From the NCBI GenBank assembly GCA_041484625.1, contig JBGPHY010000003.1, forward strand, positions 1-39,771: a stretch of 39,771 nucleotides of DNA, written 5' to 3'. Of the stretch, positions 1-39,771 are shown in pieces. The DNA comes from Terriglobia bacterium (GTDB lineage: Bacteria > Acidobacteriota > Terriglobia > Versatilivoradales > Versatilivoraceae). The position numbers and the translations under genes are program-made. The notes under the pieces are model-generated. The model ran no database searches and had not been told where the DNA came from. It worked only from the letters and a program-made list of their open reading frames with translations. How positions within the stretch are numbered: position 1 is the stretch's first letter; each line of letters opens with the position of its first letter.

Positions 1-277
1 CCTCCTCAGGACTCATACCATTACGAGATTCTTTAACTCTGTCTCCTCGGCTTTCTAAAACAGCCGAAGGGGACTGCTCGAGCCTCGTCTGGATGGAACC
101 GTTCAATTCGCTCAAAGCAAAGACAACCAGGGCCTCCCGCTCCAGCGATTGTTCCAATTGAAGCAGGCTGTTAGACATCATGATGAGAGTCTTCCCTTCC
201 ATCAGCTGGAGACACTCCTTCAGCAAATTCAGTTTCTGTTGGTAGAGGGAAACGATCCCCTCGCTCGGATGAGTCAT
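1..277 (-). CDS. Probable FlgN-like flagellar export chaperone (3' end beyond the left edge)
   Basis: Not in the ORF track. ATG at 277, frame open to the edge: MTHPSEGIVSLYQQKLNLLKECLQLMEGKTLIMMSNSLLQLEQSLEREALVVFALSELNGSIQTRLEQ..., Leu/Gln/Glu-rich and helical. It lies downstream of flgM, the usual flgN position. The assignment rests on synteny and composition. Confidence 0.55.
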   Translation of the reverse strand, partial: MTHPSEGIVSLYQQKLNLLKECLQLMEGKTLIMMSNSLLQLEQSLEREALVVFALSELNGSIQTRLEQSPSAVLESRGDRVKESRNGMSPEE

Positions 278-280
278 GGA

Positions 281-490
281 CTACACCTGAATGTCCAACA
301 ATCGATTGTTCCCTTCATCCATCCCTGGATGATCCGCCTCGGGACTCTGAAGATCGGGCGGAGCCGAATCGGTCCTCGGTTTTCCTCCCTGGTCACGGCG
401 TTTCTGGGGGTTGCCGGAATTCTCCTGATTCGGACGAACACGGATCGGATCGAAGACTGGACGGTCAATTTTGTGAATATCCTCGGTCAT
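281..490 (-). CDS. Small hypothetical protein (69 aa), hydrophilic with a hydrophobic C-terminal strand
   Basis: ATG preceded by GGGGGA, stop 3 nt before the next ATG, same orientation as the operon, ends NRLLDIQV. Confidence 0.6.
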   Translation of the reverse strand: MTEDIHKIDRPVFDPIRVRPNQENSGNPQKRRDQGGKPRTDSAPPDLQSPEADHPGMDEGNNRLLDIQV

Positions 491-565
491 ACCATCCCCC
501 GGAAATCATGCGGGGATCATTCCAAATCAAAGGCAAACTGCCTTAGCCCGGACTCCGAAACGACT

Positions 566-871
566 TCAAGCTGTGAAGTCGATCAGATTGCGACGGATGA
601 TCCCGTCAGCGATCCGTTCTCCTCTTACGTTATATGTTCCTTCCTGAATGGCCTTGGCCAATGAATTCACTCTTGCCAGGCGGAAATCGGGTTAGGTGTC
701 GACCATCTTCCTGACCTGCAGGAACTCGCGACTCTTGTCCGAAATGCTCAGCAAATCATCTTGTGCCAATGAAGAGGCTCTGCCTGGCTTCTTTCCCTGC
801 TGTGACACGGGATCAGACACCACGGGCAGCACAATCACGTTCGATTTGTCGTGGATTCGATCAACGGACAT
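566..871 (-). pseudogene. flgM: Anti-sigma28 factor FlgM interrupted by an in-frame TAA at codon 60 (692-694)
   Basis: Manual translation: MSVDRIHDKSNVIVLPVVSDPVSQQGKKPGRASSLAQDDLLSISDKSREFLQVRKMVDT*PDFRLARVNSLAKAIQEGTYNVRGERIADGIIRRNLIDFTA. The D-x-L-x-IS motif and PD-x-R-xx-RV-xx-L-xx-AI-xx-GTY-x-V....IAD are typical FlgM signatures. It follows flgJ and has a sigma28-like promoter. The stop could be a sequence error. Confidence 0.88.
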
Positions 872-902
872 AGTGGAGTCTCTTTTTGCCTCCTCACTAG
901 AT

Positions 903-930
903 CTATCGTCTGCCGGTGGAAATTCCCTTA
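903..930 (-). promoter_or_regulatory. Sigma28 (FliA)-type promoter for flgM
   Basis: Minus strand TAAG-N16-GACGATAG versus the consensus TAAA-N15/16-GCCGATAA, 32 nt upstream of the flgM ATG. Confidence 0.6.
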
Positions 931-938
931 GTCTTTAT

Positions 939-1868
939 TCAGATAGGCTGGTTCTCCTGGCGACTGAGTGCGGTCATGAGATGTTCGCGGGGGTCCACAC
1001 TCTCTCCCTCACGCTGCAACTCGAAGTGCAAATGAGGACCCGTCGAACGGCCCGTACTCCCAACAATTCCAATAACTTCCAGGGATTTGACAACCTGCCC
1101 AGCGGTGACCAGGTTACTGGCAGCATGGGCATAAAGGGTTCGAAATCCGCCTTCATGCTCGATGATTACGGTGTTGCCATAACCTTTCATGGATCCCGAG
1201 TACAGCACAGTTCCAGCCTGAGCCGCCCGAATTGGCGATCCTGTCGAGGCCGCAATGTCCACACCACGGTGAAATCGAGGGTCGTGTGTATACGGATCTG
1301 ATCTCATACCGAAAGAAGAAGCCCATCTCCCCTGCACGGGTAGGCTTAAATCCATTGGATCATGGATGGAATTGTCAAAGGGAGTCTCTGGTTCCGCTGG
1401 AGTTTGAAGTGTGGATTCCGATCGTCGGATTTCCCAGGGTGGAACGGAAGTTTCCTGGTCTTTTCGCGGCAAAGGGGTTCCTGTTGAGTTTATCGCTTGA
1501 GGTCTCTGCCCGGTGGGGCTATCCTTCGAGTTCTCGGACAATTGGCGATACAGCATTTCCCCAATCCCCAGGCTGTGACTCCTGGCAATCTGCAGCCCGA
1601 TCTCCTGGTCAAACATCTCCATGTAAGTTTGCTTTCCAAGGTTGCTTGCCTCCTCATCTGTCTCCTCGACCGTGGAACGCATCACCTTCAGCAAATAGCT
1701 GATGAAAATCCCCTCAAATTCCTGTGTGGCTTTCTTTAGTTCCTCAGCCCGTTTTTCGGTGGAAAGGTTTCTGAGCTGTACTTCACGCGACTGAAGGCTC
1801 TCCAACCCGTGTGTCAGGCCGGCCTCCGACGGGGTAATAGCAGGTCGTGATAATGCATCAAAGTTCAT
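939..1868 (-). CDS. flgJ: FlgJ rod-capping domain fused to an M23-family peptidoglycan endopeptidase
   Basis: N-terminal LKKATQEFEGIFISYLLKVMRST...YMEMFDQEI...SLGIGEMLYRQL (rod-binding domain). C-terminal HRGVDIAA, GYGNTVIIEH, TLYAH and STGPHLHFE (M23 HxxxD/HxH zinc motifs). Follows flgI. Confidence 0.9.
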   Translation of the reverse strand: MNFDALSRPAITPSEAGLTHGLESLQSREVQLRNLSTEKRAEELKKATQEFEGIFISYLLKVMRSTVEETDEEASNLGKQTYMEMFDQEIGLQIARSHSLGIGEMLYRQLSENSKDSPTGQRPQAINSTGTPLPRKDQETSVPPWEIRRSESTLQTPAEPETPFDNSIHDPMDLSLPVQGRWASSFGMRSDPYTHDPRFHRGVDIAASTGSPIRAAQAGTVLYSGSMKGYGNTVIIEHEGGFRTLYAHAASNLVTAGQVVKSLEVIGIVGSTGRSTGPHLHFELQREGESVDPREHLMTALSRQENQPI

Positions 1869-1886
1869 TGCAATTGAAGAGTCTCA

Positions 1887-1902
1887 AGCAGGCTTTGAAC
1901 CA
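1887..1902 (-). promoter_or_regulatory. Sigma54 (-24/-12) promoter candidate for flgJ
   Basis: Minus strand TGGTTCAAAGCCTGCT, exact GG-N10-GC spacing, 19 nt from the ATG. Confidence 0.55.
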
Positions 1903-1995
1903 TAAATCGACACGCCTCGATCGGCAATAAAGCCATCGGCGAAAGATTCTGGTAGACAACCTCCAAACCTTCGATGGACGTCGGAAACCTGGAAC

Positions 1996-3138
1996 TTAAA
2001 TGATCTCTAACTCTGCCTGAAGGGCTCCCGCAGCTTTGATGGCCTGGAAGATCGCCACCATGTCCTTGGGAGTGACTCCCAGCGAATTCAAGGCCTTGAC
2101 CAGATCTTCGACGTTGGCACCGTCTTTGAGCAATACCAGGTTGCTTTGCTTCTCTTGGGCTTTGACCGTTTGTTCAGGAAGGGCTACTGTCTCTCCCACT
2201 CGGCTGAAGGGGGCAGGCTGGGAGACATTGAAGTTGGTCCCAATCTGGATGGAAAGATTTCCCTGGGTGATCGCCACTTCCGAGATGCGCACATCTCTGC
2301 CAATGATCACTGTGCCGGTCCGCTCGTTCAGGACAACCTTCGCTTTGCGGTCCGTAGCAATTTCCACATTCTCGATCTGAGCGATCAACTCCACCAGGTT
2401 GTTTTTGTATTCAGGAGGAACTTGAACACGAACTGTCCTTCCGTCCAAAGACCTTGCTCGGCCCACACCCAGTTTTTGGTTAATCCCGGACTCCATGTGA
2501 CTGATAGTGGTGAAATCATTCTCATTGAGAACCAAATCAAGGTAGTCCTTCTGGAATAGATCCACGGCGACTTCACGCTCTACGATGGCTCCGCTGGGAA
2601 TCCGACCGACGGTTGGATGGTTGACCTGGACTCCGTTGACCGCGTTACCCGCGGAGAAGCCGCCAATAGTGACCGCTCCCTGGGCAACGGCATAAACCAT
2701 GCCGTTCGCCGCCTTAATGGGTGTCTGGACCAGGATCCCACCCTGCAGACTGCGGGCATCCCCTATCGAAGATACAGTGCAATCAATGCGGCTTCCGCTG
2801 CGTACAAAAGGAGAGAGGTCCGCAGTTACCATAACGGCCGCAATGTTTTCGACCCTAATATCCCTGGCTGACACGGTGACTCCCATCCTCTCCAGCATGT
2901 TCAGCAAGCTTTGCGTGGAAAAGATGGTCTGCCGCCGGTCACCTGTCTTGTTCAAGCCGACCACCAGCCCATAGCCCAACAACTGGTTATCCCGTACGCC
3001 CTGAACCCGGGCTACGTCCTTGATTCGCGCATTCGCCGAAGCAAGGGTGACAGAAGCCAAAACGAGACAACCGGCTAGGAAGACGATCTCCCCCAGCCGT
3101 GCCGAACGGAAAGATGGCGCTGCTGCCCAAAATTTCAT
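1996..3138 (-). CDS. flgI: Flagellar P-ring protein FlgI
   Basis: Signal peptide, then ARIKDVARVQGVRDNQLLGYGLVVGL, VSSIGDARSLQGG, NERTGTVIIG and C-terminal AGALQAELEII. Confidence 0.97.
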   Translation of the reverse strand: MKFWAAAPSFRSARLGEIVFLAGCLVLASVTLASANARIKDVARVQGVRDNQLLGYGLVVGLNKTGDRRQTIFSTQSLLNMLERMGVTVSARDIRVENIAAVMVTADLSPFVRSGSRIDCTVSSIGDARSLQGGILVQTPIKAANGMVYAVAQGAVTIGGFSAGNAVNGVQVNHPTVGRIPSGAIVEREVAVDLFQKDYLDLVLNENDFTTISHMESGINQKLGVGRARSLDGRTVRVQVPPEYKNNLVELIAQIENVEIATDRKAKVVLNERTGTVIIGRDVRISEVAITQGNLSIQIGTNFNVSQPAPFSRVGETVALPEQTVKAQEKQSNLVLLKDGANVEDLVKALNSLGVTPKDMVAIFQAIKAAGALQAELEII

Positions 3139-3165
3139 GTCTCACTCCTTTGCGACCCTTTCAAC

Positions 3166-3903
3166 CTAAAACGGCCAGACCTTGGTCAGAGCTCGGTGCA
3201 GCCAACCCGGCTTGAGGTTCTCTGAAAGGATCCCCTTCCCTTCGATTTGAACCAGCATGTTGGCGATAAAGGTGGAGGATACCACATTGTTGGATCCAAT
3301 ATCCTTGGGTCGAACCACTCCGAGGAGAGTTAGCATCTGTCGTTCGTTATTGATCTTGACTTCCTTGATTCCTTCAATAACCAGATCGCCGTTAGGCAGG
3401 ACTTCCTTCACCCTGGCGGAGAGGTATGCAGACAGGGTTCCGGTCCTTTTGGTCGTTCCGTCTCCCTTGAACCCCATGTCGGTGTTGGCGGTGATGAGTT
3501 TGTCAAATCGTAGTGTGTTCTTGGTCTCCACTCCAAAAAGGTTCGGGACCCCAATGGCTGTTGAACTCTTCCGGTTGGTTTGAGAATCTGCCGTGCTCTC
3601 AGCAATGGTAGACTCCTCAACGCGAATCGTGACAATATCGTTCAGCCTTCGAGCCTTAATGTCAGTGTACAGGTCAGAGTTTGTGCCAGCATCGAGATAG
3701 AGTGAACCCTCCGACGATTGTGCGGGGAGTTGGGTGGCTTTGGCCTGACGGATGTACTCTTCCAGGCTGACTGCCACCGGGTTCGGTTTGCTTTTAGGCA
3801 TGGATGAGGGCGCCCAGGCACCCAGCATCAGCAACAGTGCAATTGCTGACCTGCCATGTACTGCAACTCCCAGAAACCTGAGAATGAGAGCCTTCATATT
3901 CAT
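3166..3903 (-). CDS. flgH: Flagellar L-ring protein FlgH (no cysteine, so no lipobox)
   Basis: KARRLNDIVTIRVEE, VKEVLPNGDLVIEG.KEVKIN, GVVRP.DI..NN.V.S..IAN and PGWL....WPF. Start moved to ATG 3903, which has GAGGTGA upstream. Confidence 0.94.
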   Translation of the reverse strand: MNMKALILRFLGVAVHGRSAIALLLMLGAWAPSSMPKSKPNPVAVSLEEYIRQAKATQLPAQSSEGSLYLDAGTNSDLYTDIKARRLNDIVTIRVEESTIAESTADSQTNRKSSTAIGVPNLFGVETKNTLRFDKLITANTDMGFKGDGTTKRTGTLSAYLSARVKEVLPNGDLVIEGIKEVKINNERQMLTLLGVVRPKDIGSNNVVSSTFIANMLVQIEGKGILSENLKPGWLHRALTKVWPF

Positions 3904-3913
3904 TATTCTCACC

Positions 3914-4909
3914 TCAAAAAACAACTCGAGCGGTAGAATGATCAACAACTTCCACCCTTAAAATCTTTTTTGAGTCCAGGTTCATGACCTGGATCCTCCC
4001 TCCACGAACCCCCGATTCCAGCGATTTTGCCTGAGTGGTCAAACGTAGGTTCTCATTCTGGTATACGAGGGTAACGGTATCTCCCCGCTTGATCAGCGGC
4101 ACTGTCATGAGAAGATCCTCATTCAAAATCTGTCCCATCGAAATCAAGGTCCGAGGCTTTTTCCCTTCCAGGATATTGACATCGCGGACTGGTGGATGCA
4201 GGGTTGTGGGCAGGCGCTTCCATTCCAAGCGAAAATCATCCGGACCGATCATGTTCGCCGGTGCGAGTTCTCGAGCTGCCACGGCAACCATATCCTCAAT
4301 GTCCAGGACAGTCCGCAGGAACAACCGTCTGACCATCTCTCTGTCCACGGAGATGTTAACCACCAGGTAGAAAGGGCGAGCCAAGTCGGTCTTAGGCGAA
4401 TATTCGAAGCTGAACGCCACGTTCCCTTCGGGTAACTGAACAGTGTCCGGTACCTCGAGTTTTTCAAGGTGGACCTTTTTCCACGACAATCTAGGAAGGA
4501 ATTCGCGAATCACAGCAGCCTCAATCTCGCCAAAGCTGAGAATCCGAGAGTACCGGACTATCCGGACCTCTTCGGGAATTTCCAAACAGTAGCTTCCCGA
4601 AGTGATTCCAAACACTTCCAGCTTATGCAAGATTTCCGCCTGTGAAAGAGTCTTGGTCTTACCTGCCTGTGGAGCCAGACCCAGAGAAGCTGTTCGCAGT
4701 TGGTTTCGGATTGAAGGATTCACGTCATCCAGCCGCAGGATATCTCCCAGGAACACTTCCCCGCCCTTCACCACCGCCTCGGTTATGCCCAGGATCCTGC
4801 TACAGTCTCGGTGTTCGGAAAAGGCAACTGCGGAGAACCGGAGCGTTCCCAGGACCAAGCAGCACAGGAGTACTAAAATCGTCTTCTTAGTCTGGAAGAA
4901 TCGCTGCAT
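3914..4909 (-). CDS. flgA: P-ring formation chaperone FlgA (long form)
   Basis: Signal peptide, VFLGDI...LGLAPQAG N-terminal domain, SAF-like VAARELAP region, C-terminal LIKRGDTVTLVY...G..I.V.NLDSKK. Lies between flgG and flgH. Confidence 0.92.
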   Translation of the reverse strand: MQRFFQTKKTILVLLCCLVLGTLRFSAVAFSEHRDCSRILGITEAVVKGGEVFLGDILRLDDVNPSIRNQLRTASLGLAPQAGKTKTLSQAEILHKLEVFGITSGSYCLEIPEEVRIVRYSRILSFGEIEAAVIREFLPRLSWKKVHLEKLEVPDTVQLPEGNVAFSFEYSPKTDLARPFYLVVNISVDREMVRRLFLRTVLDIEDMVAVAARELAPANMIGPDDFRLEWKRLPTTLHPPVRDVNILEGKKPRTLISMGQILNEDLLMTVPLIKRGDTVTLVYQNENLRLTTQAKSLESGVRGGRIQVMNLDSKKILRVEVVDHSTARVVF

Positions 4910-4939
4910 TGTCTACCCTCAGATTACCGTCCTTGCCGC

Positions 4940-5728
4940 CTATCTAACCACATTGTTCATCGTTTGCAGCATTTCATCAGCAGTTCTGACCACCTTGGAG
5001 TTGATCTCATAGGCCCGTTGGCCAATGATCATGTTGACCATTTCTTCAACGACACTTACATTCGACTGCTCAAGGAACCCCTGGTTGATGGTGCCGATCC
5101 CATTTTCACCGGCTGGACCAGTAATTGGCTCCCCAGAGGAGGATGTCGGCATAAACAGGTTCTTCCCGACACTGTTTAGGCCCGCGGGGTTCTGAAAAAT
5201 GGCCAATTGAATTGTGCCCACTTGCTGGGCCTGGGATTGTCCCGGCTGAGTCACCGAAACCGTGCCATCTATGCCCACGGTGATAGTCAACGCGTCGTTG
5301 GGGATTGTGATCTGGGGGTCCAGAGGATTTCCGTCGGCCGTCACCATGCTGCCCTCGCGGTTTAAATGGAAAGCGCCGGCACGCGTGTAGGCAATATCGC
5401 CGTTCGGCAACCGCACCTGGAAGAAGCCGTTCCCTTCAATGACCAGGTCCAGCGGATTCCCGGACTGCCGGAAATCCCCCTGTGTAAACAACCGCGAAGT
5501 GGCTACCGGACGTGAGCCTAATCCGACCTGCAGACCCACGGGCAAATCAGTTGAGGTGGAAGAGGCTGCTCCCGAGGCCCGGACGTTCTGATACAAGAGA
5601 TCCTGGAATTCGGTTCGGGCCTGTTTGAACCCCGCAGTGTTCACGTTGGCAAGGTTGTTGGCAATGACGTCAATGTTTAATTGTTGAGCTTCCAGGCCGC
5701 TGGCGGCCGTGTATAATGCGCGAATCAT
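4940..5728 (-). CDS. flgG: Distal rod protein FlgG
   Basis: [80 protein letters not shown]. Confidence 0.98.
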
Positions 5729-5825
5729 TTGTTTCCTCCTAAGTTAGGAGCAGAGCCTTGTAACCCCGCACCTGAATTTACTTGCGAGCAACTGCGCGTC
5801 TTCCGGTCCAAATCGGTCTTCCGCC

Positions 5826-6572
5826 TTAGCCTGTCGGTCGGCCCACCTGGTTGATGGATCGATCATTCATAGTATTCATCATCATCTGGATGGCTTTCTG
5901 CAGGGATTCAAACTGCCGGTTCATAGTAATCAGCAGAGTCATCTGCCGGATCGGGTTCACGTTCGATTGTTCTAGGCTTCCCTGCCGAACGATCAATTCT
6001 TTTGCCTCCAACTCCTTGAGCTGTGGATCAGGATTGCGGAACAAGGATCCTTCTGACTTCTCTAGTTTGCTTTTGTCTGCAAAGTCCACAATCTTGAGAG
6101 TGTCCACCCTTGCCCCATTGACCTCGAAGTCTCCCGTCTGGGAGACGTTCACGCTTCCTTTCGGGAGGCGGATCGAGCCCTTTTTCCCCTGCACAGCAAA
6201 TCCCTTCGAGGTTGCAAGTTGTCCTTTGGAGTCGACCTGAAGATTCCCATTGCGGGTGTAACGGGTGCCGTTGGGAGTCTCGACGGTAAAGAATCCAGGT
6301 CCTTCCAAAGCGAGGTCCAGGTCGCGACCTGTCACCATCAGTGGGCCGGCGCGGTAGTCAGTGGCAGCTCCTTCCACAACTGAGGAGTCATTGATCACCC
6401 GGTCGAGTGGCGCTACCGAGCTTTCCGCCAATGCGCGGTTGTAGACCCGGAAGAATGACTCATCTCCCTTAAACCCGGTGGTATTTACGTTGGCCAGGTT
6501 GTTAGAAAGCACCTCCAGCATATCGGCCAATGCCCGAAGGCCCGAGTACGAAGAATACAATCCGCTATCCAT
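5826..6572 (-). CDS. flgF: Proximal rod protein FlgF
   Basis: [47 protein letters not shown]. Directly upstream of flgG. Confidence 0.93.
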   Translation of the reverse strand: MDSGLYSSYSGLRALADMLEVLSNNLANVNTTGFKGDESFFRVYNRALAESSVAPLDRVINDSSVVEGAATDYRAGPLMVTGRDLDLALEGPGFFTVETPNGTRYTRNGNLQVDSKGQLATSKGFAVQGKKGSIRLPKGSVNVSQTGDFEVNGARVDTLKIVDFADKSKLEKSEGSLFRNPDPQLKELEAKELIVRQGSLEQSNVNPIRQMTLLITMNRQFESLQKAIQMMMNTMNDRSINQVGRPTG

Positions 6573-6609
6573 AGGTCAGCTCCGACAGTCTAGTGTCGCC
6601 CTTATAACT

Positions 6610-6625
6610 AGCAGGTTCGTTTCCA
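6610..6625 (-). promoter_or_regulatory. Sigma54 promoter candidate for the flgF operon
   Basis: Minus strand TGGAAACGAACCTGCT (GG-N10-GC), 38 nt upstream of the ATG. Confidence 0.65.
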
Positions 6626-6754
6626 TTGTGGATCCAGTCCTCCGATTAGGCTCGCGCCAAGCTTGATCCACACTAAACTACAATGAAGACAGCTTTCCGT
6701 TGGAATTCCTTTCCCGTAGAGTCCGGTTATGATTTGTGCGGAGTTCTCTCGCCC

Positions 6755-6797
6755 GGCAAATTTGGCTCGGCGGCTACTTGACTGGGCAATTCTTACC
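6755..6797. promoter_or_regulatory. Candidate upstream activator sites (GGCAA-type 13-bp boxes) for the flgF promoter
   Basis: GGCAAATTTGGCT (6755-6767) and GGCAATTCTTACC (6785-6797), 130-170 nt upstream of the -24 box. Similar boxes precede flgD and flgB. Confidence 0.4.
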
Positions 6798-6809
6798 CAC
6801 GTCAAACTC

Positions 6810-7676
6810 TCAGCCCGACTGGTCATCTGATTGGAGTTGAATGACCGGGACATGCTCCACCACAAGATCTTCAGTTTCGGCCCCGGCTCCGAACCGCGAC
6901 CAGACTAGCTGATGAAAGTAACCGACATTGAGCGACTTCGCATGGGTATCCCTGGCTCGTTCCACGATCATGGAAGAAATCTCAATCAAATCGCTCGAAA
7001 ATGAGTCAGCCAGAGACTCGGTTGACCCCTCAGGCACGCTCGTGGATGAGATGACCTGTTGAATCAACTGCCTGACTGCATCCTCATCCCCAAGATAAAT
7101 CGAGAGATCGCAGTTCAGGATACCCCGCAGGTTGATCATGGACGGAATGACACTCGGATCGTAAGTCACCAGCAGCAGCGAATTGCTGGTTGTGTCATAG
7201 TCCACCGGCAGAAATTTCAATCGCTGTATGATTGCGGCTGGAACCATGCTCATGGCCTTAGGGCTTGACCGCAGGTTGATGAGATTAATAACAGGAAGCG
7301 AAAACTGGCGGCTTAGTGCCATGGTGATGTCCCGTTCCTTGATGAATCCCATGCTCTGAAGGTAGTGCCCCAGCCTCTCTTCTCCCTCCTTCGGGTGCGG
7401 GTTCGTGTCTTTCTGCTGCTCGGCCAAAGCTAGGTCCAGTTGTTCCTTTGTGATCACTCCGTTCTGGAGCAGGAGGAAACCAAAGCGGGTCCGGTTTGAC
7501 ACTATGCCGGATTTGTCTTTTGGCCGGCTCGACTTCTCAAGGCGCTGCAGGATTCCGGTCTCCAGACAAGGCTCACTGCAGTACCAGTGTGTTTCCATGT
7601 AATAGCCCGGTTTCTTGCTAACCCGCTGCCGAAACCAATTCAGACGGTTTTCGCAACTGGCGTTTTGACAATTCAT
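6810..7676 (-). CDS. Cys4 zinc-finger-like + MshEN (c-di-GMP-binding) + T2SSE/PilB N-terminal-like domain protein, no ATPase domain
   Basis: CQNASC...WYCSEPC at the N-terminus. Tandem motifs RFGFLLLQNGVITKEQLDLALAEQ and RLGHYLQSMGFIKERDITMALSRQ match RLGxxLxxxGxIxxxxLxxALxxQ. Then FSLPVINL...VPAAIIQRLKFLPV...LLLVTYDPS, as in GspE/PilB N-domains. No Walker A motif. Confidence 0.85.
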   Translation of the reverse strand: MNCQNASCENRLNWFRQRVSKKPGYYMETHWYCSEPCLETGILQRLEKSSRPKDKSGIVSNRTRFGFLLLQNGVITKEQLDLALAEQQKDTNPHPKEGEERLGHYLQSMGFIKERDITMALSRQFSLPVINLINLRSSPKAMSMVPAAIIQRLKFLPVDYDTTSNSLLLVTYDPSVIPSMINLRGILNCDLSIYLGDEDAVRQLIQQVISSTSVPEGSTESLADSFSSDLIEISSMIVERARDTHAKSLNVGYFHQLVWSRFGAGAETEDLVVEHVPVIQLQSDDQSG

Positions 7677-7702
7677 GAGAAATTGAGTTTCACTATGGAC
7701 AA

Positions 7703-8215
7703 TTATGAAGCCTCGGCGGTGCGCTTGGTTTTGCTGGCACGGGCACCGGCAGTGTTCAAATTCAGAACAAGCTCTATTTCCCCTTGAGGTACCCCCAGCC
7801 TGGCGGCAATCTCCCTCGATCCCTTTCCTTCTCCAGCGAGTTGAAGGATATTTTCTGCTTTCCGACGACCCTGGCCTCGATTCTGGTTGCTTTCACTATC
7901 GGGAGGTGATTCGACCTCCAGTCTCGGCCTGGTCGATGCCTCCCGCGGTCGCAGACGCTTGCTGGCGACAATCTGCTCTTTCGTTTGGTGCCCAAGACCT
8001 GTCGCTAAGTCCGAAGGCTCAGTCGGCCTGATCTGCAGCGAGAACTCCGAGAAGGTCTTTTCGCATTCCTTCATAAACTCGCCAAGCGAGGACTCCAGAT
8101 GCAGTAGTCGCTGATTCACCCGGCCCACTTGCTGGCGGATCCCTTTCCTGTCTTGAGTCCAGAATCCGATCAAAATTAGAACAGCACATATTTCAATCAC
8201 AATACGAATGCCCAT
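7703..8215 (-). CDS. Membrane-anchored flagellar accessory protein, DUF2802/DUF6115 (SwrB-like) type
   Basis: N-terminal hydrophobic helix, coiled coil, disordered linker, C-terminal ILQLAGEGKGSREIAARLGVPQGEIELVLNL (HTH-like signature of this flagellum-linked family). Confidence 0.7.
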   Translation of the reverse strand: MGIRIVIEICAVLILIGFWTQDRKGIRQQVGRVNQRLLHLESSLGEFMKECEKTFSEFSLQIRPTEPSDLATGLGHQTKEQIVASKRLRPREASTRPRLEVESPPDSESNQNRGQGRRKAENILQLAGEGKGSREIAARLGVPQGEIELVLNLNTAGARASKTKRTAEAS

Positions 8216-8235
8216 GGGGGGACTCCCTTTGTGAA

Positions 8236-8523
8236 TTAAGTACCCAGGGACCTGATTCTTTCCGCTGGGCTTTCGACCTGTGTGACGCGAATAGCGTAGT
8301 GGCCATCTGCAACTACCACTTCGCCCCGGGCCAACAGCCTGTTATTGACAAGGAGATCGACTGGTTCTTCTGCCGTGCGATCCAATTCAATCACTGATCC
8401 ATTTCCGAGTTTCAAAATGTCCTCGAGAAGCATCTCGGTCTGACCAAAGCGCACAGAGAGCGGGAGGTCAATATCCATGATGAGATCCAGGTTGACATTA
8501 GAGTCTTTGACCGCTTCGTCCAT
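8236..8523 (-). CDS. fliN: C-ring protein FliN (copy adjacent to fliM)
   Basis: NLDLIMDIDLPLSVRFG, LKLGNGSVIELDRTAEEPVDLLVN..LLARGEVVV. Confidence 0.95.
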   Translation of the reverse strand: MDEAVKDSNVNLDLIMDIDLPLSVRFGQTEMLLEDILKLGNGSVIELDRTAEEPVDLLVNNRLLARGEVVVADGHYAIRVTQVESPAERIRSLGT

Positions 8524-8547
8524 AGTCTTCCTTCTCCTGACCTGATT

Positions 8548-9603
8548 TCAAACGCTCGTTTCCGTGATGTCCAGGACCTTCACTGCCTTGTGATCCCGCC
8601 GGATGACTGCAGTACTCAAGAACTTCGGCTTTCCCCCGACATGAACGATAACTTTGTCGGTCGGAGTTCGGTCCAGCTTAATGACGTCACCGGGCTGAAT
8701 GGTGAGCAAATCTCTGACCGCGACGGTCCCGCCCGCAAATTCGGCTGAAACGGGGAGCCGCAGCATACTCAATGTCCTGCAAACTCTTCTCAAGTCTTCC
8801 TTGATGTTGCCTCGACCGCGTTCGCTGATCTCCTGCTCGAAATTCCCGCTGATCGGCTCGAGGGCAACAAATGGGACACACAGGTGCATCGTGCTTCGGG
8901 TCTCTCCAATCTTGACCTCAAATATAATCAGGATGACTACCTCATTGGCCGCGACCACCTGGAGCAATTGGGATCGGGTCTCGCTGGCGCGGAAGGAAAA
9001 ATCAATGAGAGATACCGGACGCCAAGTCTCCGCCAGGTTCGCCGTGATCAGTTTGACGACTCCCTGAATGATGTTTTTTTCAATTTCGGTGATGTTTCGG
9101 GTCAACTTCAGGACGCTGCCTGTTCCTCCCAGCAACCGGTCAATAATGGGAAACACAAGCTCCAGATTCATTTCCAGGGCTGCCATCCCATTCAGCGGCT
9201 TAATGCTGATGGCGCTGTAGTAGGTTGGATCAGACAAGGAGAGCAGAAACTCGGCGTAGGTAGTCTGTTCCACCGAAATCAGGCTAACTTCGGTCACGCT
9301 CCGCAGGTACGCCGACAGGGAAGAAGAGATATTGGTGCAGAACTTGTCGTGCAGGAATTGAAGTGAACGCAGCAGTGCTTTCGGAACGCGGTCAGGGCGG
9401 CGGAAGTTGTAGACTGTGACTCTCTTATTAATTCCGTATTGGCCAACGTAAGGTATCCTGGGGGGAGCAGTTCTGTCGGAAGACTGCGGGGTGGATGAAC
9501 TTGCGGTGCTGGCCAAAGCTTCCGCATTTTTGGAGGCCTCAGCCGGGGTATTGATCGACTTCAACAGAACATCCACTTCGTCTTGCGACAGAATCTTGTT
9601 CAT
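8548..9603 (-). CDS. fliM: Motor switch protein FliM
   Basis: ILSQDEVDVLL CheY-binding peptide, YNFRRPDR, IIDRLLGG.G, C-terminal SpoA domain. Confidence 0.97.
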   Translation of the reverse strand: MNKILSQDEVDVLLKSINTPAEASKNAEALASTASSSTPQSSDRTAPPRIPYVGQYGINKRVTVYNFRRPDRVPKALLRSLQFLHDKFCTNISSSLSAYLRSVTEVSLISVEQTTYAEFLLSLSDPTYYSAISIKPLNGMAALEMNLELVFPIIDRLLGGTGSVLKLTRNITEIEKNIIQGVVKLITANLAETWRPVSLIDFSFRASETRSQLLQVVAANEVVILIIFEVKIGETRSTMHLCVPFVALEPISGNFEQEISERGRGNIKEDLRRVCRTLSMLRLPVSAEFAGGTVAVRDLLTIQPGDVIKLDRTPTDKVIVHVGGKPKFLSTAVIRRDHKAVKVLDITETSV

Positions 9604-9611
9604 GTTACTCC

Positions 9612-10520
9612 CTAACCTGAGTGCTTGGGCTCCTGGGTGTCAGCCGGGCCAAACAAGACATTCCAAGCCAATCCTCCAGCTTCGGTCTTGTGGTTCCCGA
9701 ACTCTTGATGAAGCTTTTTCGCCAGATTCGTGAGACAGCGGGAGGCCGAGGCCTCTGGCAGCATATTAACCACAGGCAGCTGGTTTCGGACCGCTTCGAT
9801 TACATTGGGATCACGTTCAATGTAGCCAAACAATTCCAAGGGCTTATCGAGGAACCGGCGGGAGGCCGCGTCAATCTGGCGAAAAACACTCTGAGCTTCA
9901 CGTCGATCCACTACCGAATTCACCAGGATGTACACTTTCTTATGGGATTCCCGATGAGCCAGGATCTTGACGACCAGATAGGCATCGACAATGGCCGTCG
10001 GATCAGGAGCAGTGACCACGATGACCACACCTGCTGCCAGCAGGAGGTTGATCACGTTGCTGGAAATTCCCGCTGCTGTGTCGATAAGGAGATAATCCGT
10101 GTCGGCCCCAAGCTGGGATAAGCCCCGGATGAGCTTAACCTGTTGGTCGGCCGTCAGAGCCGTCATCCGCTCAATCCCCGAGCTAGCCGGAATGATGCGA
10201 ATGCCACTCGGCCCGTCCACCACAATTTCCTCCAACGCTTTGTCCCCGTATAGAAAATCACTCAAGTTATAGCGAGGAGCTAAGCCTAGGAGCACGTCGA
10301 TATTGGCCATGCCAAAGTCTGCATCCAAGACCAGCACCCGCTTGCCCATATTGGCCAGGGAGACTGCCAGATTGGCAACAACGTTGGTTTTCCCTACTCC
10401 CCCCTTGCCGCTGGTGATGGCGATGGCAACCGGTTGATGCCCGCCGGGAACAGGAATCCCGGAAGGCTCCAATCCGGACACTCTGACCGCTTCTCTGAGA
10501 ACGAAAGCTTGATCGTACAT
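9612..10520 (-). CDS. flhG: MinD-like flagellar number regulator FlhG/FleN
   Basis: ITSGKGGVGKTN deviant Walker A, LDADFGMANIDVLLG, IDTAAGIS, PDPTAIVDAY. Follows flhF. Confidence 0.95.
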   Translation of the reverse strand: MYDQAFVLREAVRVSGLEPSGIPVPGGHQPVAIAITSGKGGVGKTNVVANLAVSLANMGKRVLVLDADFGMANIDVLLGLAPRYNLSDFLYGDKALEEIVVDGPSGIRIIPASSGIERMTALTADQQVKLIRGLSQLGADTDYLLIDTAAGISSNVINLLLAAGVVIVVTAPDPTAIVDAYLVVKILAHRESHKKVYILVNSVVDRREAQSVFRQIDAASRRFLDKPLELFGYIERDPNVIEAVRNQLPVVNMLPEASASRCLTNLAKKLHQEFGNHKTEAGGLAWNVLFGPADTQEPKHSG

Positions 10521-10527
10521 TCCGAGT

Positions 10528-11865
10528 TCACCTCGCTCCCGCGCAAAGTTCGATGGCTTTTCGATGACCCTGGGTACTCACCGGGCGAGTCGGTGTCGGC
10601 ATTCCAACAAAAGTCTCCCAAGTCACATCCCCCATCCCCAGGGTCAAGCTCACCAGTTTTCCAGGATTGGGATTTAGGATGTCTCTGGGGACGTTTTGAC
10701 CTACCGTGACATACGCGAGCGGTTGTCCTGCTCGCAAGAGTTCATTGAATAGCTGACCGTACGTCTCCGTTTCATCCAGCTTTGTTACGATTACTGAGTT
10801 AGGTCCGAAAATCGTGTAGCGTTTCATAAGGTCGGATAAATCAGTCTGCTTCGTGGTGGCACTCAAGACGAGTGATTTATGAATGTGCTGAGACTGACTG
10901 AAGAATTGCGCAATCTCCGGCTGGGCCCCCAACTCCCGATGACCGCGACCTGCTGTGTCAATCAGAATCAAGTCCTTTGAGCCAAATTCCCCGATCGCTC
11001 CTCTCATCTGTGGAATTGTCTCGACCACCTTCGTGGGGATCCCGATGATTTCGGCATAGGTTTTCAATTGTTCGATGGCGGCAATTCGGAATGTGTCGAG
11101 AGTAATGAGCCCTACGTCCAGCTGGTCTTCCAATACGGCCCGGGCTGCCAGCTTAGCCAAGGTGGTGGTTTTTCCCACCCCGGTCGGTCCAACAAAGGCA
11201 ATTACTCGCGGACCCTTCCCGGGCCGTTCCTTGATCAGGTCCTTGGCTACCTTGAGCCGACGAGTCAAAGTCATCGCTGCTTTACGCTTCAGAGCTGCCT
11301 TCGCTGCCGGCGTCTTGGCACTTCCTCGGTGGGCGGTGCCGCTAATCAAGTCGTGAGCCAGTTCTTCATCAAGTCCCCGTGATACCAGGTCAGCATAGAC
11401 CTCAGCGCAAATTGTGTGCGAGAACGGGTGTGACATGCGCGAGATTGCAGGACGCGAGCGCTCTGATGACTCCGGCCTGGCCTGGATCATGTTCTTCAGC
11501 GAACGGATTTCGTCCAGCATGGTCTGGATTCCGACCGGGGGAAGAAGCTCCGACACGACAGGGCTCAGTTCAACTGGGGCGTGGGCTGGCTTGCTGCTGT
11601 TCCCCCGCTTGACCGCCTCTTCTGAAAACTGGACGTGGTCCTGAGATTTTTCTGTTTCCAGGGCAGGAGTGCGAACAGAGAGCTCCTCTTCATTGCCATG
11701 ATCCACAGCCGCTGTCACTTCAAAGACCCGCTTACCAAAGACTCCCAGTATCTTTTTCGGCTTGATTTCTTTGCCACTCAGGATGAAGGCGTCAGGCCCT
11801 AGGTCCTTCTTGATTTCTTCAAGAGCCTGCTTCATTGTCGGAGCACGATAGGTTTTCACTTTCAT
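10528..11865 (-). CDS. flhF: SRP-type GTPase FlhF
   Basis: MKVKTYRA.TM..AL..IK.DLG.DA.IL, GPTGVGKTTTLAKLAA, DTAGR, TKLDET, GQNVPRDI. Confidence 0.97.
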   Translation of the reverse strand: MKVKTYRAPTMKQALEEIKKDLGPDAFILSGKEIKPKKILGVFGKRVFEVTAAVDHGNEEELSVRTPALETEKSQDHVQFSEEAVKRGNSSKPAHAPVELSPVVSELLPPVGIQTMLDEIRSLKNMIQARPESSERSRPAISRMSHPFSHTICAEVYADLVSRGLDEELAHDLISGTAHRGSAKTPAAKAALKRKAAMTLTRRLKVAKDLIKERPGKGPRVIAFVGPTGVGKTTTLAKLAARAVLEDQLDVGLITLDTFRIAAIEQLKTYAEIIGIPTKVVETIPQMRGAIGEFGSKDLILIDTAGRGHRELGAQPEIAQFFSQSQHIHKSLVLSATTKQTDLSDLMKRYTIFGPNSVIVTKLDETETYGQLFNELLRAGQPLAYVTVGQNVPRDILNPNPGKLVSLTLGMGDVTWETFVGMPTPTRPVSTQGHRKAIELCAGAR

Positions 11866-11867
11866 GA

Positions 11868-13949
11868 CTAGCTAACCATTCCTAGAGAGATGACTTTGAC
11901 ATTGTTTGGCACTTCGTTGTGCGACAGGATGACGAGGTTGGGAAACATCCGTTCGGTTAACCGTCTCAATTGACTTCGAACATTGGCGGAAGTCAGCAAA
12001 ACCATCTTGGATTGAGCCATGGCCCCCTGGAAAGTGTTGTGGATTTTCTGCAACATGGATTGAATGGCCTTGGGGTCCAGGATCAAGTATGAGCCTTTGT
12101 CAGTGTGGGTGATCCCTTTAGAAATGATCTGCTCAAGGTCTGGACTCAGAGTAAAGAGCAGAATCTCCTCCTGTTCATTTTGGACAGACCGGCAGATGGA
12201 GCGCCCTAACGCCTGGCGCACGTACTCGGTCAACAGATCAGTGTCTTTGGTCATTACTCCAAAATCGGCCAGGGTCTCCAGGATGGTCGACAAATCCCGG
12301 ATGGACACTCGCTCCCGAAGCAGATTTTGCAGTACCTTTTGTATTTCGCCCAGGGACAGAACCTTGGGTACGGTTTCCTCTATCAATTTGGGGTGCGTCT
12401 CGTTCAAGTGATCGAGCAGGCCTTTAGCCTCCTGCCGTCCCAGCAGTTCAAAAGCGTGGGTCTTCAGAATCTCTGAAAGATGAGTAGCAACAACGGTGGT
12501 CGGATCCACCACTGTGTACCCGGACAACTGGGCGCGGTCTTTGTCATGGGGCTTAATCCACAGTGCCGGCAACCCGAAAGTGGGATCCTGGGTGGAAATG
12601 CCGGGCAGTGTCTCCCGGGCGGACCCCCCATTGATCGCCAGGAAGCTGTCCACATTTAACTCTCCGCGTGTAATCTCCACTCCCTTAAGCAGGAAGGAGT
12701 ACTCCTTCGGATTCAATTGCAGGTTGTCGGTGATGTGAATTGGCGGGATGATGACTCCGAGTTCAAGCGCCAATTGCCTGCGGATAGCTTTGACCCGGTT
12801 CAGGAAATCTCCCCCCTGGGTGGTATCCACCAGGCTGATCAGCCCGTATCCTACTTCAATCGCAAGAGTGTCGACTTTTAACAGGGACTCAATTCTTTCC
12901 GGAGGCAGCGCCTTCCGAGCTTGTTCATCCTTTTGTTTTTGAACCAGGAGAGCCGATTCTTTGCTCTTGATGTTGGAGAAATAGGCAATGATGCCAGTCA
13001 CGACGGCGAGAAAGAAGAAGGCCAGCTTTGGCAAACCGGGAACCAATGCAAATCCAAAAAGGACCCCCGCCCCAATTGCAACGGGCCGTGGGTTGAGCAG
13101 GAGCTGGCGAGAAACGTCTTCGCCCAGGTTGGACTCGGACGCAGCCCGTGTAGTGATCAAACCTCCCGAAACGGAGATCAATAGAGCGGGAATGGCGGTG
13201 ACCAGGCCGTCCCCGATGGTCAGCACGGTGAAGGTCTGCAGCGCCTGAATCAGTTCCATTTTGTGTTGAACGAGCCCGATGACGATGCCGGCGAATATAT
13301 TAATGCTGGTGATGATGATGGTGGCTACCGCATCCCGCTGCGTAAACTTGATAGCTCCGTCCATCGCCCCGTAAAACTCCGCTTCCCTCTGAATCTGCCT
13401 GCGGCGCTCTTTGGCCTCGGTTTCGTTGATCAGCCCGGAGTTCAAATCTGCATCAATAGACATCTGCTTTCCGGGCATGGCATCTAATGTGAAGCGGGCA
13501 GTCACTTCGGCAATTCGCGTTGCACCGTGGTTGATGACAATGTATTGGATAGCCAGCAACACCAGGAAGATCACAATGCCGACGACATAGTTTCCACCAA
13601 TCACAAACTGACCAAAGGACTGGATGACATGGCCGGCAGCAGCGAAACCCTCGTTGCCCCGGAGAAGGATGAGCCGGCTGGCCGCAATGTTCAGTGACAA
13701 GCGAAAGAGGGTAATCATCAATAATAATGAAGGGAAGACCGAGAAGCTGACCGGCTGATCGATGTACATGGATGAAAGCAATATGATGACTGAAAGCGTG
13801 ATATCCAGAGTAATCAGAAGGTCCAGCAACAGTGAAGGCAGTGGAACAATCATCACAGCAATAATGCAAACCACAGCCACCGGCATTACGAGATGAGAGT
13901 TCTTCGATAGCTTGGACAAAACCGATGATGTAAGCGTGCTCGTTTCCAT
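11868..13949 (-). CDS. flhA: Export gate protein FlhA
   Basis: FPSLLL..TLFRLSLN, RIAEV.ARFTLDAMPGKQMSIDADL, FYGAMDGA.KF, LTIGDGLV. Confidence 0.99.
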   Translation of the reverse strand: METSTLTSSVLSKLSKNSHLVMPVAVVCIIAVMIVPLPSLLLDLLITLDITLSVIILLSSMYIDQPVSFSVFPSLLLMITLFRLSLNIAASRLILLRGNEGFAAAGHVIQSFGQFVIGGNYVVGIVIFLVLLAIQYIVINHGATRIAEVTARFTLDAMPGKQMSIDADLNSGLINETEAKERRRQIQREAEFYGAMDGAIKFTQRDAVATIIITSINIFAGIVIGLVQHKMELIQALQTFTVLTIGDGLVTAIPALLISVSGGLITTRAASESNLGEDVSRQLLLNPRPVAIGAGVLFGFALVPGLPKLAFFFLAVVTGIIAYFSNIKSKESALLVQKQKDEQARKALPPERIESLLKVDTLAIEVGYGLISLVDTTQGGDFLNRVKAIRRQLALELGVIIPPIHITDNLQLNPKEYSFLLKGVEITRGELNVDSFLAINGGSARETLPGISTQDPTFGLPALWIKPHDKDRAQLSGYTVVDPTTVVATHLSEILKTHAFELLGRQEAKGLLDHLNETHPKLIEETVPKVLSLGEIQKVLQNLLRERVSIRDLSTILETLADFGVMTKDTDLLTEYVRQALGRSICRSVQNEQEEILLFTLSPDLEQIISKGITHTDKGSYLILDPKAIQSMLQKIHNTFQGAMAQSKMVLLTSANVRSQLRRLTERMFPNLVILSHNEVPNNVKVISLGMVS

Positions 13950-13964
13950 ATTCGTACCCTGAGA

Positions 13965-13980
13965 AGCACTTGGGATTCCA
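13965..13980 (-). promoter_or_regulatory. Sigma54 promoter candidate for the flhA operon
   Basis: Minus strand TGGAATCCCAAGTGCT (GG-N10-GC), 16 nt from the annotated ATG. Confidence 0.55.
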
Positions 13981-14192
13981 ACCGGTACACGGAACAGGAT
14001 TCTGAAAATGGTGGAGACTCCTGTAATTCATTGATTGTCCATAGGTTGCAGTTGAACTGAAAAAACCTTCAGCCCGGGTGATATGACCCACCCATTCTTG
14101 CCAGAATTTTGTCAGTCCAGGGACTGCAAGCGTCAAAATCTAGGCGCGCATTTGCTGTGGAATTGGAGAGTGATGCTCTGAGTTGTGAATCC

Positions 14193-14642
14193 CGAATATA
14201 CGACGAAACCATTCGTCGGGCCAGAAGCGATGGCCCTATGGATACCAAGCGGCTCGAATCCACCGAGGGTGAACACCTGCAGACCATGGATATCCTCAGC
14301 GATTTCTACCATGACAAACGGCAGGTGTTCTCCGCCAACCTTCCCAACAGTGGCGCGGTTGATAACTTACCAAAGGATGCGATTCTGGAACTGCCGGCCG
14401 TTTCCACCCAGGAAGGCATGATTCCCCTGCCTGTCGGGGAATTGCCCGTACCGATCACGGCGGTATTACTGAGACGTTTGGCGGCCGTGGAGGCCGCAGT
14501 GGAAGCAGCTCTGACCGGAAACCGGAAGGTAATGGCAGAGGCCTTGATTCTGGATGGCGGAGTCAGTGATTACAGCACTGCCCAAGAACTGACCGAGGCC
14601 CTGATAAAAGCCCAGGCTGTGCACTTGCCCCAGTTTGCCTGA
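14193..14642 (+). pseudogene. 3' remnant of a family 4 glycoside hydrolase (alpha-galactosidase/glucosidase type)
   Basis: ANLPNSGAVDNLPKDAILELPA..., GELP, VEAALTGNRK.MAEAL.LD and C-terminal HLPQF match the GH4 C-domain. The N-terminal NAD-binding domain is absent and there is no room for it. The 5' boundary is approximate. Confidence 0.8.
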
Positions 14643-14682
14643 AAAGCCTCTCCTGTATTACCGGGTTGTGGCGGTTGACGAG

Positions 14683-14711
14683 GGAAACGCTCACCGTGGC
14701 GTTTCCTTTTT
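14683..14711 (+). terminator. Intrinsic terminator after the GH4 remnant
   Basis: GGAAACGC-tcaccgtg-GCGTTTCC followed by TTTTT. Confidence 0.7.
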
Positions 14712-14768
14712 GAAACCGAGATACCTCATAACAGACGAAATCGAAAGGCCCCACTTCCCGGGCTCGAC

Positions 14769-15836
14769 TTACAATCTCCTGCTTTTGATTCGGTAGACGT
14801 AGGCCAGCACCTCGGCCACTCCCTTATAGAGACTGCCGGGGATGGCCTCGCCGATTTTTACCAGTTTGTAGAGAGCTTGGGCCAGCGGTTTGTTCTCCAC
14901 AACCGTTACATTGAACTCCTGGGCAAGCTCACGGATGCGCAGCGCCATATAGTCCTGCCCCTTGGCAACCACGACGGGGGCGGCCATGCTTTCTCTTTGA
15001 TAGGACAGGGCGACTGCAAAATGAGTAGGGTTGGTAATGACGACGTCGGCTTTGCGGACGGCTGCCAGCATCAGGCGCCTTGCCACTTCCCGCTGTCTGC
15101 GGCGGATCATTCCCCTAATCTCGGGGTTTTCCGTATTCTTGGCTTCGTCTTTGACTTCCTGCTTGGTCATCTTCAAGTTTTCTTCGAATTCGTGGCGCTG
15201 CCAAAAATAGTCAGCTACACCGACAACAAGGAATAATAGTCCACACCTGAAGGCCATCCGGTACAGGAGGATCGCCGTTTTCAAAAAGATGTCGACCGGA
15301 GCCATTAAGATGAATCGCGGCAACTCCGATTTCACATCGATGTAGGTGCCATAAGTGATGTAGCTGACCAGACCGATATACATCAGACTCTTGAGAAGTT
15401 CAATTCCGCTGTGCCCCGGCAGCAAGCGCTTCAGTCCTGAAATCGGATTGAGGTTTTCGAATCGAAAGCTTAATCGATGAGCGGTGAGGGTCAACCCACC
15501 CTGGGCCATGTTAGCCCCAATACTCAGGATCATCGTGGTCAGCGTGAATAGGAAGAGGGCCCTGGCTACATCGAGAGAACAGCGAGTCATGATTTCCTGA
15601 AACCGTTCGATCGTCATCTCGCGGGGAGCCGCACTTGAAAGCAGCCGGCGGAGCATCTCGGACAGATCCTTCACCAGGGAACTCCCAAGAATGCTGAACG
15701 CCCAGATAAGGCCCAGGAAAACCGCAGCAAAGGGGAGTTCCTGGCTTCGCGCAATCTGCCCCTTTTTGAGAGCTTCACCACGTCTTTTCCCGGTTGGCTT
15801 TTCGGTGCGGCCATCATTCCCGCGAAAGAGTCCCAT
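14769..15836 (-). CDS. flhB: Export switch protein FlhB
   Basis: TEKPT.KRR..A..KGQIARS.EL, LKMTKQEVKDE, autocleavage motif NPTH, VVAKG.D. Confidence 0.98.
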   Translation of the reverse strand: MGLFRGNDGRTEKPTGKRRGEALKKGQIARSQELPFAAVFLGLIWAFSILGSSLVKDLSEMLRRLLSSAAPREMTIERFQEIMTRCSLDVARALFLFTLTTMILSIGANMAQGGLTLTAHRLSFRFENLNPISGLKRLLPGHSGIELLKSLMYIGLVSYITYGTYIDVKSELPRFILMAPVDIFLKTAILLYRMAFRCGLLFLVVGVADYFWQRHEFEENLKMTKQEVKDEAKNTENPEIRGMIRRRQREVARRLMLAAVRKADVVITNPTHFAVALSYQRESMAAPVVVAKGQDYMALRIRELAQEFNVTVVENKPLAQALYKLVKIGEAIPGSLYKGVAEVLAYVYRIKSRRL

Positions 15837-15839
15837 GCG

Positions 15840-16622
15840 TCACCTGCCCAACAACATAATCAGGTCATTGATATCCCGAAAAAGGGCAGTTGAGAAACCG
15901 CGCATGGCCGTGGGAAGAAAGTAGAGGATCAAGCCTAGAGTAGATAGACCTACGAGGACTTTCAAAGGGAATCCAATCACCAGTATGTGAATTTGCGGTG
16001 CAGTCCGGCCTACCAGCCCGAGCCCCAGGTCGGTGAGCAGAAGCACAACTAGTATTGGTGCTGCAACCTGGAAGCCAATGATGAAAATCTTGCCAATCAG
16101 TTCCGTGATCCGAAGCATGAACGGGCCACTCAGGTGCATCCCAAATGGAGGCAGAATCCCGGTGCTGCGGGCAATCGCGTCAATAAACCAGTGATGCCCA
16201 TTGAACCCCATGAAGAGCATCATGCCGAGGAAGTTCTGATAAATGGCGAGAGTGGTGGATCGATTGGAAGTACTTGGATCCACCGCGTTAACAAAGGACA
16301 AGCCAATCTGAAATCCGATTAGCTGGCCTGAATACTGGAGCCCGGCAAACACGATATGGGCCGCAAAGCCAATCACCATACCGACCAGTAGTTCACCCCC
16401 CAGACCAATCAATAACGACCAGAAGTCCATGGGTATCGGGGGTAGGAACGATGGCGAAGCCAGTACCAGCAAGTAGCTGATCCCACAGGAGAGAAAAATT
16501 CGTACCGGCATGGGAACACTCACATTCCCCAGAAATGGAGTGAAAATGAAGATACCGCTGCATCGTGTCAGAAGGAACAACAAAGCCGGAATTCTCTCTA
16601 GAGGAACATCGAGCCCGTTCAT
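15840..16622 (-). CDS. fliR: Export gate protein FliR
   Basis: Polytopic. GQLIGFQIGLSF...DP, RTAPQIHI.VIGFPLK. Confidence 0.96.
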   Translation of the reverse strand: MNGLDVPLERIPALLFLLTRCSGIFIFTPFLGNVSVPMPVRIFLSCGISYLLVLASPSFLPPIPMDFWSLLIGLGGELLVGMVIGFAAHIVFAGLQYSGQLIGFQIGLSFVNAVDPSTSNRSTTLAIYQNFLGMMLFMGFNGHHWFIDAIARSTGILPPFGMHLSGPFMLRITELIGKIFIIGFQVAAPILVVLLLTDLGLGLVGRTAPQIHILVIGFPLKVLVGLSTLGLILYFLPTAMRGFSTALFRDINDLIMLLGR

Positions 16623-16888
16623 CGGATGTAGACAACGAAGTTGGAAAAGAGATTAGTCGTAAAAGCCACCATCTTGTGCACGGTCCAAGGGATGGTGAGC
16701 AGAAACACCGTGAAAACTACCAATGCGCGGGGCACGAAGGCCAGGGTCGCGTCCTGGATAGACGTGACGACCTGCAGAATGCTGATGGTGACGCCGATGA
16801 TCATGCCTGCAATGAGCATCGGGGCACTAACCGCGATCAGAGTTTGGAGGGATTGTTTTGCCAGAGTTAACAGGAGTTCTTCAGACAT
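16619..16888 (-). CDS. fliQ: Export gate protein FliQ
   Basis: ISILQVVTSIQDATLAFVPR, 89 aa, between fliP and fliR. Confidence 0.96.
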   Translation of the reverse strand: MSEELLLTLAKQSLQTLIAVSAPMLIAGMIIGVTISILQVVTSIQDATLAFVPRALVVFTVFLLTIPWTVHKMVAFTTNLFSNFVVYIR

Positions 16889-17639
16889 AGAAACTCTTCA
16901 CCAATGACCCGACAACCAGGTTCCACCCGTCCACCATGATGAACAGCAGGATCTTAAAGGGCATCGAGACCATCACCGGCGGCAGTTGCATCATTCCCAT
17001 CGAGAGCAGCACCGTTGCCACGACCATGTCAATGATCAAGAAGGGTAGGAACAATACAAACCCGATTTGGAAAGCGGTCTTCAATTCCGAGATCATGAAT
17101 GCCGGGATCATGATAGAGGTAGGAATGTCATCCGCGTTGCGTGGTCTCGGCTTCTTGGCAATCGATAGAAACAAACCCAAATCCTTTTCTCGCGTGTACT
17201 TCATCATAAAACCGCGCAGCGGCTTGATGGCCCGATTCAAGGCTTCCGTTTGAGAAATGGTCCCCGCGCTCATGGGTTGAAGGGCATCCTGGTTAATCTG
17301 TTCTACCACTGGCGACATGACAAAGTAGGTCAGGAACAAGGTGAGCCCGATAACGACCTGGTTCGAGGGTGTCTCCATGGTCCCCAAGGCTTGGCGGAGA
17401 AAATGGAACACTATGATCATACGGGTGAAAGAGGTAATCGAAACTAAAATGGCGGGGATGAAAGAGAGCAGGGTGAGAAACAGCAGGATCTGCACCGGAA
17501 TGCTGAGATTCTGCTTTCCGCCCGCCCCGTCCAGGTTGATGTTGATACTGCCTGGAATGCCCGTTCCCGATTGCGCCGGTGTTGCCGTTCGAGCCAGAGC
17601 CAGAAATATCAAGGTGAATAGGAGGAATCGTCGCAGCAT
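16881..17639 (-). CDS. fliP: Export gate protein FliP
   Basis: TSFTR.IIV..FLRQALG, PAFMISELKTAFQIGF, MGMMQLPP, FIMVDGW. Start moved to ATG 17639 (MLRRFLL..., signal peptide). Confidence 0.98.
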   Translation of the reverse strand: MLRRFLLFTLIFLALARTATPAQSGTGIPGSININLDGAGGKQNLSIPVQILLFLTLLSFIPAILVSITSFTRMIIVFHFLRQALGTMETPSNQVVIGLTLFLTYFVMSPVVEQINQDALQPMSAGTISQTEALNRAIKPLRGFMMKYTREKDLGLFLSIAKKPRPRNADDIPTSIMIPAFMISELKTAFQIGFVLFLPFLIIDMVVATVLLSMGMMQLPPVMVSMPFKILLFIMVDGWNLVVGSLVKSFYV

Positions 17640-17649
17640 CCAAGGCCTA

Positions 17650-18399
17650 TTAGTTTCGCAGGTTCCTGCGGATCTCGGCCAACCGGGAGACAACCTGGCT
17701 GGGTTCTCTGTGTCTCAAGTCACTGTTTTCTTTGTGCCTCACTTCCAGGATCTCCCGGAAGCTGGGACTGCGGGGCAAACGCTTCATGGCTCCATGCCTG
17801 CCGGATCCGACCATTGAAGTCCCCCAACCGGAGGAGAGTGACTTTGCGACCTGCAGAAATCTTTGAGGTAGAGATTTTTCCGCCGCTTGCATACCATGAG
17901 CAGGAGTCGACCCAGATACCTCTTCAGTAAGAAACTCAACTCCAGGAACCGGGATCCTTTCAAGAACTGAGATGGAGCTGGATGTGCAGCCAATCAGGAG
18001 ATGGTCGCCACCGACTTTGACAATGTTCAGGTTCCTCTTCTCTCCTAGGGAAACCGTTTCCAGAATCTGGATCCATTTCCGCTTGCCGGCCGTCCCGAAC
18101 TGACCGGAAAGATATTTCCTCAGCATAAACGCAGCAGCGAAGAATAAGGACAGGACCAGAAGGAAGACTCCTAAAACTCTTAGCCCAGTCATGACAAACC
18201 CTCGCTCCTCTGTCTCTGCAATGGCCATGGCCTGGGCCGGTAGTCTTGCTGAGGTTGAAATCGGGTTCCCGCAGCGAATCCATTCCAACCGGGTTACTCC
18301 GCCAGGAATAATAGGTCTGGCTGCACTGTAGTCAGAAAGCCCCAGGATTCCGACCACAATTAGAATTGTCCGCAATTGGATATTTAAACCGCTAGCCAT
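17650..18399 (-). CDS. fliO: FliO/FliZ-family export chaperone with long N- and C-terminal extensions
   Basis: TM helix, then IQILETVSLGEKRNLNIVKVGGDHLLIGCT..SISVL. Between fliN and fliP. ATG 18399 overlaps the end of the upstream gene. Confidence 0.85.
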   Translation of the reverse strand: MASGLNIQLRTILIVVGILGLSDYSAARPIIPGGVTRLEWIRCGNPISTSARLPAQAMAIAETEERGFVMTGLRVLGVFLLVLSLFFAAAFMLRKYLSGQFGTAGKRKWIQILETVSLGEKRNLNIVKVGGDHLLIGCTSSSISVLERIPVPGVEFLTEEVSGSTPAHGMQAAEKSLPQRFLQVAKSLSSGWGTSMVGSGRHGAMKRLPRSPSFREILEVRHKENSDLRHREPSQVVSRLAEIRRNLRN

Positions 18400-18721
18400 T
18401 GTGGTCCGCCAGTTCATTGATCTTGATCCCGACCTTGTCCTCGATAATCACTACTTCGCCCCTTCCCAAAAATACCCCGTTGATAAAAATGTCCAGACTA
18501 TTGCCAACGGGCTTGTCGAGTTCAATGACGGAATGGTAGCCGAGTTTAAGCAAGTTCGACAGCTTCAACGTGCTGCGGCCCAGCTCGATGGAAAGCTTCA
18601 GAGGGACAGAGGCAAAAGGTTTCAATGCCTGCTGTTCCTCGGCCATTTCTACGAGGACTTCATCTTCGCGAATCCCTGCGGTTCCCGTTTCCTGGTCGTG
18701 ATCATGCTCTTCCGGGATCAT
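18392..18721 (-). CDS. fliN: Second FliN-like (SpoA domain) protein
   Basis: VPLKLSIELGR, LLKLGYHSVIELDKPVG, GRGEVVIIEDKVGIKI, with an acidic N-terminus. Confidence 0.88.
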   Translation of the reverse strand: MIPEEHDHDQETGTAGIREDEVLVEMAEEQQALKPFASVPLKLSIELGRSTLKLSNLLKLGYHSVIELDKPVGNSLDIFINGVFLGRGEVVIIEDKVGIKINELADHNG

Positions 18722-18730
18722 GTTTCACCC

Positions 18731-19309
18731 TTATAACTGCACAACGAAGTCCGTGAAGAAAACATCATTGGCGGACTTCTCTGGCAGGAATTCGTTGAGC
18801 TTCTCGATGATCTCCTTCTTCAATTTCTGCTTTCCTTCGTTGGTGATCACGTCGTCTGCGACCTTGGTTGTCAGGATACCCAAGATGGTGTCGCGCATAC
18901 GTGGAACGAATACACCGCCGGTCGTAATTTTCTCGGCGAATTCTTTGCCAGGAACTAGAATTTGAATGGTGGTCTTTAGGTAACGACTGGTGTCTTTGTC
19001 TGCCAGGTTCACCAGGAAGGGCTCCAAAGTGACCGTAGCTCCTTCACCTGTGTCGGCTTTTCCTTTCCCCTTAACAGGATCCTTCTTGGAATGGTCAGAC
19101 CCGGCCTCGACGGTTGCCTCGGTTTCGGAAGCGGAATGCGAAGACGCACTGGCCTTGTGCATTTTGAAGTAGTTCCATCCCAAAAACCCCCCCGCGCCTG
19201 TTAGAACAACCACCAGGGCTAACAGGATCCACCGGAGTTTGGACTTGGCTGGTTTGGGTGTCTCCGCTGGTGGCGCCGCCTTGTTGCCCTTCGGTTCATC
19301 TTTGGCCAT
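18731..19309 (-). CDS. fliL: Basal-body-associated protein FliL
   Basis: Single TM helix, LEPFLVNLAD...RYLK, RD.IL.IL, GKQKLKKEI, VFFTDFVVQ. Confidence 0.96.
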   Translation of the reverse strand: MAKDEPKGNKAAPPAETPKPAKSKLRWILLALVVVLTGAGGFLGWNYFKMHKASASSHSASETEATVEAGSDHSKKDPVKGKGKADTGEGATVTLEPFLVNLADKDTSRYLKTTIQILVPGKEFAEKITTGGVFVPRMRDTILGILTTKVADDVITNEGKQKLKKEIIEKLNEFLPEKSANDVFFTDFVVQL

Positions 19310-19357
19310 AACTCTCCACCTTCAAATTGAAATGCACCTAATTGCACTTCCCGATAG

Positions 19358-19373
19358 TGCAATGGGGCTACCA
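19358..19373 (-). promoter_or_regulatory. Sigma54 promoter for the fliL-flhB operon
   Basis: Minus strand TGGTAGCCCCATTGCA, close to TGGCAC-N5-TTGCA, 49 nt upstream of the ATG. Confidence 0.75.
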
Positions 19374-19458
19374 CTCAAGCAGATTTTTGCAGGACTTCTA
19401 ACTATTTTTAATTCAGCATATTAGGGGGAATAGAAAAACGGCTGGGGGTCCGATGTGT

Positions 19459-19491
19459 GTCAAGGGAATTGACAATTGACAAGAGATTGAC
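19459..19491. promoter_or_regulatory. Candidate FleQ/FlrA-type enhancer boxes upstream of fliL
   Basis: GTCAAGGGAATTGAC (19459-19473) and GACAAGAGATTGAC (19478-19491), with three TTGAC half-sites, about 85-120 nt upstream of the -24 box. Confidence 0.5.
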
Positions 19492-19551
19492 AGAAACAGA
19501 GGCGGGGATCGGAAATGACCATTCGAACAAGCTGGGTGAGGTAACTGGCTG

Positions 19552-19611
19552 GCCTTCGCACTCGTCTCTCAGCTCGCTGGTCCTCGAGACTGAGAGTCCG
19601 AGCACGAAGGC
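19552..19611 (-). repeat. 60-nt imperfect inverted repeat (long RNA hairpin) downstream of flgE
   Basis: GCCTTCG-ca-CTCG-t-CTCTCAG-CTCG [ctggtcct] CGAG-a-CTGAGAG-tc-CGAG-ca-CGAAGGC. The ca/ca mismatch becomes G:U pairs on the minus-strand transcript. Confidence 0.7.
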
Positions 19612-19650
19612 AGGTACGGGATTCACAGAGCCCTATTCAAGCCCTCAAGA

Positions 19651-21006
19651 CTACCGCACCAGGTTGATCGACTCCTGTGTAACCTGGTCGGTGATGCTGA
19701 TCACCCTCGAATTGGCTTGGTAACCCCGCTGCGAGATGATCATGTTAATGAACTCGGAGGCAATGTCCACATTGGAAAGCTCGAGCGAACTAGCTGCTAT
19801 CTTGCCTCGGCCTCCGGCAGCCGCGCCCCCAATGCTAGGCTCACCGGAGGAAGTGGAGGAGCTGTAATTGTTGCCTCCCGTTTTGAGGAGCCCGGCCGGG
19901 TTATTGAAGGTTGCCAGTGCAATTCTTGCCAACTCAGCAGTTTGCCCGTTGCTGAAGATTCCCTGGACGGTACCGTCCTCTGCAACTGTGAAGGAAGAAA
20001 GACTTCCGGCGGCGAAACCATTCTGAGCACTGGAAGAAGTTGCTGACGGGGCTGCATAGCCGGTCAGGTCGGATGTATAGGAAATAGAACTGTCGGCTTT
20101 GGCCACGTCCCAGGTGAAGGACATTGCCGACGCACCGTTGGTGAAAGTGGGTGTGGTGATCGGTATTGGCACCACTGCTGGATCGAGCAATGGAGGCGGA
20201 GTAGCGTTGAGGACCGAGTTCCCGTCCACCAAACTCAGTTTGCCGGTGGCGTCAAAAACCATAGTCCCGGCAGGGGCTGTGGGCGGTGCTCCTGCGGCTC
20301 CGATCAGACTGTAAGCCGTTCCGGCAGTCCCTCCCGTGACTTCTCCTCCATCGACGGTGATGTCGTAAGACCACTCCCCGGGATTGGCACCCTTGGTGAA
20401 AACATAGTTCAACTGGTGGCTAGAGCCGAGGGAGTCAACCACGCGCATACTGCTGGTAAAGACAGTGCCTGACGTAGCATTGGCATCCAGGTTTGAAATC
20501 AGTCGGACGCTGGTGGTAGCGGTAGGGGCAAACAGAGTTCCCGGAGGAATCGTGATATTGCTCAATGCCCCATCGGCCATGATCTTGTTGGTGGCCGGAT
20601 CTTTTTGCGTATATCCCTGGACAAACAGACCATCTGCAGTGACCAGGTTGCCTTTGGCGTCCACATTGAAGTTGCCGGCCCGAGTGTAGCTGTTTCCCTC
20701 ACCATTGTTCACCACAAAGAAGCCTCCCCCCTGGATGGCCATGTGACTGTTGATTCCAGTCGTCTGCAGGCTCCCCTGAGAGAAGTTCATGCTGGTGCCT
20801 GCAGCCGTGGTGCCCAAACCGACCTGCATTGGATTGGTGCTGCTACTGCCGCCACTGAGTGTCTGGCTTAGCAGATCCTGAAACGTAGCCGAACTGCTCT
20901 TGTAACCAACCGTGTTCGAGTTGGACAGGTTATTCCCGATCAGACTGAGCTGCAGAGCATTGGCATTTAATCCGGATAATCCTGCATACATTGAAGTTAA
21001 GGCCAT
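19651..21006 (-). CDS. flgE: Hook protein FlgE
   Basis: GLSGL.AN...L..IGNNLSN.NTVGYK, QVGLG, YTRAGNF, LELSNVDIASEF..MI.SQRGYQANSRVI. Confidence 0.98.
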   Translation of the reverse strand: MALTSMYAGLSGLNANALQLSLIGNNLSNSNTVGYKSSSATFQDLLSQTLSGGSSSTNPMQVGLGTTAAGTSMNFSQGSLQTTGINSHMAIQGGGFFVVNNGEGNSYTRAGNFNVDAKGNLVTADGLFVQGYTQKDPATNKIMADGALSNITIPPGTLFAPTATTSVRLISNLDANATSGTVFTSSMRVVDSLGSSHQLNYVFTKGANPGEWSYDITVDGGEVTGGTAGTAYSLIGAAGAPPTAPAGTMVFDATGKLSLVDGNSVLNATPPPLLDPAVVPIPITTPTFTNGASAMSFTWDVAKADSSISYTSDLTGYAAPSATSSSAQNGFAAGSLSSFTVAEDGTVQGIFSNGQTAELARIALATFNNPAGLLKTGGNNYSSSTSSGEPSIGGAAAGGRGKIAASSLELSNVDIASEFINMIISQRGYQANSRVISITDQVTQESINLVR

Positions 21007-21037
21007 GGTCGTTCTCCCTTTCTAAATGATTCTTGAT

Positions 21038-21334
21038 CTATCCTTGAGTATTCGTTTTCTCGGCCACATCACTCTGGAGGCCCAGGCTCTTCTTCAGGAG
21101 AGCTTCAATTGAGGTCAGTTTCTCCAGGGAACTAAATGTTGCCAATTGGGCAATGAATTCCGAATTCTGCAGGGGCTGCAACGGATCCTGGTTCTTCAGT
21201 TCTGTCACCAATAGCATCAGGAACTGGTCCTCACCAAGACTCTTGGGATTGATGGTATTGTCGGTAGTTTGCGCCGTCTTCCCGGAGGGATCGATTGTCG
21301 TTCCGGTTCCAGTGATTCCATTGATTGAATTCAT
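21038..21334 (-). CDS. flgD: Hook-capping protein FlgD (N-terminal domain only, 98 aa)
   Basis: LGEDQFLMLLVTELKNQDPLQPL.N.EFIAQLATFSSLE. Only 31 nt separate it from flgE. Confidence 0.94.
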   Translation of the reverse strand: MNSINGITGTGTTIDPSGKTAQTTDNTINPKSLGEDQFLMLLVTELKNQDPLQPLQNSEFIAQLATFSSLEKLTSIEALLKKSLGLQSDVAEKTNTQG

Positions 21335-21372
21335 AAGTTTCCTCTCTATCGCTTTAATTCCGTCAGACAGAA

Positions 21373-21388
21373 AGCATCAGCAGTACCA
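21373..21388 (-). promoter_or_regulatory. Sigma54 promoter for flgDE
   Basis: Minus strand TGGTACTGCTGATGCT (GG-N10-GC), 39 nt upstream of the ATG. A GGAAAATTCTGCC box lies at 21502-21514. Confidence 0.72.
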
Positions 21389-21528
21389 AACCGATTCGAG
21401 AACAATAATTTTCTACATGCCTTGAAACCCTTGTCCAGCCAGTATTTCCACTTTCTTCACTCCGTCTCATTTCAGCCTTCCTCTTTTTTTCACAAGGATG
21501 GGGAAAATTCTGCCTGGGTAAAATAGTT

Positions 21529-23703
21529 CTAGGCGATCAGGTTGAGGACTCGATTCGACGGAAGCAAGGGCGACAAGGAGAGTTCCCTTTCCTGACTCTC
21601 AGGCTCGGGCGAACGGAAAGAATCATTGAAGGGTAATCGAGATGGCTGCTGGGACTCGAGGCCCTGCTGTTGCCGAGAGTCGCCGGGGTTCAGTTGGCCG
21701 AAGGTGAGTTCACTTCCCTGGACGACAGTGATTTTTGAAGCGGAAAGACCTTGTTCCTGCAGCGACTGGTGCAAGATGGGAAGGTGTGACTCTAGGAGTG
21801 ACTTGACGGCTGGTGAGTCTGCTGTAATGGTGGCCACCAGCATGTTGTTGTCCATGCTGGCATGAACACACAGCCTCCCCAGGAATTCAGGCTTCAGATT
21901 GATAACCAGTTCAGTGTTCTTGCCTGCCGTCAGCAGGTGTGCCTTTTCGACCAACTGCGAAATGACGTTCGCTTTTTCTACTTGGGTCCAGGCACGGCTT
22001 TCAGCCGGCAACGCAGCTTTCTCTATAATCAACTCGGACACGGGGGACACAGGAGGTCGGTGGATTCCGCTTGTTCCTAGCGAGGCCAGGCTTTCGTCTC
22101 CAGGCAAGAGCGTTTTTACAGCGCGCTTCTCGCCCGTGGAAGACGTACCGTGATCCTCTAACTGGCCCACCTCGCTGCTACCGGAAGTCGGTGTGTTCTT
22201 GGGAGGAGTATTCTGAGCGGCATATTTGTTGACTGGAGAATTGGTTTCGCTCTTTCCATTGTCTGGCAAAACTGCATTCTTGTCTGAACTTGTCGCCTGG
22301 CCGATAGCATTCTCCTCTGCTTCTTCCTGCTTGGGAATCTGATGAATATACTCCTCCGACAGAGATTGAGATTTCGAAAAGTTTGTCTTTTGGACTAAGG
22401 CCGCAGTCTGGGGGCTCGCTTTGGTATCTTGGGAGATCTCTTCTTTGGCCAAGAACACTTCGCTTCCAGAGGTCTTGAATTTGCCTGAGTTTGCAGCAAC
22501 CACGGGAGGATGCGCCTCTCTGGTCATCGAACTGGTCATGCTTGAATCCGGGTCTGCCTCTTTCTCGGTTCCATTTGTGCGTGAACTGGCTGCCAGTTTC
22601 TGAAAAACCTGATTGCCAATCTTTTGTTCTTTGGCAGCACTCTCGCGCGATTCGAAAGAATTTTCGAGGGCCCCGGCATTGTCGGCATTCTTCTGATGTT
22701 TCTCGTCAAGAGAGGGGGAACCATCTGGCATCAGGGATTTAACGGCATCATTAAGGCTCTGGTGCTCTCCTAGCACAGGGTGCAAACGAGACTTTGAAAA
22801 CATCGTCTGCTCCACAGCAGGATCTTGGGGCTGAGACGGGCTGGTAGCAGGCATAGAACCACTGCTTCCTGGTTCAGACTGGCCAGGGGAGCGAAGATTC
22901 TCCTTCGACACATTCTTTGCCTCTTCTATTGAACCAATCGACGTCAGCGTCGCAGACAAAATCCCGTCGCCGTTTATGCCTCCAGCTGCCGGCTCCCCCT
23001 CTGATATTGTTGCACTTGCCCCTGACGCCAAAGTCGCCTCAATCCCCTTTCGAGACGCAGCAGTCTCAGTCCCTGCACTCTCCTTCACGGCATCAGGAAT
23101 TCCTTGTTGGGTAGGAACACCAGTAGCCGGCTCAACCGGGGCATTGAGCCCGTTGGCAGTCCCCGCAAAGGGACCCGGCAGGCTGGGCACGCTGGCAGGA
23201 ACGGCAGCATTTTCAGCCGGAGGCAATTCTTGCCCATTGGCTGGTACTTGAGACAGGTTGGCCAGCAATGGTCCCGCCAGAACATCTTTTGCCTGACTGC
23301 CATCTGTTTTCTCTTCGGGCAAATCTGGCGAGGCCGGAGAATCACCTTTCTTCTTCCTGCCGGCGCAAAGGGGAAAACCTTCAGTTTGAGTGAGTGGAGG
23401 TTTAGTATCCTGGGCGACAACCTGGGGCGATTCTTCTGCTCTTGCAGCTCCGGCAGCCGGACACATTTCCGACTTCGGGGCTTCCTTTTCATTGGTTGGT
23501 TGGGGTTTAGCCCGCATTGAATCGGGCGGTGCGGCACCGGCCTGGAGTTTCTGCCCGGATGTAGGGAGAGGCGCCTTCAAGGGCTCTCGGCTGATTGAAT
23601 CCAGCAACTGACCGAAACCCTGGTCGCTCGAAGGACTGGGAGAAGAATGCGGTTTGACTTCGGATGAAGAGGAATACGGCATAACAGCCAGGTGATGGAA
23701 CAT
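21529..23703 (-). CDS. fliK: Hook-length control protein FliK (long, about 720 aa)
   Basis: Long Pro/Ser/Ala-rich disordered N-terminus and C-terminal ELVINLKPEFLGRL.V...A.I.A.SPAVK.LLE..L..L..SL..QGL domain. Between fliJ and flgD. The exact start is uncertain (23703 or 23682). Confidence 0.92.
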   Translation of the reverse strand: MFHHLAVMPYSSSSEVKPHSSPSPSSDQGFGQLLDSISREPLKAPLPTSGQKLQAGAAPPDSMRAKPQPTNEKEAPKSEMCPAAGAARAEESPQVVAQDTKPPLTQTEGFPLCAGRKKKGDSPASPDLPEEKTDGSQAKDVLAGPLLANLSQVPANGQELPPAENAAVPASVPSLPGPFAGTANGLNAPVEPATGVPTQQGIPDAVKESAGTETAASRKGIEATLASGASATISEGEPAAGGINGDGILSATLTSIGSIEEAKNVSKENLRSPGQSEPGSSGSMPATSPSQPQDPAVEQTMFSKSRLHPVLGEHQSLNDAVKSLMPDGSPSLDEKHQKNADNAGALENSFESRESAAKEQKIGNQVFQKLAASSRTNGTEKEADPDSSMTSSMTREAHPPVVAANSGKFKTSGSEVFLAKEEISQDTKASPQTAALVQKTNFSKSQSLSEEYIHQIPKQEEAEENAIGQATSSDKNAVLPDNGKSETNSPVNKYAAQNTPPKNTPTSGSSEVGQLEDHGTSSTGEKRAVKTLLPGDESLASLGTSGIHRPPVSPVSELIIEKAALPAESRAWTQVEKANVISQLVEKAHLLTAGKNTELVINLKPEFLGRLCVHASMDNNMLVATITADSPAVKSLLESHLPILHQSLQEQGLSASKITVVQGSELTFGQLNPGDSRQQQGLESQQPSRLPFNDSFRSPEPESQERELSLSPLLPSNRVLNLIA

Positions 23704-23733
23704 CAGGAGGTCCTCAAGTCAGGGGTTCAATTC

Positions 23734-24195
23734 TCAATCAGGCAATTCTTGCATCTCATGGTGTCTGAAATGCACCACCGAGAGCTCATCGAGCAACTTT
23801 TGCTCCAATTCCCTGACTTCCCTGTCATAGTGAGCCTGCCTCTTCTCTTTAAGTTTGTCCACCACTTCCCTGCGTTTCCTGGCCTCCACCAGGTTCTCCA
23901 GCTGTCGCGTTTTCTCCTTCTCGATCTTGGAAATGTGAAGAGTGATCCGAATGACGTCAAGTTCCAGCTTCTCGATGTAATTGGCCAGATGCCGGACCTT
24001 GTCGATATCAATGACGCCCTTTTGGAACTGGGTAATCAATCGCCGACAATCTTCGACCTCGTCACGGGTCTTTTCCTTGTCCTGCTGGGCCTGGAGGATA
24101 GCCTGGTTGATCTTCATGAGCTTTTGCTGCTCCCGCTCTTCGAGCAGTCGCCGGTGATGCAGGACCGATTCCAGGTTAAAGTTGAATTTCTTCAT
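23734..24195 (-). CDS. fliJ: Export protein FliJ
   Basis: MKKFNFNLESVL..R..LEE, coiled coil, EQKLLDE. Directly after fliI. Confidence 0.94.
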   Translation of the reverse strand: MKKFNFNLESVLHHRRLLEEREQQKLMKINQAILQAQQDKEKTRDEVEDCRRLITQFQKGVIDIDKVRHLANYIEKLELDVIRITLHISKIEKEKTRQLENLVEARKRREVVDKLKEKRQAHYDREVRELEQKLLDELSVVHFRHHEMQELPD

Positions 24196-25505
24196 CAGGA
24201 GAACAGGTCGCCCAACCCGCCGACAGCGGCATGATAGGTCACCTTCTCACTGCTGTTCTGGCGGAGGAAATTGTTAATGGCGTCGATCTTCTCGATGGCC
24301 TTATCGATCTGAGGATTGCTGCCTTTGACGTAAGCGCCGATGTTAATGAGATCTTCGGCCTTCCGATGAGTGGCTAAGAGCTCCCTCATTTTTCCGGCAG
24401 ACGATCGATGTTTATCCTCTGCGAGTTCCGGAAAAAGCCGGCTGGCGCTGGCCAGGATGTCGATGCAGGGGTAATGGTTTCGACTGGCGAGTTCACGGCT
24501 GAGCACAATGTGCCCGTCGAGGATGGCACGCACGGAGTCGGCGACGGGGTCGTTCATGTCGTCTCCCTCCACCAGCACTGTGTAGAAGCCCGTGATGGAG
24601 CCTTTCCCGCGGAAGTTTCCCGCCCTTTCCAAGAGCTTGGGCAGAAGCGCAAACACGGAAGGTGTGTAACCCTTGGAGGCTGGTGGCTCTCCCGCGGCCA
24701 GTCCGACTTCCCGTTGTGCCATGGCAAATCGGGTTACAGAGTCCATGACCAGCAGAACGTCTTTGCCCTGATCCTTGAAATACTCCGCGATGGCTGTCGC
24801 GGTCAATGCCGCGCGGATTCTTACCAACGGAGGGTTATCAGAAGTAGAGACCACCACTACCGAACGACGCAGTCCCTCTTCTCCGAGGTCTTTTTCCACA
24901 AAACTCCTCAGTTCGCGGCCCCGTTCTCCCACCAGAGAGATCACATTGATATCCGCGTTGGTATATTTAGCCATCATCCCCAACAGAGTGCTTTTCCCTA
25001 CCCCGCTCCCGCCAAAAATGCCTACCCGCTGACCTTTTCCACAGGTCAGGATGGCATCTACGGATCGCACACCAGTCCCTAATGGTTCACTGATGTTTTC
25101 CCTCATCAGGGGATTTGCGGGCTCTCTGTGCAGGGGGTATTCATCGGAAAACTCGAGCGATCCCAGATCGTCAATGGGGTTGCCCAGGCCGTCAAGTATT
25201 CTGCCTAGGAGCTTGGGACCTACTTTCACCAGGGCTGGTTTGTTGCGCGCCACGATCTTGTTGCCCAACTTCACTCCCTGCAAACGGCCCAGGGGCATGG
25301 ACAGGACAGTCTTTTCTTTGAAACCGATCACCTCCACTGCGGCCGATTCTGAGGAGGCTTCGTCCACGATATCGCAGAGATCGCCGACTCGGACGGGAGG
25401 CCCCTGCGACTCAATCACCAGCCCCACAGCCTTATTGATGGTGCCGACCATCTTGATGGATTCTGTCCGCTGAAGGCGAGAGTAATAAGGAGAGAAATCA
25501 ATCAT
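24195..25505 (-). CDS. fliI: Export ATPase FliI
   Basis: GQRVGIFGGSGVGKSTLLGM, LVGERGRE, MDSVTRFAMAQRE, GEPPASKGYTPSVF, ILDGHIVLSR. Confidence 0.99.
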   Translation of the reverse strand: MIDFSPYYSRLQRTESIKMVGTINKAVGLVIESQGPPVRVGDLCDIVDEASSESAAVEVIGFKEKTVLSMPLGRLQGVKLGNKIVARNKPALVKVGPKLLGRILDGLGNPIDDLGSLEFSDEYPLHREPANPLMRENISEPLGTGVRSVDAILTCGKGQRVGIFGGSGVGKSTLLGMMAKYTNADINVISLVGERGRELRSFVEKDLGEEGLRRSVVVVSTSDNPPLVRIRAALTATAIAEYFKDQGKDVLLVMDSVTRFAMAQREVGLAAGEPPASKGYTPSVFALLPKLLERAGNFRGKGSITGFYTVLVEGDDMNDPVADSVRAILDGHIVLSRELASRNHYPCIDILASASRLFPELAEDKHRSSAGKMRELLATHRKAEDLINIGAYVKGSNPQIDKAIEKIDAINNFLRQNSSEKVTYHAAVGGLGDLFS

Positions 25506-26230
25506 TCAAAGAAACCTCTTTCGATTTCCCGAAACTGCTCCTCTACCCGGGCATCAATGATACCGGATTCCGTCTCAATCAGGCACCCGCCGCGGCTGAT
25601 CATGGGATCTTCCACCAGCCTGATGCCTTCGTGGAGGGCATCTGCTGCCGCTAGCCCGGCCCGATGGCGTAAAAGCGACTGGTAGTCTTTTGGGTTCACT
25701 CGAACCGTCATGGCAGACTTCTCTCCCAGGCGGTTCAATGCCACCTTCACCAAAGCCAGGATCACTTCCTCATCGACGCTTACTTCTCTCTTCACGACCT
25801 TCTTGGCAATTTCCAGGGCCAGACGGACAACTTCATGCTTCGCCGTCTCGAAAACCTGCTGGCGCAGGCTCTTCAGTTCCTCGAGTGTCTGGGCATACTG
25901 CTTGAGAAGGGCCTCCACCATCTTTTCGCCGACCTCGCGGCCGGCCTTTTCACCTTCGCTGAATCCTCGCTCATAGGCCTGCTTTTCGACTTCTGAGGCT
26001 TGCAACTGGGCTTTTTGCAGTAGCGCTTCTACCTGTTGCTGGGCGGCTGTCAGAAAACGCTGTTCTTGTTCAGGGTTGACCGGCTCGGAAAGCATGGATG
26101 ACACATCCGAGGGAGGAACTGTCTCCTCCAAGGGCCTCAGTGTGGTCTCATGAATCTCGGCAAGATCAAAGCTGAAGGAGAGCACACTTTTCAGTTCTTC
26201 ACTGTTGGCTCTGATAATGCGCGATACCAT
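25502..26230 (-). CDS. fliH: Export ATPase regulator FliH
   Basis: AYERGFSEGEKAG (GxxxG repeats), VRVNPKD, DP.ISRGGCLIETESG.IDARVE. Confidence 0.95.
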   Translation of the reverse strand: MVSRIIRANSEELKSVLSFSFDLAEIHETTLRPLEETVPPSDVSSMLSEPVNPEQEQRFLTAAQQQVEALLQKAQLQASEVEKQAYERGFSEGEKAGREVGEKMVEALLKQYAQTLEELKSLRQQVFETAKHEVVRLALEIAKKVVKREVSVDEEVILALVKVALNRLGEKSAMTVRVNPKDYQSLLRHRAGLAAADALHEGIRLVEDPMISRGGCLIETESGIIDARVEEQFREIERGFFE

Positions 26231-26308
26231 CGGATCGTCCCCAAGTGAAGCTAAATTGAATTGCCGGGTTAGTGCACCGCCAGAGTCCTCCGGCCTTTCT
26301 CGCCGGAC

Positions 26309-27319
26309 TTACACCACGTACTCGTCACCCCCGCCGCCGCGGATGTTTACAAGTCCTTCTTCCTCCAGCCTGCGGATGATTTCGACAACTTCCTGCTAGG
26401 CTTTTTCCACATCCCGGACCCGGACCGGACCCAAGGCCTCCATGTCTTCCTTCATCATTTCTACGGCACGCTGCGACATGTTTTTGAAGATGTGGGCTTG
26501 GAGTTCCTCGTTTGTCCCCTTCAGGGCAATGGTTAGAGTCTTCTTGTCGACCCGTTGCAGGATCTCCCGCACTCCCACATTGTCAATCAGCAGAACGTCT
26601 TCGAAGACCATCATGAGGTTGCGGATCGCCACGGCCAAGTCCGGACTCTCGGTTTCTATTTTCTCCAGGATGGCCCGCCCATCAATGCGGTCCATCTTGT
26701 TCACCAATTCAGCCACGGCCCGCGTACCCCCAATGGCCTCGCGGCTGTAAGTTCCCAGTGACTTCAGCTTTTGATCGAGAATGAGGGAGATCCGTTTGAT
26801 GACTTCCGGTGAAATCTCGCCCAGGTTGGCCATACGGACCACGATATCAGGGCGCACGTCCTCAGGCAGCGAAGCCAGCAGTTCCGCCCCCTGGCTGGGA
26901 TCCAGGTGGGCCAGGATCAGCGCAATTGTCTGTGGATGCTCATTTTGAATAAACTTTGAAAGTTGGTGGGGGTCCGCCTTTTCGAGAGCATTGAAACCTA
27001 CGGAACTTTCAATGGATTTGGTGACGCGCTCAATGACACGCTTCGCCCCGTCTTGTCCGAGCGCTTTTTGCAGGACCTTCTTGGTGTACTCCATGCCTCC
27101 GGACGACATGTACTGGCGGGCCAGAACCATGTTGTGAAATTCTTCCAGCACACCTTCGGCCAGATCCTTCGGAACGTTGTTCAGAACCGACAGTTCCCGG
27201 CTGATCTTTTCAACTTCGTCCTCCCAAAGGTGTTTCATCAACTGGCCGGAGATCTCTTCTCCGAGGAGGACCATCAGGGCTGCGGCTTTGCGGGCGCCTT
27301 TCACATTCTCGAGGTTCAT
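26309..27319 (-). pseudogene. fliG: Rotor protein FliG interrupted by an in-frame TAG at 26396-26398 (full frame 336 codons)
   Basis: GARKAA.L...LGE, EHPQTIALIL, NMSQRA...EDME.LGPVR. The track ORF stops at ...DVEKA, but the frame continues QEVVEIIRRLEEEGLVNIRGGGGDEYVV to TAA at 26309, which is the canonical FliG tail (DVE.AQQ.I...IR.LEE.G). The stop could be a sequence error. Confidence 0.9.
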
Positions 27320-27320
27320 T

Positions 27321-29012
27321 CTAGGTTTTCTCCTCTTCCATCAGCCAGACCCGCACCAGGGCCGCCACATTTTCGGGCTCGCGTTGGGAGAATTCGACGA
27401 GTCGCTGTTTCAAAATATCGGTCTTTCGCACGTCGACCTCTGGTGATACCAGCCCGCTCTCACGTCCTTCCAACGCAGCCTCCAGTTCCTTAACGGTCTT
27501 GGGCGCTTCCAGTTGCAGGGCCGCAGGCCCAGCACCTTCGGCGAGCTGCCTCTGCTCCGCTTCTTGGGGGCTGAGCACTTCCTCCACCGGGGAAAACACT
27601 CGCCGGGTGATCGGGCGAATCAAGAGGAAATACGCCAGCAGAAACAGAAGAAGCAGCGCTGTGTATCGGATGCCAGGTTGGAAAAGTTCTTTCCACTTCT
27701 CATAGAAGGTCGGCTTGGTTTCCTCGGTTTCCAACTGCGTGTCAAAGGCGATATTCTCCACAGTCAGGACATCACCGCGGTTCGAGTCGACTCCCAATGC
27801 AGCAATGACCAGGTCTTTAATCTTCTTGATTTCGTCGGCGTTTCTGGAGACATTCTTCTTGATCATGCGTCCGTCCGGGCCCTTTTCCATTTTTGCGGCA
27901 TCGTCCACAATGACGGCCACCGACAGTCTCTTGATGTCACCAAAGGGCTCAATGGTGTGGCGAACCAGCTTGCTGACCTCGTAGTTAGTTAGCTCGTTGG
28001 TCTTTGTGAAAGAATTGGGTCCGCGGCTATTGATGGGGATAATATTGGGTGCAGGAGTCGCCTGATTGGACTTAGTTCCCGGTACTCCGGCGGCCGCCCC
28101 CGAGGCTCCCGGTTGGCTTCGTTCTTCGGATTTGGTCTGACTTCGAATAGCGGTCCCCTGAGGATCGAATTTCTCTTCGGTTTGCTCAATGCGGCTGAAG
28201 TTCAAGGTGACTGAAGTGTCAGCTTTCACTTTTCCCTCGCCGACAATCGGCTCCAGAATATTGACGATCTTTTTCGTGAAGTCTTTTTCTGCCTGGGCCT
28301 TAATTTCCAGCTGAGCGTTGGTTAAGGCTTCATCCGGGCTAGCCTGCCTGGCCGAAAGCAGGCGACCTGATGAATCCACCACCGTCACATTCTGTGGAGT
28401 CAGTCCCTCCACTGCACTGGAAACCAAGTGCACGATTCCCGAGACCATCGTATCGTTCAACACTTTTCCGGCGTTCAATTTCAGAACGACTGACGCTTTG
28501 GTCGGTTCGGCCTTCTCCTGGAACAGTGATTCCTTGGGCAACACCAAGTGGACCCGAACCTGCGCGATCTCTTTGAGAGAGAGGATCGTTCGAGCCAACT
28601 CCCCCTCAAGTGCCCTCTTGTAGCTTACTTTTTCCAGGAATTCAGTCATTCCTAAGTTGGTCTTGTCGAAAATCTCGAAACCAATTTTCCCACTTTGAGG
28701 GAGCCCTTCACTGGCAAGTTGGATCCTCAATTCGTCCACACGGCTGGCGGGAACCCTGATGCTCTTTCCCCCATCCTGCAACTGGTAGGGAACCTTCTGG
28801 TCTTTGAGCCGGTTGATCACAGTGTTGGCTTCTTCCGCATTGAGGCTCGAATAGAGGGTTTGGTAGTCTTCCTGGCTCATTACATAGACCAGGTAACCCA
28901 TTCCCATCAGGACTGCCAGCGCTAAGGTCGCGATGCTGATCTTCTGGTTCAGGGTCAATGCGGCATTGAGCCGATTCAGCTGATTAAGAATGGAGTTGGA
29001 CTCGTTGGCCAT
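27321..29012 (-). CDS. fliF: MS-ring protein FliF
   Basis: GFEIFDK..LG.TEF...V.Y.RALEGELARTI, RVHLV.PK.SLF, ASVVL, IKRLSVAVIVD, two TM segments. Confidence 0.98.
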   Translation of the reverse strand: MANESNSILNQLNRLNAALTLNQKISIATLALAVLMGMGYLVYVMSQEDYQTLYSSLNAEEANTVINRLKDQKVPYQLQDGGKSIRVPASRVDELRIQLASEGLPQSGKIGFEIFDKTNLGMTEFLEKVSYKRALEGELARTILSLKEIAQVRVHLVLPKESLFQEKAEPTKASVVLKLNAGKVLNDTMVSGIVHLVSSAVEGLTPQNVTVVDSSGRLLSARQASPDEALTNAQLEIKAQAEKDFTKKIVNILEPIVGEGKVKADTSVTLNFSRIEQTEEKFDPQGTAIRSQTKSEERSQPGASGAAAGVPGTKSNQATPAPNIIPINSRGPNSFTKTNELTNYEVSKLVRHTIEPFGDIKRLSVAVIVDDAAKMEKGPDGRMIKKNVSRNADEIKKIKDLVIAALGVDSNRGDVLTVENIAFDTQLETEETKPTFYEKWKELFQPGIRYTALLLLFLLAYFLLIRPITRRVFSPVEEVLSPQEAEQRQLAEGAGPAALQLEAPKTVKELEAALEGRESGLVSPEVDVRKTDILKQRLVEFSQREPENVAALVRVWLMEEEKT

Positions 29013-29021
29013 TGAGAATCC

Positions 29022-29336
29022 TTACACCGGCATCCTCATGATTTCCTGGTAAGCATTAACCAACTTATTCCGAACCTGCATCATCATCTGAAAGGAAATA
29101 TCCGCCTTTTGAACGGCAACCATGGCCGTATGTATATCCTTCACTTCACCGGTCATGAATTTCCGGCCCTCTTCTCCGGCTTCCTTCTGGATGTCGCTGA
29201 CTTCCTTGATGGCATTCTCCAGTACTTCACCAAAGGAAGGTCCTTTCAGTTCACCCGGAATTTGCTTCACTTCAGGAGGCTTGTTGGTAATGATGGGAGG
29301 CGGAAAACCGAGTGGGTTGATGTTGTTGTTGCTCAT
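29022..29336 (-). CDS. fliE: Hook-basal body protein FliE
   Basis: SFGEVL..AI.EV, DIH.AMVA.QKA.ISFQ...QVRNKLV.AYQEIMRM.V. Confidence 0.97.
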   Translation of the reverse strand: MSNNNINPLGFPPPIITNKPPEVKQIPGELKGPSFGEVLENAIKEVSDIQKEAGEEGRKFMTGEVKDIHTAMVAVQKADISFQMMMQVRNKLVNAYQEIMRMPV

Positions 29337-29773
29337 CGTCCTATCTCCAGTGACTTACGGGCGATATCCTTGATCGTATTGATCGATTGGACACTGGCTT
29401 CAAATGACCGTGTCGCGGAAATCATATTCACCATTTCTTCGATGGGGTTGACGTTCGGCATGAGAACAAAACCCTCGGCGTCGGCGTCAGGATGAGACGG
29501 GTCGTACTTCTTCAGGAACGGCGCTTCGTCTTCATAGATGGCCGAGACTTCCACTCCGTCCTCTCCCTGGCCAGCCATGGCAGAATTCAGGGTGTTGTTA
29601 AATGCCTCTTGAACCGGGGCCGACTCGAAAACGAGGTCTTTTCGCCGGTAAGGTCCCCCCTCGGCGGTCCGAGTGGTATTGGCGTTTGCCAGATTGCTGG
29701 AGATAACCTCCAGGCGCCTCCGTTGTGCGTTGAGACCGGATGCGCTGATATCCATAGCAGAAAGCAAGCCCAT
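29333..29773 (-). CDS. flgC: Rod protein FlgC
   Basis: ISASGL.AQR.RLEVIS.NLANANTTRT..GGPYRRK, YDPSHPDAD..G.V.MPNVN...EMV.MISA.RSFEA. Confidence 0.98.
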   Translation of the reverse strand: MGLLSAMDISASGLNAQRRRLEVISSNLANANTTRTAEGGPYRRKDLVFESAPVQEAFNNTLNSAMAGQGEDGVEVSAIYEDEAPFLKKYDPSHPDADAEGFVLMPNVNPIEEMVNMISATRSFEASVQSINTIKDIARKSLEIGR

Positions 29774-29779
29774 GAGATC

Positions 29780-30193
29780 TTATCTCCCTTCCAATATGGC
29801 AGTTTTCAAAATGCGGATTTTCATTGAGATCAGCTGAGCCACCGTTGAGAATTTCAGAGAATTGCTGGCCATCTCAGCCATTTCACGGTCGATGTTCACG
29901 TTGTTCAAGTCATTGCGAAGCGTCAGGCCATCCACTTCCTGGGGACTGCCCGAGCCATTCCCTTGAATGTCAACCTTAATGGAAAGGTGTCGGGGGTCCG
30001 TCACTTCCGTGGCCAGTCCCCCCTGCCCTATGGCGAACTGTAGTTCCTGCTCGAAATTAATGTCGACCGTCTTATAGACGGGGGTGTCCACATTGGCTAA
30101 GTTGCTGGCAATCAGGGATTGACGTCTAATCGAGAGGTCCATGAAACGCTCCATCATGTCCATGTTGGCGTCCTCAAAAAAGACCTTGCTCAT
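29780..30193 (-). CDS. flgB: Rod protein FlgB
   Basis: RQSLIASNLANVDTP.YK..DI.F, RNDLNNVNIDREMA. The usual TPGYK reads TPVYK here. Confidence 0.96.
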   Translation of the reverse strand: MSKVFFEDANMDMMERFMDLSIRRQSLIASNLANVDTPVYKTVDINFEQELQFAIGQGGLATEVTDPRHLSIKVDIQGNGSGSPQEVDGLTLRNDLNNVNIDREMAEMASNSLKFSTVAQLISMKIRILKTAILEGR

Positions 30194-30236
30194 TCAGTAC
30201 CTTCCTGCGTCAGAGTCTGAGCCCAACCAAGGACAA

Positions 30237-30252
30237 AGCACGATGGTCACCA
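30237..30252 (-). promoter_or_regulatory. Sigma54 promoter candidate for the flgB-fliK operon
   Basis: Minus strand TGGTGACCATCGTGCT (GG-N10-GC), 44 nt upstream of the ATG. A GGCAAAATTAGCC box lies at 30405-30417. Confidence 0.55.
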
Positions 30253-30362
30253 AATGCCATCCAACCCAGCGAGACTGGTTCGACCTGCACCAATTCAGGT
30301 ATCGACTCGACGTAATTCATGGACATCATTGCGGTTGTTTAGTAAGCAGATTCCGACTTGAT

Positions 30363-30391
30363 CTCTGCAGATGGCTGTATCATCTGCAGAG
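30363..30391. repeat. Perfect 11-bp inverted repeat after the sigma54 activator gene
   Basis: CTCTGCAGATG-gctgtat-CATCTGCAGAG, with no U-tract on either side. Confidence 0.7.
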
Positions 30392-30411
30392 GCAGCTGGG
30401 ACCCGGCAAAA

Positions 30412-31860
30412 TTAGCCTAGCGCCCCTCTCTTGTCCACCAACTGGTCTGACATCCGGTATTCCCGCAGTTTGTTCCTCAACGTACGCAGGGAGATTCCCA
30501 GCATCTGCGCGGCACGTGTCCGGTTGCCTCCCGTTTCCTCGAGCGTCAAGTGGATCAACTTCTTCTCCATTTCATTGACGGAAAAACCGGCCCTCAACTG
30601 CAGCTTCTCTGCAGTGAGGAACCCTTTCCCATTTTCCGGCCCGGACGGCTTGCCAGGACTCATTACGCCCGAGTTTTCCGAACAAGGTCGCTGACTGACT
30701 TCCATTTCCTCCACCGGGTCAAGAAACAGGTCTTGAGGATAGATGGTGTTATTTCCGGCCAGGGCCGTAGCGCGCTGGATCACATTCTCGAGTTCCCGAA
30801 CATTACCGGGCCAGTCATACCGCAGTAAGAGTTCTGTTGTCTTTGAAGCCAGCTCCGTTCGCTCTCCCCGGTTCTCAAAGCCATATTTCTCGCAGAAATA
30901 ATCTGCCAACAAGGGGATGTCTCCCCGTCGGTTCCTAAGAGGAGGGATGCTTAACGGAATCACGTTAAGCCGGTAGTAGAGGTCTTCCCGGAACGTCCCC
31001 GCTGAAACCAACCCTCTCAGATCTTTGTTGGTGGTGGCGATGATGCGGACGTCAACCGGAATTGGGCTTCGCCCCCCAATTCTGTCGACTTCCTGTTCCT
31101 GAAGAACCCGCAGCAATTTGGCCTGGAGCAACGGTGCCATCTCTCCAATCTCGTCCAGCAGGAGAGTACCATTTTGGGCCATTTCAAATTTGCCCGGCTT
31201 TTGGGCTATGGCGCCGGTGAAAGCGCCCTTCTCGTGCCCGAAGAGTTCAGATTCCAACAGGTTGTCAGGCAAAGCAGCGCAATTCACTGCTACAAACGGA
31301 GAGTCCTTTCGAGGGCTGGACTGATGAATTCCGCGCGCCACTAACTCCTTTCCGGTTCCGCTCTCGGCTTGAATCAGGATTGTCGCCTTGCCCCGCGCTG
31401 CCTGTTCCGTGAGTTCCAACATGGCCAACATGTCGGGATCCTGAGTGAGAATCGGAAAGCTGTGTTTCGCTTTACGGACCCTCAAGAAACTCTCGTTCTT
31501 CTGAATTGCCCGACGTACAACACCTTGCAGGTCCATGGCGGAAAACGGCTTGAGCAGGTAGTCAAAGGCCCCTAGCTTCATCGCCTCGACGGCATTCTGT
31601 ACCGTCCCGTGAGCTGTCACCAGTACCACCTGAGTTCGGGGGTTCACACCCTTGATTTCACGCAGTAAGTCAAGACCAGTTACTCTGGGCATCCTCAGAT
31701 CAGTGATGACAAGCCGGTAGCGAGATTCTTTTAATCTCTCCAGGGCTTCTATCCCACTGCTGGCCGTGACAATCGAGTAACCCTCACGCTTGATGGTCTC
31801 ATTCATGGCAATCAGCATTTGCGGCTCATCATCCACAATGAGCACGTCGCGGCTTAACAT
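30412..31860 (-). CDS. Sigma54-dependent response regulator (REC-AAA+-Fis HTH), FlrC/FleR/FlbD-like
   Basis: VLIVDDE...VITDLRMP...KPF receiver, AESGTGKE, ESELFGHEKGAFTGA, LLLDEIGEM, FREDLYYRLNV, WPGNVRELEN, GNRTRAAQMLGISLRTLRNKL. Directly upstream of flgB. Confidence 0.95.
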   Translation of the reverse strand: MLSRDVLIVDDEPQMLIAMNETIKREGYSIVTASSGIEALERLKESRYRLVITDLRMPRVTGLDLLREIKGVNPRTQVVLVTAHGTVQNAVEAMKLGAFDYLLKPFSAMDLQGVVRRAIQKNESFLRVRKAKHSFPILTQDPDMLAMLELTEQAARGKATILIQAESGTGKELVARGIHQSSPRKDSPFVAVNCAALPDNLLESELFGHEKGAFTGAIAQKPGKFEMAQNGTLLLDEIGEMAPLLQAKLLRVLQEQEVDRIGGRSPIPVDVRIIATTNKDLRGLVSAGTFREDLYYRLNVIPLSIPPLRNRRGDIPLLADYFCEKYGFENRGERTELASKTTELLLRYDWPGNVRELENVIQRATALAGNNTIYPQDLFLDPVEEMEVSQRPCSENSGVMSPGKPSGPENGKGFLTAEKLQLRAGFSVNEMEKKLIHLTLEETGGNRTRAAQMLGISLRTLRNKLREYRMSDQLVDKRGALG

Positions 31861-33110
31861 TCGCTGGTCCCTCCCGGAGGCAGGTTAATGGTGAAGCAAG
31901 TCCCCCTGCCGAATTCGCTTTGTGCTGTCACTTTGCCGTGATGTTTTTCAACAATTTGGTGCACCAGAGAAAGGCCCAGTCCGGTTCCATTTTCGCTGGT
32001 GGTGTAGAAAGGATCGAAGATCCGGGAAAGGTTGTCGGGGGTAACTCCGATTCCGGTATCTTCCACTTGGATTTCGACTCTCTGATCCGTGGTTGTCCGG
32101 ACGCGGACCCAGAGCCTCCCGGCCTCAGGCATGGCTTGCAGTGCATTCATGAACAGATTCATCATCATCTGCCGGAGCATCCCTGGATCCCCAGTTATTG
32201 TAAGAGCTTCCGAAGTGGCCGGTCCGGTCACTTGGATATGTCGTTGTACAAAGACTGGCTCGATAAAAGAGAGGGTGCTCCGGATGACCTCGATGAGATC
32301 GAATTCCTGGAATTGGGGGCTTGCCGACCGGGCAAACGAAAGCATATTGGCGACAATGGTATTCAAGAATTTAATTCCGGTGCTGATCTGGTCCGTCCAG
32401 TTCTGGATCTCGGGCCTCTCGTGCAGCTCTTCTTTGAGTAATGAAGCAAAGATCTCGATGCTTCCCAGGGGATTGCGAATTTCATGCGCCAACTGTACCG
32501 CCATCTCGCCCATGGCCTGCAATCGCTCAGCGCGCTGGTTCTGCAATTCCAATTCTTTCAGTCGGGTGATGTCTTTGAGAACGACAGTCAGACTAGTGCA
32601 TTGTCCGGTTGGGTCAATCACCGGCGAACTCGAAATGACAAGGAATCTCAAATCCCTCGCTTTGGATTTTACTTGGAGCTGGATATCCTCAGCTGTCGAC
32701 TGGTCACCGCGCAATGAAGCCTGAATGATTTCCTTGAGGGCCTGCGGCAGAGGCAGTTCGTCCAGGGATCCGCCCTTTTCACCAGCATTCTCAGGCAGGT
32801 CGAGCATACCGATGGCGGCGGGGTTGCACACAGTGACCTGGCTCGCTGAGTTCACCACTAACACCCCGTTGCTGAGGCTTTCCAGGATGCTCCTCAGGTA
32901 GTTCTTGAGGTTGTCCTTTTCTTCAAGACTTCGCTTGAGTTCCGCATTGGCAGCCTCCAGTTCCAAAGAAAGGCGTCGCACTTCCTTTTGTAGGCCCTGG
33001 TAAGCATCCGCGAGCGAAGCAGAGGTACTGTTAAACAGCTCAAAAGCCTGTAGCAACTTTTGATAGTCCGGCTGTAATGCTTCGAGCTGGGTCGGCAAAT
33101 TCGGACTCAC
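31854..33110 (-). CDS. Cytoplasmic PAS sensor histidine kinase, FlrB/FleS-like
   Basis: AFELFN..S.SL..AY..LQ.EV..L..EL coiled coil typical of FleS/FlrB, PAS region, H-box AHEIRNPL, N-box NLFMNALQAM, DTGIG and GTGLGL. No TM helix. Overlaps the regulator start. Confidence 0.93.
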   Translation of the reverse strand: MSPNLPTQLEALQPDYQKLLQAFELFNSTSASLADAYQGLQKEVRRLSLELEAANAELKRSLEEKDNLKNYLRSILESLSNGVLVVNSASQVTVCNPAAIGMLDLPENAGEKGGSLDELPLPQALKEIIQASLRGDQSTAEDIQLQVKSKARDLRFLVISSSPVIDPTGQCTSLTVVLKDITRLKELELQNQRAERLQAMGEMAVQLAHEIRNPLGSIEIFASLLKEELHERPEIQNWTDQISTGIKFLNTIVANMLSFARSASPQFQEFDLIEVIRSTLSFIEPVFVQRHIQVTGPATSEALTITGDPGMLRQMMMNLFMNALQAMPEAGRLWVRVRTTTDQRVEIQVEDTGIGVTPDNLSRIFDPFYTTSENGTGLGLSLVHQIVEKHHGKVTAQSEFGRGTCFTINLPPGGTSEC

Positions 33111-33211
33111 CCTTCATTACCTTCGGTTTTATGGGGCCAAGGTTCCACAATCTCGGTTGTGGCGAGGCTAGTCGCTTTCCGCCCCGAATCGGAATTCTCC
33201 GCACAATAGAA

Positions 33212-33227
33212 GGCAGATCAATTACCA
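33212..33227 (-). promoter_or_regulatory. Sigma54 promoter candidate for the kinase-regulator operon
   Basis: Minus strand TGGTAATTGATCTGCC (GG-N10-GC), 102 nt upstream of the annotated start. Confidence 0.6.
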
Positions 33228-33333
33228 AATCCAGACCTGTGCAAGCACTACCCGATCTTGTCTATCCTCCTTATTTTTAAGGCAGATAATTGATGCGTGG
33301 CGACTTGAGAAGCTTGCTTTCTGAAAGCCTGAC

Positions 33334-33347
33334 GTCAAGAATATGAC
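33334..33347. promoter_or_regulatory. Candidate FleQ/FlrA-type enhancer (GTCA-N6-TGAC)
   Basis: GTCAAGAATATGAC, 107 nt upstream of the -24 box, with a further GTCAAG half-site at 33355. Confidence 0.5.
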
Positions 33348-33419
33348 TCTTCTCGTCAAGGAATGCTTGAAATACACTTCGCCAAGAGGTGCACTTCTGG
33401 GCTATTGTTCTCATACTAT

Positions 33420-33614
33420 CCGAGCTCCGTCATTTACTTCAATGTCAGCAACATCGAGGAAGGATATAGAGCTCTCACGGCTTCTGGCGTGAAGTTTGAG
33501 GCTCCACCTCACCTCATTGCCAGGATGGGGAGCTACGATCTGTGGATGGCGTTCTTCAGGGATTCCGAGAACAACCTGTTGGGACTGATGAGCAAAATCT
33601 CACCACGCGAATAA
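33420..33614 (+). pseudogene. 3' half of a VOC/glyoxalase-family gene
   Basis: PSSVIYFNVSNIEEGYRAL...GVKF...PHLIA.M..YDLWMAFFRDSENNLLGLMS matches the second beta-alpha-beta-beta-beta module of small VOC proteins. The first module is missing and upstream DNA is the kinase regulatory region. Confidence 0.72.
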
Positions 33615-33751
33615 AATGCGAATCAACATGCGATATGCCTGCTGATTGTCTCCTGTGTTTCTCTGAAGGATTGAACGCCCAGTTCAGATTCCCGGGGACT
33701 GGAGGCATAGCGGCCTGGCACCCCAACAGCTTGTCAGGCCAATGGGTGCCT

Positions 33752-34390
33752 TTAAGTGATGGTGGTGTCGTTCGAGGGTGGAGGCAGCAACGGCGTGGGG
33801 CGCTCAGATCGTTCATAGCGGAACGTCAGCCGCGAGAGCAGATTGAGGCATTCGTCAATTTTCTTCGAGTGCCGTTCCAGCTTTTCACTGGTTTCAGAAA
33901 TGAACCGGTCGAGCTTGGACCGGTTGTCTTTCAGTAAATCCAGGCGGGCATAGAGCGACTGTACTCTCTCGGCCAGGTGGTGGTTCTCATCGATGAGTTT
34001 CTTCCGTTCGGCAATCTTGTTGATGACAATTTCCAGTTCGACAAGCTTGAAGGGTTTCGTAATGTAGTCGAAGGCTCCTTCCCGCATGGATTCAATGGCG
34101 GACTCCAGCGAGGCGTACCCGGTCATGATGACCACCTGGGTCGCCTCGGTTTTCTTCTTCACTTGTCGAAGAATCTCAAGTCCCCCCTTCAGGGGTAGAA
34201 CCAGGTCGGCGAGAACGATATCGAAACCTTCTTTTTCTCGTTCAATAGCTTCCATTGCTTCCGCACCGTCTTTTGCAGAGGTGACCTTCATCCCCTTTTC
34301 GCGCAGGTACTCTTTGAGCAAGGCGCGCAAGGCTTCGTCATCATCCACCAGCAGGACCTTCAGGTGCTTGGTTTCCAAACCGCTTCGCAT
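33752..34390 (-). CDS. Response regulator: receiver domain + coiled coil, no AAA+ or DNA-binding domain
   Basis: KVLLVDDD, IVLADLVLP, IMTGYAS, GAFDYITKPF, then heptad-rich helices. Start moved to ATG 34390 (GAAAGGG upstream, sigma54 box 42 nt upstream). Confidence 0.9.
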   Translation of the reverse strand: MRSGLETKHLKVLLVDDDEALRALLKEYLREKGMKVTSAKDGAEAMEAIEREKEGFDIVLADLVLPLKGGLEILRQVKKKTEATQVVIMTGYASLESAIESMREGAFDYITKPFKLVELEIVINKIAERKKLIDENHHLAERVQSLYARLDLLKDNRSKLDRFISETSEKLERHSKKIDECLNLLSRLTFRYERSERPTPLLPPPSNDTTIT

Positions 34391-34431
34391 GACCCTTTCA
34401 CTTAGATCCGGATGCTCCGGTTCAAACCGAA

Positions 34432-34447
34432 AGCATTTGTCCTTCCA
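34432..34447 (-). promoter_or_regulatory. Sigma54 promoter candidate for the receiver/coiled-coil gene
   Basis: Minus strand TGGAAGGACAAATGCT (GG-N10-GC). Confidence 0.6.
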
Positions 34448-34579
34448 TTCATCCTGAGTTGGGTATCGTGAGTGGTTTTCGAAAACTTTAGGTGTAATTT
34501 TGCTCACGGCAGGTTTGGTTAGAAGGAGGGTCAAAGAGGTAATAAAATAGATTCAATACAATAGTAAATTTCCGGTGCC

Positions 34580-35188
34580 ATGTTGACGAATAGAAGGGCG
34601 AGCAGTATCTTGTCCGGGGTCGGAATCCGGGGTTTGATCCAAAGTCAGAGGGATTTGCCCGTGAAGCTCTTGTCTGCCAAGCTTCCCAGGAAGAATTCAA
34701 GAAGTTCCAACATCCTCTTCTCTGCTTCCGGGGGGAGGCGAAATCTGTTGGGGTTTCCGCTTTTCAGCCTGGCCTTGCTATTGGCTCAGGGGTGTGGGTT
34801 GTCTTCTCGTAACGAGGATCAAGAGCGGTTACAGAATTATCGCAAGCTCCTTGTTGTGAGCGGAGTGAATTCCTATTACCACGTAGAGCCAAAGACAAAA
34901 ACCTCCTACCCCTTGGTCCGTGGAACACTCCGGAACCTGGGCAGCGAGTCGCTGGAAGTGGTCGAGTTCATTGTAAAGTTCAAGGACCAATTCGACCACG
35001 TCATCTACGAAGAGCGCACCTATCCTGTATTTCTATCCGAGTATTCCAGCGCTTCTCCCCAGGCGCCGTTGAACCCGAGCCAGAGCATGCGTTTTGCCTT
35101 GAAATTTCCAAGTTGTCCTCCGGAATGGAAAGAAGGAAAGGTGGAGATTGAGGTTTCCAAGATAGTTTTTCAAAAGCACTCCTCTTAG
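34580..35188 (+). CDS. Putative lipoprotein with an Ig-like (FxLYD/DUF3426-like) beta domain
   Basis: Hydrophobic stretch ending LLAQGC (lipobox-like), then VRGTLRNLG.ESL..VE..VKFKD..D.VI and PLNP.QS.RF. The true start is probably downstream of 34580. Confidence 0.6.
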   Translation: MLTNRRASSILSGVGIRGLIQSQRDLPVKLLSAKLPRKNSRSSNILFSASGGRRNLLGFPLFSLALLLAQGCGLSSRNEDQERLQNYRKLLVVSGVNSYYHVEPKTKTSYPLVRGTLRNLGSESLEVVEFIVKFKDQFDHVIYEERTYPVFLSEYSSASPQAPLNPSQSMRFALKFPSCPPEWKEGKVEIEVSKIVFQKHSS

Positions 35189-35200
35189 GCGATTATTTTG

Positions 35201-35230
35201 TTGTTACTGGCCCGAATACCTTCGTATAAT
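35201..35230 (+). promoter_or_regulatory. Sigma70-type promoter for the PilZ gene
   Basis: TTGTTA-N18-TATAAT, 53 nt upstream of an ATG preceded by GGAG. Confidence 0.55.
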
Positions 35231-35283
35231 TATAGTTCGCTGTCCCGACAATAATCTTTCCATGAAGACGGAGTAGGTTTGTC

Positions 35284-35628
35284 ATGCTTTCCAGTCGGAA
35301 TGTACCTACCGCCGGTCGGCGAGCTGCGAAGCGGGTCAACCTGAGAATTCCATTTCATGTGTATGGTCGTGACGAGAACGGCGCAACTTTCCAAAGCCGT
35401 GCCGAAACCGTCAATGTCAGCAGCAAGGGAGGATGCCTAGTTCTGGATAAGGACCCGATCCGGGGGCAGAATTTAAAGATCGTCGGACCCAAGGGGGCGG
35501 CGTTCATCGCCCGGGTCTGCTGGTCGAATTATGTAATGAGGAAGAATATCCGCTTCGTCGGCTTTGCCCTGACACGCTTTGGAAGAGAGTGGGTACTCAT
35601 CGACAAGAACCACTCGTTCCCCCGCTAG
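35284..35628 (+). CDS. Stand-alone PilZ-domain protein (c-di-GMP receptor)
   Basis: RxxxR (RAAKR) and [D/N]xSxxG (NVSSKG) motifs, followed by ARVCW...VGFAL beta-barrel strands. Confidence 0.85.
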   Translation: MLSSRNVPTAGRRAAKRVNLRIPFHVYGRDENGATFQSRAETVNVSSKGGCLVLDKDPIRGQNLKIVGPKGAAFIARVCWSNYVMRKNIRFVGFALTRFGREWVLIDKNHSFPR

Positions 35629-35736
35629 TTTCCTTCTTCCCTCGGCTGAACACCATTGTCTCGAACAAGAACCTGCAGGAGAAACTGAGGGAAACTGGTC
35701 ACCATTAAAAGTCTTCCACACGGAGCAACACATCCA

Positions 35737-36510
35737 CTAATTGGCCGGGGGCAAGCCCGAACTGAATCCTCCGTCGACGACTACTGACGAACCGGTCATG
35801 AAGGACGCCTCGTCGCTGGCAAGAAACACAGCCACTCGTGCCACTTCCTCAGGCCGGCCAACCCTCCAGAGCGCGTGCAGTCGTCCCGCCGCTGCTCGCG
35901 CTGCTGCTGGATCAGGCTGAGCCTGGAAGTAACTTTCGGCCAGCCCGGTGTCGATGTAACCGGGACAGATGCAGTTGACTCGAATGCCTTCCTTGCCATG
36001 GTCAATGGCCATGGCCTTAGTGAATCCAATGATGCCGGCCTTGGTGGCGCAATAGCCGGCACAAAGGGGTTCGACGAAAAAACCGTTGTCTGAGGACATG
36101 TTGATAATGCATCCTCGGGTCATCCGCAGTAATGGTAGGAAATACTTCGAGCAATGAAAAACGCCCCCCAGATTCACTGCGATCTGTCGATTCCATTCCT
36201 CGACAGTGGTGTCCTCCACAGTTTTGCTAACCTGAATAGCCGCATTATTCAGCAGCACATGAATCTGTGAAAAGGCACTCACAGTGTTGGCCACTAGCTG
36301 CTTGACAGATTCTGGTCGTGACACATCGGTTTCGAAGGCCCTTGCGAGCCCTCCCGGCCGTTCAATCTGGCGAACAGTCTCCTGCGCGCTTGAGAGATTG
36401 ATGTCCACTACGGCCACGACCGCCCCTTCCCTGGCAAACTCCAGCGCACAGGCTCGTCCAATGCCGGAACCAGCGCCGGTGATAACAACGACACGATCCT
36501 TCAGTCTCAT
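35737..36510 (-). CDS. SDR-family NAD(P)-dependent oxidoreductase
   Basis: ITGAGSGIG, LLNNAA, YCATK (YxxxK), IRVNCICPG, FMTG..VVVDGG. Start at ATG 36510. Confidence 0.95.
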   Translation of the reverse strand: MRLKDRVVVITGAGSGIGRACALEFAREGAVVAVVDINLSSAQETVRQIERPGGLARAFETDVSRPESVKQLVANTVSAFSQIHVLLNNAAIQVSKTVEDTTVEEWNRQIAVNLGGVFHCSKYFLPLLRMTRGCIINMSSDNGFFVEPLCAGYCATKAGIIGFTKAMAIDHGKEGIRVNCICPGYIDTGLAESYFQAQPDPAAARAAAGRLHALWRVGRPEEVARVAVFLASDEASFMTGSSVVVDGGFSSGLPPAN

Positions 36511-36542
36511 GGTTGCCTTTCCGGAGTGAGATATTTCGAATG

Positions 36543-37247
36543 TCACAGTACACCAAACTTATCATAAACTTCACGTAGCGTTCTGCCGGCCAGCAGTTCC
36601 TGACGCGACAAATTCTCTTTGCTAACCTTCTCGAGCGCTTTCTTTAGTACATCCTGTTCCACCTCTTTGGGGATGACGACCACACCATCAAAATCCGCGA
36701 ATATCAATTCCCCCGGCTCCACAAGGACTTCCCCGCAACGAACCGGAACATCATAGGCAATTACCCGGCCCCGTCCTTTGGAGTCCACCGGCTTTATGCC
36801 CGCATAGTAGACGGGAAAATCCATTTCAATGATTCGGACGCAATCTCGAATCTGGCTGTCGCACACACAACCGACGGCCCCGTTGCGCATGGCGATGGTG
36901 GACATCAGTTCGCCCCATGGAGCATTGGTGCCGCTACAATCGGTCGAGTGGACCACCACATCCCCTGCCTTGAGAGAATCCATCACTTCTATCTCCAGGC
37001 CATAAGGATCCTCATTGACAATGTAATCGGTTTCCATCCAACGGACGGTCCGGGCTCGTCCGACAAACCCGCAGGTCTTTCGGTCAGGCAAGAGCGGACG
37101 CAAACGCTGATGCATAGCCTGGTGACGAAAGCCTAACTCATCGAGGGCGTCGCAAACGACCGCCACATAAAGCTTCTGCTTCATGTCGGCCAAAGTTGCC
37201 CGTCCGGGGCGTGTATTGGAACCGATGTGCCCCTTCTTTTTGCTCAT
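36543..37247 (-). CDS. RraA-like / HMG-CHA aldolase family protein
   Basis: VCDALDELG, GRART, APWGELMS..A..NGAVG.V.D..IRD, V.PGELIFAD.DGVVVIP. Confidence 0.9.
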   Translation of the reverse strand: MSKKKGHIGSNTRPGRATLADMKQKLYVAVVCDALDELGFRHQAMHQRLRPLLPDRKTCGFVGRARTVRWMETDYIVNEDPYGLEIEVMDSLKAGDVVVHSTDCSGTNAPWGELMSTIAMRNGAVGCVCDSQIRDCVRIIEMDFPVYYAGIKPVDSKGRGRVIAYDVPVRCGEVLVEPGELIFADFDGVVVIPKEVEQDVLKKALEKVSKENLSRQELLAGRTLREVYDKFGVL

Positions 37248-37482
37248 GAAAGATGCCTCCTGGATTCTTCCCGCTCTATTGCAGCCTGCATAGCAGGATG
37301 GCTACGTACAAGGCTCTGGGCTGGTTGTCAAACTGCACACCCGGCGAAAGACAGATTCTCTATCTCTGCAGAAAGTGGATGTTGACGTGGTGTCGTCACT
37401 GAATAATGCGGAGTTCATTCCGGCTGAATTCCGACTCTGCGAAGGTGTCGGGAAAAAGTAAGGGTCAATGAGGGCTACCACG

Positions 37483-39771
37483 TCACTTCATCTCATCAAC
37501 GGCGAATTTCTCTATGTATTCCATTTCATTGGATCTCCCCGGGGCAAGTATATCCAGTTCAATACGTCCCATCAGCAAGCCCGGAGAATAAGCACTGATG
37601 ACCGCATGACCGGTCCGGGCAGTGGCACGGAAAGCAACACACGTCTTGCCCGCGACAACGTTCCAAGTCAAGCCTGTACCGTGCCCCAGCCAGGTTTGTT
37701 CCAGCAATTCGCCCGGTCCGTAAGAGGTAAAAGTAATTGGATGATGAGAGAATGGGACAATAGTCCCCTGTTGATCCACCACCATGGCTGTGATGTAGGC
37801 TAGACTTTCGGGGTCGCCCGAGCTAAGCCGGGAAACATCTGCCTCAAGTACTATCCGCTGGGCTGGGCCGGCTGTCTTAACTTCATGGCTGATCTCCTTT
37901 CCCAGTGCATGGGCAAGAGCCCTCAGAGTCCCTGGCTGGTAAGGAATCTGCCAGGAGAAAGGCGGATGAACCAAGCCCAGGAGTTCCCCTTGGGATCTGG
38001 CTCCCAACGGTTTTCCATTGAGAAACAGTTCCACCGCTTCAATATTACTGTAGACCTTCACAGTCCGGGTGTTACCTTCCTCCCCCGGCCAGGTCCAATG
38101 CCCTACGATATGCACCATCGGTTTAGCGCTCCACTGACTCTGGTAGAAGTAATAGACCTCTTTGGGAATTCTCCAAATATCTGTTATGCCAAAGGCGACC
38201 ACGTGGGGGGTGACCGTATCATAGGATTCACCATCGTAGTCGAATTGGTGCCAGATCATCCCCCCTGCCATCCAGGGCCGCAAGTTCAATTGGTGTAGAT
38301 ACTCCTCATGTCTTGCACAGGCGAGGTCCTCGCTTTCCGGTCCCTTACCATAGATCCCGCGACCCATCGTTGAGGCGCTGTATTCCGCAGTCAAATAACA
38401 GCGGCCGGGGTATTTCCTGTGCTTCTCGTCGGTTTCTTTCTCGACACCGAGGCCGACAATGTCGACCAGCGCCTCTATATCTTCTCCCCGGGGGGCGTGC
38501 ATCCCCACAGGACGCGACGGATCGAGTTCTCGGTATTTCCTGCTGATGGTTTCCACCACCCGCCGGGAAACAGCTTGCGGCGCGTTTACTTCGCCAGCTA
38601 TCCCCCAGACAATCACTGAGGGATGGTTTCGGTCCCGCTCGATCATCTCAACCGCCATGTTGTTGACGTTGGCGATGTACTCATTGGGATCGCCGATCTC
38701 TTTGTTGATAGGTAGTTCTTCCCAGACCATTAGGCCCAGGCGGTCGGAAGCTTCGATGGTAGCCGCGTCGTGGGGGTAATGCGACGTCCGCCAGAAATTT
38801 ACTCCCATCTCCTTTATCACTTCCATATCTTTTACATGCCGCGAGTTGGGAAGTGCATTCCCCATCCCCGGATAAGATTGATGCCAATTGGTTCCTTGAA
38901 TCTGAACCCGCTTGCCATTTAGGAAGAACCCTTTCTGCGAGTCGAATCTAAACCAGCGAAACCCCAGCGGATTCTCAACCACGTCGATGACGCGGTCCCC
39001 ATCCTTCAAGATCGTTTTGATCCTGTAAAGTTGAGGAGTATCGGGTGACCATAACAAAGGGTTCTTGACTGTTCCGTTGCTCCTGCTCACAACACCATTT
39101 TCGCCTGCACCTGAGCGCAGCTCGGAAGCTGTTCTCTGTACAAGTCGATTCTGTGGGTCATAGACCTCGTCGATGACGTTCAAGGTCTTCGCTTCGTGCG
39201 TCGTGTTGCTAACCAGAACCTCCAACTGAAGTTCAGCAGAGTCATGACTGACAGAGGGAGTTGTCCATCGGACTTTCGATAGGAAGATCGGTTCGGTAAC
39301 CCTGAGCCAGACATCCCGATAAATCCCGCCGTAGAAACTATAGTCGGTCTTCACAGTAGGTGGTACTGTCGCATGAAAGAGATTGTCCACTTTGACTGTG
39401 AGAATGTTGCCGTGATCGCCAATCCGGACTGTTTGGGTGATATCGAATTCAAAGCCGGTGTACCCCCCCTTATGCTCCCCCAGCTTGTGTCCGTTCAGCC
39501 AAAACTCGGCCACGTGGTTAACGCCTTCGAATTCCAGGAAGATTCTCTTACCAGAGTATTGGCCTTCGAGTCTGAAGTGCTTCCTGTACCAGTCGATGTC
39601 TCGCCAGTAACCAGGTCTTTCATCGCTGACATCATGGGCATTCCAGGTATGTGGGAGCTGAATCGTTTGCCACCAAGAATCGTCGTATCCCGGCGCGTCG
39701 GCTCCGAGGAAGCGGGATTCGACCTGCCCAGCCTGTCCGATGTTTCGGTCAAACGAGCCCAAATCACCGGC
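37483..39771 (-). CDS. Glycoside hydrolase family 2 (beta-galactosidase-like), 5' end beyond the right edge
   Basis: LPHTWN, WYRKHF, LEFEGV, HKGGYTGF, YGGIYRDVWL, RTSHYP, RDRNHPSVIVWG, C-terminal Ig-like domains. The frame is open to 39771. The acid/base motif reads IAGE rather than the usual NE. Confidence 0.95.
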   Translation of the reverse strand, partial: AGDLGSFDRNIGQAGQVESRFLGADAPGYDDSWWQTIQLPHTWNAHDVSDERPGYWRDIDWYRKHFRLEGQYSGKRIFLEFEGVNHVAEFWLNGHKLGEHKGGYTGFEFDITQTVRIGDHGNILTVKVDNLFHATVPPTVKTDYSFYGGIYRDVWLRVTEPIFLSKVRWTTPSVSHDSAELQLEVLVSNTTHEAKTLNVIDEVYDPQNRLVQRTASELRSGAGENGVVSRSNGTVKNPLLWSPDTPQLYRIKTILKDGDRVIDVVENPLGFRWFRFDSQKGFFLNGKRVQIQGTNWHQSYPGMGNALPNSRHVKDMEVIKEMGVNFWRTSHYPHDAATIEASDRLGLMVWEELPINKEIGDPNEYIANVNNMAVEMIERDRNHPSVIVWGIAGEVNAPQAVSRRVVETISRKYRELDPSRPVGMHAPRGEDIEALVDIVGLGVEKETDEKHRKYPGRCYLTAEYSASTMGRGIYGKGPESEDLACARHEEYLHQLNLRPWMAGGMIWHQFDYDGESYDTVTPHVVAFGITDIWRIPKEVYYFYQSQWSAKPMVHIVGHWTWPGEEGNTRTVKVYSNIEAVELFLNGKPLGARSQGELLGLVHPPFSWQIPYQPGTLRALAHALGKEISHEVKTAGPAQRIVLEADVSRLSSGDPESLAYITAMVVDQQGTIVPFSHHPITFTSYGPGELLEQTWLGHGTGLTWNVVAGKTCVAFRATARTGHAVISAYSPGLLMGRIELDILAPGRSNEMEYIEKFAVDEMK

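Follow-up and report, generated by a model that had tools for sequence, protein, structure and literature searches.

Background

Acidobacteriota are abundant soil and sediment bacteria. To our knowledge, what is understood of the control of swimming by c-di-GMP comes almost wholly from PilZ proteins and transcription factors of Proteobacteria and Firmicutes. MshEN is the second widespread c-di-GMP sensor domain, and its members are expected to bind the ligand with nM to low-uM affinity. The N-domain of GspE/XpsE binds GspL, and that of PilB binds PilZ.

The MshEN motif consists of two tandem 24-residue repeats, RLGxx(L/V/I)(L/V/I)xxG(L/V/I)(L/V/I)xxxxLxxxLxxQ, given in strict and relaxed forms in the available part of Wang et al. 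2016 (PMC5013675), where the spacer between the motifs of VcMshE is 5 residues. The same part describes MshEN outside the ATPases, in the E. coli glycosyltransferase NfrB and in fusions to REC, HD-GYP, CheA, CheX, cyclases and kinases, and the link of MshEN to chemotaxis proteins is already noted there at the level of domain architecture. YcgR, PlzD, FlgZ and MotI are small cytoplasmic PilZ receptors of c-di-GMP which directly contact the rotor (FliG/FliM) or the stator (PMC9303241, available sections). FipA (DUF2802), described in gamma-proteobacteria as the FlhF partner of polar flagellates, binds FlhF via conserved DUF2802 residues (PMC11620751, available sections).

The window analysed here is the whole stretch of 39,771 nucleotides from a Terriglobia bacterium (contig JBGPHY010000003.1). 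It holds a gene, named gene X below, in which MshEN has moved out of the pilus and secretion ATPase context, is joined to two undescribed modules, and is fixed in the fliM-fliN operon of many Acidobacteriota.

Gene X and its flagellar neighbours

Pfam matches gave the gene order flhA-flhF-flhG-fliM-fliN-(FipA-like)-X, with X as the last gene and flgF next downstream (Table 1), which agrees with the first-pass annotation that X ends an flhAFG-fliMN operon. The distance from the upstream stop codon to X is 26 nt, exactly as in that annotation, which took from it a probable co-transcription of X with the switch and flhF/flhG genes. That annotation had also seen no ATPase and no pilus or T2SS gene nearby, and this stood: a Pfam scan of the 44 window ORFs found no ATPase domain, no pilus gene and no T2SS gene, and all window neighbours of X were flagellar genes by Pfam. 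Gene X is encoded on the minus strand, a point on which the annotation was silent.

In the spacer between X and flgF, a scan of the minus strand found no sigma-70, sigma-54 or sigma-28 consensus and no terminator, the folding z-score was 0.06, and no conserved structure was observed. Promoter and terminator scans of the whole window gave counts not above those of shuffles, and an Rfam scan of the whole window gave 0 matches.

Table 1. Features of gene X, its modules and its neighbours in the window
Feature	Position	Strand	Description	Basis
Gene X	6810..7676	-	288-aa Cys4/MshEN/C-terminal-module protein, ATG start, stop codon included	ORF and translation; conserved family
Cys4 module	7527..7676	-	Residues 1-50; C3, C8, C33, C37; WYCSxxC	Putative zinc site
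MshEN motif I	7416..7487	-	Residues 64-87 (R64-Q87), RFGFLLLQNGVITKEQLDLALAEQ	NF053729 above cut-off; motif of PMC5013675 (available part)
Spacer between motifs	7377..7415	-	13 residues, 88-100 (Q88-E100)	Disordered in model
MshEN motif II	7305..7376	-	Residues 101-124 (R101-Q124), RLGHYLQSMGFIKERDITMALSRQ	Motif and NF053729
MshEN_C alpha/beta subdomain (GspE/PilB N-domain)	7047..7304	-	Residues 125-210	PF05157; fold match, Foldseek E 5.8e-9
Acidic, Ser-rich linker	7005..7046	-	Residues 211-224 (about), low confidence/disordered	Sequence and AlphaFold model
C-terminal beta-alpha-beta-beta-beta module	6852..7004	-	Residues 225-275, motif W259-x-R261	Models
X-flgF spacer	6573..6809	-	237 nt, without recognisable signal	
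flgF, flgG, flgA, flgH, flgI, flgJ-like	939..6572	-	Downstream of X	Pfam
FipA-like gene	7703..8215	-	170 aa; N-terminal transmembrane helix, coiled coil, DUF6115/DUF2802 C-terminal domain	Pfam
fliM (8548-9603), fliN (8236-8523)	8236..9603	-		Pfam FliM, FliMN_C
flhA (11868-13949), flhF (10528-11865), flhG (9612-10520)	9612..13949	-		Pfam FHIPEP, SRP54, ParA/MinD family

The gene directly upstream of X had been called a DUF protein and was re-read here as FipA-like. Its DUF6115 match scored 32.2 bits (cut-off 27), DUF2802 reached 28.7 bits (below the cut-off of 33.5), and the spacing of G130/E146/L149 equals that of G110/E126/L129 in VpFipA (PMC11620751, available sections). The FipA-like gene is the direct upstream neighbour of X in the window; the same holds for at least 10 of 22 GTDB loci and for 13 of 16 metagenome loci. 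Its profile, whose shortness limits sensitivity, found nothing in the five X-positive genomes of family f3 (5/5), and FipA-like genes were found in three X-negative, FliM-positive genomes; FipA-like and X are therefore separable, and an obligate partnership between them was rejected. As a FipA-like protein, the neighbour would carry this polarity factor, a recent discovery, outside the gamma-proteobacteria.

Domain organization of X

The first-pass annotation had described two near-consensus MshEN motifs and a GspE/PilB-like N-domain, and both were recovered. Motif I fits the strict and the relaxed motif in full, with F at position 2. Motif II possesses the six key positions (R, L, G, L, L, Q), of which position 17 is filled by I; its one deviation is Q107 at the hydrophobic position 7. 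Pfam MshEN (PF05157) matched residues 125-210 (E 8.9e-9, 35.7 bits, cut-off 23.1), and NCBIfam NF053729 'c-di-GMP_motif' matched residues 64-124 (45.6 bits, cut-off 38). The best solved relative is the Geobacter PilB N-domain (E 3e-17). The predicted model of X aligned with 5htl_B, MshE with c-di-GMP, over 136 residues (Z 15.5, rmsd 3.0 A), and the predicted model of a second family member aligned with 8pdk (PilF, Z 11.7) and 5htl (MshE, Z 11.5); the MshEN fold, a four-helix MshEN_N bundle and the MshEN_C alpha/beta subdomain, is present in these models. Because of these E-values and the conserved family, the domain anatomy of X is far beyond chance.

The spacer between the motifs had been noted as an unusually long linker of 13 residues. 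The length is exact for X, while as a family trait it did not hold: 70 of the 80 members have 5-6 residues, and the 13-residue form is confined to 6, all in the close sub-clade. Residues 92-99 have a pLDDT below 50, and in the Geobacter PilB alignment the spacer is 6 residues shorter than in X. The 5-residue spacer, from which X departs, is a descriptive feature, and the curated models tolerate insertions; the longer spacer was treated as a variable loop and not as a disqualifier for MshEN membership.

Family statistics were taken from 80 members, and PF05157 was matched by 74 of them (E up to 0.1). Gly at motif position 3 was kept in 77/80 (motif I) and 76/80 (motif II); for Gln at position 24 the counts were 68/80 and 76/80. 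At position 1, motif I had R, K or P in 75/80, whereas in motif II R, K or N was counted in 62/80, the residues counted being those of the relaxed motif (PMC5013675, available part) that occur in each column. All six contact positions (1, 2, 3, 17, 21, 24) were kept in 34/80 and 54/80, and five or six in 72/80 and 75/80, for motifs I and II respectively; when the relaxed motif was applied as a complete regular expression, only 9/80 fitted it in both halves. At the sequence level, the predicted c-di-GMP-contact positions are conserved across the X family, and X would be expected to bind c-di-GMP.

The remaining parts that had been read from the sequence, a Cys4 N-terminal module (C-x4-C...WYCSxxC), an acidic linker and a short C-terminal alpha/beta domain, were all found in X, the last two in the AlphaFold model as a disordered stretch and a beta-alpha-beta-beta-beta unit. 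The Cys4 spacing is C3-x4-C8...W31-Y32-C33-S34-x2-C37, with a helix, beta-hairpin, helix fold in the model. All four Cys are retained in 12/12 alignment rows with a complete N-terminus; in another family alignment (34 genome-derived rows), C29 and C33 never vary, and C2 and C7 occur in at least 90%. The module may form a zinc-binding site. In the C-terminal module, the W of the W259-x-R261 motif is invariant family-wide and the R occurs in at least 90% (33 sequences); this module is presumed to serve output or docking.

A Pfam search of all 80 members gave no family match for the N- and C-terminal modules, a PDB profile search found no PDB sequence family for the C-terminal module, and a protein-atlas search with residues 213-288 found no family (best score 0.76). 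In the first model, the N- and C-terminal modules resembled the GHKL-like anti-sigma factors RsbW/SpoIIAB/UsfX (Z 6.2-6.8, 72-74 residues aligned), a resemblance that disappeared with the better second model. In that model the C-terminal module, taken by itself, had only generic matches of the beta-alpha-beta-beta-beta kind (BsmI, glyoxalase halves, Rel; Z 5-6). Both sets of matches were dropped because all lie within the stated noise range of the tool.

No T2SSE ATPase domain was found in X, which ends at residue 288 and matched MshEN only, and TIGR02538 scored 47.7 bits against a cut-off of 675.65. X thus falls outside the secretion ATPases, which are defined by a T2SSE domain and a pil/msh/gsp locus. 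It also falls outside the PilZ proteins, which are defined by a PilZ domain with RxxxR and D/NxSxxG, as PilZ was matched neither by X nor by any of the 80 members of the family (E up to 0.1). That X is a truncated pilB was rejected, since the genome has one copy of X, and a PilB-like frame of 581 aa lies apart from it on a different contig. In a quick tree, a branch with 98% SH-aLRT had 59 other MshEN proteins and one long-branch X row on one side, and all other X-family rows on the opposite side.

Distribution in Acidobacteriota

The Cys4/MshEN/C-terminal-module architecture is that of a family in Acidobacteriota and not a single case, and the family appears largely confined to this phylum. 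Among 41 close relatives, 9 genomes had both X and FliM, 0 had X without FliM, 3 had FliM without X, and 29 had neither, i.e. X occurred in 9/12 genomes with FliM and 0/29 without. Among the 25 genomes of the window's own family, 6 were FliM-positive, and X was found in these 6 and no others. Even within a single genus X went with FliM, both being present in 1 genome and neither in 2. Across 401 Acidobacteriota genomes, FliM-positive genomes hold 46 of the 47 full-length X copies among the matches listed, and fliM lies within 5 kb of X for 41 of these 47 listed copies. Some PilB-type match was present in 377 of the 401 genomes, and X follows FliM, not PilB.

The loci told the same. All five GTDB loci of full-length homologues were flagellar, and flagellar structural genes stood beside X in 13 of 16 metagenome loci, the remaining three being short contigs with no genes other than X and its FipA-like neighbour. 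The order fliM-fliN-X was found in 22/22 re-fetched loci; these were picked for fliM proximity, and the new information is the fliN position and the order. In the f3 loci, fliN ends directly at, or within, the longest X frame. Among the GTDB, genome and metagenome loci examined, none had a pilus gene next to X. The neighbourhood check that the first-pass annotation had proposed thus came out for flagellar linkage, and its idea, which was to fall if homologues were mainly linked to pilus/T2SS loci or occurred in non-flagellated relatives, survived, with X tracking FliM.

X is not universal in flagellated Acidobacteriota, being present in 0/5 complete FliM-positive genomes of family f33. One 100%-complete genome (G335) has X without a FliM match, and genes of Crp-type and OmpR-type regulators adjoin X there. 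In 5 further genomes X and fliM are on different contigs; in two of them X lies next to def/fmt or an EamA transporter gene, and in another (G400) next to flgF and flgG.

Proposed function and alternative explanations

X has a pilus-type MshEN site in a flagellar cluster, without a motor ATPase, and therefore probably represents an undescribed route coupling c-di-GMP to swimming. The chances are about even that X is a flagellum-dedicated MshEN-type c-di-GMP receptor acting as a stand-alone adaptor, a reading built on the observed domain anatomy, conservation of contact positions, position in a flagellar operon and co-occurrence with flagellar genes. One c-di-GMP would be bound by the four-helix MshEN_N bundle through motifs I and II, and binding would shift the seating of MshEN against the Cys4 and C-terminal modules. 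These two modules would dock on a cytoplasmic part of the basal body, likeliest the C ring of FliM and FliN, whose genes precede X, and at high c-di-GMP flagellar assembly or rotation would be lowered or re-set. For the target we infer the C ring, or FlhF/FlhG/FipA, and the sign of the effect likewise.

Several points stand against this reading. Motif II carries Q107, the spacer has 13 residues instead of 5, and X is missing in 3 of the 12 FliM-positive relatives. X is grouped with early structural genes, and known flagellar brakes are expressed late. Gene position alone cannot tell whether the target is the C ring, FlhF/FlhG/FipA or the export gate. The genome has at least 7 PilZ matches above cut-off, and therefore X need not be the c-di-GMP sensor of the motor. 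In favour of the reading, signal supply is available, with at least 10 matches to GGDEF in the genome. A complex prediction of FliM, FliN and X with c-di-GMP scored 0.00 against a mark of 0.32, which, being made without controls, counts neither way. A more specific form, possible but less likely than not, is that X is a stoichiometric basal-body component docked on FliM/FliN or on an FlhF/FipA initiation complex, by which the organelle itself would be a direct c-di-GMP sensor; if true, a new zinc-bound output module would be defined.

The same receptor could instead act on FlhF/FlhG/FipA, which concern flagellar place and number, and would then gate the initiation of assembly and not the finished motor. 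A comparable gate in Caulobacter is c-di-GMP-bound TipF. X closes the operon which carries flhF and flhG, is grouped with early genes, and often follows the FipA-like gene directly, in which the FlhF-binding DUF2802 residues of FipA are conserved (PMC11620751, available sections). This target is nevertheless judged unlikely, since the FipA-like gene was found in X-negative genomes and, within the sensitivity of its short profile, not in the X-positive f3 genomes, and the constant upstream neighbours of X are fliM and fliN. It is less likely still that X is a c-di-GMP-independent flagellar accessory protein using the MshEN fold only as a protein-binding module. Its solved relatives include the partner-binding N-domains of EpsE-EpsL (2bh1) and PilB-PilZ (7lkm), c-di-GMP binding was lost in Xcc XpsE (PMC5013675, available part), and few members keep the full relaxed motif in both halves; but at least five of six contact positions are kept in most members, NF053729 scores above its curated cut-off, and X carries none of the changes that the available part of PMC5013675 names as inactivating in XpsE.

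The Cys4 module carries a C...WYCSxxC signature that we take to resemble FCS/TRASH, without a Pfam match, and X could accordingly be a c-di-GMP-responsive regulator of gene expression, its finger binding DNA or RNA and controlling flgF onward or other flagellar genes. The 237-nt untranslated spacer before flgF and the Crp-type and OmpR-type regulator genes beside X in G335 are consistent with such a role, which is nonetheless improbable, as a nucleic-acid-binding family was matched in 0/80 members and the spacer lacks both a conserved structure and any signal that could be recognised. Most improbable is a coordination of flagella with type IV pili, in which X would compete for PilB partners or c-di-GMP and suppress pilus assembly during swimming: the closest solved sequences are PilB N-domains and PilB-like genes occur in the same genomes, but these are nearly everywhere while X follows FliM, and the loci examined held no pilus gene beside X.

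If X is the stoichiometric basal-body component described above, no earlier c-di-GMP effector dedicated to the flagellum would lie, as X does, outside the PilZ proteins, the transcription factors and the degenerate GGDEF/EAL proteins. Confirmation of the flagellar receptor reading would add a class of effectors to the motile-to-sessile switch and would make the regulation of motility in Acidobacteriota, a subject without matches in the literature searched, open to testing. It would also give a small output domain of a new kind, and the partner of this domain could point to a surface of the flagellar basal body at which regulation acts.

Comparison with known systems

No description of the X family was found in the literature searched, in which PMC5013675 was covered in its available part; the statement of the first-pass annotation that no characterised flagellar component has this architecture was upheld in the same literature.

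With FipA, the upstream neighbour shares the transmembrane helix, the coiled coil, the C-terminal G...E..L and the encoding together with flhF and flhG. It differs in that DUF2802 is under its Pfam cut-off and DUF6115 over its own, and in that the gene sits between fliN and X in Acidobacteriota.

The two-motif four-helix bundle and the alpha/beta subdomain are common to X and the MshE/PilB/PilF/GspE ATPases (VcMshE 5htl; Thermus PilF 8pdk; Geobacter PilB 5tsg). In contrast to these, X has no T2SSE ATPase, is located outside pil/gsp operons in a flagellar cluster, adds the Cys4 and C-terminal beta-alpha-beta-beta-beta modules, and, in the window, has the 13-residue spacer. Like the non-ATPase MshEN proteins, X uses MshEN as a portable c-di-GMP input module outside the secretion ATPases, and weak NCBIfam matches to the MshEN part of NfrB were observed; unlike them, it has partner modules matching no described family, has no enzymatic output domain, and is linked with flagellar structural operons.

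The job proposed for X is like that of YcgR, PlzD, FlgZ and MotI, and a similar mode of action is possible, so that X would be analogous to the PilZ proteins YcgR, FlgZ and MotI with a different sensor domain. The sensor fold of X is unrelated to theirs, and X is encoded inside the fliM-fliN operon.

Sequence features and predicted structure of X

X, the 288-aa protein encoded last in the run from flhA (Table), started with M-N-C3-Q-N-A-S-C8, followed by W31-Y32-C33-S34-E-P-C37, so that the cysteines of the Cys4 module (C-x4-C...WYCSxxC) proposed in the first-pass annotation, C3, C8, C33 and C37, were all present. The c-di-GMP motif of MshEN is RLGxx(L/V/I)(L/V/I)xxG(L/V/I)(L/V/I)xxxxLxxxLxxQ, with a relaxed form [RKPN]hGxxhhxx[GAS]hhxxxxhxxxhxx[QNKRYWST] (Wang et al. 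2016, PMC5013675). Motif I satisfied both forms and the sole misfit of motif II was Q107 at hydrophobic position 7, in agreement with the two near-consensus motifs first noticed. The spacer between them (Q88-E100) had the 13 residues reported, against 5 in Vibrio cholerae MshE. Pfam MshEN (PF05157) matched residues 125-210 over the cut-off (E 8.9e-9), NCBIfam 'c-di-GMP_motif' NF053729 matched residues 64-124 with 45.6 bits (cut-off 38), and the closest solved sequence relatives were Geobacter PilB N-domains (E about 3e-17, residues 61-211), which bears out the predicted GspE/PilB-like N-domain. No ATPase domain was revealed by Pfam and NCBIfam scans of the 288-aa protein, as the first pass had also seen, and the PilB equivalog TIGR02538 gave 47.7 bits against a cut-off of 675.65. 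By all features testable here, the MshEN domain in X is bona fide.

The AlphaFold model of X (20 homologues as input, mean pLDDT 77.6, pTM 0.72) contained the acidic linker and short C-terminal module expected from the first reading. Its MshEN part resembled c-di-GMP-bound MshE (5htl) and Thermus PilF (Foldseek E 5.8e-9, TM-score 0.77 on the target; VIA-align Z 15.5, rmsd 3.0 A, 136 residues). The second model, built for a distant, 18% identical member of the family (pLDDT 88.8, pTM 0.84), agreed with it in layout and in its MshEN matches (Z 11.5-11.7).

Features of the window, of X and of selected loci in other Acidobacteriota genomes
Feature	Coordinates	Strand	Description
X ORF	6810-7676	minus	ATG start, 288 aa, sole ORF at this place
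FipA-like gene	7703-8215	minus	170 aa; N-terminal hydrophobic (transmembrane) helix, coiled coil, C-terminal DUF6115/DUF2802 match
FliN-type gene	8236-8523	minus	95 aa, after fliM
FliN-type gene	18392-18721	minus	109 aa, between fliL and fliO
FlgJ-like gene	939-1868	minus	Rod-binding domain and M23 peptidase domain, no further Pfam domain
PF11975 ORF	14109-14642	plus	177 aa, in flhB-flhA gap (819 nt), E 4e-22
PilZ-like ORF	35284-35628	plus	114 aa, beside flagellar cluster; weak sub-cut-off PilZ match, E 1.3e-3
Sigma-54-like -24/-12 match	19358-19373	minus	2 mismatches, before fliL
Sigma-54-like -24/-12 match	21373-21388	minus	2 mismatches, before flgD
Sigma-54 activator and sensor kinase genes	30412-33110
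Motif I	X residues 64-87		RFGFLLLQNGVITKEQLDLALAEQ, MshEN 24-residue motif copy
Motif II	X residues 101-124		RLGHYLQSMGFIKERDITMALSRQ, MshEN 24-residue motif copy
Cys4 module	X residues 1-50		Model: helix, beta-hairpin, helix bearing four Cys
MshEN_N	X		Model: four-helix bundle, long spacer as disordered loop
MshEN_C	X residues 139-211		Model: alpha/beta subdomain
Acidic linker	X, between MshEN_C and C-terminal module		Model: disordered
C-terminal module	X residues 225-275		Model: beta-alpha-beta-beta-beta
MshEN-only frame	G036:C1:2293356-2293793		Family f33
MshEN-only frame	G139:C1:1021454-1021873		Family f33
MshEN-only frame	G311:C1:1649346-1649798		Family f33
HDOD-domain gene	L038:2296-3249	minus	Between fliN and FipA-like/X pair
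HDOD-domain gene	L046:2717-3634	plus	Between fliN and FipA-like/X pair
X locus L019	G335:C5:246666-250499		Full X, no FliM match; genome 100% complete

The X family

A word-indexed search gave 22 further homologues (41-83% identity, 158-289 aa), none with an assigned name, the sole source-labelled one being from a Terriglobia MAG. The four Cys were kept in 12/12 rows with a complete N-terminus of the close-homologue alignment; the shorter entries, beginning at the M27 equivalent or later, are fragments or genes called too short. When 1.84 billion representatives were searched exhaustively with a profile, 16,690 matched at E of 1e-3 or below, the majority of them ordinary MshEN proteins, and many of the best 150 were proteins of 260-350 aa matching end to end in one stretch. 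C-x(2-4)-C ... C-x3-C occurred near the N-terminus in 80 of 103 collected proteins of 240-350 aa. These 80 made up an alignment chosen by the Cys pattern, in which Cys invariance is therefore by construction. Another 34 genome-derived sequences were found by profile independently of the pattern; here C29 and C33 were invariant, and C2 and C7 were kept in at least 90%. In the W259-x-R261 motif of the C-terminal module, Trp was invariant and Arg was kept in at least 90% (33 sequences). Protein-atlas look-alikes were 'hypothetical protein' clusters of 349, 128, 100 and 58, most commonly from Acidobacteriota. X is not an oddity; its architecture forms a family, with these 80 members.

A quick maximum-likelihood tree (156 rows, midpoint-drawn, unrooted) was built from the MshEN region. 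In it, 59 other MshEN proteins, ATPase-linked, tandem or otherwise different, were split together with one long-branch X row from all remaining family rows (98% SH-aLRT). Those 'non-family' rows that fell within the family were short or N-terminally truncated copies excluded by the Cys filter. This quick unrooted tree is compatible with, but no proof of, a single origin of the X family.

Among the 80 members, Gly at position 3 was kept in 77 (motif I) and 76 (motif II), Gln at position 24 in 68 and 76, and L/I/V/M at position 17 in all 80 for both motifs. Position 1 was P (33), R (27) or K (15) in motif I and R (43), K (14) or N (5) in motif II, all permitted by the relaxed motif. The linker, called unusually long in the first-pass annotation, is so in X but is only a sub-clade feature, because the spacer was of 5-6 residues in 70/80 and of 13 in only 6/80.

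Flagellar cluster and host genome

All listed cluster genes, X included, were on the minus strand (Pfam on ORFs). In order of transcription they were a sensor kinase and a sigma-54-type response regulator; flgB-like, flgC, fliE, fliF, fliG, fliH, fliI, fliJ, fliK, flgD, flgE and fliL; a first fliN-like gene, fliO, fliP, fliQ, fliR and flhB; flhA, flhF, flhG, fliM, fliN, the 170-aa gene and X; and, after a 237-nt spacer, flgF, flgG, flgA, flgH, flgI and the gene of an FlgJ-like rod-binding/M23 protein. Among the 44 window ORFs scanned no pilus or T2SS gene was found, as the first pass had stated for the surroundings of X. The gap of 26 nt from the stop of the 170-aa gene to the start of X was measured as first given. 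Window scans found no promoter, terminator or RNA-family signals around X, so co-transcription with the upstream genes would be plausible.

The two sigma-54-like matches of the Table were intergenic; across the window, such matches were not above chance in number. The fliM-adjacent FliN copy was 270-330 aa elsewhere in Acidobacteriota, with an N-terminal extension without Pfam match. PF11975 is the domain at the C-terminus of family-4 glycosyl hydrolases, and the ORF matching it resembles a gene fragment left behind in the cluster. The product of the PilZ-like ORF may be a second c-di-GMP receptor nearby.

The host genome (93.8% complete, 897 contigs) encodes c-di-GMP synthases, with at least 10 GGDEF matches, and at least 7 PilZ matches over the cut-off. 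X was single-copy, and a separate 581-aa PilB-like frame lay on another contig.

Linkage of X to the flagellum

A pattern scan of GTDB species genomes gave five X loci, all from Acidobacteriota or Terriglobia MAGs (27-67% identity), and every one of the five was part of a flagellar cluster, with fliM/fliN on one side of X and flgF/flgA on the other. In a survey of 401 genomes across the phylum (G024, G049 and G152, unpublished, entering only its denominators), 150 matches were listed, with 844 weaker ones outside the list. A match was full-length if it started at profile position 18 or earlier and ended at 257 or later; 47 such copies were among the matches listed, in 47 genomes. FliM (PF02154) occurred in 87/401 genomes and in 46 of these 47. 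In 41/47 copies X shared a contig with fliM at a distance of no more than 5 kb, which places these homologues in flagellar clusters rather than the pilus/T2SS loci that would have spoken against the first reading. The remaining six were in G090, G392, G400, G350, G324 and G335; flgF and flgG adjoined X in G400, and def/fmt or an EamA gene in G350 and G324. The sixth, G335, had genes of Crp-type and OmpR-type regulators and a TIG-domain gene as neighbours, and its X may be a copy retained or re-purposed after flagellum loss.

Flagellar or chemotaxis domains were found within 1.5 kb of X in 21/29 loci (Pfam on neighbours). Four of the other eight (L010, L023, L024, L033) still had fliM within 5 kb, and in three of these four no called ORF in the GC-rich sequence gave a Pfam match. 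In 22 re-fetched loci, picked for fliM proximity and informative on order and fliN position, the order was always fliM-fliN-X, and the longest X frames of family f3 abutted or overlapped the fliN end. Metagenome contigs gave 16 X loci, 13 with adjoining flagellar structural genes; the other three contigs (1.2-1.6 kb) carried nothing besides the FipA-like gene and X. In L009, L015, L021 and L027 the immediate neighbours of X were CheX and CheY-like genes, and an HDOD-domain gene was inserted in two genomes (Table).

In the complete table for 41 relatives (all 91 rows), nine had X and FliM, three FliM alone, none X alone and 29 neither; X was found in no FliM-negative relative, where it would have spoken against the first reading, and G335 was the one survey copy of 47 without FliM. 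In the window's own family FliM was found in 6/25 genomes, exactly the six bearing X, and in one genus both occurred in one genome and neither in two. X is not universal among flagellated Acidobacteriota, being absent from 3/12 FliM-positive relatives and found in 0/5 complete FliM-positive genomes of family f33. Flagellated f33 genomes without X had frames of about 300 aa whose match to the profile was confined to its MshEN part and which may be different stand-alone MshEN proteins.

The FipA-like neighbour

The 170-aa product, left as a 'DUF protein' at first, is FipA-like. FipA is a DUF2802 membrane protein described as an FlhF-binding polarity factor in Vibrio, Pseudomonas and Shewanella, and in V. 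parahaemolyticus G110, E126 and L129 are fully conserved, with G110 and L129 required for FlhF binding (PMC11620751). In 11 aligned acidobacterial copies G130 was invariant and E146 and L149 were kept in at least 90%, with the same 16 + 3 spacing. Since FipA was described in gamma-proteobacteria, this FlhF-partner family would extend to Acidobacteriota if the assignment is true. The gene immediately preceded X in 13/16 metagenome loci and in at least 10/22 GTDB loci. Its profile gave no match in 5/5 X-positive f3 genomes, a weak result because the profile is short, and FipA-like genes were found in three FliM-positive genomes without X; the two genes are separable.

Proposed role of X

In X the MshEN site appears intact and two extra modules are conserved, with no domain for enzymatic activity. 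X has a fixed position after fliM-fliN and is gained and lost together with the flagellum. It would bind c-di-GMP and, by contact with proteins on the cytoplasmic side of the basal body, relay the signal. Comparative genomics supports the stand-alone flagellar c-di-GMP adaptor first proposed, with ligand binding and target as predictions. That X is a receptor acting on the FliM/FliN C ring is, as a whole, a reading we consider evenly balanced. The C ring is favoured because no genes other than its own adjoin X constantly, and because some family members have an X frame that abuts fliN or overlaps it. The main rival target, FlhF/FlhG/FipA, has the frequent FipA-like neighbour on its side and the separability of that gene from X against it, and is rather unlikely.

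The full relaxed expression was met by both motifs in only 9/80 family members, which argues against a perfect c-di-GMP site, chiefly at positions 7 and 10-12, and could suit a ligand-independent scaffold; at least five of six key positions were kept in motif I of 72/80 and motif II of 75/80, and we regard a scaffold as unlikely. Slightly less probable again is a nucleic-acid-binding regulator acting through the conserved Cys4 finger; sequence-family, PDB and structure comparisons gave no convincing known fold or family for the N- and C-terminal modules. Flagellum-pilus cross-talk, which the PilB-like N-domain could suggest, is very improbable; no pilus/T2SS genes were seen beside X in any locus examined.

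Searches on MshEN/T2SSE_N with flagella, zinc or Acidobacteria, and on c-di-GMP and flagellar motility in Acidobacteria, showed no description of the X architecture in the titles and abstracts of the papers listed, which the architecture tables of PMC5013675 might list. Fusions of MshEN with domains other than ATPases, among them REC, HD-GYP, CheA, CheX and glycosyltransferase, have been described before (PMC5013675), and NfrB is a known example outside ATPases. Known c-di-GMP brakes of the flagellar motor are PilZ proteins (PMC9303241). X is neither one of these nor a member of the MshE/PilB/GspE ATPases; the novelty lies in this one architecture and in its being fixed in flagellar operons phylum-wide.
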